From Candidatus Aenigmatarchaeota archaeon (lineage in GTDB: Archaea > Aenigmatarchaeota > Aenigmatarchaeia > Aenigmatarchaeales > Aenigmatarchaeaceae), in assembly GCA_043802485.1 (NCBI GenBank), contig JAZDKZ010000006.1, positions 71,497 through 135,496 on the forward strand: a stretch of 64,000 nt of DNA, written 5' to 3'. Under the pieces are notes generated by a model. The model had not been told where the DNA came from, made no database searches, and saw only the letters and a program-made list of their open reading frames with translations. Every line of letters begins with the position of its first letter. Positions within the stretch are counted from its first letter, which is position 1. Shown one piece after another: positions 1 through 64,000 of the stretch. The position numbers and the translations under genes were made by a program.

Positions 1-166
1 AAGACGCCTGCTCCAGAAGGATCGGTATAAAGTTCTGCTGGTTCAATCCATTCGGAGCAGAGGCAAAGGAAAATAATTTTGATTTCGAGATAAAAGACTT
101 TAAAGATATCCAAGGAATTGTGGAAAGCTCTTCTGATAACGATTAGATTTTTGGCTAAGTTCTATT

Positions 167-688
167 TTATACTATGGTCAGCCTGTAGCAGTAGATGTCC
201 TCGAACGAGATGTGGATCCTTTCCAGTTCCTCTGCTGAGAAGCCGTTTTTCTTAATCAACTCGTCCACCTTCTTCCTGTTGGTGAGTGAGGAGAAGAGAA
301 GTAGTATGAAGCCGTCCTCTGCAAGGAACTCTTTTGCCTGGGTCAGGAACCTTTCTATTATTTCATGGCCCTTTTTGCCGCCGTCCAGGGCAGGGTCCTT
401 GGCGCCCTCCTCGGGAAGGTATGGCGCGTTGAAGACTATGGTGTCAAACTTTTTCTTTTCAAGAGAGGAGAACAGGTCGGATCTGATGAAGGTTATCTTG
501 CTGTTTTTGAAGTTGTTTATACTTTGTGGGTTGATGTCAACTGCTATGACAGATCTGGCTTTGGACAGAGCAGCAATAGCTTGGATCCCCGAGCCTGTGC
601 CCATGTCCAGAACGTTTCCTCGGGCCAGTTTCTTTACATATTTCTCCAGGAGGAAGGAGTCCTCTCTTGGCTGGTAGATGTTTGACAT
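167..688 (-). CDS. SAM-dependent methyltransferase, HemK/PrmC/Mtq2-like (N5-glutamine methyltransferase family)
   Basis: 173-aa ORF; SAM-binding loop VLDMGTGSGIQAI and NPPY-type motif FNAPYLP. Confidence 0.8.
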   Translation of the reverse strand: MSNIYQPREDSFLLEKYVKKLARGNVLDMGTGSGIQAIAALSKARSVIAVDINPQSINNFKNSKITFIRSDLFSSLEKKKFDTIVFNAPYLPEEGAKDPALDGGKKGHEIIERFLTQAKEFLAEDGFILLLFSSLTNRKKVDELIKKNGFSAEELERIHISFEDIYCYRLTIV

Positions 689-725
689 AATGTAAATATA
701 GAAATAGATTTTAAATTTATATTCT

Positions 726-911
726 CTATAATTGAAGTACCTTGTATATTTTCATTCTGCCATTTGAATTTCCCTTTGCTATGCTTAAACTTTCCAATTT
801 AAAATTGAAAGACAACCTTTTATTTTTCGTTTCTTTAAATGCTTCTCTAAAATTTTTTCTTGAATTTTCAAAAAATGCTAATGTTACATGAGGTTTGAAT
901 TGTCTATGCAT
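726..911 (-). pseudogene. remnant of a 2H phosphoesterase (LigT/ThpR family), C-terminal half only
   Basis: 61-aa ORF with a single H-x-T-x motif (KPHVTLAF); family members carry two such motifs and are about three times longer; no room upstream for the missing half. Confidence 0.4.
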
Positions 912-986
912 TACCTTGCCATATTTCTCTAGCTTTGATGATATTCTTGAAGTAAATATTTAAGCCGGCTCTCACTAGTTATAGGC

Positions 987-1463
987 ATGGCAAAGAAAAT
1001 TTCCGAAGCGAAGAAGATTTCAATGCAGATGGACAAGGAATACAACATAATCAAGGCAAAGATAGCCCCAAAGATGCAAAAGAGATCAAGGGGAAGACTG
1101 AAGAGGCTAAGGAAGAGCATGAGCCGCCTAAAGCCCCTTAAGGTAAAGGAGCGCAATATCTCAATGGCAGAGCGTGACACAAGGGCAAAGCTCGGTCAGG
1201 TCAAGAGACAGATAATGTCTGCAAAGACAAAGGCAAAGGCAGACAAGGCACGCATGGCAAGCCTGACCAAGGAGCTGCAGAGGCTCAGAAAGGAAATACC
1301 CCTTCTGAACAAGAGCATTAGGGCATGGTCCAGTGCAGAGAGAAAGATGGCAGGAAAGCACAAAAGCATAACCAGGGAAATGGCCAAACTTGAGAAGAGA
1401 ATCGCAAAGGAAGATATGAGAAAGGACAAAGTTGTCAAGGAACTCCAGAAATACTTCAAATAA
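987..1463 (+). CDS. hypothetical lysine/arginine-rich coiled-coil protein
   Basis: 158-aa ORF, highly basic heptad-like sequence; the overlapping antisense ORFs look like shadows. Confidence 0.5.
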   Translation: MAKKISEAKKISMQMDKEYNIIKAKIAPKMQKRSRGRLKRLRKSMSRLKPLKVKERNISMAERDTRAKLGQVKRQIMSAKTKAKADKARMASLTKELQRLRKEIPLLNKSIRAWSSAERKMAGKHKSITREMAKLEKRIAKEDMRKDKVVKELQKYFK

Positions 1464-1551
1464 TCCTGACAATTTTTATCCGGCTATTTTCACATAAGCA
1501 TAGGTCTGTAATTCTGCTAGTTTTGAGTAGCGTGAGAAAACATTAATAACA

Positions 1552-2106
1552 TCACTGGTCAGGATACTCTTCTACCATGTCCTCGTTGTAGACTATCTCC
1601 ACTCCCGCTTCCTTGAAGAATTTTCTTGTCAGCTCCCCGTTGTGGTACTTTTTCTGGCATACCACCCTTTTAATTCCGGCGTTGATTATCATCTTGGCGC
1701 AGGTGAAGCATGGCTCGAACTTTACGTAGAGCGTTGCTCCTTCTGTAGATATGCCGTGCAAGGCTGCCTGGACAATGGCATTCTGCTCTGCATGAGTCGT
1801 CCTTATGCAGTGCTTTGACTGCTTGCCGTCCGGGTTGATCACGTCGTGCATCAGATGACCGACTTCGTCGCAGTGCTTCAAACCTTTCGGCGAGCCGACG
1901 TAGCCTGTGGTAATTATTCTCTTGTTCCTGACAAGGACCGCTCCGTTCCTGCCCCTGTCGCAGGTGCCTCGCGTCCCCACAACCTTGGCTATCTCCATAA
2001 AGTACTCGTCCCAGGAAGGCCTCTTATATTCTTCCCTCTTTTCTGCAATCAACCTTTCTGCGATTTTGGCAATCTTGTCTTTCAGAAAAAGCTCGTCATC
2101 CATCAA
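1552..2106 (-). CDS. deoxycytidylate (dCMP) deaminase, ComEB-like
   Basis: zinc-binding cytidine/dCMP deaminase motifs HAEQNAI and PCFTCAKMI. Confidence 0.85.
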   Translation of the reverse strand: MMDDELFLKDKIAKIAERLIAEKREEYKRPSWDEYFMEIAKVVGTRGTCDRGRNGAVLVRNKRIITTGYVGSPKGLKHCDEVGHLMHDVINPDGKQSKHCIRTTHAEQNAIVQAALHGISTEGATLYVKFEPCFTCAKMIINAGIKRVVCQKKYHNGELTRKFFKEAGVEIVYNEDMVEEYPDQ

Positions 2107-2126
2107 TTGGAATTGACATTGAAATT

Positions 2127-3356
2127 TTATATGTTTTTTGGTCTCTGAACCATTATCACGTCCAGGTTCTTTGGCGTTGCCTCGACGCCCAGAATGCCTG
2201 CAACAGACGGTTTTGTCCTGCCGCCGTTCCCTGAAACTAGTTCTTTAACATAAAGACCTGCGTCTGTCCTGACCCGCAATTCAAGGGTCTTGCTGCTTAT
2301 CCTTTTGTATTTTATCTCCTTGACCCTTCTCTTCCTCACAAGGTCGGCTCTTCTGTGAGCGACCCTTGTAGGGGTTCTTTGTGATATGACTCCTTTGAGC
2401 TTGTACAGCTTCCTCAAATCCTTTTTGTCAACAGACTTTGAGAATTTAACAGTAACATGGTAGGTCTTGTCACCTCTTTCCGTCTTTACCCTGACAACAG
2501 TGTTCCTGTCGCAGAAACGCACCAGCTTGACATTAACCTTCTTGCTCTTGTTTATCTCCCTTTGCATCTTCCTGATGCTGAACTTTCTTTTCACAGGCTT
2601 TTCTATCTCTATAACAAACGGTCTCCAGTCAAGGCATCTGGCGTCAATGTCCTCCCTACCGCTTCCGTGGAAGGAGCTCTTCTTGCTCTTTGCAGCTTTC
2701 AAGAGCGGCTTTGCTATTATCTCCTGGACAGACGTCTTGTGCACGCCAGGCGTTCCCCATTTGGACTGGGGTATTCCGCGTTTCAGTTTCTTGTAGAAGC
2801 CTAGAACGTAGAGGGAGCCTATTTCCAGTTCATATCTGTTCTTCTCTAGATTGGCTATGATCAGGATGTCAGGCCTTTTGAACGCTACCGGCTTTTTTAC
2901 AAGCTTCTCTATCCTCTTGCCCAATTCACGATTAATCTCGGTCTTGATGGATTCGACATACTCTATGCCATTGATTTCCCATATCTTCTCTTCTCGTTTG
3001 TGAACCTGGCTGCTGACCTTTGAGCCGACAAGAAAGCTGTTGAATTCCAACTTGTTCATCCTCTTTACGCACTTCTCGGCAAATTTGTCAATGCCATCGA
3101 AAATGTTAGCGCATACCCAGCATTTTTCCTTCTTTCCTGTTTCTAACTTGTTCCTGAACTTGATGCCTTGGAAGTTGCTCATGTCAATTCCTGCTGGATC
3201 GATTTTGTCGGAGTCTATCATCATTGCTGTAAATAATCTTATCACCTTTCCCCTCTTCTCGCTGGTGAAGCCGCTCAATAAATTTGCGTAGAGCCTGCCA
3301 AGGCAGTGGTCGCAAAGGTTCTTTTCAAAAACTTTTGTGTTAATCATATTAATCAT
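2127..3356 (-). CDS. pus10: tRNA pseudouridine(54/55) synthase Pus10
   Basis: 409 aa; N-terminal zinc ribbon LCDHCLGRL...CWVCANIF typical of archaeal Pus10, followed by a long catalytic region. Confidence 0.8.
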   Translation of the reverse strand: MINMINTKVFEKNLCDHCLGRLYANLLSGFTSEKRGKVIRLFTAMMIDSDKIDPAGIDMSNFQGIKFRNKLETGKKEKCWVCANIFDGIDKFAEKCVKRMNKLEFNSFLVGSKVSSQVHKREEKIWEINGIEYVESIKTEINRELGKRIEKLVKKPVAFKRPDILIIANLEKNRYELEIGSLYVLGFYKKLKRGIPQSKWGTPGVHKTSVQEIIAKPLLKAAKSKKSSFHGSGREDIDARCLDWRPFVIEIEKPVKRKFSIRKMQREINKSKKVNVKLVRFCDRNTVVRVKTERGDKTYHVTVKFSKSVDKKDLRKLYKLKGVISQRTPTRVAHRRADLVRKRRVKEIKYKRISSKTLELRVRTDAGLYVKELVSGNGGRTKPSVAGILGVEATPKNLDVIMVQRPKNI

Positions 3357-3385
3357 AATACCACTCTCAATGGTAAATAAATTAT

Positions 3386-4258
3386 ATGTTTAATGTTTTT
3401 AATCAATCTCTAGACGATAAGATGAGAAATTATAGCATAAAAGAGTATAATGAGGTTCTTGAGCTTAGAAAGAAACGATTAACATTCAGAAAAATCTCTA
3501 AGATTTTGGGAATACCTATGAGTACCATATATATGTGGACTAGAGGCTCTTTGCCTATGAAGCATTCCAAAAAACATAGAGAACACAGAATAAAAAACAT
3601 AAAAATGATTAATGAGAAAAATAGAGGATCAAGAGAAGAAAAATACAATAATTTAAAACGGAAAATTGATACTAATTTTGCGTTCGTCTTAGGTTCTGTT
3701 TTAGGTGATGGTTGCATTAGTTTTACTAAGCGCAATGGTGGTCAGGTTACTCTAATTACTAAAGATAAGGACTTTGCTTTAGATTTTAAGAAATCGTTAG
3801 ATGAATGGAGTTTAATGAAATCTAAATTGATATATTATAGAAACGTATGGCAAGTATGGTCTTATTCTACAGTTATTGCAAAATGCCTAAAATATTATAA
3901 CCTTAGCGATATTTTCAGAACAGATGAAAACATTAAATGTTCCTTTCTAAGAGGTATATTCGATGCTGAAGGTAGTGTTGATGTTAAAGGCAAGAAGATA
4001 GTTTTTGCTAACACATCTACAGAAATAACAGAAATTACTAAAATATTATTGGAAGATATTGGAATAGAATGTAAAGTTTACAATAGATTCTCAAATACCA
4101 GATATATAGAAGGCAGGAAACTTTTTCCTGGCACATACTTTGTAATTCAGATAGGCTCTAGAGAAAATTTGAAAACATACCATGAGAAAGTGGGTTTTTC
4201 CATAAACAGAAAACAAGAAAGATTGGATAAGATTATAAAATCTTATAAGCCTCTTTGA
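3386..4258 (+). CDS. free-standing LAGLIDADG homing-endonuclease-like protein with N-terminal HTH
   Basis: two LAGLIDADG motifs (FVLGSVLGDGCI and FLRGIFDAEGSV); HTH-like LTFRKISKILGIPMSTIYMW; very AT-rich; its 3' end overlaps trmY convergently by 16 nt. Confidence 0.75.
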   Translation: MFNVFNQSLDDKMRNYSIKEYNEVLELRKKRLTFRKISKILGIPMSTIYMWTRGSLPMKHSKKHREHRIKNIKMINEKNRGSREEKYNNLKRKIDTNFAFVLGSVLGDGCISFTKRNGGQVTLITKDKDFALDFKKSLDEWSLMKSKLIYYRNVWQVWSYSTVIAKCLKYYNLSDIFRTDENIKCSFLRGIFDAEGSVDVKGKKIVFANTSTEITEITKILLEDIGIECKVYNRFSNTRYIEGRKLFPGTYFVIQIGSRENLKTYHEKVGFSINRKQERLDKIIKSYKPL

Positions 4259-4818
4259 TCCAGAGCCCAATTTATAATCGATATACAAGAACTGGCAAGA
4301 TACACGTTTTTTCCAATAGATATCTTTTCGCCGTATCGTAAAGCAAAGCTTTCCTCCCTGCTTGGAAGTCCGATTTGGTCTCCTAGTATTATCATAGGGT
4401 TCTCTTTCAGTTGAACTTCGTTGATGGGAGTCCCCTTTTCATGCAGAACATAAACATTGGAGTCAGTCTCCTTGATAATATCCTGGAAGCTCTTCCTTGC
4501 TATCTGCGTTCCATGGACATCAGACCAGTCCTTGCCAAATCTTGTTGACAATAGTTTTTTTATCCATCTTGCATTGGCCTTCTCGTCAACATAGACTTTC
4601 AAAAGCTTGGAGCCGTCGAAGCATATGGTGACAGGAGCTCTTGACGGGCCATTGAGGTTGACATAGAACTTTGTGTCTTCCCTTGCCCTGTGGGACATCC
4701 ACAGTGCGGAAGTTATGCACCTGCATACCAGGTCCATCCTACCTGCCTCCACAAGCTTTTCCTCTTCGAACCTGTTGTCGGTCCTTCCCTTTCTAGAATA
4801 CAAAACAAAGGACCTCAT
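4243..4818 (-). CDS. trmY: tRNA (pseudouridine54-N1)-methyltransferase TrmY (SPOUT, DUF358)
   Basis: GRMDLVCRCITSALWMSH, NPMIILGDQIGL and ISIGKNVYLASSCISIINWALD align with the M. jannaschii TrmY pattern; ATGA overlap with the srp54 stop. Confidence 0.8.
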   Translation of the reverse strand: MRSFVLYSRKGRTDNRFEEEKLVEAGRMDLVCRCITSALWMSHRAREDTKFYVNLNGPSRAPVTICFDGSKLLKVYVDEKANARWIKKLLSTRFGKDWSDVHGTQIARKSFQDIIKETDSNVYVLHEKGTPINEVQLKENPMIILGDQIGLPSREESFALRYGEKISIGKNVYLASSCISIINWALDQRGL

Positions 4819-6137
4819 ATCTTGAAACCTTTGAATCTCTTCATCATATTGCCCATCATGCCGCGTTTGCCAGAGAACATCTTCAACACCTTCTTCATCT
4901 GCTCATAAGTCTTCATCAGTTCCCTGACCTCTGCCTCTGTTGTTCCTGAACCCTTGGCAATCCTCTTTACCCTTGACGGGTTTATCAGCTGCGGGTCCTG
5001 CTTCTCCTGCTTTGTCATCGACTGTATTATGATGGCCCATTTCTTCATCTTGTTCTCCTGCTTGTCAGCGTCAAACCCTTTGGGCATCTTCATTGCCGAC
5101 ATGCCAGGAACCATGTTCATCATAGAGCTCATCGAACCCATCTTCTGCATGGATTTCAGCTGCTCGTAGAACTCGTCCATGTTGAACTTACCTGTCATTA
5201 TTTTTTGAGCAGTTTCCGGTTTGATCTCCGCTTCCTTTGCCTTTTCAAGAAGGCCCTGCATGTCGCCAAAGCCTATCATTCTTGAGATGAACCTCTCGGG
5301 GTCAAAGACTTCGATAGCATCGACCTTCTCCCCAGTGCCTATGAACTTTATTGGCGCTCCTGTCACTGCACAGGATGTCAAAGCACCACCACCTCTGGCA
5401 GTTCCATCCATCTTTGTAAGAAACACGCCTGTTATACCAACGAGCTTCTTGAAACCTTCTGCTTGTTCTCCTGCAGCCTGACCGAGTTCAGCCGGTATTG
5501 TCAGCAATACCTCGTCAGGTTTCACCAAATCTGCCAGCTGCTTCAGCTCCTTTGCCAGTTCCTCATCCAAAGAGCTTCTTCCTGATGCGTCGAAAATAAT
5601 GATGTCATATTTCTTGTGCTTGTTCAGCCCGTTCTTCACAATCTCCAGCGGGTCCTTGATGTCCTTCGGAGCGTAACAGGGAACGTGAATCTGCTCTGCC
5701 AATTGCGAAAGCTGGTCCATGGCAGCAGGCCTGTGAACGTCGCAACCGATTAAGGCGGGTCTCAGACCCCTTTTCTGGTAGAACTTTGACAATTTGCCGA
5801 TGGAGGTGGTCTTGCCAGAACCGAAAAGGCCCACAAACATTATCCTTCCAGGCTTCAGCATCAGCTCGGTCTTCTCGCCAACGAACTTTACCAGCTCGTC
5901 ATAAACGATTTTGGTGACATGCTCCTTCGGTGTCAAGCCCTTGGGTGGCTTTTCGTTGACAGCTCTGTCCCTTATCTCGTCTGTCAGCTTTTGCGCAAGC
6001 TTGATATTGACATCCGCCGATACTAGGGCCTTGTAAATATCGCTAGACAAATCCTCGACTATCTTCTTGTCGACATAGCCTGCCTTTGTCAGTTTTCTCA
6101 GGGCATCCTTTATGCCGCTGCTTAATCTGTCCAGCAT
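4815..6137 (-). CDS. srp54: signal recognition particle protein SRP54
   Basis: GTPase motifs GLFGSGKTTSIGKL and DASGR; Met-rich M domain MGSMSSMMNMVPGMSAMKMP; start placed at internal MLDRLSSGIKDAL (ORF extends to 6191). Confidence 0.95.
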   Translation of the reverse strand: MLDRLSSGIKDALRKLTKAGYVDKKIVEDLSSDIYKALVSADVNIKLAQKLTDEIRDRAVNEKPPKGLTPKEHVTKIVYDELVKFVGEKTELMLKPGRIMFVGLFGSGKTTSIGKLSKFYQKRGLRPALIGCDVHRPAAMDQLSQLAEQIHVPCYAPKDIKDPLEIVKNGLNKHKKYDIIIFDASGRSSLDEELAKELKQLADLVKPDEVLLTIPAELGQAAGEQAEGFKKLVGITGVFLTKMDGTARGGGALTSCAVTGAPIKFIGTGEKVDAIEVFDPERFISRMIGFGDMQGLLEKAKEAEIKPETAQKIMTGKFNMDEFYEQLKSMQKMGSMSSMMNMVPGMSAMKMPKGFDADKQENKMKKWAIIIQSMTKQEKQDPQLINPSRVKRIAKGSGTTEAEVRELMKTYEQMKKVLKMFSGKRGMMGNMMKRFKGFKI

Positions 6138-6219
6138 AACTAACAGATTAAGTTTTGATTTTTTTAAATCTTGTCTTTGCCTGATATTCAATTATTAATT
6201 TATAGTCTGAATCTATAAT

Positions 6220-7365
6220 ATGGGAAGATTCATTTTCATCAAGGGCAAGAACCCTGTCTTATCCAAGTTGGAGTTGGAGTCATATTTTCAGAGTAGGTGC
6301 GTCAAATATTCAATTGTTGACGATTCAGACGACTTTACCATCATCGACGCTAAAATCGATCCAAAAATGATAGATTCTTTGGGAGGGACCCTTAAGATTG
6401 CCGAGCTGATAACCGAGTGCGAGGATATAACGCCAGAAGCAATGAAAGACGTCGAGAAGATGATAAGCGCTAGGGTCTTTGGTCTGAGCGTCTATGCTGA
6501 AAAAAGGGAGCACGGGATTTACAAGCTGGTCGGAAAGACGCTGAAGGAGAACCTAAGGGAGAACGGGGTCAAGGCCAAATATCTGGGCTTTTCCATAAGC
6601 AGAAGGCCCCAGATGAGCAATGTCGAGCTCATCAAGAGGAAAATCCTGGAGGAGAGCGTTGAGGTTGTTGTGTGTTATTCTGACAGGTTCTACATAGGAG
6701 TCACCAGAGCTCTGCACAATCCCTTTGAATACCAGAAAAGGGACATGGAGCGCCCTGAGCAGAGGCCCATATTCTCCATACCGCCCAGGCTTGCGAACAT
6801 TCTCATCAACCTTTCAGGGGCAAAGCCCGGCGACTTGTTGTTGGATCCTTTCTGTGGTATAGGCACCATTCTGCAGGAAGCTGCGTTAAGGGGTATGAGG
6901 ATAGCCGGCATAGACAAGGACCCGAGTTGTGTGGAGGCTTCGAAGATAAACCTGCATTGGCTTTCCGAAGAGTACAAGCTGGAGATAGACGACGGCATGA
7001 TAGGCTTTGGTGACGCGACAAGGCTCAGCGACAACTTTTTGAAAGATTCAGTGGATGCTATTGCTACAGAGCCTTACCTTGGTCCGCCGCTGAGGGGTAG
7101 CCAGAGAGAGAACGAAGTCAGGAAGATATTCAGGCAGCTCGAGCCTATGTACGCAAAGTCTCTGAGGGCCATGGGCAGGATTCTGAAGAAAGGCAAAAGG
7201 GTTGCCATCATATCCCCTTGTATAAGGATGCATAAGGGCAAGGCCGCCCATTTCGAGTTCCAGAGATTGGCAAAGGCTGCCGGCTTCAAGATAATCGAAT
7301 CGGTGATTGATGCCGAGAAGAGGCATGTGACCCAGAGGGAAATATTCATCATAGAGAAAAGATGA
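6220..7365 (+). CDS. RNA methyltransferase with THUMP-like N-terminal region (Trm11/Trm14/UPF0020-like)
   Basis: SAM motif LLDPFCGIGTILQEAALRG and DPPY-like ATEPYLGPP; about 160-aa N-terminal domain of THUMP size. Confidence 0.6.
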   Translation: MGRFIFIKGKNPVLSKLELESYFQSRCVKYSIVDDSDDFTIIDAKIDPKMIDSLGGTLKIAELITECEDITPEAMKDVEKMISARVFGLSVYAEKREHGIYKLVGKTLKENLRENGVKAKYLGFSISRRPQMSNVELIKRKILEESVEVVVCYSDRFYIGVTRALHNPFEYQKRDMERPEQRPIFSIPPRLANILINLSGAKPGDLLLDPFCGIGTILQEAALRGMRIAGIDKDPSCVEASKINLHWLSEEYKLEIDDGMIGFGDATRLSDNFLKDSVDAIATEPYLGPPLRGSQRENEVRKIFRQLEPMYAKSLRAMGRILKKGKRVAIISPCIRMHKGKAAHFEFQRLAKAAGFKIIESVIDAEKRHVTQREIFIIEKR

Positions 7366-7818
7366 TTAGAAGCTACCCTTGTAACAGTGTTTCAACTTCT
7401 TGTCATGATTCGTCTTCTCATATTTTTCAATGAATCTTTCCTCGTCCAGATAGTGCTTGCCTTCAATGTAACGGTTCTTGTAATTTTTCACAACAAGATA
7501 CAGCTTCTCAAGCTTGGAGAAGAGCTCATCCTTTCTTAGCTCTTCTAGCTTATCAGAATTTTTATCAATCAAGTCAAAGAAATCGATCAATGTCATTTTT
7601 TCCTTCAGAAGGTGAAGCCTTCTTTCTATTGCATCCACAGCAATCTGCTCACAGTAGACATCTCCAGTCAGGTAAAGAATGGCTCTTGCCTCGTTGACTT
7701 CATCCCAGCTGGGGTTTTCCTTGTCCAGTATGTTCTGGTATCTGTTCCAGAGCCTTTCCAGCTCTCCCTCTACTTTTTTCGGCTCCAGCATATATGTATA
7801 TTTCATTAGTTCTATCAT
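7366..7818 (-). CDS. hypothetical helical protein
   Basis: 150-aa ORF packed between flanking genes; no motif recognised. Confidence 0.4.
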   Translation of the reverse strand: MIELMKYTYMLEPKKVEGELERLWNRYQNILDKENPSWDEVNEARAILYLTGDVYCEQIAVDAIERRLHLLKEKMTLIDFFDLIDKNSDKLEELRKDELFSKLEKLYLVVKNYKNRYIEGKHYLDEERFIEKYEKTNHDKKLKHCYKGSF

Positions 7819-7830
7819 GGTTCAGACCGT

Positions 7831-9306
7831 TCACTCTAAAAGCTTGTCAACAAGCTTTTCTGCATCGAACTTTTCCAGATCTTCGTACTCTTGGCCTACT
7901 CCGAGGAAGAGTATCGGTTTGTTGATTGTGTGCGAGGCGGATAAGGCTGCTCCGCCCTTTTCATAGACATCAGCCTTTGTGAGTATCATGGCGTCTATGC
8001 CAACAGCATCGTTAAAGGTTTTGCACTGGTCATAGATGTCGTTGCCTGTCAATGCATCTAATACTAGAATCTTGAGGTCAGGTTTGTTGACCCTTATAAT
8101 TTTCTTCAGTTCGTCAACCAGATTGACGTTGGCATGGCTCCTGCCTGCAGTGTCTGCCAGTATCACATCTAATCCCTTTGACTCTGCGTGCTTCACTGCG
8201 TCGAAAATAACAGCTGCAGGATCTGCGCCGTACTTGTGCTTTATCACAGGTATGTTCAGGTTCCTGCCATGCTCTTCCAGCTGCTCGATGGCTGCTGCTC
8301 GCCACGAATCGGCTGCAGCGAACACGCAGCTGTAACCCTTTTTCTTAAGCATATGGCCTATTCGGGCTATGGAGGTGGTCTTGCCTGCGCCGTTGAAGCC
8401 CACGAAGACCATAAGGAAAGGCTTTTTGGCTTTTATTTTCTTTTCAATATCAAATGTTTCGATGTCTAGAATCTCTAGTATGGATTTCCTGATGGACTCC
8501 TTTACTATTTTCTCTATTTCCTTTTTCTTTATCGACTTGCCCACCAAGTTAGCTTTCAAATCGTTTGATATCTTCTCTGCCACATCGAGCGCGACATCCG
8601 ATTCTATGAGCCCTGTCTTCAAATCTTCAAGCATGTCCTTTACGTCATTCTCTTCCAATTCCTTCTCGGTGACTTTCTTCCTTATTCTCTGCAGGAAGCC
8701 CAATTTCTTTTTCGGCTTCTCCTCTTCGGTTTTTTTCTTTTCCACAACTCTTGGCTTTTCTTCAGTCTTTTTCTCTTCTACTTTGGTCTTGGGTTTTTCT
8801 TCGACCTTTTCTTTTTTGACTTCAACCTTAGGTTCTACTTTCTTGATCTCGGGCTTTTCGATAATTTTGACTTTCTTTTCTGGTTGCTTCTCCACAACCT
8901 CTTCCTTTGCCTCTACAATAGGCTCTATCTTTTCCATTGCTTTTTTTATTTCTTCCAGATCTTCTTTGATCTTGTCCAGCTTCTGAATTTCTGATGTCTC
9001 CTCGACCGGTTCTTCAACAACTTCTTCAGAAGGTTCCTCTTCAATTTCAGCTATTTCTGGTTCAATTTCTTCTTTCACTATTTGTTCAGGCTCTGCTTTT
9101 TCTATTTCTTCTGTGATAGGTTTTTCTTCAGAAACAGTTTCTTCCTCTGTTTCAGTAATCTCTTCTTCTGGTTGAGCTTCTTCTTCGACTTCCTCGATAA
9201 CTTCTTCTATTGGTTGTTCTTCTAGCTGCTCTTCTTCCTTCTGCTTTACCTTCTTAGAAATTTTATCTATTCCCTCTTTCAGCTTCTTTTTAAGAAATCC
9301 GAACAT
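7831..9306 (-). CDS. ftsY: SRP receptor FtsY with a long acidic/lysine-rich N-terminal domain
   Basis: NG domain motifs FVGFNGAGKTTSIARI, DTAGR and TKADV; first ~200 aa are E/K/P/I low complexity. Confidence 0.95.
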   Translation of the reverse strand: MFGFLKKKLKEGIDKISKKVKQKEEEQLEEQPIEEVIEEVEEEAQPEEEITETEEETVSEEKPITEEIEKAEPEQIVKEEIEPEIAEIEEEPSEEVVEEPVEETSEIQKLDKIKEDLEEIKKAMEKIEPIVEAKEEVVEKQPEKKVKIIEKPEIKKVEPKVEVKKEKVEEKPKTKVEEKKTEEKPRVVEKKKTEEEKPKKKLGFLQRIRKKVTEKELEENDVKDMLEDLKTGLIESDVALDVAEKISNDLKANLVGKSIKKKEIEKIVKESIRKSILEILDIETFDIEKKIKAKKPFLMVFVGFNGAGKTTSIARIGHMLKKKGYSCVFAAADSWRAAAIEQLEEHGRNLNIPVIKHKYGADPAAVIFDAVKHAESKGLDVILADTAGRSHANVNLVDELKKIIRVNKPDLKILVLDALTGNDIYDQCKTFNDAVGIDAMILTKADVYEKGGAALSASHTINKPILFLGVGQEYEDLEKFDAEKLVDKLLE

Positions 9307-9310
9307 GATA

Positions 9311-9715
9311 TCAACCCTGCATCTCTTGCAGATTTAACTGGAGCTTTTCCAAGCTGCGTATGATAGCCTGAGATTTTTTGGTCAAGTCGTTCGAATCGTT
9401 CTCAGCCTCTGTTATCCTGCTATCCAAAAGAATGATTGCGTCCTCCCTCTTCTTCTTAAGGGCCATGTCGCTTCCGATGCTAACTATTATCTCGTCCATG
9501 TTATCGACTGTGCCGAAGACAAAGTTGCCGCTACCCATAGGTATCAGCGCCTTGTTGGGCTCTGTTCTCTTGAGGTCGTCCAACGCCTGCCTTGTCCTCT
9601 GGAACTCGTCTATCTTCTGGCCGATTATATCTGCCCTCTCCTGCAGCATCTTCAAGTTAGATTCAAGAATCTGGAACTGCACTATCTTCTTCTGCATCTC
9701 CTGCTCTTTACTCAT
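9311..9715 (-). CDS. pfdA: prefoldin alpha subunit
   Basis: coiled coil - two beta hairpins (LIPMGSGNFVFGTV, IIVSIGSDMAL) - coiled coil; start moved to internal MSKEQEM because the 5' ORF extension lies inside eif6. Confidence 0.75.
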   Translation of the reverse strand: MSKEQEMQKKIVQFQILESNLKMLQERADIIGQKIDEFQRTRQALDDLKRTEPNKALIPMGSGNFVFGTVDNMDEIIVSIGSDMALKKKREDAIILLDSRITEAENDSNDLTKKSQAIIRSLEKLQLNLQEMQG

Positions 9716-10379
9716 CAGCAAACACTTCCTCAATCCTTCCCAGCTCGGCTCCTGTCGTGACTTCCGAGTACAGGATGCCTTTACTATTAACAATTACTCC
9801 AGAATTTATATAAGGACTGCCATAGCCGGCTGTCCCGATGTCGACCTTTACCTTTAGTACGCTCTCTATCAGTTTCATCTCCTTCTCGCTGGCCTCCCTA
9901 TGGCACAGGCAGCCAATATTAGAAGCAGCAGCCGCGGAGCCAACTATGCTAAGGCCTGCGACAGTTCCTGTCCCGACCTCGACGCCCAGGACGTCCGATA
10001 TCTTGCCCTTGAACCTACTCAGGCCCCTTGATATTATACAGCCCTTGTCGTTGCACAGGATCAGGTTCCCCAAAGCGGTTCTCTTTGAGTTTATCACTTC
10101 AATGTTAAGGCCGAGCATCTTTTTTATTTTTTTCAGCTCGTGCTCCTCTATTATCTTCGGAAGAATTATGCCGTTGGAGTTGCCTGCCACGAAAATCCCT
10201 AGCAACTCTGTGCCTGAGAGGGACGTGATTTTGGGCTTAAACCCTACTGTTTTCTTTATCGTGTTCAGCATGCTGCTCTGCGGCGTGATGCCTAGAAGGC
10301 AGTATTTGTCGGTTGCAAAGCCGTACAGACCTATATTCGGATCTCCCTTGAACTTTGCTTTTGAAAATTTGAAGGGCAT
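9708..10379 (-). CDS. eif6: translation initiation factor 6 (aIF6)
   Basis: 223 aa with pentein-repeat pattern (GDPNIGLYGFATDKY, LSGTELLGIFVAGNSNG, ...); conserved position after L31e. Confidence 0.9.
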   Translation of the reverse strand: MPFKFSKAKFKGDPNIGLYGFATDKYCLLGITPQSSMLNTIKKTVGFKPKITSLSGTELLGIFVAGNSNGIILPKIIEEHELKKIKKMLGLNIEVINSKRTALGNLILCNDKGCIISRGLSRFKGKISDVLGVEVGTGTVAGLSIVGSAAAASNIGCLCHREASEKEMKLIESVLKVKVDIGTAGYGSPYINSGVIVNSKGILYSEVTTGAELGRIEEVFADE

Positions 10380-10409
10380 GTCTTGAATTTATCGAAAGAA
10401 CTATTTAAA

Positions 10410-10895
10410 CTATTTCTTTTCCTCTTCTTTTTTGGCGTCTTTCTTTGGCTTCTCGGCTTTGGCTTCTTCTTTCTTTGCCTCTGGCTCTGCTCCAGCTTCG
10501 ACTGGCTTGCCCTTGACCTCTTCCTCTATCTCTTCCTGTATGCTCATCTTCTTCCTTTCCTTCCTCTCTTCCTTGATCTTCTCCCTCTTTCCTTTCTTCT
10601 TCTCTTCCTTCTTCTTGATCTCTTCCTTGGAAGGAGTCTTTATCTCGACGCCCAGTAATTCAGAATAAACAGTATCATCTTCCTTCACAGCATGAACCCT
10701 TATCTTTCTCGGCGGGCTCTGCATGCCCCTTTCCCACAGGCCCTCGTTGATGGACTTGCCCAGCTTGACGTTCTCCGACTTCATGTGCCTTATCAGATAC
10801 TTTCTCACAAGTTTTGAAGCGTCCTCTGCTCTGTGAACCCTACTCTTGTCAAACGCTTTCTTCAGTGGGATTGTGAATATTTTTTCCTCAGCCAT
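10410..10895 (-). CDS. rpl31e: 50S ribosomal protein L31e with ~70-aa K/E-rich C-terminal extension
   Basis: IFTIPLKKA...RAEDASKLVRKYLIRHMK...NEGLWERGMQSPPRKIRV matches L31e; tail EEIKKKEEKKKGKREKIKEERKERKK... Confidence 0.9.
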   Translation of the reverse strand: MAEEKIFTIPLKKAFDKSRVHRAEDASKLVRKYLIRHMKSENVKLGKSINEGLWERGMQSPPRKIRVHAVKEDDTVYSELLGVEIKTPSKEEIKKKEEKKKGKREKIKEERKERKKMSIQEEIEEEVKGKPVEAGAEPEAKKEEAKAEKPKKDAKKEEEKK

Positions 10896-11257
10896 AACTA
10901 TAAAATGAATGAGAAATATTTAAAGCTTTTATATTACTTCAGAAATGTTTATCTAACGGAACACTGATTAGCTTTATTTTTAGTTTGCTTGAATCAATAA
11001 TGAACTCTTCGAAAACCTCTATTGTGTGGTTTTCTGTTGAGATGCTTTTCATATTACCGACCTCCTTCAATAGTTCATAAAATCCATGATGTTCTCTATC
11101 TCCTCGTCAGGAACAACCTGCAGGAATTCTACAGAACTCAGGATATTTTTTATTTTTTTATTGAAACATATAACTTCTATCATGCTATATTTATAGAGTT
11201 GTACAAATAATCTATATTACATACACTTTTTTATACACATAGTTGTATAATATTAGC

Positions 11258-12103
11258 ATGGTTTTGACCAAGGAAATGACCAAGAAAATCAATGATTTTG
11301 TCTATCTAAAGCCCAGGAGCATAGATGAGATAGCCAAAAACATCAAAGTTAACTGGCGCACAGCTGATAGATATGTAGAAAAGATATCAAAAGAGCTGGG
11401 AACCATATCAACCAAGGTCTTCCGTGGTGGCACACGCGGGGCTTTGAAAGTGGTTTTCTGGAATAACTCAGAAAATTTCAATTCTTCAGAGATTAGGGAG
11501 AGGCTTTTCAACCAGATAGTCTTCGGCAAGCAGAAAAAGGATTTCAGCCCTTCGGAAATAGTCCAGTTTGTCGACAAAGATAAGAAGATAATAAAGGTCA
11601 TGACCGAGAACGAGTACAACTCGACCTCCAATTCAAAGGATTTTGCAGACAGATTAAAGTCTGCGGAAAAACAGATATTGTTCTTCTCAGGAAACCTGAC
11701 CTTCAGCAATACCAAGAATCATGATAAGCGGATAAGGGACATAATCGAGGAGCTGGGGAGAAAGAAGGTCTCTACAAAAATCCTGTCTAGAGTTGAGTTG
11801 GCAGGTCTTGACACCATCCAGGACGTGCTTTCAATAAACAGCAGGATAGGTTATGACGCTGTTGAGATGAGGCACTGCTACCAGCCACTCAGAGCCACAA
11901 TAATAGACAGCAAGGAAGCCTCTTTCAAGGAGGTTTTAGATCCCGAGGACTATGCCAAGGACGAGATGAAGCACAAACTATACGTAGTATATCACATTTA
12001 CGACGAGGAATGGATAGAGTGGCTGCAGAAAGTTTTCTGGCACCTTTTCAGGGGATCGATAGACGCCAAAAAAAGAATAGAGGAGTTGGAGCTGCTAAAA
12101 TAA
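11258..12103 (+). CDS. hypothetical protein, N-terminal winged-helix-like region (TrmB-like architecture possible)
   Basis: N-terminus PRSIDEIAKNIKVNWRTADRYVEKISKELG resembles a wHTH; C-terminal region unassigned; ATG at 11258 preferred over TTG at 11243. Confidence 0.4.
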   Translation: MVLTKEMTKKINDFVYLKPRSIDEIAKNIKVNWRTADRYVEKISKELGTISTKVFRGGTRGALKVVFWNNSENFNSSEIRERLFNQIVFGKQKKDFSPSEIVQFVDKDKKIIKVMTENEYNSTSNSKDFADRLKSAEKQILFFSGNLTFSNTKNHDKRIRDIIEELGRKKVSTKILSRVELAGLDTIQDVLSINSRIGYDAVEMRHCYQPLRATIIDSKEASFKEVLDPEDYAKDEMKHKLYVVYHIYDEEWIEWLQKVFWHLFRGSIDAKKRIEELELLK

Positions 12104-12526
12104 GAATTTTAAGCCCTTTTCTTTTTTTTTGCCTAAAGAGTCGTAAAAGCCAGTGTATGCACCCATAACCTCGTATAATGCGCCTCTCTCATCCGCCTTT
12201 ACTATAAAATTGAGCGTTCTCTTTGTTGGCCGCCCGACCTTTTTGGCATAAGTCAAGAAATTGACTCCATGGATAGTACCTCCTAACTGAGGTCTCACTT
12301 TGTTTTCGTTATCACCAACAGATTTCAAATTTATTTTTAGACCCCCGTTTCTTCTTAGGGAACGTTTGTTTTGGAGGTTTTCTTCTATTCTTCTCATCAT
12401 CATGTAACCGTCTTCTTCTGCGAGCCTTTTGCCAGGAAAACCGTACGCCGTTTCATTTTTCTCAAAGTCTACGTACAAAACTTTAAAGGGTACGGGTTCA
12501 AAAACTTCCCTGATTTTTTCACTCAT
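12095..12526 (-). CDS. hypothetical protein
   Basis: 143-aa ORF; convergent 9-nt overlap with 11258..12103; no motif recognised. Confidence 0.4.
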   Translation of the reverse strand: MSEKIREVFEPVPFKVLYVDFEKNETAYGFPGKRLAEEDGYMMMRRIEENLQNKRSLRRNGGLKINLKSVGDNENKVRPQLGGTIHGVNFLTYAKKVGRPTKRTLNFIVKADERGALYEVMGAYTGFYDSLGKKKEKGLKFLF

Positions 12527-12624
12527 ATTTATTCATGTAATTTGGGAAATATAAAACCAATATAGGTACCAATACAGTATCCATTAACCAAGAACAAACA
12601 ACTCCAAGAAAACAGGAAACAATA

Positions 12625-12792
12625 CTATTTCTTCAGTCTGCCGCGTCTCCAGTGCTTTGTGGGCTGGACTGCAATCCTTCTTGTTCTGGCCCTTTTTCCA
12701 TATTTCTTCAAGTCTGCCCATCTAGGCGCAGGTTTTTTCTTGCTGGCTGCTATAAGCCTCAATTTTTTTGCCGCAGGCGTCTGGTTCGTCAT
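12625..12792 (-). CDS. rpl39e: 50S ribosomal protein L39e
   Basis: 55-aa ORF below the track cutoff, translated by hand: MTNQTPAAKKLRLIAASKKKPAPRWADLKKYGKRARTRRIAVQPTKHWRRGRLKK; basic, HWRR..L ending, expected position after the PDCD5-like gene. Confidence 0.75.
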   Translation of the reverse strand: MTNQTPAAKKLRLIAASKKKPAPRWADLKKYGKRARTRRIAVQPTKHWRRGRLKK

Positions 12793-12796
12793 GTAA

Positions 12797-13051
12797 TCAT
12801 TTTCTCTTTATTTTTGTCTTTCTTTTCTTGGGGATTAAAACACTCAAAATCTGCTTTAATTTTTTGTCATCAATCTTTCCCTTTAGCTGTCCTGACTGGT
12901 ATAGTTGGACAAGGTAGAGTTCCAGCTGGGTCGAGAGAACAGGGTTCGCCATCTTCACCCTTCCTAGCCTCTCCATCGCCTCCTTGTCTAGCACTTTTAT
13001 GAGCACGCTGCTCTTCATCGCATCGAACTGTTTGAGGTTCTCATCCGTCAT
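12797..13051 (-). CDS. dsDNA-binding protein, PDCD5/TFAR19 (MTH1615) family
   Basis: 84 aa; VLDKEAMERLGRVKMANP...LELYLVQLYQSG pattern; 4-nt overlap with rps19e as in the conserved archaeal cluster. Confidence 0.75.
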   Translation of the reverse strand: MTDENLKQFDAMKSSVLIKVLDKEAMERLGRVKMANPVLSTQLELYLVQLYQSGQLKGKIDDKKLKQILSVLIPKKRKTKIKRK

Positions 13052-13458
13052 CTTATCTCCCTTCCTGTTCTTTCCAGGAACTTCTGGCCTTTCGGCGTTA
13101 TTGCCCTTCCTTTTTTAGGAGCATCAACCGTTTTGACATAGCCTACCTTTTCAAGCTGCTGTAGTATTGTCCTCAGCACCTTGCCGCCTGCCTTGGCATG
13201 TCTGCTCGGCTTGTGGCCCCTGTCCTTCCTGCCGCCGAACACTGTTCTCAGCTTCTCGGTGCCAACAGGGCCGTTGACATAGACCCTTCTCAGCACAGCA
13301 GCAGACCTGATGAACCACCAGTCGTCCTGCACAGGAGGCCTTTCCGAGCAGACTCCTGTCTTTACATACTTTGACCATTCTGGCGGCTTTATGTTGTCGT
13401 TCTTCTTCAGCTTCTCCGACAAGCCGGCTATCAGTTTTTGGGGCGCCACATTTTTCAT
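13048..13458 (-). CDS. rps19e: 30S ribosomal protein S19e
   Basis: 136 aa; PEWSKYVKTGVCSERPP..DDWWFIRSAAVLRRVY..GPVG matches S19e. Confidence 0.9.
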   Translation of the reverse strand: MKNVAPQKLIAGLSEKLKKNDNIKPPEWSKYVKTGVCSERPPVQDDWWFIRSAAVLRRVYVNGPVGTEKLRTVFGGRKDRGHKPSRHAKAGGKVLRTILQQLEKVGYVKTVDAPKKGRAITPKGQKFLERTGREIR

Positions 13459-13719
13459 ACACTCACTTTGACTTTAATGTTTAAATGCTTTTGCTGCTTT
13501 GAACTCGAGCAAAACAATAAGAAAATAGGCATTTACATCTTATAAAATATTATGGTTAAGGATGAATTCATTAAACCGTATATCTCTGCCTATTTTCATA
13601 ATAATCCTGTTCGGTCATTTGTTTATATTTCTCTTGACTGGGAAGAGGAAACCCCATGAACAATTGGACTAATCTCAATTCAATGCATTTTTTCATATAA
13701 TAGAAATTGTGAATTAATC

Positions 13720-13881
13720 TTAAATATTCAATCTGTACTTCTTGGATATCCTCTTTATCAGCAGCTCGTAGCGTTTCTCAAAGTCAGGCCTTCTTGCCTT
13801 CATTTTGTCCAGGATGTCGATTCGTTCCTGAGCGATTTTCATTCTCTCGTCTTTCATCTGCTTGAAGCGTTTGGCTTTCAT
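13720..13881 (-). CDS. Rpp21/Rpr2-like (RNase P protein component 4) N-terminal helical half, lacking the zinc ribbon
   Basis: 53-aa ORF translated by hand: MKAKRFKQMKDERMKIAQERIDILDKMKARRPDFEKRYELLIKRISKKYRLNI; parallels the IAKERIDIL...AKRYVELA... N-terminus of archaeal Rpp21; ATGA overlap with the upstream gene. Confidence 0.45.
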   Translation of the reverse strand: MKAKRFKQMKDERMKIAQERIDILDKMKARRPDFEKRYELLIKRISKKYRLNI

Positions 13882-14417
13882 TCCCGTATCACCTTAGAAT
13901 CGTTTGTCAGGTCTATAACTTTTGAAGGATTTCCTTTCAATATGCCCTCTTCTATGTACATGGAAACAGCATCCCCGAATTCGTTCTTTATTTCATTTAT
14001 GTTGATTGGTGTGGGGTGCTGGTGCTTGTTTGCCGAGGTGGTTGTTATCGGTTTTCCGAAGCTTCTAGATATTAAAGTGCACCAGTGGTCCGGTATCCTA
14101 AACCCCACATTGTTTTCAGAGACATGAAGTGTGGTTTTAGGTTTAAGAATAAAGGTGAACGGACCGGGCAATGACTTCTTCAAGACGCTCATTTGCTCCA
14201 TGCTTATTTCTGCGTATTTTGCAAGCATCTCGAAATCCGATACAAGGACTGAAATTGGCATATTCAGCGGCCTCTCCTTTATTTCGTAAACCTTCCCAAC
14301 AGCTTCTTTTGAAGTGGCGTCAGCGCCAATGCCGTATATCGTATCTGTGGGGTAGACTATCAAATTGCCGTTTCTGAGGGTTTCAATTGCCTTTTCAAGA
14401 ACCTCTACTTTTTCCAT
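13878..14417 (-). CDS. L-threonylcarbamoyladenylate synthase (Sua5/YrdC/TsaC family, YrdC-domain only)
   Basis: LIVYPTDTIYGIGADATSKEAV...ERPLNMPISVLV motifs; start set to MEKVEVL because the 5' ORF extension runs through tRNA-Gly. Confidence 0.85.
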   Translation of the reverse strand: MEKVEVLEKAIETLRNGNLIVYPTDTIYGIGADATSKEAVGKVYEIKERPLNMPISVLVSDFEMLAKYAEISMEQMSVLKKSLPGPFTFILKPKTTLHVSENNVGFRIPDHWCTLISRSFGKPITTTSANKHQHPTPININEIKNEFGDAVSMYIEEGILKGNPSKVIDLTNDSKVIRE

Positions 14418-14433
14418 TAATATCACGAAAGTG

Positions 14434-14504
14434 TGCACCGACCGGGACTCGAACCCGGATCGTGAGCTTGGAAGGCTCATATCCTACCATTAGACTATCG
14501 GTGC
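14434..14504 (-). tRNA. tRNA-Gly (UCC), no encoded CCA
   Basis: hand-folded cloverleaf: acceptor GCACCGA/TCGGTGC, anticodon stem TGAGC/GCTCA with loop CTTCCAA, T arm CCGGG-TTCGAGT-CCCGG; 71 nt. Confidence 0.9.
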
Positions 14505-14528
14505 TTACAGAATAGATTTTAATTCTAA

Positions 14529-14927
14529 TTATTTAAAAGACTTTCTTATTTTTTCAGATATTTTTTCCATCTCATCATTCGGTAGTTTCAAAGTCTTCTC
14601 TGGATTAAGCCAGCTGCCATGGCCGTCATCCTTGAATCTGGGAATAATATGTATGTGTGCATGGGGAACATCTGTTCCGCCAATACCAGAAACCACAAAC
14701 TCTGCTTCCAATGATTTTTGCAGGGCCTTGGCAACTTTCTTCGCAGCCTCGAAATAATCTCCTGCGTTTTCAACATCCCAGACCCACCTGTAATGTTTCT
14801 TTGGGATAATCAGCGTATGTCCGGGGTTACAGGGATTGATGTCCAGAAAGGCTATGAAATCATCTTCCTCATAGATATTGTGGCAGGGTATATCCCCTTT
14901 CACTATCTTGCAAAATACACAGTCCAT
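14529..14927 (-). CDS. HIT-family (histidine triad) nucleotide hydrolase/transferase
   Basis: histidine triad HAHIHIIPR and N-terminal CVFCKI zinc motif. Confidence 0.9.
   Translation of the reverse strand: MDCVFCKIVKGDIPCHNIYEEDDFIAFLDINPCNPGHTLIIPKKHYRWVWDVENAGDYFEAAKKVAKALQKSLEAEFVVSGIGGTDVPHAHIHIIPRFKDDGHGSWLNPEKTLKLPNDEMEKISEKIRKSFK
14530..14537 (-). promoter_or_regulatory. TATA-like box upstream of tRNA-Gly
   Basis: TTTAAATA on the minus strand at -33..-26 relative to the mature 5' nucleotide. Confidence 0.4.
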
Positions 14928-14942
14928 GTTATCACAATGAAG

Positions 14943-15052
14943 TGGGGTTGCCAGGATTTGAACCTGGATCGGCTGGTTTCCTCTGTCATCTTTGGATCAA
15001 AGCTCCAAAAAATTGGAGCCAGCTATCTTAAACCTGGTTGGACGACAACCCC
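14943..15052 (-). tRNA. tRNA-Trp (CCA) with a 35-nt intron at the canonical 37/38 position, no encoded CCA
   Basis: acceptor GGGGTTG/CAACCCC, anticodon stem GCTGG/CCAGC, loop CTCCAA|intron|A, T arm CCAGG-TTCAAAT-CCTGG; 110 nt gene, 75 nt mature; intron approx 14978..15012. Confidence 0.85.
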
Positions 15053-15076
15053 TCTGAAAGAATTGATACGCAAGTG

Positions 15077-15084
15077 TTTTTATA
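15077..15084 (-). promoter_or_regulatory. TATA-like box upstream of tRNA-Trp
   Basis: TATAAAAA on the minus strand at -32..-25 relative to the mature 5' nucleotide. Confidence 0.4.
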
Positions 15085-15095
15085 TTTTTCTAATT

Positions 15096-16127
15096 CTAAG
15101 AGAAAGCCCTGACAGAATTCCAGGAAACGCTCTTGTTGAGCTTCTCATCTACAAAACCCTTGAAAAGCAAAAATAGATGAACATTACTGAGAAGGAACCA
15201 CACAGGCAGGTAAATGAGATCTATCAAAGGTTCCTTGAACTTTATTCTAGAGTAGACAAGAAAAGCCATGGTGAATAAAAATAAGCCAAGAAGAGGCGCT
15301 GTCAAGAAAAGGGGCAGGCCGAAATACATGAATACTGCGAGTATGGTAGCTGTCATGAGCCCAAACGGCGGGACGTAAAAATATACGCCATGCATAAGGT
15401 CTGAAAGGAACTTTATGCCTGATCTTCTCTTGTACTTTAGCATCCTTACAGAGCCTCTGGCCCATCTTATCCTCTGCTTGAAGAAAGCCTTGAAAGACGG
15501 CGGCTCCTCGTTCCATGCTATGGCTTCTGGCTCGAAAACCGTCTTGTAGCCCCTGTCCTTGAGTTTTAGCGACATTTCAATGTCCTCTACAAAGGTCTGC
15601 GTGTCAAAGCAGCCAACCTTCATCAGGACATCCTTCCTTATGAACATGTTCTTGCCGAAAAAGTGGGTGTTGGCTCCCTTGCTGTTGAGGAAATATTCAA
15701 TAAACGAGATGAAACTGGTCTCCAGTGCCAACGATCTGGCTATTATTGATTGGTTCTTGTTATGAGACTTGAGATTGCCACAGACTCCTGCTATATCCTT
15801 GTTTTCAAAACGTTTTGCCACTTTTTTAAGGCAGTTCTTGTCAACGATGCAGTCTGCGTCGTAGATGCCGATTATCTCGCCCTTGGCCTTGGGTATGACG
15901 CTGTTCAGGGCGTCTCCCTTGCAGGTCTTTGGGCTTGATTTTATGACTTTTACCCTGCTGCCAAAGCTCTTGCATATCTTCTCTGTCCTGTCCTTTGAGC
16001 CGTCTATTGCCACGATTATCTCTAGCCTGTTCTTTGGGTATTTCAGGTCCAAAAGGCTCTTTAAGCAATTGCCTACGACTTTCTCCTCGTTCCTTGCCGG
16101 GACAATAAGGCTCATTGTTGGTAGCAT
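15096..16127 (-). CDS. family 2 glycosyltransferase, processive type (membrane-embedded C-terminus)
   Basis: PARNEE, DADC and QRIRWARG (QxxRW) motifs plus C-terminal TM helices. Confidence 0.85.
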   Translation of the reverse strand: MLPTMSLIVPARNEEKVVGNCLKSLLDLKYPKNRLEIIVAIDGSKDRTEKICKSFGSRVKVIKSSPKTCKGDALNSVIPKAKGEIIGIYDADCIVDKNCLKKVAKRFENKDIAGVCGNLKSHNKNQSIIARSLALETSFISFIEYFLNSKGANTHFFGKNMFIRKDVLMKVGCFDTQTFVEDIEMSLKLKDRGYKTVFEPEAIAWNEEPPSFKAFFKQRIRWARGSVRMLKYKRRSGIKFLSDLMHGVYFYVPPFGLMTATILAVFMYFGLPLFLTAPLLGLFLFTMAFLVYSRIKFKEPLIDLIYLPVWFLLSNVHLFLLFKGFVDEKLNKSVSWNSVRAFS

Positions 16128-16541
16128 TGAATATAAGATTGGAATAACTGCTTTATAAGCTTATTTATAATCGAAGGACACTTTCACTGAGAAAAAGTGG
16201 TATTTATAAGACAGAAAAGCTAATAATAGAAGGATACTAAAGAAGTTTTCTCTGTTAAAAGAGTTAAAAGAAATTAGTTATCTAAAATGGATGGTGATAA
16301 GTTGGGTAATGTTTTTGTAATGAGAGAGAAGTTTTTGGAAAGGCTTGCAGAGAGCAGGCACAGGGATGCAAAGAATACGGATTAAATCCCTCTTTTTCTT
16401 CATTTTCATGCTATCAGCAGAGCACCTATCACAATCATTATTACTGAGAGAGTCTTCAAAAACAGGGTGGACCTGATGGAAAACACTGCCCACAACATAT
16501 CATTATAATTTGATGGACTGGCTTAAAACGTTAAAAAGAAG

Positions 16542-16614
16542 TGGGCCCAGAGGGGCTCGAACCCTCGACCTACTGGTTAAGAGCCAGTCGCTCTACCGAC
16601 TGAGCTATGGGCCC
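16542..16614 (-). tRNA. tRNA-Lys (CUU), no encoded CCA
   Basis: GGGCCCA/TGGGCCC acceptor, D arm GCTC-AGTCGGTA-GAGC, anticodon loop CTCTTAA, T arm GAGGG-TTCGAGC-CCCTC; 73 nt. Confidence 0.92.
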
Positions 16615-16638
16615 GTGAATAAAGAATGATAATTGTAT

Positions 16639-16646
16639 TTTATAAA
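16639..16646 (-). promoter_or_regulatory. TATA-like box upstream of tRNA-Lys
   Basis: TTTATAAA at -32..-25 relative to the mature 5' nucleotide. Confidence 0.4.
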
Positions 16647-16669
16647 ACTAATTATTGATAGAAAAAAAA

Positions 16670-16855
16670 TTATCTCTTCCTGTTCCTTGTCAAAAGGTTC
16701 TTCCACGCCCAGTTGAACTTTCTCATCTTTGGATCAGGATAGCCACATCTTGAACATCTCTTTTTTGTTATATGATATGTATGTTTCCCGCACCTTCTAC
16801 ACGGTATGTGAATAATTTTTCTACGTTTACCAAAAGAAGGAGTTCCTTTTGTCAC
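16670..16855 (-). CDS. rpl37e: 50S ribosomal protein L37e
   Basis: MTKGTPSFGKRRK..HIPCRRCGKHTYH..KRCSRCGYP zinc-ribbon signature. Confidence 0.9.
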   Translation of the reverse strand: MTKGTPSFGKRRKIIHIPCRRCGKHTYHITKKRCSRCGYPDPKMRKFNWAWKNLLTRNRKR

Positions 16856-16867
16856 AGAATCAACCTC

Positions 16868-17101
16868 TTATTGAGCCGAAGGAGAGACGAAGATTATCGT
16901 GTCGCCCCTGACCAGAATCGATCCAAGCTTTACCTTCTTGTCTCCCTTTATCTCATCCACATCTTCTAGCCAAAGGTTCAAGTGTAAATCAAAAGCTTGC
17001 AAGACTCCTGTCATTTCAGCGCCGTTCTTTAATCTTATAATTACTCTCTTTTCTTTTGCCTTATCAAGTACATCTAATGGTCTTGTCATTGTTATCACCA
17101 A
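16868..17101 (-). CDS. Sm-like archaeal protein (LSm/SmAP)
   Basis: Sm1/Sm2 motifs RVIIRLKNGAEMTGVLQAFDLHLNLWLEDV and ILVRGDTIIFVSP; conserved LSm-L37e pairing. Confidence 0.9.
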   Translation of the reverse strand: MVITMTRPLDVLDKAKEKRVIIRLKNGAEMTGVLQAFDLHLNLWLEDVDEIKGDKKVKLGSILVRGDTIIFVSPSAQ

Positions 17102-17152
17102 TCTATAACAGATATTACATTAACATATTTAAATCTTATTACTTCTGAAAAA

Positions 17153-17425
17153 TCATTCCAGTCTTTTTATTATGTGCCAGCCAAACTGGGTTTTCACTGG
17201 TTGCGATGTCTCTCCCCTGTTCAAGGCGAATGCCGCCTTCTCGAACTCCCTGACCATCCTTCCCCTTCCGAAGGTTCCAAGATCGCCGCCTTTTTTTCCG
17301 GATGGGCACATTGACTTTTCCCCTGCTATTTTAGAAAAGCTGTCTCCCTTGGTTATCTGTTCCAGAATGCTCCTTGCTTCCTGCTCTGTCTTGACAAGAA
17401 TGTGCGCGCAGTGTGCATTATCCAT
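17153..17425 (-). CDS. parvulin-type peptidyl-prolyl cis-trans isomerase
   Basis: [11 protein letters not shown]...[17 protein letters not shown]...[15 protein letters not shown]; start at internal [11 protein letters not shown] gives ~90 aa typical of archaeal parvulins. Confidence 0.85.
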
Positions 17426-17457
17426 AAAATCACCTACAACTCTATACGAGAAAAGCA

Positions 17458-17467
17458 TTTAAATATA
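17458..17467. promoter_or_regulatory. TATA-like element in the divergent parvulin / rps8e intergenic region
   Basis: TTTAAATATA about 30 nt upstream of the rps8e ATG (17496) and about 35 nt from the parvulin start (17425). Confidence 0.4.
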
Positions 17468-17495
17468 TCTACCTACTAATGATGTTTGTGATTAA

Positions 17496-17882
17496 ATGTC
17501 TATAACTCGATTGAAAAGCAAGAGAAAGCTGACTGGTGGTCTGTACAAGAAGCAGAGAAAGAAAAGGAAGAGTGATTTCGGCAAAGACTTTTTTCCTCCA
17601 AAGATTGGCAAGGAAAGAAGGAAGACCATTGACGGTCTGGCTAGGAACAAGAAGGAGAGACTGTTCGAAGTTGAAAAGGCAAACGTCTCTGACGGGTCTG
17701 GAAAGGCCAAGGTTGTAAAGATATTGCACGTTGAGAAGAATCCTGCCAACCCGCACTTTGTGAGAATGAGCATCGTGACAAAGGGCGCTATAATAAAGAC
17801 GGAATTGGGCATGGCCAAGGTAGTTTCTAGGCCTGGGCAGCATGGGGTTGTCAACGCCGTTTTGGTCAAAGAGAAGGAATAA
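17496..17882 (+). CDS. rps8e: 30S ribosomal protein S8e
   Basis: 128 aa; KSKRKLTGG...NPANPHFVRMSIVTKGAIIKTELG..AKVVSRPGQHGVVNAVLV. Confidence 0.9.
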   Translation: MSITRLKSKRKLTGGLYKKQRKKRKSDFGKDFFPPKIGKERRKTIDGLARNKKERLFEVEKANVSDGSGKAKVVKILHVEKNPANPHFVRMSIVTKGAIIKTELGMAKVVSRPGQHGVVNAVLVKEKE

Positions 17883-17965
17883 TTGGAAATTTCTAAATTT
17901 TATATACAGACTTCTCGAAATATAATTTGGAAGATGTAGTGTAAACATAATTAAAATTTGATGAT

Positions 17966-19216
17966 ATGTCAAAAGAACTTGAATCTATTGGTTTGTATAA
18001 AAAGTTAATAGAATTCTCTAGCGATGCCATTATCATGGTTGATAAACTAGGCAGGTTTGCATTTGTTAATAAAAAAACTTTAGAAGTTACAGGTTATAAA
18101 GAAAAAGAATTAATAGGAAAGGGTTTTAAGAAATTAGTCCCAGCTAAACATCTTCCCAAAGCTATTGCCATGCTTAGAAAGGTGAGAAGAGGTTTAGGAA
18201 TTAAACCGTTTGAAATCGAGGTCAGAACTAAAGGTGGCGTATTGATACCATTTGAAATGAACGGTTTAGCTGTTAAAGATAAAGGAAAAAATATTGGAGT
18301 TCAAGTGATTGCAAGGGACATTACCGAGCGCAAGAAAGCAGAAGAGATTCTGAGAAAAAGCGATGAAAAATACAAGATTATATTTGAAGGAACGGCTGAT
18401 GGCATTCTTGTTGCTGATACTAAAAGCCATAGATTTATTTTTGCTAATCCCAGAATTTGTGAAATAACAGGCTATTCATTAAAAGAATTGCTTAAACTAG
18501 GAGTAGGTGATATTCATCCTAAGAAGGATTTGCCTTTTGTAATTGACCGGTTCACAAAACAAGCGCAGAAGAAAATAACTCTCGCCAGAAATATTCCTGT
18601 TCTGAGAAAAGATAAAAAAGTGGTTTATTGCGATGTCAATTCCAAACCCGTAACAATTGACGGACAAGAATATTTAGTGGGCTTCTTTAGAGACATCAGT
18701 GAACGTAGAAAAACTGAAGAAAAAATAAAATATGAAAAAGAATTTTCTGAAACTATTCTCAACATAATGCCTGTTGGATTAGATATTGTTGATAAAGATT
18801 GTATTATTCGATTTATGAATAAAACTTTCTTAGACGTTTTTGGAAAAAAGGCTTTAGGAAAGAAATGCTATGATGTTTATAAAATAAATAAAAAGCAATG
18901 TGACGGTTGTTCTTTAAAAAAACCAATAAAAATTGGTGAGACAAAAACAATAGAGGTTGGGAGTATTGTAGGCAACAAAACGTTTTTGATATCGCATACA
19001 GGGATTTTATTTAATGGAAAAAAACACATTCTGGAAGTTTTCAGGGATATCACAGAGATTAAGAAGTCAGAAGAGGTTTTGAGAAAATCACACGAAGAAT
19101 TAGAGAAATTCTACAAAGTTGCTGTAGGCAGAGAATTGAAAATGATTGAACTGAAAAAGAGAATAAGAGAATTGGAAAGTCCTAATTCAGGAAACCAAGG
19201 AGAAAGAAGAACATGA
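17966..19216 (+). CDS. cytoplasmic sensor protein with two PAS domains, a Cys-containing domain and a C-terminal coiled coil (no kinase domain)
   Basis: repeated PAS/PAC patterns ending ..VIARDITERKKAEE and ..FFRDISERRKTEE and ..VFRDITEIKKSEE; third module has C-x11-C-x2-C; 4-nt overlap with the next gene. Confidence 0.75.
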   Translation: MSKELESIGLYKKLIEFSSDAIIMVDKLGRFAFVNKKTLEVTGYKEKELIGKGFKKLVPAKHLPKAIAMLRKVRRGLGIKPFEIEVRTKGGVLIPFEMNGLAVKDKGKNIGVQVIARDITERKKAEEILRKSDEKYKIIFEGTADGILVADTKSHRFIFANPRICEITGYSLKELLKLGVGDIHPKKDLPFVIDRFTKQAQKKITLARNIPVLRKDKKVVYCDVNSKPVTIDGQEYLVGFFRDISERRKTEEKIKYEKEFSETILNIMPVGLDIVDKDCIIRFMNKTFLDVFGKKALGKKCYDVYKINKKQCDGCSLKKPIKIGETKTIEVGSIVGNKTFLISHTGILFNGKKHILEVFRDITEIKKSEEVLRKSHEELEKFYKVAVGRELKMIELKKRIRELESPNSGNQGERRT

Positions 19217-20217
19217 AAACAATAGGGATTGTTGTTATTGTTGTGATTGGGATTTTAATTGGCAGTTATTACTTCTTTGTGTATGGGGCAGACGTAACTG
19301 AAAAGCCAGCAGAACTTGAGAAAGTTACTGTAACTGCATATGAGGGGGATGTCGCTGTTCTAGTCTATATAGCAAAAGAAAAGGGTTATTTCGAGGAAAA
19401 CGGTCTTGACGTGACAATAAAAAGTTATGCTTCTGGCAGGCTTGCTGCCGATGCGTTATTAGCTGATGAAGCTGATGTCTCTACTTCAGGAGATTTTGCA
19501 TTTGTGAGCGATAGTTTCGCTAATGATGACTTGAGGGTTTTCGGCACAACATCTTACTTTGATTTATGTGAAGTGGTTGCTCGGAAAGACAGAGGCATTT
19601 CAAACCCGAGCGATTTGAAGGGAAAGAAAATCGGGGTTCTTAAAGACGGTGCTCCAGAATTCCATCTCGGGACATTCTTAATATTCAATGGTCTCTCTTT
19701 AGAGGATGTGGAAATCGTTTATTTGAGTGCCGCTGAAACAGTTGAAGCTATCATAGACGGAGAAATCGATGCCACAATGATATGGAACCCATACGCTTAT
19801 ACCATAAAGAACAGCTTGGGTGACAACGCAATAAGCTGGCCCGGTCAAAACGGGCAAAGAATGTACTTTCTGCTGCTTTGCAAGGAGAAATGGATAAAAA
19901 ATAATCCTGACACGGTTAAAAGGTTTACGAAAGCCCTTGTTGAGACAGAAGAATATGCAAAGGCCAATGAAAAAGAAGTTAAAGAGTTTACTATACATAG
20001 ATTTGGTTACGATGCTGATTATTTTGAATCCATATGGAAAGAGATTGACATTTCGGTTGAAATATCCCAGACAATGCTGGTTACATTGGAAGGCCAAGCA
20101 CGATGGAGAATTGTTAATAATCTAACAGATAAAACCGAAATCCCTAATTATTTGGATTACTTTTACACAGATGCTTTGGAAGAGGTTAAACCAGAGTCCG
20201 TAACAATAATACGCTAG
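19213..20217 (+). CDS. membrane-anchored periplasmic-binding-protein-fold protein (NMT1/SsuA/TauA-like)
   Basis: N-terminal TM helix then SBP-like pattern (LKGKKIGVLKDGAPEFHLGTFL..., IDATMIWNPYAY). Confidence 0.65.
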   Translation: MKTIGIVVIVVIGILIGSYYFFVYGADVTEKPAELEKVTVTAYEGDVAVLVYIAKEKGYFEENGLDVTIKSYASGRLAADALLADEADVSTSGDFAFVSDSFANDDLRVFGTTSYFDLCEVVARKDRGISNPSDLKGKKIGVLKDGAPEFHLGTFLIFNGLSLEDVEIVYLSAAETVEAIIDGEIDATMIWNPYAYTIKNSLGDNAISWPGQNGQRMYFLLLCKEKWIKNNPDTVKRFTKALVETEEYAKANEKEVKEFTIHRFGYDADYFESIWKEIDISVEISQTMLVTLEGQARWRIVNNLTDKTEIPNYLDYFYTDALEEVKPESVTIIR

Positions 20218-20237
20218 CTGGGCACGGTAGATAAAAA

Positions 20238-21863
20238 GTGAAAATAAAAAACAAACTCCTCATAGGGATTATACTCTCAATTACATTTGTTGTTATAGTG
20301 TCATCTGTAATGTTCCTGTCTAATAAAGAAATAAATAAAAAAAATAAAGAACACCAAGCGACAGATGATATACGTCTGGCTGTATCAGAGCTCGATATAA
20401 TCATGTACGAGTATCTATTGTATCACGAAGAGAGGATGATACAGCAATGGAATTCTAAATATGATTCAACAGCGAAGACTCTGGCAGAATTAGAAGAGTT
20501 AACTGTAGAAGAATCAGAAGAAGAATTAATAACATCAATACGCGATGATTATACCGTTTTTGGTGCTTTATTTTCGCAAGTAACTGCAGCTCATGACAAA
20601 AGACAGACACTCATTCAAGAAGGAGCTTCTCAAGAAGAGATCGATGAGACTGCTCGTTTAGAAGAAATAATGGTTGCCCAGATGTTAACGAGAGCACAAA
20701 GAATAATCACTAGTACCACCTTTCTTTCTGACATTTCGCACAAGAGTACGATTAGAATTCAGTCACAAAACAACGACTTGATTTCATTTTTTAGGACTAT
20801 TCTTGTTATCTCTATAACGTTTACATTGGTCCTTGTTGGCAGAAGCATCTCAAAACCCCTTGATAAACTAGTAAAGGGGGCAGAAAAAATCGGCAAAGGA
20901 AATTTCGAATATAGAATTGATGTCAAATCAAAGGATGAGATGGGAGAACTCGGTTCAGCTTTCAACAGGATGGCTGCTGATTTGAAAAAATCAAGAGATA
21001 AGACTGAGAGATACGGTGGAAGTCTTGAAAAAAAGGTTGCTGAATTGACAAAAACTAAGACTGCTATGCTAAATATGACGGAGGATTTGGACAGCACTAA
21101 CAAAAAGCTTTTAGAAACCCAGAAAGCTTTGAAAAAGAACTTTAGGTCTCTGGAAAGCTTGGACAAGGAAAAGGACGCTTTCATATCAATATCGGCGCAT
21201 GAATTAAAGACCCCGATAACTGCGATACATGGTTTTGCTCAGCTTTTGGAGAATGAAGACGTGATTAAGAATCCTGAGATGAGAAAAAAATATTTGAAAA
21301 TAATAGACCAAGAAACAAAGCGTCTGGGAAATCTGGTAACGGAAATACTTGATCTTTCTAGGATAGACCTAAATACGGTCAGGTTCACCAAAGAAAACAT
21401 AAATCTCTATGAAGTTCTGGAAAGTATAAAAGAGGAGGAAGAAACAAAAATAAAGAGTAAGGACCTTAAAATAATTCTTGATTTGCAAAAAGACCTGCCT
21501 ATTATCTATACTGACAAAGAAAAAGTCACACAGGTATTAATAAACCTAATAGACAACGCTATGAAATACACTCCAAAGGGGGCTATAACAGTCAAAGTGA
21601 TTAGGAAAGGGGATGGCATTCAGGTTTCAGTGTCTGATACAGGCTTGGGCATACCAAAGGAAAGTTTCAAAAAAATATTTACCAGATTCTATCAAGTCGA
21701 CTCTTCCTACACAAGGAAAGTTGGCGGTTCGGGGTTGGGCCTTTCCATCTGCAAGGAGTTTATCAATGCGCTTGGTGGTAGGATATGGTTTGAAAGCAAG
21801 GTTGGAAAGGGCAGCACGTTCTATTTTACTTTACCGATAAGAACAAGACGTAAAAAATTATGA
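20238..21863 (+). CDS. sensor histidine kinase (TM - extracytoplasmic helical region - TM - HAMP - HisKA - HATPase_c)
   Basis: HAMP SKPLDKLVKGAEKIGKGNFEYRIDVKSKDEMGELGSAFNRMAADL; H-box SAHELKTPITAI; N/G boxes LIDNAMKYT, DTGLGI, GGSGLGLSI; GTG start. Confidence 0.9.
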   Translation: MKIKNKLLIGIILSITFVVIVSSVMFLSNKEINKKNKEHQATDDIRLAVSELDIIMYEYLLYHEERMIQQWNSKYDSTAKTLAELEELTVEESEEELITSIRDDYTVFGALFSQVTAAHDKRQTLIQEGASQEEIDETARLEEIMVAQMLTRAQRIITSTTFLSDISHKSTIRIQSQNNDLISFFRTILVISITFTLVLVGRSISKPLDKLVKGAEKIGKGNFEYRIDVKSKDEMGELGSAFNRMAADLKKSRDKTERYGGSLEKKVAELTKTKTAMLNMTEDLDSTNKKLLETQKALKKNFRSLESLDKEKDAFISISAHELKTPITAIHGFAQLLENEDVIKNPEMRKKYLKIIDQETKRLGNLVTEILDLSRIDLNTVRFTKENINLYEVLESIKEEEETKIKSKDLKIILDLQKDLPIIYTDKEKVTQVLINLIDNAMKYTPKGAITVKVIRKGDGIQVSVSDTGLGIPKESFKKIFTRFYQVDSSYTRKVGGSGLGLSICKEFINALGGRIWFESKVGKGSTFYFTLPIRTRRKKL

Positions 21864-22079
21864 AGCGAGTTTAATCTTATATTTTTTGTAAATCGGCGTA
21901 AATTTAGCTTTAGCCGTCTCCTCTCCCGTCAGTCTTGATAAGAAGAATGTGCACTCATCTAGGAAATCTTTTGGATATTTCTCTGGGTCTTCAAAGGAGT
22001 CTAGCTGCTTGGCTACCATTTCTCCCAACAGCTCTCCTATAACTTTTTTCGCATCATTTTTCAAAGTCAAGACATGCAC
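21858..22079 (-). CDS. hypothetical small soluble protein
   Basis: 73-aa ORF, last gene of the TM-protein operon; no motif recognised. Confidence 0.35.
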   Translation of the reverse strand: MHVLTLKNDAKKVIGELLGEMVAKQLDSFEDPEKYPKDFLDECTFFLSRLTGEETAKAKFTPIYKKYKIKLAS

Positions 22080-22083
22080 CTTA

Positions 22084-22422
22084 TCATCCCTTTATGTACT
22101 CCAAGTACCTTTTCTGGAGCATGAAGCAGCCAATGAAAAATATTATGGACCCTATTGAACATAGGACTAGTATATGTATAGAACCGTAAAGTGTTTTCGG
22201 AAAGCCGCCGTGTATACCAGAAAGACAAACAATTTCCCCCGTTTGATGAAGTATTGCGAACAAGAACATTCCAGAACCTATCATAAACGCGTATTTTTTG
22301 AACTTTTCTCCGCCAAAAAATTTTAGAAATCCTATTAACATAACAGTTCCGATTATCAAGAAAAAAGCGCTATATACTTCAGCACCAAGTATTTCCCAGT
22401 GCGCAAGAGTCTCAATCACCAT
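22084..22422 (-). CDS. hypothetical membrane protein (paralog of 22412..22744)
   Basis: 112 aa, 3-4 predicted TM helices; shares FAILHQTGEIV / FAIFHEGLEVIH motif with its neighbour. Confidence 0.5.
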   Translation of the reverse strand: MVIETLAHWEILGAEVYSAFFLIIGTVMLIGFLKFFGGEKFKKYAFMIGSGMFLFAILHQTGEIVCLSGIHGGFPKTLYGSIHILVLCSIGSIIFFIGCFMLQKRYLEYIKG

Positions 22423-22744
22423 CCTTTTTTCTCCTTAAGGACAAAAGACTCGTAATCTCTTTTTTTAGAAGAACGGCTGCGGCAAAATACGACGTAGTCA
22501 GCAAGACTGAGATAATCAAGAACTGCATTTCGAAATTTTGTAAATCATACAATCCGTGTATTACTTCAAGGCCTTCGTGAAAAATAGCAAAAGAGATTAT
22601 AACAACGCACATGAAAATCGAATAGATTTTGGATTTTTTCGAGCCGAATTTTAAGAAGAATCTTATAAGGAAAACCGCACCAAGAGTAAGGAAGAGCATG
22701 CTTATCGCATCTGCCAAAACCATCTCCAAAGGAACATATGTCAT
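22412..22744 (-). CDS. hypothetical membrane protein (paralog of 22084..22422)
   Basis: 110 aa, hydrophobic helices; 11-nt and 4-nt overlaps with the flanking genes. Confidence 0.5.
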   Translation of the reverse strand: MTYVPLEMVLADAISMLFLTLGAVFLIRFFLKFGSKKSKIYSIFMCVVIISFAIFHEGLEVIHGLYDLQNFEMQFLIISVLLTTSYFAAAVLLKKEITSLLSLRRKKDGD

Positions 22745-23205
22745 TCGTACATCTCCGTCAACGCGCCGACAATGGCATAACTCAGCACCGAGTACAGTAT
22801 GAGCGACTCTCCAATGCCCACAAAAGGCATTACAGAGCCTGTCATGCTTGGATTAAGGCCTGCCAAAGAAAATCCTGCCGTAGTGAGCAAATGGCCCAAT
22901 AGTCCCATTCCGACTGTTATCTCGCCAAGACCCCATCTTATGTTAAGCTTCTCTACTCTGTTTTTTATCCTCAAATCATAGAGCAAAAAAAGCAGTAGAA
23001 AGGATATGCAGAGACTATGAACATGCGCTACCTTTAAAAATGAAGGTATCTCTTCACCGCTTGACAGCATCTCAGCCATTTTGAGCCCTATCCAGAGCGC
23101 ATAAACTACCATAAAATATATTGTGTACAGATACACCTTTCTGATGGAACTTTTCCAGCCATTTATGGAGCCAGTGTCTTCTGGTTTATCTGGCATTTTT
23201 TTCAT
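22741..23205 (-). CDS. hypothetical membrane protein
   Basis: 154 aa, about 4 TM helices, conserved-looking HVHS motif; first gene of a 4-gene overlapping operon. Confidence 0.5.
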   Translation of the reverse strand: MKKMPDKPEDTGSINGWKSSIRKVYLYTIYFMVVYALWIGLKMAEMLSSGEEIPSFLKVAHVHSLCISFLLLFLLYDLRIKNRVEKLNIRWGLGEITVGMGLLGHLLTTAGFSLAGLNPSMTGSVMPFVGIGESLILYSVLSYAIVGALTEMYE

Positions 23206-23305
23206 AAAAAGTATTTGTCAAGGCCGTACTTAAAAGATAGTTTTTATATGCTCGCAAGTAACAAATTATTTTATATATTCGCTTGAATAACAATTAAGTG
23301 TTTTA

Positions 23306-23674
23306 ATGGCCAAGAAAATAATGGTTGTGGACGACGAGATAAACATAGCAGAACTTGTCAAAGCTATACTTGAGCATGAAGGGTTCGAGGTTATAGGACT
23401 GAATAACGGACAAGCGTGCTTGGAGAAATTGAAAACAGTCAAACCGGACCTGATACTCATGGACATGATGATGCCTAGGATGAGCGGACGAGAAACAACA
23501 GAAAAAATAAGGGCCAACCCAAAAACCAAGAACATCAAAGTTGCATTTCTAACCGTGGCAAGGTTCTCTGAAGTGGGCAAGGGTAAGCTAAGGGATTTGA
23601 ACGTCTCGGATTACATCACAAAGCCTTTTGATAATAACGACTTGATAGAGCGCGTGAAGAAGGTTGTCGGCTAA
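23306..23674 (+). CDS. single-domain response regulator (CheY-like receiver)
   Basis: IMVVDDE, phospho-acceptor LILMDMMMPRMSG, conserved T (FLTV) and K (YITKPF). Confidence 0.9.
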   Translation: MAKKIMVVDDEINIAELVKAILEHEGFEVIGLNNGQACLEKLKTVKPDLILMDMMMPRMSGRETTEKIRANPKTKNIKVAFLTVARFSEVGKGKLRDLNVSDYITKPFDNNDLIERVKKVVG

Positions 23675-24210
23675 TCAAGATCCATTGTTTTGTCTGCAAA
23701 CATTTTCAAGTCATTGATTAATTCTCTATTTTCTTTTTCTGGAACACTGTCACTTTTCAGAGCAATGAAAATTTTTTTGACATCTTCATTCTTGTTAGTT
23801 AAGCCATGAGTAAATTGAAGTACAGAGAAGCTTTCTTGATATATCAATAAAGCAGATATTGTGTCAAAAAGCAAGACGTTGCATTTTTGCTTTTTGATTA
23901 CATTCTCTATTGCCCGCTTGATCATTTTTATGTTGTTTGGTGAGCTGACAAACGTACAATTCCTATGCGATTTTAATTTTTCATAATGGCTGCTTAGAAC
24001 ATCAACAAAGAAGAAGAATTTTGTATTTATTTTGTTTTTCCTCAATTCGTTCAAGACATCTTTATATGGCCTGCTTAGGCACACATAGCATATCTTGCTC
24101 TTTGATTTCTCTACAGATAGGACTATCTTGTTTAGCTGATTCATGTATTGTGCTTCGCTTAGCAAAATAAGTAAGAACTTGTTCTGGGTTGTTTCTTTTA
24201 TAATATTCAC
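23671..24210 (-). CDS. KaiC/RecA-fold-like protein lacking a Walker A motif (probably inactivated)
   Basis: 179 aa; strand-helix pattern of KaiC-like domains (ICYVCLSRPYKDVLNEL..., VLLFDTISALLIY, IFIALK) but no GxxGxGKT; GTG start with GGAG 11 nt upstream. Confidence 0.45.
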   Translation of the reverse strand: MNIIKETTQNKFLLILLSEAQYMNQLNKIVLSVEKSKSKICYVCLSRPYKDVLNELRKNKINTKFFFFVDVLSSHYEKLKSHRNCTFVSSPNNIKMIKRAIENVIKKQKCNVLLFDTISALLIYQESFSVLQFTHGLTNKNEDVKKIFIALKSDSVPEKENRELINDLKMFADKTMDLD

Positions 24211-24246
24211 TTAAGACAACTCCTTTTAAATATTACAATTAAGCTA

Positions 24247-24293
24247 GTATAAACATATATGTTTAAACATATAGAATTATGTTTAAACATATA
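24247..24293. promoter_or_regulatory. putative operator: two palindromes centred on GTTTAAAC plus a third half-site
   Basis: TATATGTTTAAACATATA (24256..24273, perfect 18-nt palindrome) and TATGTTTAAACATA (24278..24291), centres 20 bp apart; related gtATAAACATATA at 24247..24259; sits in a divergent intergenic region. Confidence 0.5.
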
Positions 24294-24329
24294 AGTAATA
24301 TATATAAATATAGAAAATAATAGTTTAAT

Positions 24330-24449
24330 ATGTCAATTCTCCATTACGGTAACACTACAAAAAACGGAGAGACACTGAACAGATCAAAGAATCATCTTTC
24401 TGAAAAAAACAACGAACTAAACGGGGCTATCGAATTTGTCGGGTATTGA
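24330..24449 (+). CDS. 39-aa mini-ORF (possible precursor/leader peptide), translationally coupled to the UbiA gene
   Basis: MSILHYGNTTKNGETLNRSKNHLSEKNNELNGAIEFVGY; TATATAAATA box about 25 nt upstream of the ATG; its TGA stop overlaps the next ATG (TGATG). Confidence 0.3.
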   Translation: MSILHYGNTTKNGETLNRSKNHLSEKNNELNGAIEFVGY

Positions 24450-25246
24450 TGATGAAAGATATAACCAGAAACTTGGTAGGCTTTATAAGACTTAAAGTCT
24501 GCATTTTCATAAGTACGATAGGAATTATCGGGTTTCTTCTTTTCAACAATATTGGTGTTAAGCTGTTATTTGTCTTTTTGGCGTCGTTCCTGATATCCGC
24601 TGGCTCCTATTCCTTGAACAACCTGACAGACACTAAGGAAGACATGATAAACAGAAAAAAAATCAATCCCTTTGTTCTTGGTAAGAGGGGCTTTATACTG
24701 GTTTCTCTCCTTTTTCTTTCTGGACTGTTTTTTTCAATGTTTCTGTCTTTTTATTCAATCGTATTTTCTTTGATAGGAATTCTGACGAGTATACACTATT
24801 CCTACTTTAAGCTCAAGAAATATTTTTTGGTGAAAAATCTTTACACCGGTTTTGGAATCAGCATAGTGTTTTTGGTCGGCACCAGCAAAATAGGTCTCGA
24901 CGTTTTGTACTATTACTTTCTAATCCTGTTTTTCATTGTGATTATGAGTATGATTTCTGATCTTAGAGACTATGTTGGAGACAAGGCGATTGGTTTCAAA
25001 ACTCTCCCAGTTTTTTTGGGATACAGCAGAGCATTGAAAATAGTATCTGCGTTGATAAGCATATTTTCGTCGTCTCTTCTCCTTTTTAGTCGCATTATAA
25101 TCCTTCTGCCTTTTTCTCTGGCAATAATGTATTCCCTTTACAAGAACAAACCTTTGGTTTCGCATACTTTGGGTTTGTATTCCTTTATTTTTCTAATGTT
25201 TTGGTTAGTTCTAGGAAGTGTGTTTAATGTGTATGGTTACGTTTGA
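24449..25246 (+). CDS. UbiA-family membrane prenyltransferase
   Basis: 8-9 TM helices; Asp-rich motifs NNLTDTKEDMINR and DLRDYVGDKAIG. Confidence 0.8.
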   Translation: MMKDITRNLVGFIRLKVCIFISTIGIIGFLLFNNIGVKLLFVFLASFLISAGSYSLNNLTDTKEDMINRKKINPFVLGKRGFILVSLLFLSGLFFSMFLSFYSIVFSLIGILTSIHYSYFKLKKYFLVKNLYTGFGISIVFLVGTSKIGLDVLYYYFLILFFIVIMSMISDLRDYVGDKAIGFKTLPVFLGYSRALKIVSALISIFSSSLLLFSRIIILLPFSLAIMYSLYKNKPLVSHTLGLYSFIFLMFWLVLGSVFNVYGYV

Positions 25247-26276
25247 GTGGGACAATTGTGACGCAAGGGAGAAGGTAAGAAAATTTGAAATGACAAATTC
25301 TCTAAGCTGGGTAGTTTTGGAGCTTACAAGCCTTTGTAATTTTAACTGTGTTTGGTGTTACGCTAATTCGAATACTCATGGTAGTCATATGAGTAAGAAA
25401 GATTCAAAAAGAATCATTCGTTTGCTAGCCGACAATGAAATAAGACAGATCACTTATTCAGGGGGAGAACCTTTGATGTACCCTTACATCAAGGATGTTG
25501 TGAGAGAAGCCCATGAGTATGGTATGGTTGTTCACATGAATACAAACGGCTACTTTCTAACAAAAAAGATTGCCGAGGAGTTGCGAAGACTTGGTCTATC
25601 TCAAGTTCAGATAGACATTGATAGCCTAAAATCTGAAACACATGACAGAATACGAGGTAAAAGCAACTCTTTCTATAGGGCGGTTAACGCATTAAAAAAT
25701 GCGAAAGAGGTTGGTATAACATGTGTTTGTCAAACAGTATTGACCAAAGTCAATGAAAAGGAAGTTTTAGACATATTCAAATTTGCCCGCAGTTTAGGAA
25801 TACAGCGTTGCAGGGTTTCTGACATGACTCACGAAGGCCGCGCGACAGAAAAGTCGGATATGAGACCGACTGATTATATGAAAACTCTTCAGAGTCTTTC
25901 TGGATTTTCACACAATACAGGTGTAAAAAGCATAGAATGTGGTGATCCTATATTTCCTTTGAACTATAAAGATGAGACTGAGATTACGGGAGGTTTTTGT
26001 CCTGCAACAAAAGGCATGTTTACTCTTATTTCTAATCATGGCGGTGTTTATTTTTGTGGCGTATACAGAAAATTACTATACAATGTTTTTAATCTCATAG
26101 AACATGGAGAAAATTTGAAAGAATTTCACAAGATGAGACTCGAAAAGTTCTTAGAAAGCAATATTCCTTCCAAGTGCGGAGGCTGTAGGCATTACAAAAT
26201 TTGCCGTGGCGGCTGTCCTGCCAGACGGGATTGCGAGAAAGATATCGTTGATTACTGGTGCAATAACTTTAATTAA
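25227..26276 (+). CDS. radical SAM enzyme with C-terminal SPASM domain
   Basis: CNFNCVWC (Cx3Cx2C) cluster motif, GGEPLMYP, C-terminal CGGCRHYKICRGGC (Cx2Cx5Cx3C); start uncertain (25218/25227/25290); overlaps the UbiA 3' end. Confidence 0.85.
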   Translation: MCMVTFEWDNCDAREKVRKFEMTNSLSWVVLELTSLCNFNCVWCYANSNTHGSHMSKKDSKRIIRLLADNEIRQITYSGGEPLMYPYIKDVVREAHEYGMVVHMNTNGYFLTKKIAEELRRLGLSQVQIDIDSLKSETHDRIRGKSNSFYRAVNALKNAKEVGITCVCQTVLTKVNEKEVLDIFKFARSLGIQRCRVSDMTHEGRATEKSDMRPTDYMKTLQSLSGFSHNTGVKSIECGDPIFPLNYKDETEITGGFCPATKGMFTLISNHGGVYFCGVYRKLLYNVFNLIEHGENLKEFHKMRLEKFLESNIPSKCGGCRHYKICRGGCPARRDCEKDIVDYWCNNFN

Positions 26277-27291
26277 AATAAGTTATTACCAGTTTACCAT
26301 GCTTGCATTTCTTATCATTTATTCTGAATTTTTTATCAATAAGCCACAGATAACCTAAAATCACTTCTGCTAAAAAATCCCAGTTATCTTCTTCTATCTG
26401 CATTCCATGCGGCAGGTTACTTATTTCGAATAAAATTCTATTTTTTTTGTTTATTATATTCACGACGCCCCAACCCATAGAATGGAGTAAGGTTTTAATC
26501 ATATTGAGTTTCTTGTCGCATGATGATTTTTTTATTATAATCTGTCTGAAGAAATCGTAAGATATTTTCGGTACTTTGTCCAAGAGTATTTTTCTATTGC
26601 CTAGTATATGAAATCCGGTATTTTCCACATACCACAAGTCCTTTCCTCTGAAAAGGATTCTATTTGAATCCCCCTTTAGCTGAAATATGCCAGACTCCAG
26701 GACACTTTTCAATGTTATTCCCTTCGATCCAGAAGAGAGATTTAGTCTGTCATACTGCTCTTTTTTCTTTGATGGTAGAGGTGAGAATTTTTTATCTAGC
26801 AATTCGTAGAAATACCTGCAGCTTTTTCTCGTCTGTATTTTTTTACTACAAAACACTTGAGAACTGAATAAAACATTTAGTATGCCTGCATAAAAACCTG
26901 TCAGACACTCATTCTTTCCTATTAGCCTTGTTACAGTCTCTTCTCTTGTCTCTATTAGAATCTTGTTGTTTTTTTTGATAGCGTGCAGGTCTGAAAGCAG
27001 ACCCAGATTTATCCAAACCTTTTTCATTATATTATTCAGAAAGAATATCGGAGTTCTTTTGAAAATGTTAGGAACCATTCTGTCCATAACAAGATTCATC
27101 CATTTCTGCCCAATCTCGGCTATTTCAGCTTCATGACCAGAATTTTCGCATAATTTTACATAATTTGCTATAATCTCTTCAAAAATTAAGACGTTTCTTC
27201 TACTTTTTATTTTGAATCTGTTTGTAATCCATCCAGTATTAGTCTGTATTAGATTTTTTCTTATAGAAACGGATAGCCTCATATCAAACAA
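26269..27291 (-). CDS. double V4R-like domain protein (putative small-hydrophobic-ligand binding)
   Basis: 340 aa; GKNECLTGFYAGILNVLFS...CRYFYEL resembles the V4R C..G..G...C pattern; second half GIFQLKGDSNRILFRGKDLWYV...MGWGVVNI... is a weaker repeat; 8-nt overlap with the upstream KaiC-like gene. Confidence 0.5.
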   Translation of the reverse strand: MFDMRLSVSIRKNLIQTNTGWITNRFKIKSRRNVLIFEEIIANYVKLCENSGHEAEIAEIGQKWMNLVMDRMVPNIFKRTPIFFLNNIMKKVWINLGLLSDLHAIKKNNKILIETREETVTRLIGKNECLTGFYAGILNVLFSSQVFCSKKIQTRKSCRYFYELLDKKFSPLPSKKKEQYDRLNLSSGSKGITLKSVLESGIFQLKGDSNRILFRGKDLWYVENTGFHILGNRKILLDKVPKISYDFFRQIIIKKSSCDKKLNMIKTLLHSMGWGVVNIINKKNRILFEISNLPHGMQIEEDNWDFLAEVILGYLWLIDKKFRINDKKCKHGKLVITYFN

Positions 27292-27958
27292 TCTTGGCGG
27301 TCGATAATTTTAAGCCTTTTTTGTTGATGAACAATTCGTGATTCACTCTCGGGTCAAAAGACGTATAACGAAGTTTGCAAATCTCCAGCGTCCTTTTGGG
27401 TTTCTCCTCAAGGTCCAGGAAGGATATGTGCAAGACGCCGTCGACCTCGAACGACTCGCTGTTCCCGCTATCAATGTCTTCTCCAACAGTCTCGCAAATG
27501 AGCAGGCTGCATTTAGATTTCTCCTTCAGATACTTTATTATGTCCGACAATTTTATCCTGTATTCCTTCTTGTTCTTGGCGTGCATGAGAATCTTGTTGA
27601 CGTTGTCTATGACAAGCCTGTCCACTTTGGGATATTCCAGGAAAAGCTTTGCCAGCTGCTCTAGGTTTATTTTCTCGCCCAGGGGCAGGCATTCTATGAG
27701 CAGGTTCTTGTCTATGTAATTTTTCGCTTTTTTAAGGCTGGTTATGCTTTCGCATGCTCTTAGTAGCTCTTCCTTGCTCTCTGAAACAGAAAGATAATAG
27801 CACCTTTCTCCCTTTGCAGCGCCCTCGACTAAGAAGTTTAAACCTATCAAAGTTTTTCCTGTGCCAGGGCCACCGGAAAGAAGAATAACAGTTCTAGAGG
27901 GAAACCCACCTTCTGTCAACTTATCCAGTCTTGGCAAACCTGTTGTTATTCTCATCAT
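27284..27958 (-). CDS. single-domain KaiC/RadA-like ATPase
   Basis: ITTGLPRLDKLTEGGFPSRTVILLSGGPGTGKTLIGLNFL (Walker A) and RLVIDNV (Walker B-like). Confidence 0.85.
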   Translation of the reverse strand: MMRITTGLPRLDKLTEGGFPSRTVILLSGGPGTGKTLIGLNFLVEGAAKGERCYYLSVSESKEELLRACESITSLKKAKNYIDKNLLIECLPLGEKINLEQLAKLFLEYPKVDRLVIDNVNKILMHAKNKKEYRIKLSDIIKYLKEKSKCSLLICETVGEDIDSGNSESFEVDGVLHISFLDLEEKPKRTLEICKLRYTSFDPRVNHELFINKKGLKLSTAKIV

Positions 27959-28281
27959 TCATCACCAAATACAGGCTTTCCTATCGTTGATTCCTGTAGT
28001 TTTATTAAAAGAAACTTTTCATCGCCCAAGTCAAAGACTTGTGACGGCGCCTTTTTTATAAGACTTATGTCATGCCTTTTCAGTATCTTGTTGGGCAGCA
28101 TTATTCTGTTGCTGTTGCCTAGCTTTCCGGTTGTAAGCGACTCGCTCAATATGCTCATCTCAGTGGGCAACAACAGGAGCTTTTTAGTGGACTGCTTCAA
28201 AAGACCATACTCTTTTTTCGTCAGCTCAAGCTTAACAAGAATCTTGTCGTTTTTCATATCCATGGAGTCTATATTTGCCAT
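27955..28281 (-). CDS. putative AbrB/SpoVT-type DNA-binding protein
   Basis: 108 aa; NRIMLPNKILKRHDI resembles the swapped-hairpin AbrB motif; first gene of the AbrB-KaiC-V4R operon (4-nt overlap). Confidence 0.45.
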   Translation of the reverse strand: MANIDSMDMKNDKILVKLELTKKEYGLLKQSTKKLLLLPTEMSILSESLTTGKLGNSNRIMLPNKILKRHDISLIKKAPSQVFDLGDEKFLLIKLQESTIGKPVFGDE

Positions 28282-28374
28282 AGTTTATATATTTGGAAGA
28301 TATATTTAAATAAAATGTATTGTTTGTTAACATTTTAATAATAGATGATTTATTGTATTATTATGCTGATGACT

Positions 28375-28746
28375 ATGGCCAAGAAAATAATGGTTGTGGA
28401 CGACGACGAGATTATGATAAACCTCGTGAAAGATGTTTTGGAGCAAGGTGGGTTCGAGGTCATTGACGTAAACAACGGGCAAGCGTGCTTGGAGAAATTG
28501 AAAACAGTCAAACCGGACCTGATACTCATGGACATGATGATGCCAAGGATGAGCGGACGAGATACGGTAGACAAGATAAGAAAAAACCCACATACCATGG
28601 ACTTGAAGATAGCGTTTCTAACGGTGGTCAGATTCACTGACTTGGGAAAAGATACCTTGAAAGACCTAAACATTTCAGACTATATAACAAAGCCGTTCAA
28701 CAACAACGACCTTATCGCGAGAGTAAAAAAAATTGTAGGACAATAA
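28375..28746 (+). CDS. single-domain response regulator (CheY-like receiver), paralog of 23306..23674
   Basis: IMVVDDDE, LILMDMMMPRMSG, FLTV, YITKPF; start set to MAKKIMVVDD by comparison with the paralog. Confidence 0.9.
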   Translation: MAKKIMVVDDDEIMINLVKDVLEQGGFEVIDVNNGQACLEKLKTVKPDLILMDMMMPRMSGRDTVDKIRKNPHTMDLKIAFLTVVRFTDLGKDTLKDLNISDYITKPFNNNDLIARVKKIVGQ

Positions 28747-28747
28747 A

Positions 28748-29362
28748 ATGTTACAGGAATATAAAATCCAATTATTGAGGACTTTCTGGGAGAGCTGTGT
28801 CGAGGATGCGATAAAGGCACTCTCCATAATGATTAAGAGTGATGTGAAGAAAACTAGAACCATCATAAAAGTAAGCAACTTGAAGGAAATACCGAAGATG
28901 ATGAACCCCGAAGAGATAACCACAACCCTTGTCTATACAAAGGTTCCTGAGCAGATAAAATTCGTGATCATGTTCTCCTCGTCGCTTAGGGGCTTCCTGA
29001 ACCTCATAAACATGCTGCTGAACAAAAAGATTGACTATTATACCGCGCTGAACGAGGACAACGAACCGGTTATGGTGGAGTTTGGCAACATAATAAACGG
29101 CTATTTTGTCTCTTCCCTTGACAGGGTGTTCGGCAAGGATTTGAACTACCAGGATGCCGTGATATCGACCAATCCCTTCAGGGCCGTGGAGGATTTCGGA
29201 ATGGGCAACATATACAAGGAAAAGGTCAAGGTCCTCGTCTTCAGGACAGACTTTAGTGTAAAGAACGAAAACGTAGAGGGCAAGATGTTCCTGTTGGCTG
29301 AAGAGAAAAAACTGGATGTCCTTTTAGAGGAGATAAGCAGGAACATACGTTTTAAAGCTTAG
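28748..29362 (+). CDS. CheC-like protein (CheY-P phosphatase family), one intact motif
   Basis: 204 aa; second repeat has E-x2-N (MVEFGNIINGYFVSSL); first repeat is degenerate; 1-nt gap after the response regulator. Confidence 0.6.
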   Translation: MLQEYKIQLLRTFWESCVEDAIKALSIMIKSDVKKTRTIIKVSNLKEIPKMMNPEEITTTLVYTKVPEQIKFVIMFSSSLRGFLNLINMLLNKKIDYYTALNEDNEPVMVEFGNIINGYFVSSLDRVFGKDLNYQDAVISTNPFRAVEDFGMGNIYKEKVKVLVFRTDFSVKNENVEGKMFLLAEEKKLDVLLEEISRNIRFKA

Positions 29363-30186
29363 AACCTGTGGCCCAACTTCTCGAAAATCCCTTTCATTAC
29401 CAAGGCGTCCTGTTCTAGGACAGGTGATTCGGAAATCAATGTTATATCAATCTTTCTTTTCAGAATTTCCTTGGCAAAGTCCTTAAAGTCTGGGCCTGCC
29501 TCGGCCATTGGGACGTGGTTCTTTTCATTCCCCTTTCCAGGACTTACAACAGAATAGTTTATCCCGGAGAAGTGCGAATCGTATTTTTTTAGTTTCAATA
29601 CCTTTAGCTTGTCGAAAATTTCTTTATAATCAATCTTTCCTGCGTTGCCTGCATAGATGTGAGCCACATCAAGGTATGGTATCACGTTCTTTATTTTCTT
29701 TGAGATTGGTATTATCTCGTCCAAGGTTCCGAAGGACTTTTGCTTGCCCATGGTCTCCAGACCCAACTTTATCTTCCAATTGTTCTTTTCGATCGAGTCG
29801 GAAATTTCCTGACAGGCGTCTGTTATCATCTCTATCGCATTTTCTTTGTCCTTGCCATAGTAACCCCCATGAACAACCACAACAGTTGCTCCCATTGCTT
29901 CCCCTCTGTGAAGAGAATCGAGAATCCTTTTCTTGCTAGCTTTTATCACGTCGTTTTTTTCGCTTGCCAGGTTTATGTAATATGGAGCGTGCACTGATAA
30001 TTCAACATCCAATTCCTTGGCAACCTTGCCGAACTCTTTGGCTGCAGGTATTTGCATATAGACGCCATGAGTGAAGGCGACCTCCATAGCATCCAGTCCC
30101 AATTCAGAAATGCATTTGACACCTTCTGCCGAAGAGCCCCCTTTGCAGGATAGGGGTATGCCTGAAGAGCCTATACGTATTTTCAT
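29359..30186 (-). CDS. endonuclease IV-like AP endonuclease (xylose isomerase-like TIM barrel)
   Basis: 275 aa; metal-ligand pattern ..LSVHAPYYINL.., VVVVHGG, LGLETMG, LDVAHIY, typical of archaeal Nfo-like enzymes. Confidence 0.75.
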   Translation of the reverse strand: MKIRIGSSGIPLSCKGGSSAEGVKCISELGLDAMEVAFTHGVYMQIPAAKEFGKVAKELDVELSVHAPYYINLASEKNDVIKASKKRILDSLHRGEAMGATVVVVHGGYYGKDKENAIEMITDACQEISDSIEKNNWKIKLGLETMGKQKSFGTLDEIIPISKKIKNVIPYLDVAHIYAGNAGKIDYKEIFDKLKVLKLKKYDSHFSGINYSVVSPGKGNEKNHVPMAEAGPDFKDFAKEILKRKIDITLISESPVLEQDALVMKGIFEKLGHRF

Positions 30187-30654
30187 CTAATCTTCCTTCT
30201 TCTTGAAGAACAGCCAGTTCTTAGGTGGTTTGAACTTCACCAGAACGTAGCTGCCTTTCAGCTTTTTGCCCTTTATGTTGAATATTATCTTTTTTGGCTT
30301 CTTATCTATTAATTCGAATGTACCGTTGTCCCATATCTTTACTTTTCCTGCCCCATATTGTTCTTCAGGTATTGAGCCCTCAAAGGTAGCATAGTCTAAA
30401 GGGTGGTCTTCTACCTCCACAGCCAGAAGTTTCTTTCCCTTCAATGTCAACAACGGATCTTTAGGTATGGCCCAACTTTTTAGCACACCATCAAACTCAA
30501 GGCGAAGGTCATTATGTAAATGGCTTGCCCAATGACGCTGTATTACATAAGTAAAATGGTTCTTTTTATTGTTTGTTTTATTAATCTTTCCTTTAGGTTC
30601 AGTTGTGCCTTTTTTGTCCCGTTTACGTTTTTTTACGTATTCATTTAGAGACAT
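30187..30654 (-). CDS. stand-alone LigD-type 3'-phosphoesterase (PE) domain protein
   Basis: YVIQRHWASHLHNDLRLEFDGVLKSWAIPK...HPLDYATFEGSIPEEQYGAGKVKIWDNGTFEL matches the LigD PE signature. Confidence 0.8.
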   Translation of the reverse strand: MSLNEYVKKRKRDKKGTTEPKGKINKTNNKKNHFTYVIQRHWASHLHNDLRLEFDGVLKSWAIPKDPLLTLKGKKLLAVEVEDHPLDYATFEGSIPEEQYGAGKVKIWDNGTFELIDKKPKKIIFNIKGKKLKGSYVLVKFKPPKNWLFFKKKED

Positions 30655-31699
30655 GGATAAAACCTCGTTTTTTTGAATGGTACCTTTCTCTGGCTCTTTT
30701 ATTCTTCTCTAGTTTCTTTTCTTCAGACTCGTTATCTTGCCATTTGTATTCATAGCATTTTACTGGGCATTTTCCGATATAGTTTAGAAATTTCTGATTA
30801 TCGGATTTCTTTATTGCTATTTCATAACCATTATTATTTTTTACTATTCTGCTTTTTATTTTCAAATGTTTTTGAAATAAACCCTGAAGGAAAATTATGT
30901 CTTTCAGAGAAAAATTATCTGTACATAACTTTATTTCTCTATAGAAATTTCCATCACAAAGATAAAATTGCAGCATGCTGTCAGGATTGAATATAAAATC
31001 TTTAGGTATGTGCTTTATGCTGCTTTTATTATACCACTTTTTTCGCATCAATTCAAATGTTCTGTAACGATGAGTTTGTAAGAAGCTTTCAGGATATCCA
31101 CCATTTTTACACCTCGGGTCGTTTCTCTTTCTTGTTAATAACGGGCTGAATGTTATTCCATATTTTTTGGCTCTTAAAATTATATACTTTAGGTATTCTC
31201 TGTATTTACAGCATTGTGTATATGACCTAGCTTTACCCCCTTTTCTAAGAGGTATGGAACCATCTCCCATTAATAGACCATCAAAAAAAGCTACGCAATT
31301 TTTAGTTAGTTCAAACTCTTTAGGTGGATGGGAGATATTCATCTGTTCATAAGATGTTCTTACAGGTATCTTTAGTCTTTTCATGTATCTTCTTATCACA
31401 GTTCTTTCTATTCCAGTTTCTAACGATAAGCCCTTGATAGATTTTTTTAATTCAATATAATTTTTAATGAAAAAATCTTTTGTTAGAATGTTAATATGCT
31501 TCAATTTGCCTCCTGGTGATGATATAGTTGCTTGTTCTTTATGCGATCTTAGTTTTATTTTGTTTGATAAAGCATATCTTTTAACTGTTGTCCAGTCTGC
31601 GCCAACTTTGTTAGCGATTTGTGTTATAGACTTTTTATTTTTGACATATTCCCTGTTAAGAAAACTATGAGTTAAAATATCGTTATAAATGTTTTTCAT
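30641..31699 (-). CDS. free-standing LAGLIDADG-like protein with two N-terminal HTH modules (second LAGLIDADG motif degenerate)
   Basis: FFDGLLMGDGSI plus weak LQFYLCDGNFY; HTH-like SITQIANKVGADWTTVKRY and IKGLSLETGIERTVIRRY; 14-nt overlap with the PE gene. Confidence 0.6.
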   Translation of the reverse strand: MKNIYNDILTHSFLNREYVKNKKSITQIANKVGADWTTVKRYALSNKIKLRSHKEQATISSPGGKLKHINILTKDFFIKNYIELKKSIKGLSLETGIERTVIRRYMKRLKIPVRTSYEQMNISHPPKEFELTKNCVAFFDGLLMGDGSIPLRKGGKARSYTQCCKYREYLKYIILRAKKYGITFSPLLTRKRNDPRCKNGGYPESFLQTHRYRTFELMRKKWYNKSSIKHIPKDFIFNPDSMLQFYLCDGNFYREIKLCTDNFSLKDIIFLQGLFQKHLKIKSRIVKNNNGYEIAIKKSDNQKFLNYIGKCPVKCYEYKWQDNESEEKKLEKNKRARERYHSKKRGFIHVSK

Positions 31700-31751
31700 T
31701 TTATCAGTTAGTAATTGTTATTTGAAGAATAAAAAAATTTCTAGACTCGAA

Positions 31752-32651
31752 TCATTTCAGGGTTATCTTCATCATGTCCTTGGCGATGACAACATTCTTG
31801 AATATATTCTTGACCGAATCGTAGACTTCTTTTTCGTTCATGTACCTTCTGCTTATGTGCGTTATTATCAGCTTCTTTACCTTGTATTTTTTGGCCAGTT
31901 TGGCTACCTCAACAGCAGAAGCATGAGGCCTGTTCTCCTCAGGAACCTCCACAAAGGTCCCGTCATGTATAAGTATGTCCGCCTCTCTGGAGAACTCAAG
32001 TAAGGTCTTGCATATTTCAGTGTCGCCGGAATAGACGACCTTTCTGCCAGTTTTTTTGTCAGCAATGTCTTCCAATTTCACAACTTTCCCGTCAACTTCC
32101 ACCTGGCCCTTTTCCTTTATCTCTCTCAGAATCCTGCCTTTCAGGCCTAACTTGTCAGCTTTCTTTACGTCAATTCTCCAGTGGTCTTTCTCCTTGAAGC
32201 AGTAGCCCACAGCAGGCACAGAATGCTTTACTTTTATTGCGTATATCTCATAAGTGTCAGTTTCTATCAGCTTCTCGATTTCCTTCTCGCCGCAGTCCTT
32301 TGGTATGACACGGAAGCCTATGCCCCAGTAACTCATCTCGACCAACGCATCTATAAAGCGTGAAGCCTCAGGCCCGTATATTTCCAAGGGCTCCTTTCTT
32401 CTTGAGAGATGAAGAGTTTCTATCAGAGGCAGTATGCCTGCAAAATGATCGGCGTGCCAGTGTGTTATCAGTATTGCGTTCAGTTTCATGGGAGATATTC
32501 TTGCCTTTTGCATCTGTATCTGCGTTCCCTCCCCGCAATCCATGAGGAAATAATGCGAGCCGTAATGCAAAAGAATGGCGGCAGGCCTTCTCTTCAGGCT
32601 GGGGATGGCCGCGCCTGTCCCTAGAAATGTTATCTTGATTGGTTCTGGCAT
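31752..32651 (-). CDS. rnz: ribonuclease Z (tRNA 3' endonuclease)
   Basis: metallo-beta-lactamase motif ILITHWHADH, N-terminal ITFLGTGAAIP, C-terminal ITHIS. Confidence 0.9.
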   Translation of the reverse strand: MPEPIKITFLGTGAAIPSLKRRPAAILLHYGSHYFLMDCGEGTQIQMQKARISPMKLNAILITHWHADHFAGILPLIETLHLSRRKEPLEIYGPEASRFIDALVEMSYWGIGFRVIPKDCGEKEIEKLIETDTYEIYAIKVKHSVPAVGYCFKEKDHWRIDVKKADKLGLKGRILREIKEKGQVEVDGKVVKLEDIADKKTGRKVVYSGDTEICKTLLEFSREADILIHDGTFVEVPEENRPHASAVEVAKLAKKYKVKKLIITHISRRYMNEKEVYDSVKNIFKNVVIAKDMMKITLK

Positions 32652-34009
32652 CAGACCACATCCAAGTCCTTTTCAAGCCATTCCTTCAGGAATATCCTAA
32701 GGTCTTTTGATTTCTTTGCTTTCATGAGAAAGCCATTATCATAGAATAGATTCGCCTTTCTTATTTTCGGAGATATCTTGCTGGGTATTCCCTTTTCTTT
32801 CAACTCCCTTTCACTTAAGCTGAAAAGATTTTTCAGATAGTCCGAGACTCTAACAAACTCACGCTCTAATTCCACTAACCAGTTGTCATTCTCTATGAAC
32901 ACCTTTTTGTCCTGATAATGCTTGATGAATTCTTCCACATGCCTGCTGTAAACATCCGGTCCAATATTCTTGTATATCCTTGGAATTTCCCACTCCTCCA
33001 TCTCAAGCACTATGTGGCATCCATCATTGCAAAAAAAGTCGCTTCTCAGCACTCTGAAACCGTTTCGTGTCAGCATATTGCCAACCGCCTTTGTGCACCT
33101 TTTCATCTGTGGGTACAGAATGTCGTTGACTACTTTGGGTTTTGCAAAGCTAATGTGATACCATCTGGTTCCACGTCTTTTGATTATTTTCGTTAGCTTA
33201 GTTATTGTGTAGGGCTTGGGTTTTGAAGGCAAGAACAGTTCCTTGCTAGGTTTTTTGTTAAACTTTTTGCAAGCATCTACAAAGGTGTAGAACTTTTCCA
33301 TAGAAACCGCGGCTGCCACATTTCTGTTCCTGTCTACCGGATCTATGACAACTAGCGGAGTCTTGAAAAGCCTTGCCTGTTCCTCCGTTGAATTGTTGAA
33401 TGTTATAATATGACCTGCTCTCCATTTGGAAGCAGTCTTGGCAAGCTTCTCAAAAGAGCCATACTTTATTATCAACAATTCACAGAGGTAGCCCGAGAAT
33501 CCTAGGGTCTTTACATCTGCTCCGTAGCATCCGTTAGCTATGCAGAACTGCTTCAGCAGCCTTACCTCGTCAGGGTTCTTTAGCTTTGATTTGACGAACT
33601 TGACGTGATGCGGCGTCCTGTCCACCGAGGACTTTATCCTCTCAGGATTCTCTATGTCATAACACGGAACTATGTCCACATCGTAGCAGCCGATCCTGCT
33701 TTTGATGTAAGGATGCTCTGCAAAGGCTATCTGGTACTTGCCCCTGAGCTTTTTTACAATTGATTTGGCCAGACCCATGCCCCTTTTCTCCAGCTCAACC
33801 TTGGAAAGGCTCGAATCAAACAGCAGAAAGAGGTCGACCTCGTTCTTCTTTGACAACCAGGTGTCCTTTTCAGCTGAGCCGCATATGATGGGTCTTGCCT
33901 CGCTGGAAAGCTTCTCGCTGGTCTTGATCAGCCTCTTGATAAAAGAATCCATCTTTTTGCATTCTCTGGCATCAGGTCTTATCTTGCTCAGAACGGTGCT
34001 TAGGTTCAT
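32651..34009 (-). CDS. cca: CCA-adding enzyme, archaeal class I tRNA nucleotidyltransferase
   Basis: 452 aa; ICGSAEKDTWLSKKNEVDLFLLF (GS...DxD NTase core) and HPYIK, DRTPHH motifs; stop overlaps the rnz start by 1 nt. Confidence 0.85.
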   Translation of the reverse strand: MNLSTVLSKIRPDARECKKMDSFIKRLIKTSEKLSSEARPIICGSAEKDTWLSKKNEVDLFLLFDSSLSKVELEKRGMGLAKSIVKKLRGKYQIAFAEHPYIKSRIGCYDVDIVPCYDIENPERIKSSVDRTPHHVKFVKSKLKNPDEVRLLKQFCIANGCYGADVKTLGFSGYLCELLIIKYGSFEKLAKTASKWRAGHIITFNNSTEEQARLFKTPLVVIDPVDRNRNVAAAVSMEKFYTFVDACKKFNKKPSKELFLPSKPKPYTITKLTKIIKRRGTRWYHISFAKPKVVNDILYPQMKRCTKAVGNMLTRNGFRVLRSDFFCNDGCHIVLEMEEWEIPRIYKNIGPDVYSRHVEEFIKHYQDKKVFIENDNWLVELEREFVRVSDYLKNLFSLSERELKEKGIPSKISPKIRKANLFYDNGFLMKAKKSKDLRIFLKEWLEKDLDVV

Positions 34010-34063
34010 TTTTTATCGAATAAGTTTATAAATAAGGAAGTAAATAAAGTTTTAGGTGAAAAT

Positions 34064-34690
34064 ATGGTAATGATAGAACAAGCAATTTTAACCCTTTGGA
34101 ACAGTTTTCTCATAATATTACCATCTTTGATATGGGCATCGATCGCTTTGGTCGTAGGTCTTTTAGTAGGAAAAGTAGCAGGTTGGATAATAAAGCAGTT
34201 CCTAGTTAGAGTAAAGCTTGACCAGTACGTATTTGAGAAGGAGAAGTTCAAGATGAAGCTCTCCGATGTTTTCTCGACCCTGGGAAGATGGGTGATATAT
34301 CTTGTCTTTGTTCAGGTTGCATCTGGTCTTCTAGGAATAGCAACAGTGATAAACCTTGTCAACAGTGCCATAACATTTTTGGCAGGTGCTATAGAGGCAA
34401 CCGTGATAATAATCATCGGCTACAGCTTGGCGCACTACATAAAGGACAAGGTCATACATTCCAAGACCTTTTACGGAGACCTGGTAGGCAAAGTGATATT
34501 CTTCCTAATGCTCTATGTGTCGATAGCGCTTGCATTGCCTTTTGTGGGCATTGACGCCACGCTAATCAACTGGATGTTGATAGTCATAGTGGCCTCTCTG
34601 GGTGCAGGCATGGCAATCGCGATAGGGCTGGGAATGAAGGATGTCGTAAAAGATGTGGCAAAGGGTTATTCCAAAAAGTTCAAAAGGTAA
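34064..34690 (+). CDS. hypothetical multi-pass membrane protein
   Basis: 208 aa, 5-6 hydrophobic helices. Confidence 0.5.
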   Translation: MVMIEQAILTLWNSFLIILPSLIWASIALVVGLLVGKVAGWIIKQFLVRVKLDQYVFEKEKFKMKLSDVFSTLGRWVIYLVFVQVASGLLGIATVINLVNSAITFLAGAIEATVIIIIGYSLAHYIKDKVIHSKTFYGDLVGKVIFFLMLYVSIALALPFVGIDATLINWMLIVIVASLGAGMAIAIGLGMKDVVKDVAKGYSKKFKR

Positions 34691-34694
34691 TTAG

Positions 34695-35126
34695 ATGTTT
34701 GTGAAAGAAATAATGTCCACAGATGTAAAGACTGTCAGGTCCACTGATAATGTCAAGGATGCCGCGTGCCTCATGAATGAGAGCATGATAGGTTGCCTGA
34801 TAGTTCTGTCTGGCACTGGCAAGATTGAGGGTATTGTCACTGAGAGGGACATACTCGTCGACGTGGTCGCCGAGGGAAAGGACCCTTGCTCAGTGGTGGT
34901 CGGTGACATAATGACAAAGGAGCTTGTCATCATATCCCCCGAGAATACCTTGGAAGAGGCGGCAGACGTCATGACAGATAAGAAGATAAAGAAGCTGCCT
35001 GTTGTGCAAGGCTCGAAGCTCGTGGGCATAGTCACTGCCACAGACCTGGTCGCCTATGAAAAGGACCTGATAGAGAAGGTGGCAGACCTTTTGACAATAT
35101 CCCCGATGAAAAGAATCGGCGGATAA
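34695..35126 (+). CDS. CBS-domain pair protein
   Basis: two CBS repeats (VKEIMSTDVKTV...GIVTERDIL and GDIMTKELVIISP...GIVTATDLV). Confidence 0.85.
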   Translation: MFVKEIMSTDVKTVRSTDNVKDAACLMNESMIGCLIVLSGTGKIEGIVTERDILVDVVAEGKDPCSVVVGDIMTKELVIISPENTLEEAADVMTDKKIKKLPVVQGSKLVGIVTATDLVAYEKDLIEKVADLLTISPMKRIGG

Positions 35127-35176
35127 AACTATTTTCTTTTTATTTTAATAACAGTTACAGACATAGCTATATTTTT

Positions 35177-35788
35177 TTATCCGTAGAACTCCTCTTCTCC
35201 GGATTGGTAGAGCCAGATTGCAATATCGAGCTCTTCTGGGGAAATTTCTGCTTCTTTCGCAAGCCCCAAGAAAACTTCTTCTAGTTCCAAGTACCTTTTC
35301 TTTGTCAAGCTCTTGTTCTTATTGATTTTGCCGACCTTTTTGAGAAAGTTCTGGATGTGTACGTCTATTATGGCCATGCCTTGGAAGCCTATGTTTCTCA
35401 TGAAATGGGTTGACTCTTTCATGCCCAGACCCTTTATGTTCTTTGCTAGCCATTCCCTAAGTTCTTGAGGTTCTTTACTAAGATTCTTTTTCAGCTCCGG
35501 AAGTTTTCCCCTGGCCTCCACTATCCTCTGTGCCTTCACTTCTGGGAATCTTACTCCTGTCATGTATTCTCTTATCTTTTCCTGACTTGCTGTAAAGAGC
35601 TTTCCGTCTTTTTTCAATCTATCAACAGCAAGCCTGCAGTACTTTGCCCTGGACTGCGGTGTCATGATGCAGAAGCACAACTCTTCAAACAGGCATTCGT
35701 CGTCCTTGATGCTGCACGTTTTGATAAACGAAGCTATGGTTTTTTTCCTACTTTCATAGAAAATTCTGAGGTTTTCCATTTCCTGCAT
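35177..35788 (-). CDS. N-glycosylase/DNA lyase, archaeal Ogg2-type 8-oxoguanine glycosylase (HhH-GPD)
   Basis: 203 aa; HhH region NIKGLGMKESTHFMRNIG followed by IDVHI; size and pattern as in the M. jannaschii Ogg family. Confidence 0.7.
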   Translation of the reverse strand: MQEMENLRIFYESRKKTIASFIKTCSIKDDECLFEELCFCIMTPQSRAKYCRLAVDRLKKDGKLFTASQEKIREYMTGVRFPEVKAQRIVEARGKLPELKKNLSKEPQELREWLAKNIKGLGMKESTHFMRNIGFQGMAIIDVHIQNFLKKVGKINKNKSLTKKRYLELEEVFLGLAKEAEISPEELDIAIWLYQSGEEEFYG

Positions 35789-35829
35789 AAGAACTATTAT
35801 TTTTAAGAGTTTTAAATTGTATCTAAATT

Positions 35830-36516
35830 ATGATGAAACCTGTTCTGGAGCTTAGGAATGTCAGCAAGACTTACTGCAAGACCGGGCTCCCTGTTCATGC
35901 TTTGAAAAAGACGAATCTGAAAATAAACAGGAAAGAGTTCATCTCTATAATGGGGCCCAGCGGTTCTGGCAAGTCTACCATGCTGCATATGATAGGCTGC
36001 TTGGACAGGCCTACAACCGGGAGCATAATGGTAAACGGAAGAGACATCTCCAAGCTGGATGATAACGAGGTCGCGAGGATAAGAAGAAAGACCATAGGTT
36101 TCATCTTCCAGTTCTTCAATCTTATACCCAACTTTACGGCTGTCAAGAACGTTGAGTTGCCCATGATATTCAGCAATTACCCTGACAGGGAGAAGCGGGC
36201 CGAGGAACTGCTAAAGACTGTTGGGCTTGGCCAGAGGCTTGGTCACTATCCCTCTCAGCTGAGCGGCGGGGAGATTCAGCGAGTTTCTGTCGCAAGGGCC
36301 ATGGCTAACAATCCTGACATAATCCTGGCAGACGAGCCTACTGGCAATCTTGATTCCCAGTCAGGCGCGGAGGTTCTGGACCTACTAAAGAAGTTAAATA
36401 AAGAAAGAGGAGTTACTCTTGTCATGGTGACACATGACAAGAAGATAGCCATGCAGGCAAAGAAACTAATATATTTAAAGGACGGCCAAATAATAAAGAG
36501 AGGTGTTAAAAGATGA
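35830..36516 (+). CDS. ABC transporter ATP-binding protein (MacB/LolD-type)
   Basis: Walker A GPSGSGKST, signature LSGGEIQR, Walker B ILADEPTGNLD. Confidence 0.92.
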   Translation: MMKPVLELRNVSKTYCKTGLPVHALKKTNLKINRKEFISIMGPSGSGKSTMLHMIGCLDRPTTGSIMVNGRDISKLDDNEVARIRRKTIGFIFQFFNLIPNFTAVKNVELPMIFSNYPDREKRAEELLKTVGLGQRLGHYPSQLSGGEIQRVSVARAMANNPDIILADEPTGNLDSQSGAEVLDLLKKLNKERGVTLVMVTHDKKIAMQAKKLIYLKDGQIIKRGVKR

Positions 36517-37646
36517 AAAGGTTTATTATCGTTCTAATTGCCATGGTTCTTCTGGCTACGACTGTTGAGGCTGCTTTGACTTTGAGCGTGGGCTGGTCGC
36601 TGTCAGCAGATACCCTAAAACCTGGGAGCCAGGTGATACTTACTCTTACATTTACCAATGCAGGAACATCTGAAATCACCAATGTTTTTGTTGAGCAGAA
36701 AGCAGGTCCTTCCCTGAAGCTATTATCCGACGCTACGCAGGAGCTGGGCGCTATTGCTTCAGCCTCTTCGCAGCAGACTTCCATAATAATAAAGGCTGAC
36801 GAGGATGCCAAGACAGCCAATTCATTCGTGACAGTTGATGTTGAATACTATAGCGGGACAACAAAGTACTCCAAGACCATCTCTGTACCTGTCCAGATAA
36901 AGAGGTATCCGATACTCCAGATAGTTAACGTCGGCTACGATACAACACCAGAACCCGGAAAGAATGTCATTATCTCTTTTGATATCAAGAATGTTGGCGA
37001 CGGTACTGCCAAGTATCTAAAGATATCCCTTAATCAGAGCAGCGTCTTCTCCATAATGGGCTCTGGAGGAGAGATTGTGATACAGAGCTTGGAATCCTTT
37101 GATAGTCAAAGCGTTGAATTCCCGATAGTCATAAATCCTGACGCTTCTGTCGGCATAAATTCTGTGCCAGTTATTCTATCCTACCAAGACGAGGCAAGAA
37201 TCAACAACTATACCCAAATAGTTAACATAGGTCTGACAATAACAGGCGATGCTGACTTTGTTGCTTCTGTTGATTCTGGGGCCAACTTCTTTTACGGTAG
37301 AGCGGGAGAAGCCGAGATAACCATTTCCAACAAGGGAAGCGGGCCGGCAGAGTTCGTCACTGTTAAAGCAACTTCTGACTATGGCTCCAAGGAGTTCTAT
37401 ATAGGGAGCCTGGATGTTGACGACTCTGAGACGATTGACCTTTTGCAGAACCTAGCAGGCGTCTCTGGCAAATACCCGATAACCCTGGAAATTTCTTACA
37501 GGGACAAGTTCCAGAACACTTACATTGTCACAAAAACAGTCGAGGCTATGCCCACCAATGCTCCTGCTGACTATACGTTTGTCATAGTGGTCGTGGTGGT
37601 TGCTGCGATAAGCGTCTGGTACTATAGGAAGAAAAAGAAAAAGTGA
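36513..37646 (+). CDS. secreted repeat protein with C-terminal membrane anchor (CARDB / COG1361 S-layer-domain-like)
   Basis: signal peptide, repeated beta-rich modules (ILTLTFTNAGTSEIT, VIISFDIKNVGDGTA, AEITISNKGSGPA), C-terminal TM + KKKKK. Confidence 0.55.
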   Translation: MKRFIIVLIAMVLLATTVEAALTLSVGWSLSADTLKPGSQVILTLTFTNAGTSEITNVFVEQKAGPSLKLLSDATQELGAIASASSQQTSIIIKADEDAKTANSFVTVDVEYYSGTTKYSKTISVPVQIKRYPILQIVNVGYDTTPEPGKNVIISFDIKNVGDGTAKYLKISLNQSSVFSIMGSGGEIVIQSLESFDSQSVEFPIVINPDASVGINSVPVILSYQDEARINNYTQIVNIGLTITGDADFVASVDSGANFFYGRAGEAEITISNKGSGPAEFVTVKATSDYGSKEFYIGSLDVDDSETIDLLQNLAGVSGKYPITLEISYRDKFQNTYIVTKTVEAMPTNAPADYTFVIVVVVVAAISVWYYRKKKKK

Positions 37647-37650
37647 CTAG

Positions 37651-38838
37651 ATGATCAGGGAAAGTCTAGAATTGTCTGTTAGTAGTTTGAAGCACAGGAA
37701 AATCAGTTCTGCTTTGACGATTCTAGGTATAGTGATTGGCATAACTTCTATTATCGCCCTTCTTTCTATTGGTGAGGGTCTGCAACAGGCTGTCATAGAG
37801 CAGCTCAATGCTGTGGGTAATGACAAGATAATCGTTTCTTCAGGTTCTGACTTTATGTCTGCCTTTTCTGGCGAGGGTCTTGTTGAGGATGACATAGACA
37901 TGGTCGAATCTGAGAATGGTGTTGAGGTGGCCTTTGGGACCTTGGTAAAATCAATTCCAGTTAAATACAAAAAAGAAAACATGATAGGTCAAGTGATTGG
38001 GATACGCTCGGAAGACACGGAAAAGATTTTTGAACAAATGAAGGTTTGGGAAATAGATTCTGGCAGGTATTTCAAGAAAGGAGAAAGAGGACTTGCTGTA
38101 ATAGGAAAGACGACTTCGGAGGAAGTTTTTGAGAAAGAAGTCAGTATAGGAGATTCTATTTACGTGATGAACGAGAGATTCAAGGTCGTTGGGATATTGA
38201 AATCAACTGCAAATAACCAGAGGGACAGGTCCATTTTCATACCGATGCAACAGCTGAGAGAGTTGACAGATACCCCGGATTCTATAACAGTGATTTTTGC
38301 CAAAGTCTCGGATGTGGAAAGAATAGAGAGCATCGCCGAAAATATAGAGGAAGAGCTTGATGATGAGTATGGAGAAGGCTATTATCAGGCCTCTACCAGC
38401 CAGCAGATAGCTGACAGCGCGAGTTCGATAATAAGCGTTATATCATTTGTGCTGGGAGGTATCGCGTCAATAGCCCTGATAGTTGCAGGTTTTGGCATAG
38501 CCAACACCATGTTCACTGCTGTCATGGAGAGGACCAAGGAGATAGGGACCATGAAGGCCATAGGCGCGACAAACTATAATGTGATGGAGATATTTCTGAT
38601 AGAAGCCAGTCTTTTGGGATTCTTCGGCGGTGTAGTGGGCTGCATCCTGGGTTTCGTGATATCACAGGTAATAACAGCCGTTGCAGTCAACATCATACCT
38701 GTTCCTTTCAATGCTGTGGTGTCACCTGAGATGATAGTATTGTCTTTGATTTTTTCGACTGTTATTGGTATAATTTCCGGTTTGTGGCCGGCAAGAAGGG
38801 CTGCCAAGTTGCAGCCTGTTGAGGCTTTGAGGAGATAA
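37651..38838 (+). CDS. ABC transporter permease, MacB/FtsX family
   Basis: N-terminal TM, large extracytoplasmic domain, C-terminal FtsX 3-TM module ending WPARRAAKLQPVEALR. Confidence 0.88.
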   Translation: MIRESLELSVSSLKHRKISSALTILGIVIGITSIIALLSIGEGLQQAVIEQLNAVGNDKIIVSSGSDFMSAFSGEGLVEDDIDMVESENGVEVAFGTLVKSIPVKYKKENMIGQVIGIRSEDTEKIFEQMKVWEIDSGRYFKKGERGLAVIGKTTSEEVFEKEVSIGDSIYVMNERFKVVGILKSTANNQRDRSIFIPMQQLRELTDTPDSITVIFAKVSDVERIESIAENIEEELDDEYGEGYYQASTSQQIADSASSIISVISFVLGGIASIALIVAGFGIANTMFTAVMERTKEIGTMKAIGATNYNVMEIFLIEASLLGFFGGVVGCILGFVISQVITAVAVNIIPVPFNAVVSPEMIVLSLIFSTVIGIISGLWPARRAAKLQPVEALRR

Positions 38839-38839
38839 T

Positions 38840-40039
38840 ATGATAAGAGAGAGTTTGGAAATAGCGACAGATACACTAAAGCACAGAAAGATCAGTTCCA
38901 TTCTGACGATAATGGGTATAATTATTGGGATATCCTCAATAATCAGCCTTCTTTCAATAGGCTTTGGGCTCGAGCAATCGATAACAGAGCAGCTAGAAGG
39001 CATGGGTTCTGACAAGATAATGATCATGCCTGGTTCAGATGGGGGCTTTGGGATGTCTGCATTCACTGCCGAGAGCTTGACAGATGAAGATGTTGAGACT
39101 ATTGAGGACATAAGTGGTGTCAAGATGGCTGTTGGCCTTCTCATGAAGACCTTGCCTGTCAGATACAAAGACGAGGTCATATCGACTTACATAACAGGGG
39201 GAACACCCGAAGCTTACGATAAGATGTTTTTGGAGATGAGAATATTTGAGATTGATGAAGGTAGGACTGCTAAAGATGGCGAGCGGGGCGTTGCAGCAAT
39301 AGGCTATAGGATTGTGGGTGATATTTTTGAAGAGGATGTCGGCATGGGCGACAGCATCTACATAAAGGGTCAGAAGTTCAAAGTCATAGGAAACCTCAAG
39401 TCCATCGGCAACACTCAGGACGACCAGAACATCTACATCCCTCTGGATGACCTTAGGGAGCTTGCTGGCGGGAAGAACACGCTTACCATGATATATGCCC
39501 AAGTCTCAGATACAGACAACATTGATGATATTTCTGACAAGATTGAAAAGAAGCTGGAGAAGAAATACGGCGACAACACGATATCGACCATAACAAGTGA
39601 GCAGATGGCCGAGATGACAAGCTCCATATTTTCTGTTCTCACCTTTGTTATCGGGGGAATCGCCTCTATCTCGCTTTTGGTTGCCGGGGTCGGCATAGCA
39701 AACACCATGTTCATCTCTGTCATGGAAAGGACCAAGGAGATTGGTATCATGAAGGCCATAGGCGCAACGAACTATGACGTGATGGAGATATTTCTGATAG
39801 AAGCTAGTCTACTGGGTTTTATAGGCGGTTCCATCGGCTGCGCTGTCGGTTATATCATATCCAGAATAATAAACGTTGTTGCTTCGGGCATGCTGCCAAT
39901 CACCTTTGAGGCGACCGTTACCTTGGAAATGATCGCATTAGGTTTGGGCTTTTCTGTTGTTATAGGGATAATCTCAGGCTTGTGGCCTGCCAGAAGAGCC
40001 GCTAAGCTGCAGCCAGTTGACGCCTTGAGATACGAATAA
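38840..40039 (+). CDS. ABC transporter permease, MacB/FtsX family (tandem paralog)
   Basis: same architecture as the preceding gene; MIRESLE... start and WPARRAAKLQPVDALR end. Confidence 0.88.
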   Translation: MIRESLEIATDTLKHRKISSILTIMGIIIGISSIISLLSIGFGLEQSITEQLEGMGSDKIMIMPGSDGGFGMSAFTAESLTDEDVETIEDISGVKMAVGLLMKTLPVRYKDEVISTYITGGTPEAYDKMFLEMRIFEIDEGRTAKDGERGVAAIGYRIVGDIFEEDVGMGDSIYIKGQKFKVIGNLKSIGNTQDDQNIYIPLDDLRELAGGKNTLTMIYAQVSDTDNIDDISDKIEKKLEKKYGDNTISTITSEQMAEMTSSIFSVLTFVIGGIASISLLVAGVGIANTMFISVMERTKEIGIMKAIGATNYDVMEIFLIEASLLGFIGGSIGCAVGYIISRIINVVASGMLPITFEATVTLEMIALGLGFSVVIGIISGLWPARRAAKLQPVDALRYE

Positions 40040-40429
40040 TTATTTCGTTTGAACTATCATCTTTCTTCCCATCAGAACCCAGTAGAGTATTTCTCCGCCC
40101 TGCTGCAGTTTTCCCTTGAATTCTTCTGTTAAAGGGGCTTCGAATGTTTCATATGTTTCCATGTCCATTATCTGAACGTTGTTTTCTGTTATTGCAACTA
40201 TCTGTCCTGTTCTTTTGTCGACGATGGGAACATCAATATCAGAATCTGCTGGTTTTACTATTGATCTTTTCTTGTTATCAAATATGCCCACGGCTTCCAG
40301 TCTTGCCTTTGCTCCGCCATGTTTACCTGGATGTGAAGTAGTCATGTTGAGAACCTTGCAAGGCTCGTCGTCGATGACACAATATCTTCCCGGTTTTAGA
40401 TTTTTTATCGTTGTTCTTGTTGTTGTCAT
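40040..40429 (-). CDS. eif5a: translation initiation factor 5A (aIF5A)
   Basis: hypusine loop TSHPGKHGGAKARLEAVGIFD; start at internal MTTTRT.. (ORF extends to 40453). Confidence 0.9.
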   Translation of the reverse strand: MTTTRTTIKNLKPGRYCVIDDEPCKVLNMTTSHPGKHGGAKARLEAVGIFDNKKRSIVKPADSDIDVPIVDKRTGQIVAITENNVQIMDMETYETFEAPLTEEFKGKLQQGGEILYWVLMGRKMIVQTK

Positions 40430-40460
40430 GAAAGAATAAGGTAAAAAGAACAATATAAAA

Positions 40461-40661
40461 TTAAGCCTTGTCTGCTACCAGTTTGATGTCTTCCTTGAAG
40501 ACAGTCTTCCTTTTGGCGTGCTTGGCTATCTGAGAGGCTTCCAATGCTATTTCAAGGCCTATCTCCTCTGTTGTTTTGGCCAGTTCGTTTATGGCTTTGG
40601 CCGATATCCTTCTGGCTCCTGCTTTTCTTGCTATCCTCTCTATGCACGCTAAGGGAATCAT
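40461..40661 (-). CDS. archaeal histone (HMf family)
   Basis: 66 aa histone fold: PLACIERIARKAGARRISAKAINELAKTTEE...AKHAKRKTVFKEDIKLV. Confidence 0.9.
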   Translation of the reverse strand: MIPLACIERIARKAGARRISAKAINELAKTTEEIGLEIALEASQIAKHAKRKTVFKEDIKLVADKA

Positions 40662-40862
40662 AATATCTGATATATTATAATGTCAGCTTTGATTAAAATC
40701 TAACGCATGTTTAAAAAGTGGTTCTTGGACGATAGATTTTAAACAAAGCCCACAACGACAAATTGCTTATAAAGATACGAAAGTTTTAAATAGACCTGCA
40801 AATATAAATAATATTGCTAAGTTTGAAGTGATTTACTACTTTATAGTAAATATGGTGAAAAA

Positions 40863-41117
40863 ATGATTGATTACAGAGGACTTTTTGCTGAGGGCATAGA
40901 TGAGTCAAGACTAGATAATTTCAAAAGCCTTTTGGGAACTCATGGTGCCACATTCAAGAGGACAGGAAAAAATAATGAACGTCTCGATGGGCATATTATA
41001 GTGGATATGAATAAGGCGCATGAGCTTATGGAAAAACTAGAGAACGACGACTATGTACTGAATGTAAAGCCTATTATTGATTATGATTCTTTAAAACAAA
41101 GGGTTATAGGTGATTGA
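40863..41117 (+). CDS. hypothetical protein abutting tfb
   Basis: 84-aa ORF; its stop is immediately followed by the TTG start of tfb. Confidence 0.35.
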   Translation: MIDYRGLFAEGIDESRLDNFKSLLGTHGATFKRTGKNNERLDGHIIVDMNKAHELMEKLENDDYVLNVKPIIDYDSLKQRVIGD

Positions 41118-42104
41118 TTGCCAAGAAAAAGCGCGAAAAAAGCAAAAGTTTGTCCGGATTGCGGCTCCAAATATTTTAGAGAGGACCCGTCAAGAGGGGA
41201 GACTGTTTGCGCGAAATGCGGTCTAATTTTGGAAGAAGAGATGATAGATACTTCTCCAGAATGGAGGGCTTTTGACGAAGAGCAGATGTCCAGAAGGACC
41301 AGAGCTGGCGCTCCTTTGACCTTTACCAAGCATGACAAGGGTCTTACAACAGAGATAGGTAGGGGAAGGGGAGAGCTTTTCAAGGTTGCTCCGTCCAAGA
41401 GGGCTCAGTACTACAGGCTGACAAAGTGGCAAAAGAGGCTGGTCGAGTCAAAGGACAGAAACCTGTCTTTCGCTCTGTCAGAGCTTCAGAGACTGATATC
41501 TTTCCTTGGTCTGCCAAGGTCTGTTCACGAGGAAGTTGCAAAGAAGTACGAACAGGCTGTTGACAGGGGCTTGGTCAGAGGAAGGTCAATGGAGTCTGTT
41601 ATAGCAGCTCTGCTGTACACAGTCTGCAGGGAAATGGGCACTCCTAGGACTCTGGAAGAAATAGCAGAAGCTTCTGGTGTGGAGAGAAGGGAGATTGGAA
41701 GAACCTACAGGTACATAGCAAGGGAGCTCGGCATGAGAATCCTGCCTGCTATGCCAAAGGACTATGTTCCAAGATTCGCGTCCATGCTAGGTCTGACCGA
41801 CAAGGTCCAGGCAAGGGCAATAAGATACCTCAAAAAGGCCAAGCAGATAGAGGCTTCCTCAGGAAAGGGGCCGACTGGCGTGGCAGCTGCAGCATTGTAC
41901 ATTGCAGCTGTGCTGGAAGGCGAGAAGAGGACTCAAAGAGAAATAGCCGACGCTATTGGTGTGACAGAGGTTACCATAAGGAACAGGTTCAAGGAACTTG
42001 TGGAAAAACTCGGCTTGGAAGAAGAGGTTGAGAAGAAGGTCAGGGAAGAAAGCACGGAAAGAATAGAAAGAAAGGCCAAGAGACTAGCCAAGAAAAAGAA
42101 ATAG
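41118..42104 (+). CDS. tfb: transcription initiation factor IIB (TFB) with K/E-rich C-terminal tail
   Basis: zinc ribbon CPDCGS...CAKCG, B-reader/linker SPEWRAF, two cyclin repeats; TTG start inferred (no upstream in-frame ATG). Confidence 0.93.
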   Translation: MPRKSAKKAKVCPDCGSKYFREDPSRGETVCAKCGLILEEEMIDTSPEWRAFDEEQMSRRTRAGAPLTFTKHDKGLTTEIGRGRGELFKVAPSKRAQYYRLTKWQKRLVESKDRNLSFALSELQRLISFLGLPRSVHEEVAKKYEQAVDRGLVRGRSMESVIAALLYTVCREMGTPRTLEEIAEASGVERREIGRTYRYIARELGMRILPAMPKDYVPRFASMLGLTDKVQARAIRYLKKAKQIEASSGKGPTGVAAAALYIAAVLEGEKRTQREIADAIGVTEVTIRNRFKELVEKLGLEEEVEKKVREESTERIERKAKRLAKKKK

Positions 42105-42359
42105 TCAATACCTTTTCATTTTTTCTTCTATTAGCTTTAGCCTAGTGTCTATTGTGTCCAGCTTTTGTAGCACAAGCTCCATCTTGTCGCCTCTGAACTC
42201 TTCCCTCGGCATGTCCAAAGGCTTGTCATAAAAGTCTGTTCTGGACTCTTCTGGTTGAGGTAGCCTGAATTTCTCTAGGTCGCTCGGCAGGCTTGTCGGC
42301 AAGTCAGGAGCTATCCTTACCTCTTCCTTTTTTCTTTTGAATCTGTCTAGCATACTCAT
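42105..42359 (-). CDS. hypothetical small protein with C-terminal coiled coil
   Basis: 84-aa ORF; 4-nt overlap with the upstream gene. Confidence 0.4.
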   Translation of the reverse strand: MSMLDRFKRKKEEVRIAPDLPTSLPSDLEKFRLPQPEESRTDFYDKPLDMPREEFRGDKMELVLQKLDTIDTRLKLIEEKMKRY

Positions 42360-42850
42360 TTAACCACCATTTTCTCCAACTCTTTTTTCAGCTCGTTTTC
42401 CAGCTCTTCCAGCCTTGCTTTAGCTTCTGCTAAATACTTTCTTCTTTGCTCTGAATAAAACAAGCGCGAGTAAAGCAGAACAAGACCCTTGCCCATCAGG
42501 TTAGAATATTTGAACTCTGTCTGAAGCGCACCTGTTATCTCTATCTCGATGCTACCTATTTTGTTCTTGTTCTGCGATCCGAATACTTTGACTTTCGCCC
42601 ATACAGATGTTCTTTCGTCTTTGGGGTCGTTTCCTCTCCACTCACCGTAGAAGTCCGTGTTCTCTGTCGAGACGTCCCACTTTATCTTGTCCTCGTAGAA
42701 CTTTGAGCCTCTAAGCCTGAAGATGTTTTTCATCAAGTCAGGAACTATTTTCAAGAATCTCGAAGGATGTTGACCGGTGAACTTTAATTTTTTCGCGTGC
42801 TCCGGCGCCAGCACATCAGCCTTGAGCTTTAGGCTAGTCATGTTGGACAC
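42356..42850 (-). CDS. hypothetical protein, paralog of 42834..43337
   Basis: 164 aa; beta-rich core ending IEITGALQTEF then a long C-terminal helix; shared pattern with its neighbour. Confidence 0.45.
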   Translation of the reverse strand: MSNMTSLKLKADVLAPEHAKKLKFTGQHPSRFLKIVPDLMKNIFRLRGSKFYEDKIKWDVSTENTDFYGEWRGNDPKDERTSVWAKVKVFGSQNKNKIGSIEIEITGALQTEFKYSNLMGKGLVLLYSRLFYSEQRRKYLAEAKARLEELENELKKELEKMVVK

Positions 42851-43337
42851 TTGACAAGACTCTTAATTCGTTGACAAAGCTTGAAAGAAGGTATCTGCCA
42901 TTCCTCATGAACTCGTCTCTCTTTGATGAATAGAACGATGAATGCCATAACATCCTCATGAACTCGTACAGCAGGCTCTTCTGCCACGCTGTGTCCTGGG
43001 GATACTCTGTTCTAAGAGCGCCCTCCACTACTATCTTGGCGCTTCCAGTTGTTTTGGACGCTTCGCCTTCAAGTGAAACCTCGACCCAGTAATACGAGAA
43101 CTTGTCCAGGTCCTTTTGCAGCTCCCACTTTATCTTGAACTTTTCAGGGTTTCCCTTTGACCAGTGAAACTCTTTTTCCTGTATAGAATGCTCATGAACT
43201 CGGAAGTTGGCTATCAGCAGGTTGTATATCTCCTTGTAGAACTTTCTTGAATCCACCCCGTCGAACTGCATGGTCATCTTAGGGACAGGCCTTAGCAAAT
43301 CGTCGTGTATCATCAGTTTTGTTCTTGCCCAGACCAT
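42834..43337 (-). CDS. hypothetical protein, paralog of 42356..42850
   Basis: 167 aa; core ending IVVEGALRTEY then a C-terminal helix; 17-nt overlap with the downstream paralog. Confidence 0.45.
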   Translation of the reverse strand: MVWARTKLMIHDDLLRPVPKMTMQFDGVDSRKFYKEIYNLLIANFRVHEHSIQEKEFHWSKGNPEKFKIKWELQKDLDKFSYYWVEVSLEGEASKTTGSAKIVVEGALRTEYPQDTAWQKSLLYEFMRMLWHSSFYSSKRDEFMRNGRYLLSSFVNELRVLSSVQHD

Positions 43338-43395
43338 TTTTATCTAAGCTAATATTAGATAAACGTTTTTATAAACTTTATATCAATTATTAATT

Positions 43396-43560
43396 ATGAT
43401 TTTGAAGGTTCTGGGTCTAATAATGCTTTTCTTGGGATTTCTAGTGCTAAAGTACTTTCCTGACATGTCTGACTACCAGCAAAAAGGAATGACGTCCTTC
43501 GGGATATTGATAGGGGTTGTATTATCTATAACAGGCATAATAATGTTAATAGTGGGTTGA
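43396..43560 (+). CDS. 54-aa two-TM membrane peptide
   Basis: hand-translated MILKVLGLIMLFLGFLVLKYFPDMSDYQQKGMTSFGILIGVVLSITGIIMLIVG; TTTTTATAAA box about 25 nt upstream; its stop abuts the next ORF. Confidence 0.35.
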   Translation: MILKVLGLIMLFLGFLVLKYFPDMSDYQQKGMTSFGILIGVVLSITGIIMLIVG

Positions 43561-43566
43561 TTGGGG

Positions 43567-45240
43567 ATGGACAAGGATATATTTGAACTTAAAAAAATTG
43601 TGAATATAGACAAACCTACTATGGGTCTCTTTCTTTGCGCCGGGCCTAAGGAGGCCCCTGGTCTGGAGGAGAAAGCCAACCAAATCACAGAATTGAATTT
43701 TACAGGCAAGCCGGGTTCAGCTTCTGCATTATATTATTCACTATTCTTCCAGCTGCCAAAGTGGGGCTGGGAGGTAGCAAAGGCTGACGAGTGGATAGAT
43801 GTCTCCCCGACGCATAGGGAGTATTATGAAAGGACTGTCTCGACAAAGCAGATGTTGGAATCAACGATAAAGACCGGTTTGGCAACAGCTGCTCAGTCTG
43901 TTGCTGACTATGAGCTGATGAGCCACGACCTGAGAAAATACACGGAGATTCTAGGTTATTTTGCAAGCAAAGACGAGCATGTTTTGAGGTCGATGTTCGT
44001 TGACCAGGTTGATGTGCACACAGACATGCCTGGCCAGCCTCTGAGCATGAGGTCAATTGCGCCAAGATGGCCCACAATAATTGCTGACTTCCTTAGCCTG
44101 AATGAAGATGACAAAGATATCAAGGACATTGCCAAGAAGCTAAACATCTCCAATGCCGAAGCGTTGATACTAGTCACAAAGAACAAGCTTTATTTGGAAT
44201 GGAAAAAACTTTTCGAGGGCGTTGCCAAGGAAAGATATGCATCCATGAGGGGCTTGGTGAATGGCAGGAAAAAATCAATAGAAGAATACAGGAACTGGCT
44301 AAAGCCTTACATCACAAGGTTCAGGATGACACGCCTTGGAGGTGAAAATAAAATTTTTAGGGCTGGCGCAATCAAGTCTTTTGTTGACATAGCAGGCCAG
44401 TCGACTTTCTCCAATGGTATAAGGATTTTTGCTTGGAAACCTTTCAAGACAGTGGAGATTAGAAAGCCTGCAGCAGAACTCAAAAATGGTTTTGTCGTTT
44501 ACCCTTATGATGATTACACTAGGGACAATCTTATCTTTGGAAAATGGGGCCTTGCCAAAACCTACGGATGGTTAAGAAGTAAAAGGAAATATTGCTCTAG
44601 GTGTAACGACTACTATTCATCCGGAGCAGTAAGGTGTTCTGAATGCAAAAATGTGCATCTTGAGGACAGAACGTTTGCTGACGAGATAGTAGAAAAGGAG
44701 ATACTGGAAGCTTGGAAGAGTAGAGACAAGAACCTTGACCCTTACGAGCTCTACTATATGTTCCTTGATTTTGATGTCTTCAGGGTTGGTTCAAGGCTGC
44801 CTGTCGGTGAACTGGAGGATATAACATTCACTATAAGGAATTTCGTCATATCCCAAAACGTCATGCTGGTAAAGCTACTGGAAATGAAATGTAGGGAGAT
44901 TGAGCTGGAAAGGTACATAGACGAGATGCTGGGAGTCAGAGTCGGAGACATGGCATTTGACGAGATTCTCACAACAGACTTTCCAGCTTTCAAAAAAGAA
45001 GAAGAGTTTGGCGAATATCACAAGTTTGTCAAAGGTCTGAAGGAGACTGGCGAGGCCTATACCGGCTTCACTAAGAAAATCAAGTTTCCCAAGGTGGACA
45101 GGGAAAAGTTCATGTTCTTCAAGCACGGTCCCTATGAGGGCGACCTCAAGGATAGAATAGCAAAGAACTATCTCAGCATAGCTGGAGCCCAGTTCGGTGG
45201 AATCGTGGGCTTTATCAAATCACAGATGGGTGTTAGCTGA
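43567..45240 (+). CDS. large hypothetical protein with an internal zinc ribbon
   Basis: 557 aa from the first ATG (TTG at 43561 possible); only recognisable element is CSRC-x10-CSEC; otherwise no known motif. Confidence 0.55.
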   Translation: MDKDIFELKKIVNIDKPTMGLFLCAGPKEAPGLEEKANQITELNFTGKPGSASALYYSLFFQLPKWGWEVAKADEWIDVSPTHREYYERTVSTKQMLESTIKTGLATAAQSVADYELMSHDLRKYTEILGYFASKDEHVLRSMFVDQVDVHTDMPGQPLSMRSIAPRWPTIIADFLSLNEDDKDIKDIAKKLNISNAEALILVTKNKLYLEWKKLFEGVAKERYASMRGLVNGRKKSIEEYRNWLKPYITRFRMTRLGGENKIFRAGAIKSFVDIAGQSTFSNGIRIFAWKPFKTVEIRKPAAELKNGFVVYPYDDYTRDNLIFGKWGLAKTYGWLRSKRKYCSRCNDYYSSGAVRCSECKNVHLEDRTFADEIVEKEILEAWKSRDKNLDPYELYYMFLDFDVFRVGSRLPVGELEDITFTIRNFVISQNVMLVKLLEMKCREIELERYIDEMLGVRVGDMAFDEILTTDFPAFKKEEEFGEYHKFVKGLKETGEAYTGFTKKIKFPKVDREKFMFFKHGPYEGDLKDRIAKNYLSIAGAQFGGIVGFIKSQMGVS

Positions 45241-46781
45241 TGGGTTATATAGTAGGAATCTCAAGCGGTGCCTTTGGTCTTGTTGACCAGAAGGAAAAGC
45301 AAAACCTCATGACCATAACCAGAAAGATATTTGCAGGTGGTCTTGAGGGCGTCAACTTTACGCAGGTAGACCTGGAGGCCATAACCGAGTTCAACGAGCC
45401 TAATGTGAAGGAAGAGATAGAAAAGATAAAGGGATTGGGCATATCTTTTGGGTTTCATGGCGAGTTCTACGGCGGGTCAGAGAGACCCTTGGAGATGCTT
45501 GACTCTGCTATAGAATCAGACTACTTCCATTCTCACCAAAGATTGGTAGACCACATAGAGGGTTGTGGCAATCTTGGTGGCAAGTATGTTAACTTTCATC
45601 CTTCCCAAACAACACCTTTTACTAGATTGGGTAAAGACCTTCAACCTACAAAGCTTGTTGATCCCTGGGGCAGGCCTATGAAAAAATTCTTGGAAGAGAA
45701 CAAAAATTTGATGGATTGGATAGTAAAAAAAGAAAATGACTTTTTATGGGAATTTATCCGCACAACACCTAAAGATTTTATTGAAGATAGTGTTAAAAAT
45801 TTTGAATATCGTTATAAGGTTCAACATAATAAAGAACCTTCTGAAGGAGAAAAGGAAAAAATCTATAAAGAGGCAGTTGAAGAAGCTAAAAAAATTTTTA
45901 TAAGACATGTTAGCACTAGTGACCTTTCTTACGGTCCTGAAAAGGCTGCTTATTATATTATTGCAAAGTGGATGCAAGACAACAATGACTCTCTTTGGAA
46001 CAATATTGTTGGGGAAAAAATAAAAGATAAGGATTTGCCTAAAACGAAAAACATAAACAAATGGGTTCCTGCCGTATCCGCGAAATACATCTTGGGCCAC
46101 TTTCAACCAAAGAACGATCTCGATAACCCCACCAAACTGATGGAAAAATATAAGATATATTGTTTCTTCGAGGCTGAGATGGGCCGTGGCGGTCTGCAGG
46201 GCATGTCTAGAATAATCCGGCCTAGGGACTTTATATTTCTCTGTCAGGCAATCAAGTCCAAATGGGCTGCTGTTTGCATCGACTTTGAACACATACTTTC
46301 ACAGGACATTGACCCTGTCAAAGAGATAGAGTCAATTCCTCCAGGCTCAGCCGAGCGCGTAAAGCTTCTTCACCTGGGTTTTCCAACGCCACATGTTCCA
46401 GCCCACATGCCCATACCTTTGGGCTCCAAGGAGCAGCTGTGGTTGTATGAAAGGCTTTTCGAGCTGAGGCAGAAGGGCATGAAGGATGCTTGGATGATAT
46501 TTGAGAGAGCTGGCAATCCCAGGGAGCAGGTGATTCTTGTGTTAAGGCTGATGAAACAGTTCCTTGAAAAGGACATTGCTCCCAAAGAACTTCCATTAGA
46601 GTTCTATGGCATAAGGCCTGACGGGCCTGAGATGAGAAGGCAGGAGCTGGCAATGAGAGAGCATGCCCTAGACCCGCTGAAAGGATTGCTGACAGTGCCT
46701 GAGGAGGAGTACACCTTCCTGAGCTCGGCGGCAAAGAACAAGGGCAAGGCGGAGCTTTGGAGTAAAGAAAGGTTTAAATAA
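45240..46781 (+). CDS. xylose isomerase-like / AP endonuclease 2-type TIM-barrel metalloenzyme with a ~130-aa helical insertion
   Basis: IVGISSGAFG start, FHGE, VNFHP, IDFEH and HLGFP ligand-like motifs spaced as in this TIM-barrel family; TGATG overlap with the upstream gene. Confidence 0.55.
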   Translation: MGYIVGISSGAFGLVDQKEKQNLMTITRKIFAGGLEGVNFTQVDLEAITEFNEPNVKEEIEKIKGLGISFGFHGEFYGGSERPLEMLDSAIESDYFHSHQRLVDHIEGCGNLGGKYVNFHPSQTTPFTRLGKDLQPTKLVDPWGRPMKKFLEENKNLMDWIVKKENDFLWEFIRTTPKDFIEDSVKNFEYRYKVQHNKEPSEGEKEKIYKEAVEEAKKIFIRHVSTSDLSYGPEKAAYYIIAKWMQDNNDSLWNNIVGEKIKDKDLPKTKNINKWVPAVSAKYILGHFQPKNDLDNPTKLMEKYKIYCFFEAEMGRGGLQGMSRIIRPRDFIFLCQAIKSKWAAVCIDFEHILSQDIDPVKEIESIPPGSAERVKLLHLGFPTPHVPAHMPIPLGSKEQLWLYERLFELRQKGMKDAWMIFERAGNPREQVILVLRLMKQFLEKDIAPKELPLEFYGIRPDGPEMRRQELAMREHALDPLKGLLTVPEEEYTFLSSAAKNKGKAELWSKERFK

Positions 46782-46811
46782 AACATAAAATAATTACTAT
46801 TGAGTGATTAA

Positions 46812-48047
46812 ATGGTCAAGAGTGTTGGAAAGAAACTGAAAAAGTTCTCTGTTGAAACCAGGCTAAAGTCTGCAGAGGAGTTCAAGGAAAGGGTTCTTGG
46901 CATGTTCAAGACCTATGTAAAGTCCATAGTAGTTTTCGGTTCTTTCATGTTCGGCAAGGGAACAGGTAAATCTGATGTCGACGTCTATATCATATTTGAC
47001 GACACCAAGATGCCCTTGAAGAAATTCGACGACATAAGGGAAAAAATCAACAACGACCTGTACAAGGTCGCTGCCTCCATTGACCCAAGACTGCACCCTC
47101 AGCCCATACTTGCTCTTACAGAGTTCATCAAAGGCACCAGGTACACAAACCCCCTTTTCTTCAACATAATAAGGGATGGTTATGCTATTTACGATACTGG
47201 CTTCTTCATACCCATGAGGAAGCTTCTTGAATGGGGCGAGTTTCCCATCACTCCTGAGGCTGCCCACATGAGGATGGAGGGCGTTCCCAGGAGGATAACA
47301 AGGGTCAAAAGCGTCAAGCTCTATATAATCGCGGAGGATCTCTATTATGCCATGCTGGACGCTGCCCAAGCTGTTCTGATGTATGTTGGGGTTGGCCCGC
47401 CGTCGCCCAAGAACTCTGCCAGCGAGGTGAGGAAGCATCTGGTGGATGCCGATTTGCTTGAGGAAGAGTATGCACAAATGCTCCAGGACATCAACGAATT
47501 CAGAAAGAAGGTCGAGTACAAGGAGATAAAGGACATACCAGGAAAAGATGTGGACGAATGGATAAAAAAGACTGAAAAGTATGTCAAGAGGTTCGAAAAG
47601 CTGCTAAAGGACCTTGAGACTCAGAGGAAATCCTATGATATCAAGAGAAGTTATGATGTGATGGTCAATGCTTCTGCAGCTGCCCTGAAGAACCTCAAGA
47701 AGCTGCCCAAGGAGCCTGAGAAGCTGCCTGAGGCTTTCAAGAAATATCTTGTTGATACAGGCCTGATCAATCCCACCTACTCCGAGCTGTTCGGCAAGGT
47801 GGTCGAGATGAGGAGGATGCTTGAGGAGAACAAGCTGGACAAGATAAAGGACAAGGACATCTACTTGAACAAGGAATATGTGAGGAGATTCGTCACAGAC
47901 ATCTCGAGAATAATAAAGCAGCCAGTTCCACAGGAACCAGAGGACAAGATGAAAGAGGCCAAGCAGATGCTGGAAACTGCTGAAGAGGTCAGCAAGGTCA
48001 GGAAAAAGAGCAAAAAGGCTAAAAAAGCACGTCAGAAGTCGAAATAA
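46812..48047 (+). CDS. Pol-beta-superfamily nucleotidyltransferase fused to a HEPN-like helical region and K-rich tail
   Basis: NTase core VVFGSFMFGKGTGKSDVDVYIIFDD; following helical region resembles HEPN but I see no R-x4-6-H motif. Confidence 0.6.
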   Translation: MVKSVGKKLKKFSVETRLKSAEEFKERVLGMFKTYVKSIVVFGSFMFGKGTGKSDVDVYIIFDDTKMPLKKFDDIREKINNDLYKVAASIDPRLHPQPILALTEFIKGTRYTNPLFFNIIRDGYAIYDTGFFIPMRKLLEWGEFPITPEAAHMRMEGVPRRITRVKSVKLYIIAEDLYYAMLDAAQAVLMYVGVGPPSPKNSASEVRKHLVDADLLEEEYAQMLQDINEFRKKVEYKEIKDIPGKDVDEWIKKTEKYVKRFEKLLKDLETQRKSYDIKRSYDVMVNASAAALKNLKKLPKEPEKLPEAFKKYLVDTGLINPTYSELFGKVVEMRRMLEENKLDKIKDKDIYLNKEYVRRFVTDISRIIKQPVPQEPEDKMKEAKQMLETAEEVSKVRKKSKKAKKARQKSK

Positions 48048-48188
48048 TTTTAACTATACTTCTATAGTAAAAACTATAGTTTTAAATAGTAACAGAACTA
48101 TATTAAACAGAACGATTTCACGTGAAGGGAAGTATAAATATCGTAACGTCTTTAATTTTAAGATGTTTGTGATGAGTTGGTTAATAGT

Positions 48189-48455
48189 ATGGTGTTTTTA
48201 ATGGATCCAACAGGAGTAATAGTAAATTACCACATAGCTTATACGAAGGAAGTTCTTGTAGATGTTCCTACTGTAAAGTCTAAGAGGGATGCGGGCAAGT
48301 TCATAGGCAAAAAGGCTGTCTGGACCGACGAAAAGGGCAAGAAATACATCGGTCATGTGACAGGTCTGCACGGAAGGAAGGGCACTTTGAAGGTAAAGTT
48401 CAAGAAACCCCTGCCAGCCAATGCCTTGGCAAAGCCCATCTTGATAGCTGATTAG
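48189..48455 (+). CDS. rpl35ae: 50S ribosomal protein L35Ae
   Basis: GKFIGKKAVW...IGHVTGLHGRKGTLKVKFKKPLPANALAKPI matches the L35Ae C-terminal signature; start ambiguous (48177 TTG / 48189 / 48201). Confidence 0.8.
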   Translation: MVFLMDPTGVIVNYHIAYTKEVLVDVPTVKSKRDAGKFIGKKAVWTDEKGKKYIGHVTGLHGRKGTLKVKFKKPLPANALAKPILIAD

Positions 48456-48487
48456 ATTTATATAGAAGGTTCTAATAATTTCTTAAT

Positions 48488-49219
48488 ATGCCAAAGAAAG
48501 CTTCCGTTAAAGGTTCTTCTAGTGGTTCTGATTTTGAGAGGATTCCCTCTGGGATACCTGGTCTGGATGAATTGATGGAGGGAGGCTTCCCGAAAGGTTC
48601 TACTAATCTGGTTTCTGGTGCTGCCGGTACGGGCAAGACCATTTTCTGCTCACAATTCATTTGGGAAGGCCTACAGAAAGGTGAATCGTGTATGTATATC
48701 ACATTAGAGGAGAGACCGCAAGACATAATGGATGATGTCAGTAGGTTTGGCTGGGATTTTGAGCCGTATATTAAGGAAAAGAAGCTTTTCTTGGTCTATC
48801 AGGACCCGTTCCAGATGACTGATGTTACTTCTCCTCTGTTGGATGAGATCAAGCAGAAGAATGTTCAGCGAGTTGTTATCGACTCTACAGCCATTTTTGG
48901 CATGTACTACAAGGAGCCGTTCGAGATTAGGAAGCAGTTGTTCAAGCTTCTGAACGGTCTGAAGGACATTGGGGTCACCAGCGTCATAACCTCCGAGCTG
49001 CCTGAGGAGACGAACCAGCTTGCCAAGTTCGGTGTCGAAGAGTTTGTGGTCGACGGCGTCATTATTCTGAGATATATCGGCATAGGTGGGGAAGATTTTG
49101 TGAATCTGCAGGTCAGGAAGATGAGAAGAACCAAGCATGCTAACGCATGGTTCCCCATGACAATATCAGATAAAGGTATTCGGATAAAGAAAGAAGAACG
49201 AAGAGTATTAATGAAGTGA
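48488..49219 (+). CDS. single-domain KaiC/RadA-like ATPase
   Basis: IPSGIPGLDELMEGGFPKGSTNLVSGAAGTGKTIFCSQFI (Walker A), RVVIDST (Walker B-like). Confidence 0.88.
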   Translation: MPKKASVKGSSSGSDFERIPSGIPGLDELMEGGFPKGSTNLVSGAAGTGKTIFCSQFIWEGLQKGESCMYITLEERPQDIMDDVSRFGWDFEPYIKEKKLFLVYQDPFQMTDVTSPLLDEIKQKNVQRVVIDSTAIFGMYYKEPFEIRKQLFKLLNGLKDIGVTSVITSELPEETNQLAKFGVEEFVVDGVIILRYIGIGGEDFVNLQVRKMRRTKHANAWFPMTISDKGIRIKKEERRVLMK

Positions 49220-49223
49220 GGAA

Positions 49224-49853
49224 ATGGGGCTTTCCTTAATAACAAAACTTTTGATTTCAAAGCAGCTTAGATTCGAAGATGGTAGGATAGTGTTCTTAGA
49301 GGAACCCATGGCTTTTGTTCCAATTGAGTTTTATATTCATTTAACAAAGGAGATAAACAAGAAAAGAAGAGACAAGATGGAGGTGTATTTGGATGCATGG
49401 AAGGCTGGAGTCATTTTCATGCGTAGTGTAGCAAAGAGATACACCATGAGTAGGTTTGAGGAAAGGTACAATGAGGCTATGGAAATAATTTCCTCCGCAG
49501 GTTTCGGCGACTATCAGACTTTGGATTTTGTACCTACTAAATATGCTCAATTTAAGATATTCAACAATCCGATAGCAGAAAAATTCTTTCCCTCCAAGAA
49601 ACCAATAGATCATGTATTGCGGGGCTTCAACGCTGGAGGGGGTTCCCCGGTTCACGAAAGAATCATTAATACTATTGAAACAGAATGCAAGGCTGTTAAT
49701 GGCAAATACTGTATACACCTAAACGGTGCTACTGAGGTGCTGAAGCAGGCCAAGTACAAGAAATTTGTAAAGGACCAACTAGACTTGCCATTTCTATTAA
49801 AAGAACAGAAAAAATTCCTCAAAGAAATAAATTACAAAGAGATAAAGCCCTAG
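49224..49853 (+). CDS. V4R-domain protein
   Basis: LRFEDGRIVFLEEPMAFVPIEFY N-terminal pattern and GFGDYQ...VLRGFNAGGG...ETECKAVNGKYCIHL V4R core. Confidence 0.6.
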   Translation: MGLSLITKLLISKQLRFEDGRIVFLEEPMAFVPIEFYIHLTKEINKKRRDKMEVYLDAWKAGVIFMRSVAKRYTMSRFEERYNEAMEIISSAGFGDYQTLDFVPTKYAQFKIFNNPIAEKFFPSKKPIDHVLRGFNAGGGSPVHERIINTIETECKAVNGKYCIHLNGATEVLKQAKYKKFVKDQLDLPFLLKEQKKFLKEINYKEIKP

Positions 49854-50734
49854 AAAAGAAATAAGCTTAGCAGGAAGAAAAGGAAAGTAATTCTTCCAAA
49901 ACTCCATGAAATTTCTCCTGTCTTCTTCGTTGGATTTTTATAAACTTTTATTTCAGGTATTATGAGTGCGATGAACAATATGCCAGACAAAATAACGAAA
50001 GACAAGTTCTGAAAGCTCATATGGTAAAAAGTTAATAATGTAACAGGAAAGAAAATCATAGTTCCTATTATATTTAGTCTTGATGCGTTCTTGACACCAT
50101 ATTTTGTCACTATTGTCTTTTTTCCATGTATGTCATCTCCTCCCATATCCTTGAAATCTTTGAGTATTGAAAAGAAAGAAAACAATAATGTTAAAGCCAT
50201 TGATTGTAAAAGTATTTGATTCGTCATGATTAATGTATTTGTAGAAAGAACAAATCCCGCATATATTGTTGTGAACATAGAAACAAAGCCTAGACTTAGA
50301 TTACCTAAGATTAATCTGTCTTTTAGGGATATTGGGGGAGCAGAGTATGCTATGCTGGCTATACTCATCAGCAGAATCGATAGGAAAAATTTTACTGAAA
50401 CATACAAAGCCAGTGCGTTCCCTAACAAGTAGCATGCAGAACAAAAAATTATTACATCCTTGACTTTTATGGACCCCCTTTCTAAAGGTCTGAACGGCAT
50501 ATTAATTGAATCTACTTTCATATCGAAAAGGTCGTTTAACGCTGAACTTCCGTTGTATATTAAGAAGACTACAACTGTCAAAATTAATATAGGCAAAAAG
50601 TTCATAGTTGTAGAAGAAAGAACAAAACCTAATATGGAAAGTATAATCACACTCAAACTATTCCAAGGTCTGCCTAATTCAAGTAAAGAAGTCATTTTGT
50701 TCTTCTCTAATAGTTTGGAAAAAAACCTTTCCAT
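49850..50734 (-). CDS. UbiA-family prenyltransferase (DGGGP-synthase-like)
   Basis: LNDLFDMKVDSINMPFRPL and KDFKDMGGDDIHGKKT Asp-rich motifs, 8-9 TM helices; 4-nt convergent overlap with the V4R gene. Confidence 0.8.
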   Translation of the reverse strand: MERFFSKLLEKNKMTSLLELGRPWNSLSVIILSILGFVLSSTTMNFLPILILTVVVFLIYNGSSALNDLFDMKVDSINMPFRPLERGSIKVKDVIIFCSACYLLGNALALYVSVKFFLSILLMSIASIAYSAPPISLKDRLILGNLSLGFVSMFTTIYAGFVLSTNTLIMTNQILLQSMALTLLFSFFSILKDFKDMGGDDIHGKKTIVTKYGVKNASRLNIIGTMIFFPVTLLTFYHMSFQNLSFVILSGILFIALIIPEIKVYKNPTKKTGEISWSFGRITFLFFLLSLFLF

Positions 50735-50766
50735 GTATCTTATTTTGAATAAATCGCTATATAAAA

Positions 50767-51186
50767 CTAGAAGACGTCTTTAACCTTCTTTACAGAAATT
50801 ATATTTTTCGGGTCAAAGCCGTCCATAAATTCCAGATTCTCCTTCAGGCTCGCCCACTTGTAGTCCTTATGGTCCTTTGACAGCTTGATCTTTCCTATGG
50901 TTTTGCACTTGAAGACGACACGGACAACGCGGAAGATGCCTCGGCCCTTTCTCATTATGTTGGAATGTATGCCGAATAGCTTGACGCTTGTCAGCATCGT
51001 GCTGGTCTCCTCCAGAATCTCCCTTCTGAGAGCTTTGAGCAGGTTCTCACCAGGTCTGACCTTGCCCTCAGGCAGCTGCCACCTGCCTTTGTTTGTCATG
51101 TTCTTGTCACTTCTCTGCAGAACAAGGTATTTTCCATCTTTCTCTATGAAAGCGGATGCAACCAGAATAACAACTTGACCGGGCAT
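50767..51186 (-). CDS. NUDIX hydrolase
   Basis: Nudix box GKVRPGENLLKALRREILEETS. Confidence 0.85.
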   Translation of the reverse strand: MPGQVVILVASAFIEKDGKYLVLQRSDKNMTNKGRWQLPEGKVRPGENLLKALRREILEETSTMLTSVKLFGIHSNIMRKGRGIFRVVRVVFKCKTIGKIKLSKDHKDYKWASLKENLEFMDGFDPKNIISVKKVKDVF

Positions 51187-51213
51187 AGAAACAATAATTG
51201 TCGTCTATTCTTT

Positions 51214-51978
51214 TTAAAATTTTTTGGCCTTGTTCCAGAGTTCTTTGAAATAGGTCCTGAACACACTGATCATGGCCGGGCTGTTGCTCCAGAAAAAATC
51301 CGACTCTAATGGATTGTCTATCCTCATGCACATCTCCCTGCTGTCCACGATTCCTATCCTTGGGTGGACGTCCATGGGCAGTATCCTTATCTGAGCTCCC
51401 TGCTTCTTGTACCACTTGGCCCTTGCCATTTTCGATTCGTCTAGTTCAGAAGTCCCTATTATCTTTATTCTTATTCCTTTTTTCAGGGCCTTTGAATAAG
51501 CATTGTCCAGCAAGGAGTTTCTGGAAAACCTTGATGTTGTTGCCATGCCTTCTTTTTTAGTCATTTCCACCATCTCGGCAGCTTTTTCAAGAAACGCCTG
51601 CCTGCCCCTTCCGGTCCACATGCCCAGGTTCTCCTTTTTATTCTGGAAGGGCTTTAGCTGGTCAACAATCATGCTGGTTTTCCTGTTCAGCTTCTCTATC
51701 TCCGACTTTTTGGCGTCTATCAACTTCCTAAAGGCATGGTCTGTCTTGACAGCCTTGAACCTTTGGGGTTTGGAGTTCTGCTCCTCTGCCAAGGACTTGT
51801 CCACAAGCTTCCTCATTACATTGTATATCTTGGACTGGGGTATCTTGCTTTTCTGAGAAAGAATAGAAGCAGATAGAGGACCGTGGATTGACAAAGCCAA
51901 AAAGGCTTTGGCCTCGTATTCGCTCAGTCCGAAGACTCTAAGGTCCTGGACCAGTTCTTGTTTCAACATAATAACCAT
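51214..51978 (-). CDS. TrmB-family transcriptional regulator
   Basis: LRVFGLSEYEAKAFLALSIHGPLSASILSQKSKIPQSKIYNVMRKLVDKSL wHTH typical of TrmB, with a C-terminal effector-like domain. Confidence 0.8.
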   Translation of the reverse strand: MVIMLKQELVQDLRVFGLSEYEAKAFLALSIHGPLSASILSQKSKIPQSKIYNVMRKLVDKSLAEEQNSKPQRFKAVKTDHAFRKLIDAKKSEIEKLNRKTSMIVDQLKPFQNKKENLGMWTGRGRQAFLEKAAEMVEMTKKEGMATTSRFSRNSLLDNAYSKALKKGIRIKIIGTSELDESKMARAKWYKKQGAQIRILPMDVHPRIGIVDSREMCMRIDNPLESDFFWSNSPAMISVFRTYFKELWNKAKKF

Positions 51979-52127
51979 AAACGATTAAATTATTCAGCAA
52001 AAAAGATTTCCACAATCGTCGCATGTCTTTTTTTTCTGTTTTTCACTATACACTAAATCCAGATACTTTCCCGTCATACCATGATATCTTGCTACTTTGT
52101 ATGTTTCGTCTATAACACAATGACCAT

Positions 52128-52313
52128 TTAACGAAGTTCTACCCATTTTATCACCTTAACACAAAATATTCTTGCAGACTTTGCTGCAAAACTCTTTTTC
52201 AAAACATTGCTATCCATCGCGACACGTCTTTCATAAAATCTTTCGACATGAAGCTTCATAAATCCAAATTTGTTATGATTGTCATCAAGTGGACATCTGT
52301 CGCAAAGCGCCAT
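52128..52313 (-). CDS. hypothetical Cys-containing small protein (possibly the 5' part of a frameshifted gene)
   Basis: 61 aa with CDRC; a 50-aa ORF in another frame (51994..52146) ending TCDDCGNLFC overlaps its 3' end. Confidence 0.25.
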   Translation of the reverse strand: MALCDRCPLDDNHNKFGFMKLHVERFYERRVAMDSNVLKKSFAAKSARIFCVKVIKWVELR

Positions 52314-52435
52314 GAAATCACTGTCAATTCTTATATCGTGAGACTATTTAATTGTACGTCTAAATATAAACCTAACCACGACATAAAACGAATACACTTT
52401 AAAGAAATAATATCATAACCACCACGGGTAGTAAA

Positions 52436-52993
52436 TTATATCTCCTCTTTCTGCGTTACCTGCTTTTCCTCTTCTGCTATGAAGGCGCGGCCGCCCTGCC
52501 ACTGACCCTTGTATGTGTTGGCCTTTCCGTCGACTCTGTGGAATACCATGCTGGCAATCCTTGCGCCCAACTCTATCTCGAAATTATTGCTAGACGTGTT
52601 GGTCATGATGAAGGAGAACTTGCCGCAGTAGCCTGGGTCAGTCTTTATGCCCTGGACGACTATGCCGCATTTGTACAGGGTTCCCCTTGGTATGAACCAG
52701 CCTACAAGGTCTTTGGGCGTGTTTATCTTCTCTATGGTAGTTGCAGAATAGGTCTTGCCTGGCTTTAATTTTATTTTTACAGGTCCGGTGTCAGCAAACT
52801 TTGCCAAAAGCTTGAAATTGGGTGATTTTCTCGTCTCGATATGGAGAAAGCCGTCTCCCTCCTCCATCTCATATATATCGCCTATCCTGATGTCAACGCC
52901 GCAGCCCTCAAAGTTCTGGTTTTCGGTGTCAAGACCCTCTATAAGATTTTTTTCTTTTATCAACTCAAGAACCTTGTCAATGCCAAGAATCAT
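52436..52993 (-). CDS. dcd: dCTP deaminase / dUTPase-fold enzyme
   Basis: 185 aa; GIVVQGIKTDPGYCGKFSFIMTNTS and ARIASMVFHRV patterns of the Dcd family. Confidence 0.8.
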   Translation of the reverse strand: MILGIDKVLELIKEKNLIEGLDTENQNFEGCGVDIRIGDIYEMEEGDGFLHIETRKSPNFKLLAKFADTGPVKIKLKPGKTYSATTIEKINTPKDLVGWFIPRGTLYKCGIVVQGIKTDPGYCGKFSFIMTNTSSNNFEIELGARIASMVFHRVDGKANTYKGQWQGGRAFIAEEEKQVTQKEEI

Positions 52994-53035
52994 AAAATAA
53001 CTTCCCTTTTTAAAAATTTAAAACTTAGTAAGAGC

Positions 53036-53539
53036 ATGAGAAAGACTTTCGGTCTGGTGAAGCCAGAGGTAATACTCAGAGCAGATGAGATTATCGATTA
53101 TATCCAAGAAAACGGCTTCTCTGTAATCAAGGAGAAGAAGCAGGTTTGGACAAGAGAACAAATAGCTACCACATATTCTCCAAAAAATCTTAAATATCCT
53201 GATCCCCAGAAACCAATCCATTCTGTTAATGTTAAGATGTCGGAATATATAGTGGAAAAAATCTACGAGAGATTCGGCACTCCGATTGTTGATGCCCTTT
53301 TGCTGACTTCCCAGGGCAATACAGTGCAAGACTTTGTGAGACTATGCGGTCCGACAAAGGCTATTGATTATGTAAAGAAAGAATTCGAAAACACCCTGAG
53401 GGGCAAGTTCGGCCTTCCGGTATCAGAGAGTTTAGTCACAGAAATCGATGGCTTTGTCTGCAGCTTTGACTTTAACGGGATTCATAAGACATCAAGAAAA
53501 AAAGAATTAAGAGATGCAAAGAAAAACTATTTGCTCTGA
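53036..53539 (+). CDS. divergent nucleoside diphosphate kinase-like protein
   Basis: 167 aa from internal ATG; RKTFGLVKPE, GFSVIKEK, TLRGKFG and NGIHKTS parallel NDK motifs (ERTFxxIKPD, GFxLVxxK, TIRGDF, NxxHGSD), but the HGSD is changed. Confidence 0.5.
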   Translation: MRKTFGLVKPEVILRADEIIDYIQENGFSVIKEKKQVWTREQIATTYSPKNLKYPDPQKPIHSVNVKMSEYIVEKIYERFGTPIVDALLLTSQGNTVQDFVRLCGPTKAIDYVKKEFENTLRGKFGLPVSESLVTEIDGFVCSFDFNGIHKTSRKKELRDAKKNYLL

Positions 53540-53703
53540 GGCTTTTTCTTGGTCACCCATTTGGTGTGCTTTGACTCTCTTCCAAGAAAGATCATATTCT
53601 TTTCGCATTTCTTTGAGCAGAAGTAGAACACTTTGCCGTCCGTCTTTACGTACATCTTACCGGTTCCCTGCTCTATGTTCTCTTTGCAAAAGTTGCATTT
53701 CAT
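53527..53703 (-). CDS. rpl24e: 50S ribosomal protein L24e
   Basis: 58-aa ORF below the track cutoff: [58 protein letters not shown] (C-x2-C...C-x3-C L24e zinc motif). Confidence 0.85.
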   Translation of the reverse strand: MKCNFCKENIEQGTGKMYVKTDGKVFYFCSKKCEKNMIFLGRESKHTKWVTKKKPQSK

Positions 53704-53918
53704 TATCTCACATCCAGTGTTCCAGATGATTCCATCTCTGTCTCCCTCAGCATCAGAACGTCGCCTAGTGCAACAGGTCCGACAACGTTCCTTACCAGAA
53801 CCTTGCCCCTATCCCTGCCGTCTATGACCTTGCATCTGACCTGAGAAACTCCCTTTATTCCTGACCTTCCTAGGAGCTGTACTACTTCTGCTGGAATTGC
53901 ATCAAGGGGTGCTGCCAT
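53703..53918 (-). CDS. rps28e: 30S ribosomal protein S28e
   Basis: [52 protein letters not shown]. Confidence 0.88.
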
Positions 53919-53922
53919 TCAA

Positions 53923-54237
53923 TCACTTTTTTGTCAATGCCTCTATGTCATTTTTGGCGTCCCCTGCCTCTGTCACTGCTATGGCGGCTGTCGAGACGTC
54001 TATGCCTGCTGCCCTTCCAAGTTCTAGCTTGTTCTTTACATGCAAGAACGGGATCTTTTTCTCGTTGCACAACGGCTCCAGGTGCATCACCACTTCCTTT
54101 GGTTGAACATCGTCAGCTATGACGATTAGTTTGGCAATGCCTCTTTCTATTGCCTTGGTTGCCTCGTTTGTGCCTATTCTTATCTTTCCCGTGTTTTTAG
54201 CTATTTCTACTGTATGTAGAACCTTGTTATCATCCAT
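53923..54237 (-). CDS. rpl7ae: 50S ribosomal protein L7Ae (kink-turn binding)
   Basis: KIRIGTNEATKAIERGIAKLIVIADDVQPKEVVMHLEPLCNEKKIPFLHV. Confidence 0.85.
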   Translation of the reverse strand: MDDNKVLHTVEIAKNTGKIRIGTNEATKAIERGIAKLIVIADDVQPKEVVMHLEPLCNEKKIPFLHVKNKLELGRAAGIDVSTAAIAVTEAGDAKNDIEALTKK

Positions 54238-54297
54238 ATCATCACCTCATTTCATTAGTTCATTTTTTAATATCATCTATTTGTAAAGTATTTAAAT

Positions 54298-55920
54298 TTA
54301 CTTGTGGGCAAAGTAGAACAAGCCCTTCTTTTCGCATCTGGCAAAGCCTATCCTTTCGAACTGGACTGTCTGGTCCGGCTTTACGTTTTTTATATCAGGC
54401 TCTGTCAGGCCTTCTACTTCCCTGCCGTCGGGCATTATCATTTTTATTTTAACATTCTTCGAGACCCAGTGGATCTTTGGAACGTCCTTTAGCTTGATGC
54501 TGGTCACCTTTGATTTCCTGTCAAGAACAATGTTGCAGAAGTGCATCAGCCTTATCTCCTGGCCTCTGTATTGGGCAAAGTCAAGCTTTTCGACAAATAT
54601 CTTTTTAGAAACAGGGATTATCCTCTGTTTTTTCTTGCCAGGCATCAACGGCGCCTTTACTGTTTTCTTGGATACCTTGTCCAGCTTTATTTCAACTGGC
54701 TCGCCGACAAAGAAATACCTGTTCGATACAGAGTCTATTATCTGCCTGTTGTACTTTTCAAGCTTGTCAAAGCTGATGTCAACATCGTTCTTGCTCGGTC
54801 CTATCTCCTCTATCAGCCTTTTGATTGTGTCCGGTCTGAAGCCTTTCTTGAGAAGGTTCCTTGGCGTTGGAATCCTTATGTCCTCGAAACCGCTCAGCTT
54901 CCCTTCCTTTATCATCTCTATCAACTTTCTCTTTTTCATGGGGATTCCTGCCACTGTCTTCAGCCTTCCGAACTGGATTGTAACAGGAACTTTCCAGCCG
55001 AAAATATTATAGATAAATTCCTGTACCTTTGCATCATTCTCAAAGCCCTTGTCCCTCATGACGTGAGTTATCTTCAATAGACGGTCCATCACAGTGCAGG
55101 CAAAATTATACATCGGATAAACCCTGTACTTTTTCCCTTTCAGAGGATGTTCGGAATCTATGATCCTTAGCATGCTTGGTTCCCTCATCGCAGGATTGAT
55201 GTGAGCAGGGTCTGTCTTCAGCCTGACAATCATCGAGCCTTGTTCCGCGTTCTTCAGCATCTTCTTCCAGAGTTTAAGATTATCCTTCTTGCTCCTGTTC
55301 CTGCAGTCGCATACCGAAGCGCTAGCTCTCATTTCCTTTATCTTGAACTGCGGGCATGTGCAAACATAGAAGAATTCCTTTTCAAAAAGCTCTTCAGCGT
55401 ACTTGTAGAATGTTTCCATATAGTCTGATTCCATCACTTCCTTGTTGAACTTTAATCCGAACATCTTCAGGTCGTCCCTTATAGCATCATAATATTCTTT
55501 CTTTTCCTTCCAAGGATTGGTGTCATCAAACCTTAGAAACGCCTTGCCCTTGTATTTTTTAGCGTAGAGATAACTAAGAAAAGCAGATTTCAAGTGACCG
55601 AGGTGCAGATAACCATTGGGCTCAGGAGCGAATCTTGTTACAACTTTTCCTATTTCAGCTTCTTGTAGTTCAGGCAAGCCCTCTCTCTCTACTTTTTTCG
55701 GTTTCTCAATCTTGCCGAACTTTGCCAGCTCCTTTTCCTGCTTTTCCAATGACCATGAGTTTATCTCCTTCACAACCATTCCCACAGTCTTTCCGAGTTT
55801 TGCCATGTCTTTTTTCAGCTCTGGCTTCTCTGCCAGAACCTTGCCCAGAACCGCCTGCGCATTGGCCTTGCCGTTATATTCTTTGGCATTAAGCAGGGCG
55901 TGCTTTTTGATTATGTCCAT
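54298..55920 (-). CDS. gltX: glutamyl-tRNA synthetase (archaeal type)
   Basis: class I HIGH motif RFAPEPNGYLHLGH; 540 aa, archaeal-type N-terminal helical domain. Confidence 0.9.
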   Translation of the reverse strand: MDIIKKHALLNAKEYNGKANAQAVLGKVLAEKPELKKDMAKLGKTVGMVVKEINSWSLEKQEKELAKFGKIEKPKKVEREGLPELQEAEIGKVVTRFAPEPNGYLHLGHLKSAFLSYLYAKKYKGKAFLRFDDTNPWKEKKEYYDAIRDDLKMFGLKFNKEVMESDYMETFYKYAEELFEKEFFYVCTCPQFKIKEMRASASVCDCRNRSKKDNLKLWKKMLKNAEQGSMIVRLKTDPAHINPAMREPSMLRIIDSEHPLKGKKYRVYPMYNFACTVMDRLLKITHVMRDKGFENDAKVQEFIYNIFGWKVPVTIQFGRLKTVAGIPMKKRKLIEMIKEGKLSGFEDIRIPTPRNLLKKGFRPDTIKRLIEEIGPSKNDVDISFDKLEKYNRQIIDSVSNRYFFVGEPVEIKLDKVSKKTVKAPLMPGKKKQRIIPVSKKIFVEKLDFAQYRGQEIRLMHFCNIVLDRKSKVTSIKLKDVPKIHWVSKNVKIKMIMPDGREVEGLTEPDIKNVKPDQTVQFERIGFARCEKKGLFYFAHK

Positions 55921-55942
55921 AGCCTATAATTAGAAAAAGAGT

Positions 55943-56797
55943 TTAATAAATTGCTACTCCTGCATAACCTACAACAGCGTCCAAGCTGCCCGAAACCTCG
56001 AAGCTGGTGGAGTAGTCTACCAGCTCTCCCTTGATTGCCCCCAGCTCCTTGGCAGCGAAAATCATAGACGCTATTGCTCCGTAGCCGCAGACAGTCAGCC
56101 TGTCCTTCTCACACGTTTTTATTACCTGCTTATGGTCGAGCCTTTCTATCGAATCGATGACATCCATGTCTGTAGCTTTTATTCTTTTGATGACCTCTTT
56201 CGGCTCTCCTCTGAAAGGGACGTGCCCGTAGACAATTCCATAATGTGTGAGGTCGCTGCTTGCTATCACTAATACCTTTCTTCCAAGCTTCTTTGCGGCT
56301 TGGGCTATCTTGCTGCCCACCTCTTCCGAGGTTTTTGTATTGAAATAAGAATGGTTTATCAGGATGGGCGCTAACTTGAAATTTCGGAACAGATACTGCA
56401 GCCAGGGCAGCTGCACCTCTATCGAATGTTCTGTTGCGTGTGGGACCCTGTCATCTACAATAACAGAGTCTTTGACTAATTCATTGACAAAGTCGTTATC
56501 AGAATCTACCAGACCGAGAGGAGTCTTCCATGAGCCTGTGCATGTCGCCACTCCTGCACCGATTCCGCTGTGGTTTGAACCGAGAATGACGGCCGTGTCG
56601 AACTTGTTCGCGACTGTCCTGTATATCGAGGCAAAGGTCTTGCCGCAATAGGCATAGCCTGCGTGCGGAGCCAAAAGGCCTATGACTTCCCCGTTCTTGA
56701 CATTCACTCTTTCAAGAAAATTCTTTATCATATTCCTTAATTCGTCTGGGTTGTGAGGATAGAATGCTCCTGCAACGGCTGCCTTTCTTGTATGCAT
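55943..56797 (-). CDS. MEMO1-family protein (AmmeMemoRadiSam system protein B)
   Basis: R.AAVAGAFYP...ELRNMI and APHAGYAYCG motifs. Confidence 0.85.
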   Translation of the reverse strand: MHTRKAAVAGAFYPHNPDELRNMIKNFLERVNVKNGEVIGLLAPHAGYAYCGKTFASIYRTVANKFDTAVILGSNHSGIGAGVATCTGSWKTPLGLVDSDNDFVNELVKDSVIVDDRVPHATEHSIEVQLPWLQYLFRNFKLAPILINHSYFNTKTSEEVGSKIAQAAKKLGRKVLVIASSDLTHYGIVYGHVPFRGEPKEVIKRIKATDMDVIDSIERLDHKQVIKTCEKDRLTVCGYGAIASMIFAAKELGAIKGELVDYSTSFEVSGSLDAVVGYAGVAIY

Positions 56798-56833
56798 ATA
56801 AGAAATAATTGTTTCTTTGTTCTATAAAATTAA

Positions 56834-57439
56834 TTACTCTTCCTGTCGCCTGCGCCTTTCCTCTGTCTCAAAGTCCTCAGGCTTGTGCGCGAATTCCTCG
56901 TCTTCCTTTATCTTGCCCCTGTTCTTCTCGATCTCCATTGCCAGAAGGTAATACACCATTGCTATGGATTTTCTTCCCTTGTTGTTGACAGGAATCACAA
57001 AGTCGATAGACTGGGTCTCGTTAGAAGTGTCAGACAAAGCCACGATAGGTATCCTCATCTTGGCAGCTTCCTTCACTGCCTGCGAATCTATCAATGGATC
57101 TGTTACCAGCAGCACATCCGGCTCATAGTAACCTGGGAAAGCCGGGTTGGTTATTGTTCCAGGTAGGAACCTTCCTGTCATTTCCTTTGCCCCGACCACC
57201 TCTGCGAACTTTATTGCTGGCTTCCACCCCACGAACTTTCTGGAAACTACCATTATCCTTTCAAATCTTGCCAAGAACTGCGCTGCCAACTTTATCCTCT
57301 TCTCTATGGTCTTCAGGTCCAGCACTGCAAGACCGTCGTCTCTCAGCTTGTAGACGAATCTTTCCATGTCCTTTGTCTGCTGCTTCATGCCGATGTGCAT
57401 GCCAGCTGATAGGTATTGTTCGTAAGGCATAGCAATCAT
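56834..57439 (-). CDS. rps2: 30S ribosomal protein S2 (uS2)
   Basis: YLSAGMHIGMKQQTKDMERFVY..R.DGLAVLDL and LLVTDPLIDSQAVKEA motifs. Confidence 0.92.
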   Translation of the reverse strand: MIAMPYEQYLSAGMHIGMKQQTKDMERFVYKLRDDGLAVLDLKTIEKRIKLAAQFLARFERIMVVSRKFVGWKPAIKFAEVVGAKEMTGRFLPGTITNPAFPGYYEPDVLLVTDPLIDSQAVKEAAKMRIPIVALSDTSNETQSIDFVIPVNNKGRKSIAMVYYLLAMEIEKNRGKIKEDEEFAHKPEDFETEERRRRQEE

Positions 57440-57634
57440 TTTGCTTGGACTTATTTAAATCTTTTTATTTTGCTAAAAAATCTTAAATACCTTCATGTTA
57501 GAATAGACCTTGATAAGACTGAGATAATAGATGTTTCAGATTTGTTGTTGGAAACCCTTAGAAATTATTAGTTAATGACATACCATTATAAAAACCTTTA
57601 AATATATAACAGTGTTATATTTTCTAGTGGTTGA

Positions 57635-58789
57635 ATGAAAAGAATCTACATGGATTATGCTGCCACAACTCCTGTCGATCCTAGGGTTGTGAAGGAGATG
57701 GAGCCCTTCTTTAATGAAAAGTTCGGCAACACTATGTCTATTCACTCTGCTGGCAGGGCTGCCAAAGGAGCAGTGGACTACGCAAGGGAAAGGGTTGCCA
57801 GCCTTATGAAGGCTGGCCCTAAGAGATTGATATTCACTGGCAGCGCCACTGAATCCAATAATATGGTTTTGAAAGGCATTGCCTCTGCCAACAAGGACAA
57901 GGGAAAGCATATCATCACTTCAAAGATAGAGCATGACTGCGTTCTCAACTCTGCCCGCTGGTTGGAGAAGCAGGGCTTTAAGGTTACATACCTGCCGGTT
58001 GACGAATACGGCCTGGTTGATCCGAAGGAAGTCGAGAAGGCCATTACCAAGGAAACAATTCTGGTCTCGATAATGCATGCCAACAACGAAATCGGGACAA
58101 TAGAGCCGATAGAGGAGATAGGCAAGGTATGCAGGAAGAAAGGCGTTTATTTTCATACCGACGCTGCCCAGAGCTTTGGTAAGATTCCTATTGATGTTAA
58201 CAAGATGAATCTTGACCTGGTGACGGTCAACGCCCACAAGATGTACGGCCCGCAGGGCGTTGGTGCCCTGTACATAAGGGAAGGAGTCAAAATCGATCCC
58301 TTGCTGCACGGAGGCGGCCATGAGTTTGGCTTTAGGTCTTCAACTTCGAATGTTCCGGGTATTGTTGGCTTTGGTAAGGCTGCTGAACTGAGGAAGAAGG
58401 AGATGGATGCCGAGGCAAAGAAGCTGACAAAGTTGAGGGACAGACTGATAAAGGGTGTTCTTGAAATAGATGATGCCCATCTGAACGGCCATCCTACCAA
58501 AAGGCTGCCGAACAACACTAACTTCTGGTTCGCTTTCATCGAGGGCGAGTCCCTGGTCCTTCACCTGGACATGAAGGGGGTTGATGCTTCCACAGGTTCT
58601 GCCTGCTCCACATCGTCTTTGGAGCCTTCCCATGTGCTTAGGGCTATCGGCCTGAAGCACGAGCAGGCCCACGGCTCACTGAGATTGTCATTGGGAAAAG
58701 ACACAGAGGAAAAGGATATCGACTATGTCCTGAAGGTTCTGCCGGGGATAGTTAAAAATTTAAGAATGATAAGCCCATTTAAGAATTGA
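57635..58789 (+). CDS. cysteine desulfurase (NifS/IscS class)
   Basis: IYMDYAATTP, PLP-lysine region TVNAHKMYGPQGVGALY, active-site loop STGSACS. Confidence 0.92.
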   Translation: MKRIYMDYAATTPVDPRVVKEMEPFFNEKFGNTMSIHSAGRAAKGAVDYARERVASLMKAGPKRLIFTGSATESNNMVLKGIASANKDKGKHIITSKIEHDCVLNSARWLEKQGFKVTYLPVDEYGLVDPKEVEKAITKETILVSIMHANNEIGTIEPIEEIGKVCRKKGVYFHTDAAQSFGKIPIDVNKMNLDLVTVNAHKMYGPQGVGALYIREGVKIDPLLHGGGHEFGFRSSTSNVPGIVGFGKAAELRKKEMDAEAKKLTKLRDRLIKGVLEIDDAHLNGHPTKRLPNNTNFWFAFIEGESLVLHLDMKGVDASTGSACSTSSLEPSHVLRAIGLKHEQAHGSLRLSLGKDTEEKDIDYVLKVLPGIVKNLRMISPFKN

Positions 58790-59157
58790 TTGTTATGGTT
58801 TTGTTTTGCATACCCTGTCTGGTATTGTTGGCATACTTTGGTGTAATGAGCATCTTCTTTCCCAAGTATAGGAGTTACATAAAGGACGGTTGGAGATGCT
58901 TTGTCGACAAGCTCAAGAGAAAGGAATGCTCTGCTTCTTTCGACAACAGGATGAGGCTGGCTGTGTCGATGTGGTTTACCGAGAGGAAGATGTCGAGGAT
59001 AGGCAAGTTCCTGCACAACAAGAGGAACTTTGAGGTGACCTTGATTGTGATAGGGATTGTGACGACCATAGTGTCAATCTACTTGTTCGTCCTGTTGATA
59101 TTTTACCTGATAGAATCGCCCTGTGCGGATGATGTGTGCGCTATAGAGGTAGGTTAA
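58786..59157 (+). CDS. hypothetical membrane protein with Cys pairs
   Basis: 123 aa, N- and C-terminal TM helices, CIPC and C-x4-C (CADDVC); 4-nt overlap with the desulfurase stop. Confidence 0.4.
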   Translation: MIVMVLFCIPCLVLLAYFGVMSIFFPKYRSYIKDGWRCFVDKLKRKECSASFDNRMRLAVSMWFTERKMSRIGKFLHNKRNFEVTLIVIGIVTTIVSIYLFVLLIFYLIESPCADDVCAIEVG

Positions 59158-59161
59158 TTAG

Positions 59162-59389
59162 ATGAAGATTATAGCTAGTGCCTGTCTTGCCGGATTCAAC
59201 TGTAAGATTGCGAGAATGTATGGTTGTGAAGAAGCCATCCTCAAAGAGGGAAGCCCATCTTGTGGCTGTAAAAGAACTTTCTACATTAATGAAAATCTAG
59301 AAAATAAGAAAGTAGGAGGCATGGATATTACAACGGCTTTGTTGATAAAAAACGGCATTAAGGTTTATACGGAGGAAGAATTAGAGTGA
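59162..59389 (+). CDS. internally deleted DUF523/TudS-like protein (mini version or pseudogene)
   Basis: 75 aa: N-terminal IIASACLAGFNCK joined directly to C-terminal AILKEGSPSCG...GMDITTALLIKNGIKVYTEEEL; the central ~70 aa of the family are absent. Confidence 0.5.
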   Translation: MKIIASACLAGFNCKIARMYGCEEAILKEGSPSCGCKRTFYINENLENKKVGGMDITTALLIKNGIKVYTEEELE

Positions 59390-59393
59390 TATT

Positions 59394-59885
59394 ATGACTA
59401 GTCCATACTCGAATGAAATAATGGAGCATTTCAAGAACCCGAAGAACATTGGCAGAATCAAGGACGCGGACGGCATAGGCAAGGTGGGCAACCTTGTCTG
59501 CGGCGATGTGATGATGTTCTACATCGCCGTCAAGAGTAACAAGATTTCTGACATAAAGTTCCAGACGTTTGGTTGTGTTGTTGCCATAGCCGTAAGTAGC
59601 ATGTTGACCGAAATGGTAAAGGGCAAGAGCCTTGACTTTGCCATAAAAACAACGAACAATGATATCCTCAAGAAATCCGGTAAGGTCCCTACCATAAAAG
59701 CGCACTGCTCTGTGCTGGCCGCGGACGCTCTGCACGAGGCTATTTACGATTACATGACAAAGAACAAGATGAAGATACCCAAGGAGCTTGAGAAGGAGCA
59801 CAAGAGGATAAAGGGAAACCTGGAAAAGGTAGAAAAGAAGCACAAGACAACAAAGCTGGAAGAAGAGATTTTGAACAATTTCTAG
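59394..59885 (+). CDS. iscU: Fe-S cluster scaffold IscU/NifU-like
   Basis: NPKNIG, LVCGDVMMFYI, FQTFGCVVAIA and HCSVLAADAL (three conserved Cys). Confidence 0.9.
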   Translation: MTSPYSNEIMEHFKNPKNIGRIKDADGIGKVGNLVCGDVMMFYIAVKSNKISDIKFQTFGCVVAIAVSSMLTEMVKGKSLDFAIKTTNNDILKKSGKVPTIKAHCSVLAADALHEAIYDYMTKNKMKIPKELEKEHKRIKGNLEKVEKKHKTTKLEEEILNNF

Positions 59886-59923
59886 ATAAATAAATTTATA
59901 AATTGCAAAGTGGTAGATTATTC

Positions 59924-60136
59924 ATGCCAAAGATAATTCAAGAAAAGGAAAAATGCATTGGTTGCGGAGCGTGCGCAGCAGTTTGCCCAGACTTTTGGGA
60001 CATGGGCGACGACGGCAAGTCAGTCCTAAAGGGCGGCAAGAAGGTCGGCAAGAACTTTGAGCTGACAGTCAAGGACGTAGGTTGCAACGAGGACGCTGCG
60101 AACACCTGCCCGGTCCAGTGCATAAAAATAAAGTGA
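59924..60136 (+). CDS. small [4Fe-4S]/[3Fe-4S] ferredoxin
   Basis: CIGCGACAAVCP ... CPVQC cluster motifs; start moved to the first ATG. Confidence 0.8.
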   Translation: MPKIIQEKEKCIGCGACAAVCPDFWDMGDDGKSVLKGGKKVGKNFELTVKDVGCNEDAANTCPVQCIKIK

Positions 60137-60141
60137 TTCGG

Positions 60142-60348
60142 ATGGGAAAGATAACAAAGAAGATGGTTTTGAGAGATGTTATAGAAGATCATCCCGAAGC
60201 AGTAGATGTGCTTTTAGGGAGCGGTCTTCACTGCGCGATGTGCCACATGGCTTCCCATGAAACAATAGAACAGGCAGCTGAGGCGCACGGCGTAAAGTTG
60301 GAAGCGCTGCTAGCAAAGCTTAACAAGGCTGCCGCAAAGAAGAAATAA
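60142..60348 (+). CDS. DUF1858-type small protein (hybrid-cluster-protein-associated redox disulfide domain-like)
   Basis: 68 aa; MVLRDVIEDHPEAVDVLLGSGLHCAMCHMASHETIEQAAEAHG. Confidence 0.6.
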   Translation: MGKITKKMVLRDVIEDHPEAVDVLLGSGLHCAMCHMASHETIEQAAEAHGVKLEALLAKLNKAAAKKK

Positions 60349-60395
60349 ACCTTTTTTCTTATATTTATTTAAACTGTGATAGAAGAATTTCTATA

Positions 60396-60902
60396 ATGAG
60401 AAACAGGATAGTGGGGGTTCTTGTAATTGCCATTGCAATACTTTTAGGCTTCATGATATTCTCTTTCAACACGGCACTGAATGACATAGTGAACGCGTCG
60501 TGTTCTCATGGCGATTCTTGCCCGATGTGGGGAACCATCAACTTTCACACTAATGTCAGTATAGGCATAATGGGTTTTGTTTTGATCCTTGGCTTGTATC
60601 TGATATTCTTCTCAAAGGAGGAAAGGATAATAACAAGGATCAGGAAGATAAAGCCGCAGGTCGAGTCCAAGAAGCTTACAAAGCAGAATTATAGAAAGAT
60701 AATGAACGAGCTTGGTAAGGACGAGAAGTTGGTTCTCAAGAAAGTAATAGAGTCTGACGGGTCGGTACTACAATCAAAACTAGTGGAGACAACAAACCTG
60801 AACAAGGTCAGAGTAACAAGAACATTAGACAGGCTGGAAGGCAAAGGGTTGATAGAAAGAAATAGGCGCGGCATGAGAAACGTCATCATCCTAAAGCGTT
60901 GA
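60396..60902 (+). CDS. membrane-tethered winged-helix regulator with a Cys/Met/His loop between two TM helices
   Basis: TM1 - loop ASCSHGDSCPMWG - TM2 - MarR-like wHTH (LQSKLVETTNLNKVRVTRTLDRLEGKGLIER). Confidence 0.6.
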   Translation: MRNRIVGVLVIAIAILLGFMIFSFNTALNDIVNASCSHGDSCPMWGTINFHTNVSIGIMGFVLILGLYLIFFSKEERIITRIRKIKPQVESKKLTKQNYRKIMNELGKDEKLVLKKVIESDGSVLQSKLVETTNLNKVRVTRTLDRLEGKGLIERNRRGMRNVIILKR

Positions 60903-60950
60903 AACTAGTTTCACAACTTGTATTATATGCTGTTTCCAAGTACATTTCTT

Positions 60951-61145
60951 ATGAAAAATCAAAAATGTCCGTTATGTCTTATGACAATCAAGAGCGATGC
61001 AATGTTAGAAAAGTATTGCAAGCTTTGTGGTATGGGTATAGAAAAAGACAGCAAAATTTTTTGCTGCAACAAGTGTTTGAAAAAGTTCAAAAAGAATTTA
61101 AAAACCAAAAAAATCAGAGGTGAAAAGAATGAAGGAAACAATTAG
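60951..61145 (+). CDS. small Cys-rich (TRASH/zinc-ribbon-like) protein
   Basis: 64 aa from internal ATG: CPLC...CKLCGMGIEKDSKIFCCNKC followed by a K-rich tail. Confidence 0.45.
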   Translation: MKNQKCPLCLMTIKSDAMLEKYCKLCGMGIEKDSKIFCCNKCLKKFKKNLKTKKIRGEKNEGNN

Positions 61146-62016
61146 CATAAAAGGCATGCACTGCGGCAGCTGCGTAAAGAACATCGAGAATGAAGTAGTT
61201 TCTATGGAAGGAGTCAAAAAAATAAAAGTTGATTTGGCTAAGAGCAAGGCTTTTGTTGAGTTTGACAATAAAGTTATTGGTATCGATAGAATAAAGAAAA
61301 AGATAGCCTTGATGGGATATTCAGTGGACGGAAAAAAGAGCAAGGGTGTGGCCCAAGGTATAATGTACGGCCTGATACCTCACATAGGCTGTATAGCCTT
61401 TATCGTAGGATCAGTGTTGGGAGTGACCGTACTTACACAGTTCTTCACGCCACTGTTGATGAACCCATACTTTTTCCACATACTGATAGCAATCTCGATA
61501 GGCTTCGCAACACTATCTTCAGCACTCTATCTGAGAAAGAATGGTATTTTGTCTTTGGACGGAATACGTTGCAAGTGGAAATACCTTACAACAATGTACG
61601 GTTCGACAATAGGGATTAACTTGGTGCTGTTCATGCTGATATTCCCTCTCTTGGCGAACGTTTCGTTGGCTGCACCGACAGGACTCTTGATAGCAGAGGT
61701 TGACAGTTCGTACTTGAGCATGGAGGTTGACATACCTTGCCCGGGTCATGCGCCGTTGATAACACAGGAACTGAAGACAATAGACGGTGTGGGTGATGTG
61801 CATTTCAGCTTCCCTAATCTGTTCGATGTGAACTATGACTCGTCAAAAACAACAAAGCAACAGATACTATCTTTGGATGTGTTCGAGACTTACAAGGCAA
61901 GGGTTGTCAGTGAAGACGTCAAGGAGATACAGACTAACAGCAACCCTAGCTATAACAGTGGATGTGGTTGTGGTGGAAGCACTTGCGGCGGCGTCGGCAG
62001 CTGTTGCGGAGCTTGA
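61129..62016 (+). CDS. membrane protein with N-terminal HMA domain, 3 TM helices, a second HMA-like domain and a Cys/Gly tail
   Basis: GMHCGSCV metal-binding motif; TM helix with PHIGC; second ferredoxin-like module with CPGH; tail GCGCGGSTCGGVGSCCGA. Confidence 0.7.
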   Translation: MKETISIKGMHCGSCVKNIENEVVSMEGVKKIKVDLAKSKAFVEFDNKVIGIDRIKKKIALMGYSVDGKKSKGVAQGIMYGLIPHIGCIAFIVGSVLGVTVLTQFFTPLLMNPYFFHILIAISIGFATLSSALYLRKNGILSLDGIRCKWKYLTTMYGSTIGINLVLFMLIFPLLANVSLAAPTGLLIAEVDSSYLSMEVDIPCPGHAPLITQELKTIDGVGDVHFSFPNLFDVNYDSSKTTKQQILSLDVFETYKARVVSEDVKEIQTNSNPSYNSGCGCGGSTCGGVGSCCGA

Positions 62017-62062
62017 TATGAACATTTATTCGTTAGACTAACAAAATAACAAGAGATATCCA

Positions 62063-64000
62063 ATGAAGAAAAAGATAACTTTGTCAGTACACGGCATGCA
62101 TTGCGCTAGTTGTGCGCTTAACATAGAGAGCTATCTGAAAAAGACAAAGGGCGTCTTCAGTGTTGTTGTGAACTTCTCAGCAGGAGAGACTAGCTTAGAG
62201 TACGACCCAAAGGTTATCAGCGTTAAGCAGATAAAGGATAACATAAGCAAATTGGGCTACAAGGCTTTGGAGCCTGACGAGTTGAACGAGAGCGAAAAGG
62301 AAATCAGGAAATTGAAGCTACTTTCTTTCTTTGGCATTATTCTTACCATACCTGTCGTTGTGATAAGTATGTTCTTGGAAATACCGAACGAAAATTATAT
62401 ACTTCTTCTCTTGACAACTCCGGTGCAATTCGGTATCGGTTATCACTTTTACAAGAATTCTTGGAGCGCTTTGAAAAACAAATATATTAACATGGATTTT
62501 CTTGTTGTTCTAGGTAGCAGTGCTGCATATTTTTACAGCTTTCTTACGATTTTTACTGGAGGCATGGTTTTTTTCGAGGCTGCCGCTACCGTGGTAACCA
62601 CCATCACCATTGGCAGGCTGATGGAGACTGTCTCCAGGGGCAAGACGTCAGAGGCTATCAAGAAACTGGTGAAGCTCCAGGCCAAGACAGCAAGGGTGAT
62701 AAAGGATGGCAGGGAACTTGAAGTTCCTATCGAGCAATTGAAGAAGGGCGATATTGTTCTTGTCAAGCCTGGGGAAAAGATACCTGTAGACGGTTTTGTC
62801 ATCGACGGCTACTCTTCGGTTGACGAGTCAATGATAACAGGGGAAAGCATGCCTGTCGGAAAAAGAAAGGGGGACGAAGTTATCGGTGCTACCATGAACA
62901 TGAATGGTGTTCTAAGAATAAAGGCAACCAAGATAGGGGCTGAGACAGTCCTGTCCCAGATAATAAAGATGGTCAAGGAAGCGCAGCAAACCAAAGCCCC
63001 AATACAGAGAATAGCTGATAGGGTTGTGTCGTATTTTGTTCCTGTGGTTCTGCTTATTGCTATAGTGTCATTTTCTGCCTGGTACTTTTTCGCAGGTCAT
63101 ACCCTGTTCTTTGCTTTGACTGTAATGGTTAGTGTTTTGGTTGTTGCCTGCCCGTGCGCCATGGGAATAGCAACGCCTACAGCTGTCATGGTCGGTCTGG
63201 GCAAGGGCGCAGAGAACGGGATTCTCATAAGGAACGGCGCCTTTTTGGAGGAGGTTCATAGGCTGAACACTATTGTTTTTGACAAGACAGGCACTCTAAC
63301 AAGGGGCGAGCCTGAGGTTACAGACGTAATAACCTTCGAAGGAACAAAGAAAACCCTGATCAAGCTTGCTGCTTCTGTTGAGAAAAATTCAGAGCATCCC
63401 CTTGGCGAGGCCATTGTTAGAAAGGCGGAAAAAATGAAACTGGAGATAAAATCTTCTAAAAGCTTCAAGACAATACCTGGTTATGGGGTTGTCTCCAAAT
63501 ACAAGGGCAAGCCTCTCTTGGTAGGCAACAGGAAATTGATGAAGAAAAGCGGCATAGAGACAAAAAACATTGAAGACAGAATCCAGAAGCTGGAGAAAGA
63601 GGGAAAGACCACTGTCCTTGTAGCTGCAAATAAAAAGGTTATCGGCATGATAGGTATTGCAGATACTTTGAAAAAACATTCCAAGTCTGCTGTCAAAGAG
63701 CTCAGGGACCTGGGCTTGTCTGTGATAATGATCACTGGTGACAATGAGAGAACAGCCAAAGCCATTGCAAAGCAGGTCGGTATTGACGAGGTGGTGGCGG
63801 ACGTGCTGCCTCAGGACAAGGCCAAAAAGATTGAAGAGCTGCAGAGGCAAGGCAGAGTTGTCGGTATGGTTGGTGACGGCATAAACGATGCCCCTGCCTT
63901 AGCAAAAGCGAACATAGGTATAGCCATAGGCAGCGGGACAGATGTTGCAATAGAGACTGGCGACATTGTCCTGATAAAGGAGGACCTTAGGGATGTTGTT
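62063..64000 (+). CDS. copA: copper-translocating P1B-type ATPase (3' end beyond the window)
   Basis: not in the ORF track because it is open to the window end; [18 protein letters not shown] ([12 protein letters not shown]), [21 protein letters not shown]. Confidence 0.93.

Follow-up and report, generated by a model that had tools for sequence, protein, structure and literature searches.

What does a tight cluster of seven genes encode when four to five of its members have no recognisable relatives or folds? This question is raised by a locus in the 64,000-nucleotide stretch of DNA that we analysed (here, the window), which comes from a Candidatus Aenigmatarchaeota MAG. The cluster consists of two divergently transcribed, translationally coupled halves, PAR-A, PAR-B, and cc on one side and tm54, BIG, and TIM (with NT) on the other (Table 1). 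The ORF list agreed with an earlier note on this DNA, which had described seven open reading frames, a 58-bp divergent spacer, and minus-strand overlaps of 4 nt (cc84/PAR-B) and 17 nt (PAR-B/PAR-A). On the plus strand, the TIM start and the BIG stop share the A of TGATG, and the stop codon of tm54 abuts or overlaps the BIG start. These start/stop overlaps imply that the genes are cotranslated. Within the spacer, a palindromic TATA-like element, GTTTTTATAAAC (43365-43376), is kept in seven close relatives, its centre lying approximately 25 nt upstream of the tm54 ATG; we infer that the spacer with this element is a promoter. The GC content of the cluster is the same as that of its surroundings.

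Table 1. Features of the seven-gene locus (positions are those of the window).
Feature	Position	Strand	Basis
cc84, 84 aa	42105..42359	-	ORF call
PAR-B, 164 aa, paralog of PAR-A	42356..42850	-	ORF call and pairwise alignment
PAR-A, 167 aa	42834..43337	-	ORF call, homolog search, AF2 model
Divergent spacer, 58 bp, putative promoter region	43338..43395	.	
tm54, 54 aa, two-TM hairpin peptide	43396..43560	+	ORF call, hydropathy
BIG, 559 aa from TTG (557 aa from ATG at 43567)	43561..45240	+	
TIM, 513 aa, PF01261 metal-dependent TIM barrel	45240..46781	+	
NT, 411 aa, fused minimal nucleotidyltransferase and HEPN-like domain(s)	46812..48047	+	

We quantified linkage in a sample of 80 species-representative genomes. 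tm54 adjoins BIG in 67 of 76 loci, the two PAR genes lie no more than 3 kb upstream of BIG in 64 of 72, TIM follows BIG in 60 of 71, and NT is found within 1 kb of TIM in 43 of 50. The linkage of NT is looser than that of the other six genes, and the gap between NT and TIM sometimes holds inserted genes. Because gene order is kept in these genomes down to approximately 33% identity of BIG, the arrangement is far beyond chance. Across the approximately 80 sampled species, the seven genes act as a linked unit, as the earlier note had proposed; this was upheld by the neighbourhood analysis that it had suggested.

Relatives of BIG are present in 138 GTDB species representatives, but a set of 1.84 billion proteins contains no more than 268 clusters of them at 50% identity; the named members of a set of 433 homologs are all Aenigmatarchaeota or mislabelled DPANN MAGs. 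The seven genes constitute a vertically inherited, single-copy chromosomal module that, within DPANN, is confined to the branch of the Aenigmatarchaeota. Diverged relatives of the module are present in one Caliditerrarchaeota (EX4484-52) MAG and in halophile-like DPANN MAGs with acidic proteomes, which probably stem from related halophilic DPANN lineages. Two distant loci with acidic proteomes keep coiled-coil-tail proteins and BIG, and one of them, L086, keeps the enzymes as well; here, three cc-like proteins are followed by BIG, TIM (E = 9e-45), and NT (E = 2e-83). Neither PAR nor tm54 is found in the distant loci with cc and BIG. This distribution suggests that cc and BIG may be kept more widely than the other parts, with TIM and NT alongside them in one distant locus of the two, and that PAR, tm54, and a zinc ribbon in BIG may be later additions within Aenigmatarchaeota. 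Given that the packed set stays together across a whole branch of the tiny, symbiotic DPANN archaea, the cluster probably encodes one machine, which is probably important, with a membrane peptide, a metal-dependent TIM barrel, and a nucleotidyltransferase at its core.

The two enzymes offer the most direct clues to what such a machine could do. PF01261 was matched by 38 of 43 TIM family members (best E = 8.8e-10), in line with the xylose isomerase/AP endonuclease 2 fold assigned earlier. Among 43 homologs there is no variation at residues H73/E75, H120, E311, D348/H351, H378, H389, and E422, a His/Asp/Glu pattern that covers eight of the nine metal ligands of endonuclease IV (Endo IV). In a motif-level alignment with E. 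coli Nfo, TIM H73, H120, E311, and D348 are colinear with H69, H109, E145, and D179, and H351, H378, H389, and E422 with H182, H216, H231, and E261; the colinear motifs are FHGE, NFHP, FE(A/T), DFEH, HLG, AHMP, and FER. However, the equivalent of Nfo D229 is not conserved, and TIM is approximately 230 aa longer, with a helical insertion of approximately 120 aa and a conserved C-terminal extension of approximately 75 aa. Near matches in NCBIfam and PDB were to Endo IV enzymes only and were all statistically insignificant (E 0.1 to 0.4; 0.18 to 0.4 for PDB profiles), and we found no significant similarity of TIM to any specific enzyme. The window also encodes a shorter, more canonical Endo IV-like protein of 275 aa, beside a LigD 3'-phosphoesterase; given this separate gene, TIM is not needed as a housekeeping AP endonuclease.

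The sequence of NT identifies it as a fused MNT–HEPN (kanamycin-NTase-like) enzyme, with kanamycin NTase 6p01 as its best PDB match (E = 1.4e-8). With this group, which includes ANT(4')-I and relatives of the type VII toxin-antitoxin (TA) system MntA/HepT, it shares an N-terminal Pol-beta minimal NTase (GS/SDxD/DD) and a helical HEPN/KNTase_C-like domain after it. The catalytic residues GS...SDxD...DD are invariant in 54 of 54 orthologues, as expected from the Pol-beta NTase with a HEPN-like region that had been read in this gene. The reported lack of an Rx4-6H motif holds for the window copy, which has RKKVEY (His→Tyr), but not for the family: RKxVEH (an Rx4H motif) is present in 40 of 54 orthologues (74%), and the His is replaced in about a quarter. 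This retention sets the family apart from typical MNT-HEPN fusions, as do approximately 150 additional residues, a second helical region, and Lys-rich tails, which are common at the N or C terminus of orthologues (C-terminal in the window copy). One lineage carries an HHH_5 fusion (L083; E = 5.8e-12, with HEPN at E = 0.0017).

The remaining products, cc84, PAR, tm54, and BIG, had no match in Pfam, NCBIfam, PADLOC, PHROGs, or PDB sequences and represent four orphan families. Nor did searches of the same resources, and of PDB and BFVD with Foldseek, link the cluster to a known system of defence, repair, surface, or phage origin, as the earlier note had anticipated for defence, repair, and surface systems. 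BIG combines long helices and beta-sheets with approximately 50 invariant positions; its AF2 model (pLDDT 77, pTM 0.71) had no match with E below 0.003 in PDB and BFVD, so the recommended Foldseek check, as run for BIG and PAR, returned no confident known relative for BIG, and for PAR only the distant neighbours described below. The zinc ribbon CSRC-x10-CSEC, which had been taken as the only recognisable element of BIG, is present at residues 345-362 but does not define the family. It is inserted in the subclade of the window, the Cys4 pattern occurs in only 19 of 83 family members, and the distant relatives that we read (L086 BIG and the L088 family) lack it. tm54 proved to be a two-TM peptide as described (GRAVY 1.47), with a conserved loop, FPDMSDY. 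For the 84-aa protein, previously called a coiled coil, a better description is that it belongs to a fast-evolving family in which a short N-terminal motif (M..LDRFK.K) and a C-terminal helix (...RLKLIEEKMKRY) are conserved and the region between them is disordered. An HMM found this family in 32 loci, and in distant loci its positional equivalents have 107 to 290 aa and the same N- and C-terminal motifs; those of a 'Nanohaloarchaea' MAG of NCBI (L088) have disordered regions with a strongly basic character (pI 9.3 to 10.6).

The explanation that we tentatively prefer is a membrane-anchored complex in which TIM and NT process phosphodiesters or nucleic-acid ends. All products would form one complex at the cytoplasmic membrane, with tm54, translationally coupled to BIG, as the anchor, BIG as the scaffold, and a PAR heterodimer and cc docking via their long C-terminal helices. 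The chemistry of the module would fall to TIM, as an Endo IV-like multinuclear-metal phosphodiesterase, and to NT, as an MNT-HEPN nucleotidyltransferase whose appendages bind nucleic acid. The substrate would most likely be the end of an RNA or DNA molecule, or else some other polymer with phosphodiester links, that TIM cleaves or heals and NT then nucleotidylates. In favour of this explanation are the distribution and linkage of the genes, the strongly hydrophobic tm54 with its coupling to BIG, the PF01261 match and Endo IV-like ligand pattern of TIM, the invariant catalytic residues, Rx4H motif, HHH_5 domain, and Lys-rich tails in the NT family, and the strongly basic cc proteins of L088. 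In addition, NT is followed in 11 loci by a Metallophos phosphoesterase gene, the start of which overlaps the NT stop in L003. The earlier suggestion of a nucleic-acid or glycan/lipid modifying machine was too broad; the evidence from TIM and NT leans toward nucleic acid, and nothing points to glycans. Several findings count against the preferred explanation: the insignificance of the Endo IV matches, given that PF01261 also holds sugar isomerases/epimerases and the cobamide phosphodiesterase CbiR; the separate Endo IV-like protein of the window; the lipid-binding character of the closest structural neighbours of PAR; the membrane peptide, which is unusual for nucleic-acid repair; the replaced HEPN His; the frequent role of fused MNT-HEPN proteins as small-molecule or protein nucleotidyltransferases (PMC3710099); and the rarity of suggestive neighbours, which occur just once or twice (DNA ligase in L089, HhH-GPD glycosylase in L090, Trm1 in L086 and L090).

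The structural neighbours of PAR raise another explanation, that PAR, tm54, and BIG extract, shuttle, or remodel host-derived lipids, while TIM would act on head groups as a phosphodiesterase or an isomerase and NT would activate what results. In general, DPANN archaea do not synthesise lipids. PAR-A and PAR-B are indeed paralogs, as had been claimed (27% identity, E = 2e-13), and 170 PAR-A homologs (54 to 86% identity, almost always 164 aa) contain no Pfam domain. The AF2 model of PAR-A (pLDDT 82; beta2-alpha-beta4-long alpha) suggests a helix-grip-like α/β fold that weakly resembles Cyt toxins and SRPBCC/Bet v 1 proteins, with which it shares a size of approximately 165 aa, an antiparallel sheet, and the long C-terminal helix. 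Foldseek placed it near Cyt1Aa and volvatoxin A2 (both E ~1e-4, with 9e-5 for Cyt1Aa; probability 0.99 to 1.0), then near the SRPBCC members CoxG, PYL, PR-10, and START (E ~3e-3). BIG matches BAR/IMD and START domains at low probability and is coupled to a membrane peptide (tm54), and PF01261 includes phosphodiesterases that do not act on nucleic acid, such as CbiR, the best match of a short TIM beside BIG in L088. Still, the TM-scores of PAR are only 0.2 to 0.33, without sequence signal; its topology is simpler than that of either family, it is an obligate paralog pair with a coiled-coil partner, and its conserved surface is polar (LRTEYPQDT, WH..FY), with no obvious lipid cavity. Lipid binding fails to explain the retained core because distant loci lack PAR and tm54, and the HhH and Lys-rich appendages and HEPN motif of NT favour nucleic acid. 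Overall, we regard a lipid module as rather unlikely.

It is also unlikely that the locus encodes a structural or cytoskeletal scaffold for division, shape, or host contact, in which BIG, PAR, and cc polymerise or shape the membrane while TIM and NT are unrelated operon passengers. The strong conservation and constant length of PAR, the invariant positions of BIG, the long helices of BIG, PAR, and cc, the tether-and-docking-helix layout of cc, and the single-copy, core-genome location would all suit such a scaffold, but Pfam and Foldseek revealed no likeness to FtsZ, actin, ESCRT-III/PspA, bactofilin, SepF, or CdvA. Most genomes show the TGATG coupling of TIM to BIG, and the two genes are still paired in the distant locus L086, so TIM is unlikely to be an unrelated passenger.

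We consider it quite improbable that the genes form no functional unit and are lineage-specific housekeeping genes linked only through slow rearrangement of small genomes. DPANN genomes are compact, and TFB, aIF5A, histone, and L35Ae are also syntenic in the closer clade. However, the flanking genes, which are housekeeping genes that differ by clade (TFB, aIF5A, histone, ABCE1, Obg/YchF-type GTPase), lose synteny (no more than 27 loci have TFB, and 16 have aIF5A), whereas the core set persists in 60 to 67 of approximately 72 loci. Rearranged genes stay adjacent, TIM and NT having relocated jointly in L068/L076 and L090, and the inversion of the PAR genes and tm54 in L041/L051/L057 has left them adjacent to BIG. 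The overlaps between genes also argue against this reading.

Peptide modification of the MNIO/RiPP type is very improbable. tm54 would be the precursor, BIG the partner or recognition protein, and TIM a multinuclear non-heme-iron oxidase-like enzyme, and the coupled order of small peptide, large partner, and TIM barrel fits; MNIO (DUF692) enzymes have a xylose-isomerase-like TIM fold with a trinuclear His/Asp/Glu site (PMC12257519). Yet TIM matches PF01261 rather than DUF692, tm54 is a hydrophobic hairpin without Cys that is tandemly duplicated in some lineages (111 to 112 aa in L089 and L090) and lacking in distant loci where BIG (in L086, TIM too) is retained, no protease or exporter is linked, and a vertically inherited, phylum-wide, single-copy core-genome locus is unlike a secondary-metabolite cluster.

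The cluster is neither a defence island nor a mobile element. Weak matches of NT to MntA, HepT, and the PADLOC candidate family PDC-S09 via its NTase domain, and Rx4H in most orthologues, could suggest a defence or TA island around NT, but this is highly doubtful, as PADLOC matched none of the other components, no BIG relatives were found on IMG/VR viral contigs, GC content is uniform, and the locus is syntenic and vertically conserved phylum-wide beside TFB, aIF5A, or ABCE1. In contrast to the two-gene TA dyad, NT is chromosomal and syntenic with a TIM barrel, and a fusion of MNT and HEPN such as it has is characteristic of 'domesticated' enzymes (PMC3710099).

The earlier note had described seven mostly unassignable genes in two divergent, coupled operons and had proposed that they form one functional unit matching no described system. 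ORF listing and pairwise comparison reproduced its gene map, the overlaps, the 58-bp spacer, the paralogy of PAR-A and PAR-B (27% identity, E = 2e-13), and the CSRC-x10-CSEC ribbon of the large protein BIG (residues 345 to 362). The leftward operon comprises the two PAR genes and cc84, which encodes a coiled-coil-type protein. The rightward operon comprises tm54, encoding a two-transmembrane (two-TM) peptide, followed by BIG, the PF01261 barrel gene TIM, and NT, encoding a fusion of a minimal nucleotidyltransferase (MNT) and HEPN-like regions. Like TFB, the further flanking genes (aIF5A, histone, L35Ae, and a KaiC-like ATPase) are archaeal housekeeping genes. GC content does not shift across the cluster region, and an Rfam scan returned no structured RNA within or beside the cluster. 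A palindromic TATA-like sequence, GTTTTTATAAAC, lies mid-spacer at 43365-43376 and is kept in seven close relatives (loci L005 to L010 and L022). Its center is approximately 25 nt from the tm54 ATG, a distance that suggests a leaderless rightward transcript, and it is possibly one bidirectional TATA element serving both operons.

Genes of the divergent cluster and the adjoining TFB gene, in window positions
Feature	Position	Strand	Length	Remark
TFB	41118-42104			flank, archaeal housekeeping
cc84	42105-42359	-	84 aa	ORF listing
PAR-B	42356-42850	-	164 aa	4-nt overlap with cc84
PAR-A	42834-43337	-	167 aa	17-nt overlap with PAR-B
Divergent spacer between the two operons			58 bp	
tm54	43396-43560	+	54 aa	ORF listing
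BIG	43561-45240	+	559 aa	from TTG; or 557 aa from ATG at 43567
TIM	45240-46781	+	513 aa	A of TGATG common to BIG stop and TIM start
NT	46812-48047	+	411 aa	ORF listing

Each window protein served as seed for an iteratively built HMM, and these HMMs were run against the ORFs called in 84 loci. Linkage was counted across 80 species representatives with sufficient flanking sequence. tm54 adjoins BIG in 67 of 76 cases, two PAR genes lie ≤3 kb upstream of BIG in 64 of 72, and TIM is found directly downstream of BIG in 60 of 71 and anywhere in the locus in 63 of 71. NT, present in the locus in 38 of 50 cases, is the loosest cluster member; where both TIM and NT are present, the gap between them is <200 nt in 34/50 and <1 kb in 43/50, and other genes sometimes intervene (e.g., PNP_UDP_1 in L001). 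Gene order is maintained down to approximately 33% BIG identity. It is the flanks that change instead, with TFB in only 27 loci, aIF5A in only 16, and ABCE1, an Obg/YchF-type GTPase, or deoxyhypusine synthase as substitutes in other loci. The TIM-NT pair has shifted as a unit to the far side of the PAR genes in L068/L076 and L090, and an inversion of the PAR genes and tm54 in L041/L051/L057 leaves them abutting BIG. Because order is kept while flanks turn over, and because partners are rearranged together, we attribute the arrangement to functional linkage and disfavor mere synteny of genes that form no functional unit. Conserved co-localization across the sampled species representatives thus supports the proposal of one functional unit. 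The gene set is vertically inherited, core-genome, clade-restricted, and co-translated, with two recognizable enzymes and four orphan families, and its sequences are conserved as strongly as core housekeeping proteins, which argues for an important function.

Some neighbors were seen in individual loci. In L089 (12577-14378), NT is followed codirectionally by an ATP-dependent DNA ligase, with a 67-aa TM protein between the two; an HhH-GPD DNA glycosylase abuts BIG in L090 (8735-9553); and Trm1 adjoins NT in both L086 and L090. Each of these occurs only once or twice and may be coincidence. In L014, the TFB-matching ORF (986-3418) is approximately 810 aa long, compared to approximately 330 aa in other loci, which could be due to an intein or other insertion.

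The window BIG is 100% identical to a hypothetical protein encoded on a 265-kb contig of a Candidatus Aenigmatarchaeota MAG. Homologs in a collection of 5.8 billion proteins number 433 for BIG, 170 for PAR-A, and 309 for TIM; where named, they are "hypothetical," and their organisms are Aenigmatarchaeota or generically labeled DPANN MAGs. Searched by profile, 1.84 billion cluster representatives yielded only 268 BIG clusters. The GTDB species representatives include 138 genomes with a BIG relative; nearly all the named records are Aenigmatarchaeota, and a few are labeled Nanoarchaeota, Micrarchaeota, or just "archaeon." One relative is present on a closed 1.05-Mb chromosome (CP070801.1), and an IMG/VR scan found no relatives on viral contigs. 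The remotest BIG relatives include "Aenigmarchaeota ex4484_52" (Caliditerrarchaeota) and a MAG labeled Nanohaloarchaea by NCBI. A 2025 preprint (10.1101/2025.08.05.668663) unites Aenigmatarchaeota, Caliditerrarchaeota, and Nanohaloarchaeota in a single "ACN" clade and describes a halophilic family within Aenigmatarchaeota, so any exact affiliation of the distant, halophile-like acidic-proteome contigs (L086 and L088) is tentative. We regard the locus as a candidate ACN-clade signature and a conserved piece of DPANN dark matter; the family could mark the proposed clade.

The locus is reduced in these acidic-proteome relatives. In L086, BIG (487 aa) lies opposite three cc-like proteins, and after it come TIM (833 aa, E = 9e-45), a gene resembling pullulanase, NT (E = 2e-83), and Trm1. 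In L088, two cc-like proteins stand opposite BIG (460 aa). Neither PAR nor tm54 was found in the L086 or L088 loci, and the Cys4 ribbon is missing from the L086 BIG. Across the family, only 19 of 83 BIG proteins have the Cys4 pattern; the zinc ribbon described earlier is thus present in the window copy but is a subclade property. Retention is widest for cc and BIG, joined by TIM and NT in loci that have them, and PAR, tm54, and the ribbon appear to be elaborations particular to Aenigmatarchaeota. A short PF01261 gene beside BIG in L088 was rejected as a TIM orthologue (no TIM-HMM match at E < 0.01, best match CbiR) and was left out of the BIG-TIM linkage evidence.

The cc family is fast-evolving. 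Constant across it are a short motif at the N terminus (M..[LF]D.[IF]K.K), a middle section that is disordered, and a helix at the C terminus with the pattern …RL..IE..…RY / …I..LL..I...L. In L086 and L088, two to three tandem cc-like copies take the place of the PAR-PAR-cc trio (5257-6902 and 5366-6870, respectively), and their long disordered middles are rich in Arg, Gly, Lys, and Pro. These regions are strongly basic in L088 (pI 9.3 and 10.6), and in L086 a basic N-terminal half precedes an acidic stretch. We rejected the N-terminal motif as a membrane-targeting amphipathic helix, since it is too polar (mean hydrophobicity -0.77).

Neither cc84, BIG, nor PAR-A/B matched anything in Pfam, NCBIfam, PADLOC, or PHROGs, and tm54 returned only transmembrane noise from these databases. 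The AF2 model of BIG, built from 45 sequences (pLDDT 77, pTM 0.71), contains two helices of approximately 50 residues (86-136 and 198-256), together with a C-terminal helix and several beta-hairpins and sheets. Charged or aromatic residues occupy many of the roughly 50 invariant positions (e.g., ELxxHDLRKY and IDQVDVHTD). Foldseek searches of PDB and BFVD with this model returned only generic coiled coils (dynein stalk, SMC arms, BAR/IMD) and an L40e-like Zn ribbon, with nothing capsid-like or otherwise viral. Pfam scans of BIG members gave only zinc-ribbon families and a weak stretch of FeeM, an N-acyl amino acid synthase; the latter, in 15 of 45 members over residues ~61-115 only (E ~ 0.03), is unconvincing. 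A match to MRCK kinase in PDB sequence and profile searches (70 residues, E = 6e-4) is spurious. Invariant H122-D123 and D148..D151.H153 brought HD-phosphohydrolases under consideration, a candidate for which fold support was absent in Foldseek, and a PAR-related expansion was rejected at an hhalign probability of 0.2% (BIG versus PAR).

The PAR model (AF2, pLDDT 82) has a beta-beta-alpha-beta4 arrangement that ends in a 45-residue helix. No match came from searching PDB by sequence or profile. Foldseek placed Cyt1Aa and volvatoxin nearest (E ~ 1e-4) and SRPBCC proteins next (E ~ 3e-3, probability 0.4 to 0.8), with TM scores of only 0.2 to 0.33. Superposition on the Cyt delta-endotoxin/volvatoxin fold stays below a TM score of 0.5 (3ron_A and 6t14 at TM 0.21 to 0.27, rmsd >8 Å), and that fold places a beta-sheet between two layers of alpha-hairpins, whereas PAR has two helices only. 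The SRPBCC helix-grip is beta-alpha-alpha-beta6-alpha around a hydrophobic ligand cavity, and PAR is modeled as beta2-alpha-beta4-alpha. The PAR stretch under strongest conservation (GALRTEYPQDT…W..SLLYE..R..WH..FY) is polar. We call PAR helix-grip-like rather than assign it to the Cyt or the SRPBCC family. The two-TM hairpin of tm54 has a conserved FPDMSDY loop and is tandem-duplicated in L089/L090.

For the window TIM, the match to PF01261 (E = 2.2e-5, 24.7 bits) does not reach the gathering score of 31.1; 38 of 43 TIM members match the family, with a best E of 8.8e-10, and many database homologs have a precomputed PF01261 assignment. These profile matches place TIM, at the family level, as a divergent PF01261 member. 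Its invariant residues are H73, E75, H99, H120, D141, E311, D348, H351, H378, H389, and E422. The trinuclear-Zn ligands of Nfo, the endonuclease IV (Endo IV) of E. coli, are H69, H109, E145, D179, H182, H216, D229, H231, and E261. In a motif-level colinear alignment that is statistically non-significant, eight of these nine ligands have invariant TIM counterparts, and the equivalent of D229 is Ala/Pro. PDB profile searches with the full-length protein and a version without the insertion ranked Endo IV-family enzymes first throughout (African swine fever virus AP endonuclease 6khy and T. maritima 2x7v/4hno), at non-significant E values of 0.18 to 0.4. Global hhalign gave no alignment of TIM to Nfo, only local motif matches, and among NCBIfam/TIGRFAM models TIM stays below the Endo IV cutoff (best NF002197, deoxyribonuclease IV, E = 0.12, 11.5 bits versus 376). 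An Endo IV-like multinuclear site is the best reading of TIM, statistically not established.

A second, shorter PF01261 protein of 275 aa is more canonically Endo IV/MJ1311-like: it is nfo-like by NCBIfam (E ~9e-15 to 1e-11, under cutoffs) and matches PDB 3wqo (MJ1311-like) at 5e-8. Its gene abuts one for a 155-aa LigD 3'-phosphoesterase-domain protein (TIGR02777, 168.7 bits, above cutoff), and together (29359-30654, - strand) they look like a small DNA-end-repair gene pair, positionally unrelated to the cluster. Given this second gene in the window, TIM would be a specialized paralogous family rather than the cell's sole enzyme of the fold.

The nucleotidyltransferase (NTase) domain of NT exceeds Pfam thresholds for PF01909 (29.2 bits, cutoff 21) and PF18765 (28.3 bits, cutoff 26.9), and its G43, S44, S54, D55, D57, D63, and D64 (GS / SDxD / DD) are invariant in 54/54 proteins. 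Its best PDB relative is kanamycin nucleotidyltransferase (KNTase; E = 1.4e-8). HEPN-like helical regions follow; against PF05168 the window NT scores E = 0.045, under cutoff, and the L083 orthologue E = 0.0017 in a second region. The earlier note had reported a HEPN region without an Rx4-6H motif. This is correct for the window copy, which reads RKKVEY at residues 231 to 236, but not for the family, in which 40 of 54 orthologues have RKxVEH. RKKVEY recurs in seven other genomes, and five have K or N at the His position. With R in 53/54, E in 54/54, and H in 40/54, the His may be dispensable for NT family function. By sequence, NT is best described as a putative KNTase-type enzyme, a divergent fusion of MNT and HEPN. 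The L083 orthologue (7440-8813) carries an N-terminal (HhH)2 domain (HHH_5, PF14520, E = 5.8e-12); others have Lys-rich N-terminal extensions of 40 to 90 residues, and tails rich in Lys, at the N or the C terminus, are present in many orthologues. In 11 loci, the gene immediately after NT encodes a Metallophos phosphoesterase, and its start and the NT stop overlap in L003.

We propose that the cluster products would assemble as one membrane-associated complex, with tm54 as anchor, BIG as scaffold, and PAR-A, PAR-B, and cc docking via their C-terminal helices, in which TIM and NT would perform chemistry on a phosphodiester-linked substrate. The favored substrate would be nucleic-acid ends, which would be cleaved or healed and then nucleotidylated. 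Nucleic-acid ends are favored by the Endo IV-like site, the MNT-HEPN architecture with its retained Rx4H, the HhH fusion, the Lys-rich tails, the basic disordered cc regions of L088, and the recurrent phosphoesterase and nucleotide-salvage neighbors. We hold this proposal as possible, though doubtful, because a lipid or membrane role suits the PAR fold and the membrane peptide at least as well, because the TIM subfamily assignment is tentative, and because MNT-HEPN fusions frequently have small molecules or proteins as their targets (PMC3710099). A lipid-handling module is an alternative to action on nucleic-acid ends, and a structural scaffold is another.

The tested features disfavor two further explanations. 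MNIO (DUF692)-like peptide modification would call for a PF05114 enzyme, yet PF05114 has no match to the window TIM at E up to 1 or to its members at E up to 0.1; MNIO RiPP systems have a Cys- or Asp-containing soluble precursor, whereas tm54 is a Cys-free membrane hairpin. As for a defense or toxin-antitoxin (TA) island, PADLOC-DB v2 matched only the NTase domain (generic PDC-S09 and PDC-M05A); the other six cluster proteins have no match there, and no several-component defense system was found. Type VII TA (MntA/HepT) consists of two small genes, an NTase of ~100 to 140 aa and a HEPN protein of ~120 aa, whereas NT is a single 411-aa fusion that stays below the NCBIfam cutoffs for MntA and HepT (21.8 and 16.3 bits versus 60). 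The claim that no described system has this composition holds, since PADLOC, PHROGs, Pfam, NCBIfam, and literature searches gave no precedent. BIG, PAR, cc, and tm54 are new families; all four are without homologs outside the clade, and one is without a known fold neighbor. The system as a whole is new in the sense that its composition and folds are unrecognized.

DPANN archaea are abundant, ultra-small, and host-dependent, and one-third to one-half of their genomes is "hypothetical"; we know of no cultured representative of Aenigmatarchaeota. Compact and strongly conserved, the pair of operons defines its clade and makes a tractable target (seven genes, two recognizable enzymes with assayable chemistry), and it offers a route into what is biologically special about the lineage. 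If the module handles host nucleic acids or lipids at the membrane, it would bear directly on how DPANN archaea are supplied with building blocks. A broader reading, which we consider improbable, is that the machine would be a new membrane-anchored derived trait of the ACN clade, combining new folds (BIG, PAR, and cc) with membrane-coupled Endo IV-like and MNT-HEPN enzymes for the uptake, processing, or salvage of host nucleic acids, other phosphodiester polymers, or lipids at the symbiont-host interface. If true, it would be part of the long-sought molecular basis of DPANN host dependence.

Two other features of the window are of note. Downstream of NT, after L35Ae, a 243-aa KaiC/RadA-like ATPase gene is coupled to one for a 209-aa protein (48488-49853); a KaiC-like gene after NT recurs in approximately 11 closely related loci (cluster c15), not beyond. 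At 14943-15052 (- strand), Rfam detects a 110-nt tRNA (43.5 bits) that ARAGORN does not call, flanked by the ordinary tRNAs Gly-TCC (14433-14504) and Lys-CTT (16541-16614); it is probably an intron-containing archaeal tRNA.

Follow-up and report, generated by a model that had tools for sequence, protein, structure and literature searches.

The window analysed here, a 64,000-nucleotide stretch of an Aenigmatarchaeota genome, holds two loci with a common arrangement, in each of which a KaiC-like ATPase is translationally coupled to a downstream V4R-type protein that faces a UbiA operon (Table 1). We refer to small1-KaiC1-V4R1 facing the radical SAM and UbiA1 genes as locus 1, and to KaiC2-V4R2-UbiA2 as locus 2. 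All ORFs of both loci were confirmed at the coordinates given in the first-pass annotation of this DNA, the sole deviation being UbiA1, whose longest ORF has its TTG start at 24446, 3 nt before the earlier 24449. At locus 2 the stops of V4R2 and UbiA2 share the 4 nt CTAG (49850..49853), and at locus 1 those of V4R1 and the radical SAM gene share the 8 nt TTAATTAA (26269..26276), so the layout first described, i.e., KaiC-like to V4R-type facing UbiA with 3' overlaps of 4 and 8 nt, was confirmed.

Table 1. Genes of the two KaiC-V4R loci and their flanks, in window coordinates.
Feature	Coordinates	Strand	Description
Walker-A-less KaiC/DUF835-like protein	23671..24210	-	divergent from UbiA1; PF05763 1.2e-4, FlaH-like 1.9e-5
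UbiA1	24446..25246	+	accessory UbiA prenyltransferase, 266 aa; PF01040 2e-21
Radical SAM/SPASM enzyme	25218..26276	+	second gene of UbiA1 operon; PF04055 1.6e-31
V4R1	26269..27291	-	340 aa, predicted two fused V4R/Bet3-like modules; start overlaps KaiC1 stop by 8 nt
KaiC1	27284..27958	-	single-domain KaiC-like ATPase, 224 aa; PF06745 9.6e-36
small1	27955..28281	-	108 aa; stop overlaps KaiC1 start by 4 nt; invariant TTGKLGNSNRIMLPKK motif
KaiC2	48488..49219	+	single-domain KaiC-like ATPase, 243 aa; PF06745 1.6e-65
V4R2	49224..49853	+	209 aa, predicted stand-alone XylR_N+V4R-type ligand-binding protein; starts 4 nt after KaiC2
UbiA2	49850..50734	-	accessory UbiA prenyltransferase, 294 aa, convergent on V4R2; PF01040 7.6e-30
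NUDIX hydrolase	50767..51186	-	5' of UbiA2, same strand; PF00293 1.8e-16
TrmB-family transcription regulator	51214..51978	-	heads TrmB-NUDIX-UbiA2 string; PF01978 3e-19

The family membership of the two ATPases is clear, with PF06745 whole-domain scores of 221.1 (KaiC2) and 123.7 bits (KaiC1) against a gathering cut-off of 26.6. Walker A (GAAGTGKT in KaiC2, GGPGTGKT in KaiC1), Walker B (VVIDS and LVIDN, respectively) and the catalytic Glu are present, the last in KaiC2 as the pair TLEE, and the motifs GxxGxGKT, (D)R.VID and E..F..DGV are conserved in both KaiC clades. Neither protein is a bona fide circadian KaiC, as each has one domain and not two (~500 aa) and the scores against TIGR02655 are 155 and 50 bits where the cut-off is 546. 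The prenyltransferases score 104.4 (UbiA2) and 76.8 bits (UbiA1) against PF01040 (cut-off 34.2), and each translation contains two Asp-rich motifs, NDLFDMKVD and KDFKDMGGD in UbiA2 and NNLTDTKED and SDLRDYVGD in UbiA1, where the first Asp of motif 1 is Asn. The radical SAM protein scores 110 bits against PF04055 and 39.6 bits against Fer4_12 but reached no NCBIfam equivalog, its best matches (SPASM maturases and heme-type radical SAM enzymes) lying far under the cut-offs.

The identity of the V4R-type proteins required structural prediction. Against Pfam V4R (PF02830), V4R2 scores 13.8 bits (E 0.066), below the cut-off of 31, and 7 of 24 relatives match weakly (best E 0.0064). Its AlphaFold model (pLDDT 89.6), in contrast, retrieved through Foldseek the phenol-bound sensor-domain structures of MopR, DmpR and PoxR at E 6e-9 and TM ~0.7, as well as the V4R protein MJ1460 at 6e-5. 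There is no variation at E152, C155 or C163 and at least 90% conservation at D129, and all four residues align with the MopR zinc site. On the strength of this model, we assign V4R2 the V4R/XylR_N sensor fold, and for V4R2 the fold and metal-site residues fit the earlier prediction of a binder of small hydrophobic ligands.

V4R1 was harder to place. It yielded no Pfam or NCBIfam match, PF02830 included, and no pairwise similarity to V4R2; a narrow-profile hhalign comparison of the two gave 0.3%, and the V4R1 profile retrieved only chance-level matches from PDB sequences. Nevertheless, the predicted structure (pLDDT 93) consists of two tandem modules with the secondary-structure order of V4R2, although Foldseek returned only marginal matches to Bet3, TPC6, BcsD and H-NOX (E ~1e-3). 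With a wider 67-sequence profile, the only setting in which a V4R1-V4R2 signal appears, single hhalign comparisons to the V4R2 family gave 89.6% (E 1.9e-6) for the C-terminal half and 52% (E 1.5e-4) for the N-terminal half; the likeness of the two halves to each other is undetectable by sequence (hhalign 0.3%). The positions aligned to the V4R2 metal site hold no Cys cluster. V4R1 is thus predicted to consist of a fused pair of V4R-like modules that lack the Cys/metal site, and the label V4R in the first-pass annotation, which suits the fold and metal residues of V4R2 in spite of the missed Pfam cut-off, is marginal for V4R1.

Both loci have neighbors that may act on DNA. At locus 1, small1 is probably an AbrB/MazE-like DNA binder, a weak assignment from its sequence family: 6 of 19 members match PF04014 weakly (best E 0.0029), the window copy is without a match, and a profile search of PDB sequences gave chance-level matches only. 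At locus 2, the TrmB protein is the candidate DNA-binding output. The order TrmB-NUDIX-UbiA recurs in the comparative loci L003 and L004, and TrmB synteny is found in L003, L008 and L037.

Neighborhoods were compared across 301 genomes of the phylum, with comparative genes called by a crude longest-ORF caller and the isoprenoid enzymes checked against Pfam. The type-1 V4R family is present in 45 of them. UbiA lies downstream and convergent in all 37 of 37 loci, KaiC is at most two genes away in 36 of 41, small1 precedes KaiC1 in nearly all, a radical SAM gene faces V4R1 in 22 of 41, and the KaiC/DUF835-like flank (cluster c0) occupies position +3 or +4 of V4R1 in 30; the linkage persists even through a transposase rearrangement (L006). 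Type 1 was seen in only one class of Aenigmatarchaeota and is patchy there: it occurs in the genus of the window, and among the other genomes of the family and order listed by name there was none.

Type 2 is more widespread. Its V4R family occurs in 84 of the 301 genomes, with KaiC at most two genes away in 50 of 61 loci, UbiA at most three away in 25 of 56, and an isoprenoid gene of any kind at most three away in 43 of 56 (about a quarter of the loci have none in that range). The usual companions are a GGPP synthase and a geranylgeranyl-reductase-like (GGR) flavoprotein. In other phyla, including Diapherotrites/Iainarchaeota and Micrarchaeota, the genes often form one co-directional string, KaiC-V4R-UbiA-GGR, or its inverted form, and the KaiC, V4R and UbiA of these strings best match the locus-2 copies; orthologues of UbiA2 are likewise present in other DPANN phyla. 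Overall, the linkage spans at least four phylum-level DPANN lineages at 35-45% protein identity, through inversions and insertions. In contrast, a lipid gene within 1.5 kb was found at 0 of 16 loci of pilus-type or other V4R-free KaiC paralogues, whereas K2-type KaiCs retain GGPPS, GGR or UbiA even with V4R out of range. Across the sampled genomes, the UbiA1 and UbiA2 clades turned up exclusively next to V4R genes, the UbiA1 clade next to V4R1 only. The association of KaiC/V4R pairs with prenyltransferases that had been noticed within the window therefore goes well beyond chance. Each of the two modules forms an orthologous unit that many genomes retain next to an accessory UbiA operon of its own, and conservation of type 2 (KaiC2-V4R2-UbiA2) extends over several DPANN phyla. 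One genome (G082) has a V4R2-KaiC pair and no UbiA gene, so the pair can function without a prenyltransferase. At about 10 loci V4R2 is faced by a 290 aa family (c4) with conserved DDxxD-like motifs. Profile comparison (0.4% to GGPPS, 25% to a PPS-like family) did not link c4 to polyprenyl or terpene synthases, and its profile retrieved only chance-level matches among PDB sequences, so the family is left unassigned.

The genome, 769 kb in size, has three UbiA genes and as many strong KaiC genes; two of each are paired in the window. The archaeol housekeeping genes, i.e., GGPPS, GGGPS, a DGGGPS-like UbiA (UbiA3) and GGR, are located elsewhere. UbiA3 reaches 262 bits against the DGGGP synthase equivalog NF009521 (cut-off 296), for which UbiA2 scores 105 and UbiA1 55 bits. 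UbiA2 scores 105-122 bits against DGGGPS-type models (cut-offs 269-296), close to its 77-93 bits against ChlG/BchG models. We rejected UbiA2 as the cell's own DGGGP synthase, a role that UbiA3 fills by its equivalog score and by its place in the tree. Given the low DGGGPS scores and the separate housekeeping set, UbiA1 and UbiA2 are accessory enzymes that serve extra, specialised prenylation steps, even though UbiA2 is sister to UbiA3 and GGPPS and GGR-like genes are common in type-2 loci, as in the archaeol pathway.

Archaeal single-domain KaiC-like ATPases, ArlH/FlaH among them, have been proposed to be signal-transduction hubs (PMC5847659, citing Makarova, Galperin and Koonin 2017). KaiC1 and KaiC2 resemble these in their single RecA/KaiC domain of ~225-245 aa, intact Walker motifs and adjoining small putative input/output genes, and the third KaiC of this genome (KaiC3) sits, as ArlH does, in a pilus/archaellum-type operon. 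The difference is that here the partner has a V4R fold and isoprenoid enzymes make up the conserved neighborhood; in the searchable literature, which did not extend to the 2017 survey itself, we found no description of a V4R-KaiC pairing of this kind. A second parallel is offered by the aromatic-sensing activators XylR, DmpR, MopR and PoxR, in which a ligand-binding domain (XylR_N+V4R) is also paired with an ATPase. The V4R2 model superposes on their entire sensor domain and keeps the Glu-Cys-Cys part of the zinc site. Unlike in those activators, V4R2 is stand-alone, the ATPase is a separate polypeptide of RecA/KaiC type, there is neither sigma-54 interaction nor HTH, the context is isoprenoid chemistry instead of aromatic catabolism, and V4R1 is doubled and has lost the metal site.

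From gene linkage and fold analogy, we propose that the two anciently diverged KaiC+V4R modules act as ligand-gated ATPases that control or feed accessory prenyltransferase pathways, a reading to which we assign a probability of about 0.5. The V4R protein would bind a hydrophobic isoprenoid or prenyl-lipid ligand and would then gate the ATPase activity or autophosphorylation state of the translationally coupled KaiC, in the way that a V4R sensor domain acts on an AAA+ ATPase in XylR/DmpR-type activators. The state of KaiC would in turn control what the prenyltransferase pathway next to it puts out, possibly by way of the AbrB-like small protein in type 1 and the TrmB regulator in type 2, or by acting on the enzymes directly. 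A more tentative generalization is that KaiC+V4R may be a widespread, dedicated DPANN device that reads or carries an isoprenoid or prenyl-lipid intermediate and gates accessory UbiA pathways in a nucleotide-dependent manner, existing in a single metal-bearing and a doubled metal-free version.

The most serious competitor to this reading is one in which the pair handles substrate: V4R would be a soluble prenyl carrier, and a hexameric KaiC/RecA-type ATPase would power its loading, membrane extraction or hand-off to UbiA. The four-gene co-directional strings of other phyla, with gaps as short as those of L244 (4, 38 and 15 nt), do resemble the subunits of one pathway, V4R-fold relatives such as Bet3 (cf. 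the Bet3/TRAPP Foldseek matches) bind acyl chains, and an obvious DNA-binding gene is often absent from type-2 loci. There is also a possible parallel in the bchJ-bchG-bchP genes of purple-bacterial photosynthesis clusters, which bring together a V4R protein, a UbiA-type bacteriochlorophyll synthase and a geranylgeranyl reductase, and whose BchJ has been proposed as a carrier in bacteriochlorophyll synthesis; that cluster, however, is without a KaiC partner and has a tetrapyrrole context. Against substrate handling, the known members of the KaiC family (ArlH, KaiC) act as switches or regulators and we know of no KaiC-like lipid chaperone, V4R2 finds its closest structural counterparts in ATPase-gating sensor domains, and both the AbrB/MazE-like small1 of nearly all type-1 operons and the TrmB gene beside locus 2 of the window suggest a regulatory output. 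We consider it rather unlikely, and continue to favor the ligand-gated ATPase.

A different view, built on the first-pass annotation, holds that the whole triad was duplicated long ago and that its convergent geometry was kept because antisense 3' transcription regulates. The recurrence of the same three families in the same order with overlapping stops speaks for this, as do the uniform convergence of type 1 and the overlap at 30 of 42 type-1 junctions. In type 2, on the other hand, UbiA within the phylum is convergent at 10 loci and co-directional at 14, and the geometry differs again between phyla. Stop-codon overlaps, moreover, occur at 43 of 124 convergent pairs genome-wide (35%), the commonest value being -4, so the overlap is no special feature. 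Since type 2 is often co-directional and a third of convergent pairs overlap anyway, the convergent geometry is not essential. The preserved geometry thus applies to type 1 and fails overall, and the suggested regulatory role of convergent overlapping transcription was not borne out. In the ligand-gated reading, the overlapping 3' ends result from genome compaction and regulation does not require them.

Phylogenies of UbiA and KaiC also bear on the duplication. In the UbiA tree, UbiA2 groups with UbiA3 as sister and is separated from UbiA1 by a 95/88 split, and in a within-genome comparison UbiA3, not UbiA1, gives the higher score with UbiA2. Forcing UbiA1 and UbiA2 into one clade costs 23 lnL units, but with an AU p of 0.075 the constrained tree is disfavored, short of rejection, which leaves whole-triad duplication some formal room. 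KaiC2, too, is closer to KaiC3 (40% identity) than to KaiC1 (28.5%). In the KaiC tree, KaiC2 falls in the K2 clade of KaiCs adjoining V4R2, and the type-1 clade (K1, support 100/100, long stem) adjoins KaiCs neighboring V4R2-like genes in a group of which the type-2 clade is also part; these deep nodes have moderate support (81/93 and 71/90), and long branches were flagged. The KaiC and V4R copies of the two loci plausibly share ancestry. Because of the KaiC tree and the double-module look of V4R1, set against UbiAs of different subfamilies, the KaiC-V4R module was probably duplicated and the whole KaiC-V4R-UbiA triad probably was not. The old duplication of paralogs proposed earlier accordingly probably holds for KaiC and V4R and probably does not for UbiA, and duplication of the whole triad with regulatory convergence is improbable. 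Under module duplication, the KaiC-V4R pair would have been copied, with the type-1 V4R also doubling internally and losing its metal site, and the two copies would have become attached to prenyltransferases of different UbiA subfamilies.

Finally, the low GC of UbiA1 (35%), V4R1 (32.6%) and UbiA2 (32.5%) relative to the window mean of 41.8%, together with the patchiness of type 1, might suggest that the genes are neighbors through genome compaction and inherited gene order, or through joint transfer on a mobile segment, with no functional link; this is highly improbable, as the linkage outlasts inversions and insertions across phyla, the two UbiA clades keep to V4R genes, V4R-free KaiC paralogues have no lipid neighbors, and travel as one unit itself speaks for joint function.

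To our knowledge, the regulation of isoprenoid membrane-lipid synthesis and remodelling in archaea is largely unknown, and it is believed that DPANN archaea rely on their hosts to supply lipids. If KaiC+V4R is indeed such a dedicated DPANN device, it would be the first controller identified for archaeal isoprenoid-lipid chemistry, and its duplication would have given two versions serving different pathways in one cell. A conserved pair wired to prenyltransferases, GGPP synthase and prenyl reductases supplies clonable candidates for a control or hand-off step, and for the otherwise enigmatic KaiC-like "hub" ATPases of archaea it names an input (V4R) and a target (prenyl chemistry) that can be tested. 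The small genome, with its two paralogous versions, is also a natural setting in which to compare ligand specificity. The organism that carries both diverged module copies is a tiny symbiotic archaeon.

A KaiC-like gene followed by a V4R gene that converges on a UbiA prenyltransferase gene had been described at two loci by the first-pass annotation, and the open reading frames, their order and their 3' overlaps were all found. The window belongs to contig C6 of a genome assembly of 769 kb in 7 contigs (89% complete), and near relatives of its proteins carry the annotation Candidatus Aenigmatarchaeota, a lineage of the DPANN archaea. The KaiC, UbiA and radical SAM (rSAM) genes of both loci score well over the Pfam cut-offs. 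In the minus-strand trio of locus 1 (type 1), small1 and KaiC1 overlap by 4 nt and KaiC1 and V4R1 by 8 nt, while the rSAM and V4R1 stops share the sequence TTAATTAA; at locus 2 (type 2), the stop codons of V4R2 and UbiA2 share the tetranucleotide CTAG.

Genes of the two KaiC-V4R loci, in window coordinates
Gene	Position	Strand	Remark
UbiA1	24446..25246	+	locus 1; faces the minus-strand genes
Radical SAM/SPASM gene	25218..26276	+	locus 1; faces V4R1
V4R1 (340 aa)	26269..27291	-	locus 1
KaiC1	27284..27958	-	locus 1; single-domain KaiC, Walker motifs intact
small1 (108 aa)	27955..28281	-	locus 1
KaiC2	48488..49219	+	locus 2; single-domain KaiC, Walker motifs intact
V4R2 (209 aa)	49224..49853	+	locus 2; 4-nt gap after KaiC2
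UbiA2	49850..50734	-	locus 2; convergent on V4R2
NUDIX gene, TrmB regulator gene	upstream of UbiA2	-	locus 2

The claim that both middle genes encode V4R proteins, predicted binders of small hydrophobic ligands, fared better for V4R2 than for V4R1. V4R2 itself scores under the Pfam V4R cut-off (E 0.066), 7 of 24 relatives give weak V4R matches, and several relatives carry the JGI annotation "predicted hydrocarbon binding protein". Its AlphaFold model (pLDDT 89.6) matches the phenol-sensor domains of DmpR, MopR and PoxR over their full length (E 6e-9 to 3e-7, TM ~0.7) as well as the V4R protein MJ1460 (E 6e-5), and the family-invariant residues E152, C155 and C163, together with D129, align on the MopR zinc-site region. 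On the modelled fold and these metal-site residues, V4R2 is accepted as a predicted V4R-type ligand binder.

V4R1, on the other hand, retrieved zero family matches in Pfam and NCBIfam, and no pairwise similarity to V4R2 was found. Its model (pLDDT 93, pTM 0.92) consists of two tandem repeats, each with the same predicted helix and strand order as V4R2. Foldseek returned only Bet3/TPC6, BcsD and H-NOX folds (E ~1e-3), which also sit lower among the structural matches of V4R2. When a 67-sequence V4R2 profile was used in hhalign, V4R2 residues 6-119 aligned to V4R1 194-297 (89.6%, E 1.9e-6) and residues 22-169 to V4R1 26-164 (52%, E 1.5e-4), and the two family profiles both match the same stretch of a 479-aa protein of genome G098. 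V4R1 is likely to consist of two V4R-like units fused into one protein, with the metal site lost. The G098 ORF (L136, G098:C11) has two Cys-bearing V4R cores, a C-terminal region that is Roadblock/LC7-like in look, and no KaiC neighbour.

The phylum was sampled with 301 genomes, of which 45, all from a single class, have the V4R1 family. Regions of ~13 kb around 40 family members were extracted and annotated with HMMs built for this analysis and a simple ORF caller, and the canonical order was small1>KaiC>V4R1> <rSAM <UbiA. In 37/37 loci with enough sequence, UbiA follows downstream on the other strand, and a KaiC gene is at most two genes away in 36/41. The enzyme directly facing V4R1 varies (rSAM in 22 loci, UbiA in 10, a polyprenyl-synthase-like protein in 4), some loci have a second UbiA, an HMGL-like synthase and an aminotransferase as extra genes, and in 30 loci UbiA is flanked by a KaiC/DUF835-like gene that lacks Walker A. 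Where a transposase disrupts the order (L006), small1-KaiC still adjoins the UbiA operon. One type-1 cluster has a squalene-hopene-cyclase-like gene (518 aa; L007:6995-8551) inserted between rSAM and V4R1, a hint that the product or substrate of the UbiA1 pathway is a polyprenyl compound that can be cyclised.

The V4R2 family is more widespread (84/301 genomes), with a KaiC gene at most two genes away in 50/61 loci, a UbiA gene at most three genes away in 25/56, and at least one isoprenoid gene within three genes in 43/56. Counted as isoprenoid genes were UbiA, GGPP synthase (GGPPS), geranylgeranyl reductase (GGR)-like flavoprotein, polyprenyl-synthase-like, squalene/phytoene synthase and protein cluster c4; identities were checked with Pfam, and c4 was counted though its family is not assigned. 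The c4 proteins (~290 aa; L098:5086-5967 and ~12 other loci) face V4R2 in ~10 genomes, have invariant Asp-rich motifs (LDDxLDE, KDIxDIxxD), matched nothing in Pfam or PDB, are linked to a polyprenyl-synthase-like family only by a weak profile signal (25%), and may be a new isoprenoid-synthase-fold enzyme. KaiCs of the type-2 clade (K2) adjoin GGPPS, GGR or UbiA even with V4R out of range. As a control, pilus-type and other V4R-free KaiC paralogues had a lipid gene within 1.5 kb in 0/16 loci. The association of KaiC-V4R pairs with UbiA and other isoprenoid genes was borne out for both types. At least 16 genomes have both module types (present in both family listings; type-2 E <1e-15).

A scan of species genomes also found the V4R2 family in lineages labelled Diapherotrites/Iainarchaeota, Micrarchaeota and "Marsarchaeota", either as one co-directional string, KaiC>V4R>UbiA>GGR, the form of the complete AR10 genome, or as KaiC>V4R> <UbiA <GGR. 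All three of KaiC, V4R and UbiA best match the locus-2 copies.

In the genome under study (~700-850 genes), KaiC (strong matches) and UbiA are represented by three genes each, and two of the KaiC genes are within two genes of two of the UbiA genes. The third UbiA (UbiA3) reaches 262 bits against the equivalog model for DGGGP synthase (DGGGPS); GGPPS, GGR-like genes, GGGPS and this DGGGPS-like UbiA3 are encoded elsewhere in the genome. UbiA1 and UbiA2 score far under the DGGGPS cut-offs, the ChlG/BchG and DGGGPS models scoring UbiA2 about equally; UbiA1 and UbiA2 are predicted accessory prenyltransferases. The third KaiC (KaiC3) is located in a pilus/archaellum-type operon. There (C1:5862-12730, outside the window), it is flanked on one side by the gene of a 600-aa PIN/KH-type ATPase and on the other by two TadB/C- or ArlJ-like membrane-protein genes, after which come several pilin-like genes, and the operon is type-IV-pilus or archaellum-like.

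An old co-duplication of all three genes had been proposed; the phylogenies make it plausible for the KaiC-V4R pair and speak against it for UbiA. In the KaiC tree (75 sequences, RadA root), two KaiCs from beside V4R2-like genes join the type-1 clade K1 (100/100, long stem) with 81/93 support, one of them, from G035, being the nearest outgroup of K1, a long-branch join flagged by the program. K1 with its joiners forms the sister group of K2 together with an 11-member unlinked clade (98/86), the union being at 71/90, and pilus-type and ~300-aa KaiCs fall outside it. Within the genome, KaiC2 shares 40% identity with KaiC3 and 28.5% with KaiC1. A careful UbiA tree of 54 sequences has a 95/88 split between the UbiA1 type and a group of both V4R2-linked clades, two others and the housekeeping clade (one per genome, including UbiA3), to which one V4R2-linked clade is sister (97/86). 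Constraining UbiA1 and UbiA2 together is 23 lnL units worse (AU p = 0.075), i.e., disfavoured and not rejected. Duplication of the KaiC-V4R module is therefore plausible on these trees, and a duplication that took in all three genes is not favoured.

Retention of a convergent geometry did not hold up: type-2 UbiA genes are co-directional in 14 loci (V4R2>UbiA> <KaiC) and convergent in 10, besides the strings in other lineages. Stops overlap at 30/42 type-1 and 26/40 convergent type-2 junctions, and at 43/124 convergent pairs across the genome under study (commonest value -4). Since overlaps occur genome-wide and type 2 is often co-directional, we see no evidence of convergence or overlap as a functional requirement.

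In XylR-like sensors such as DmpR, MopR and PoxR, the nearest structural matches of the V4R2 model, a domain that binds small hydrophobic effectors releases the adjacent ATPase; here the ATPase beside V4R is instead a translationally coupled KaiC-like protein. By analogy, V4R would bind a ligand and gate KaiC, with output through the AbrB/MazE-like small1 (a weak assignment) in type 1, through TrmB at locus 2 in type 2, or, in either type, by KaiC acting directly on the enzymes. The main rival, a KaiC-powered V4R that serves as carrier or hand-off protein, is favoured by the operon form with all four genes in one string. Whether gating or carriage, the core function of the pair may be broader than prenyltransferase control, since G082, a genome in which a search detected no UbiA genes, keeps a convergent V4R2/KaiC pair (L129) beside genes for small membrane proteins (clusters c15 and c16). 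A literature search, outside which the main KaiC-hub paper lay, found V4R linked neither to KaiC nor to archaeal prenyltransferases. The KaiC-V4R-isoprenoid gene association was derived independently from loci in this analysis, and the side-by-side analysis of two module types, the phylogenetic co-duplication test and the examination of the proposed geometry are new here.

The type-1 cluster (24446-28281) is patchy, being present in its own genus (G000, the genome under study, G119 and partially G282) and, among the matches listed by name, in none of the remaining genomes of its order or family. KaiC1 and UbiA1 cluster with copies of distant families (G140, G155, G226), and the GC contents of V4R1 (32.6%) and UbiA1 (35%) are well under the window mean of 41.8%. 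Together, these three observations suggest that the cluster was horizontally transferred whole. In G035, a single UbiA1 operon is flanked by both module types (L069, G035:C5:26367-39374), in the order small1>KaiC>V4R1> <PPS-like <UbiA, then KaiC>V4R2-like>; the second KaiC and V4R may be decaying, as their genome-search matches are fragmented or have internal stops.
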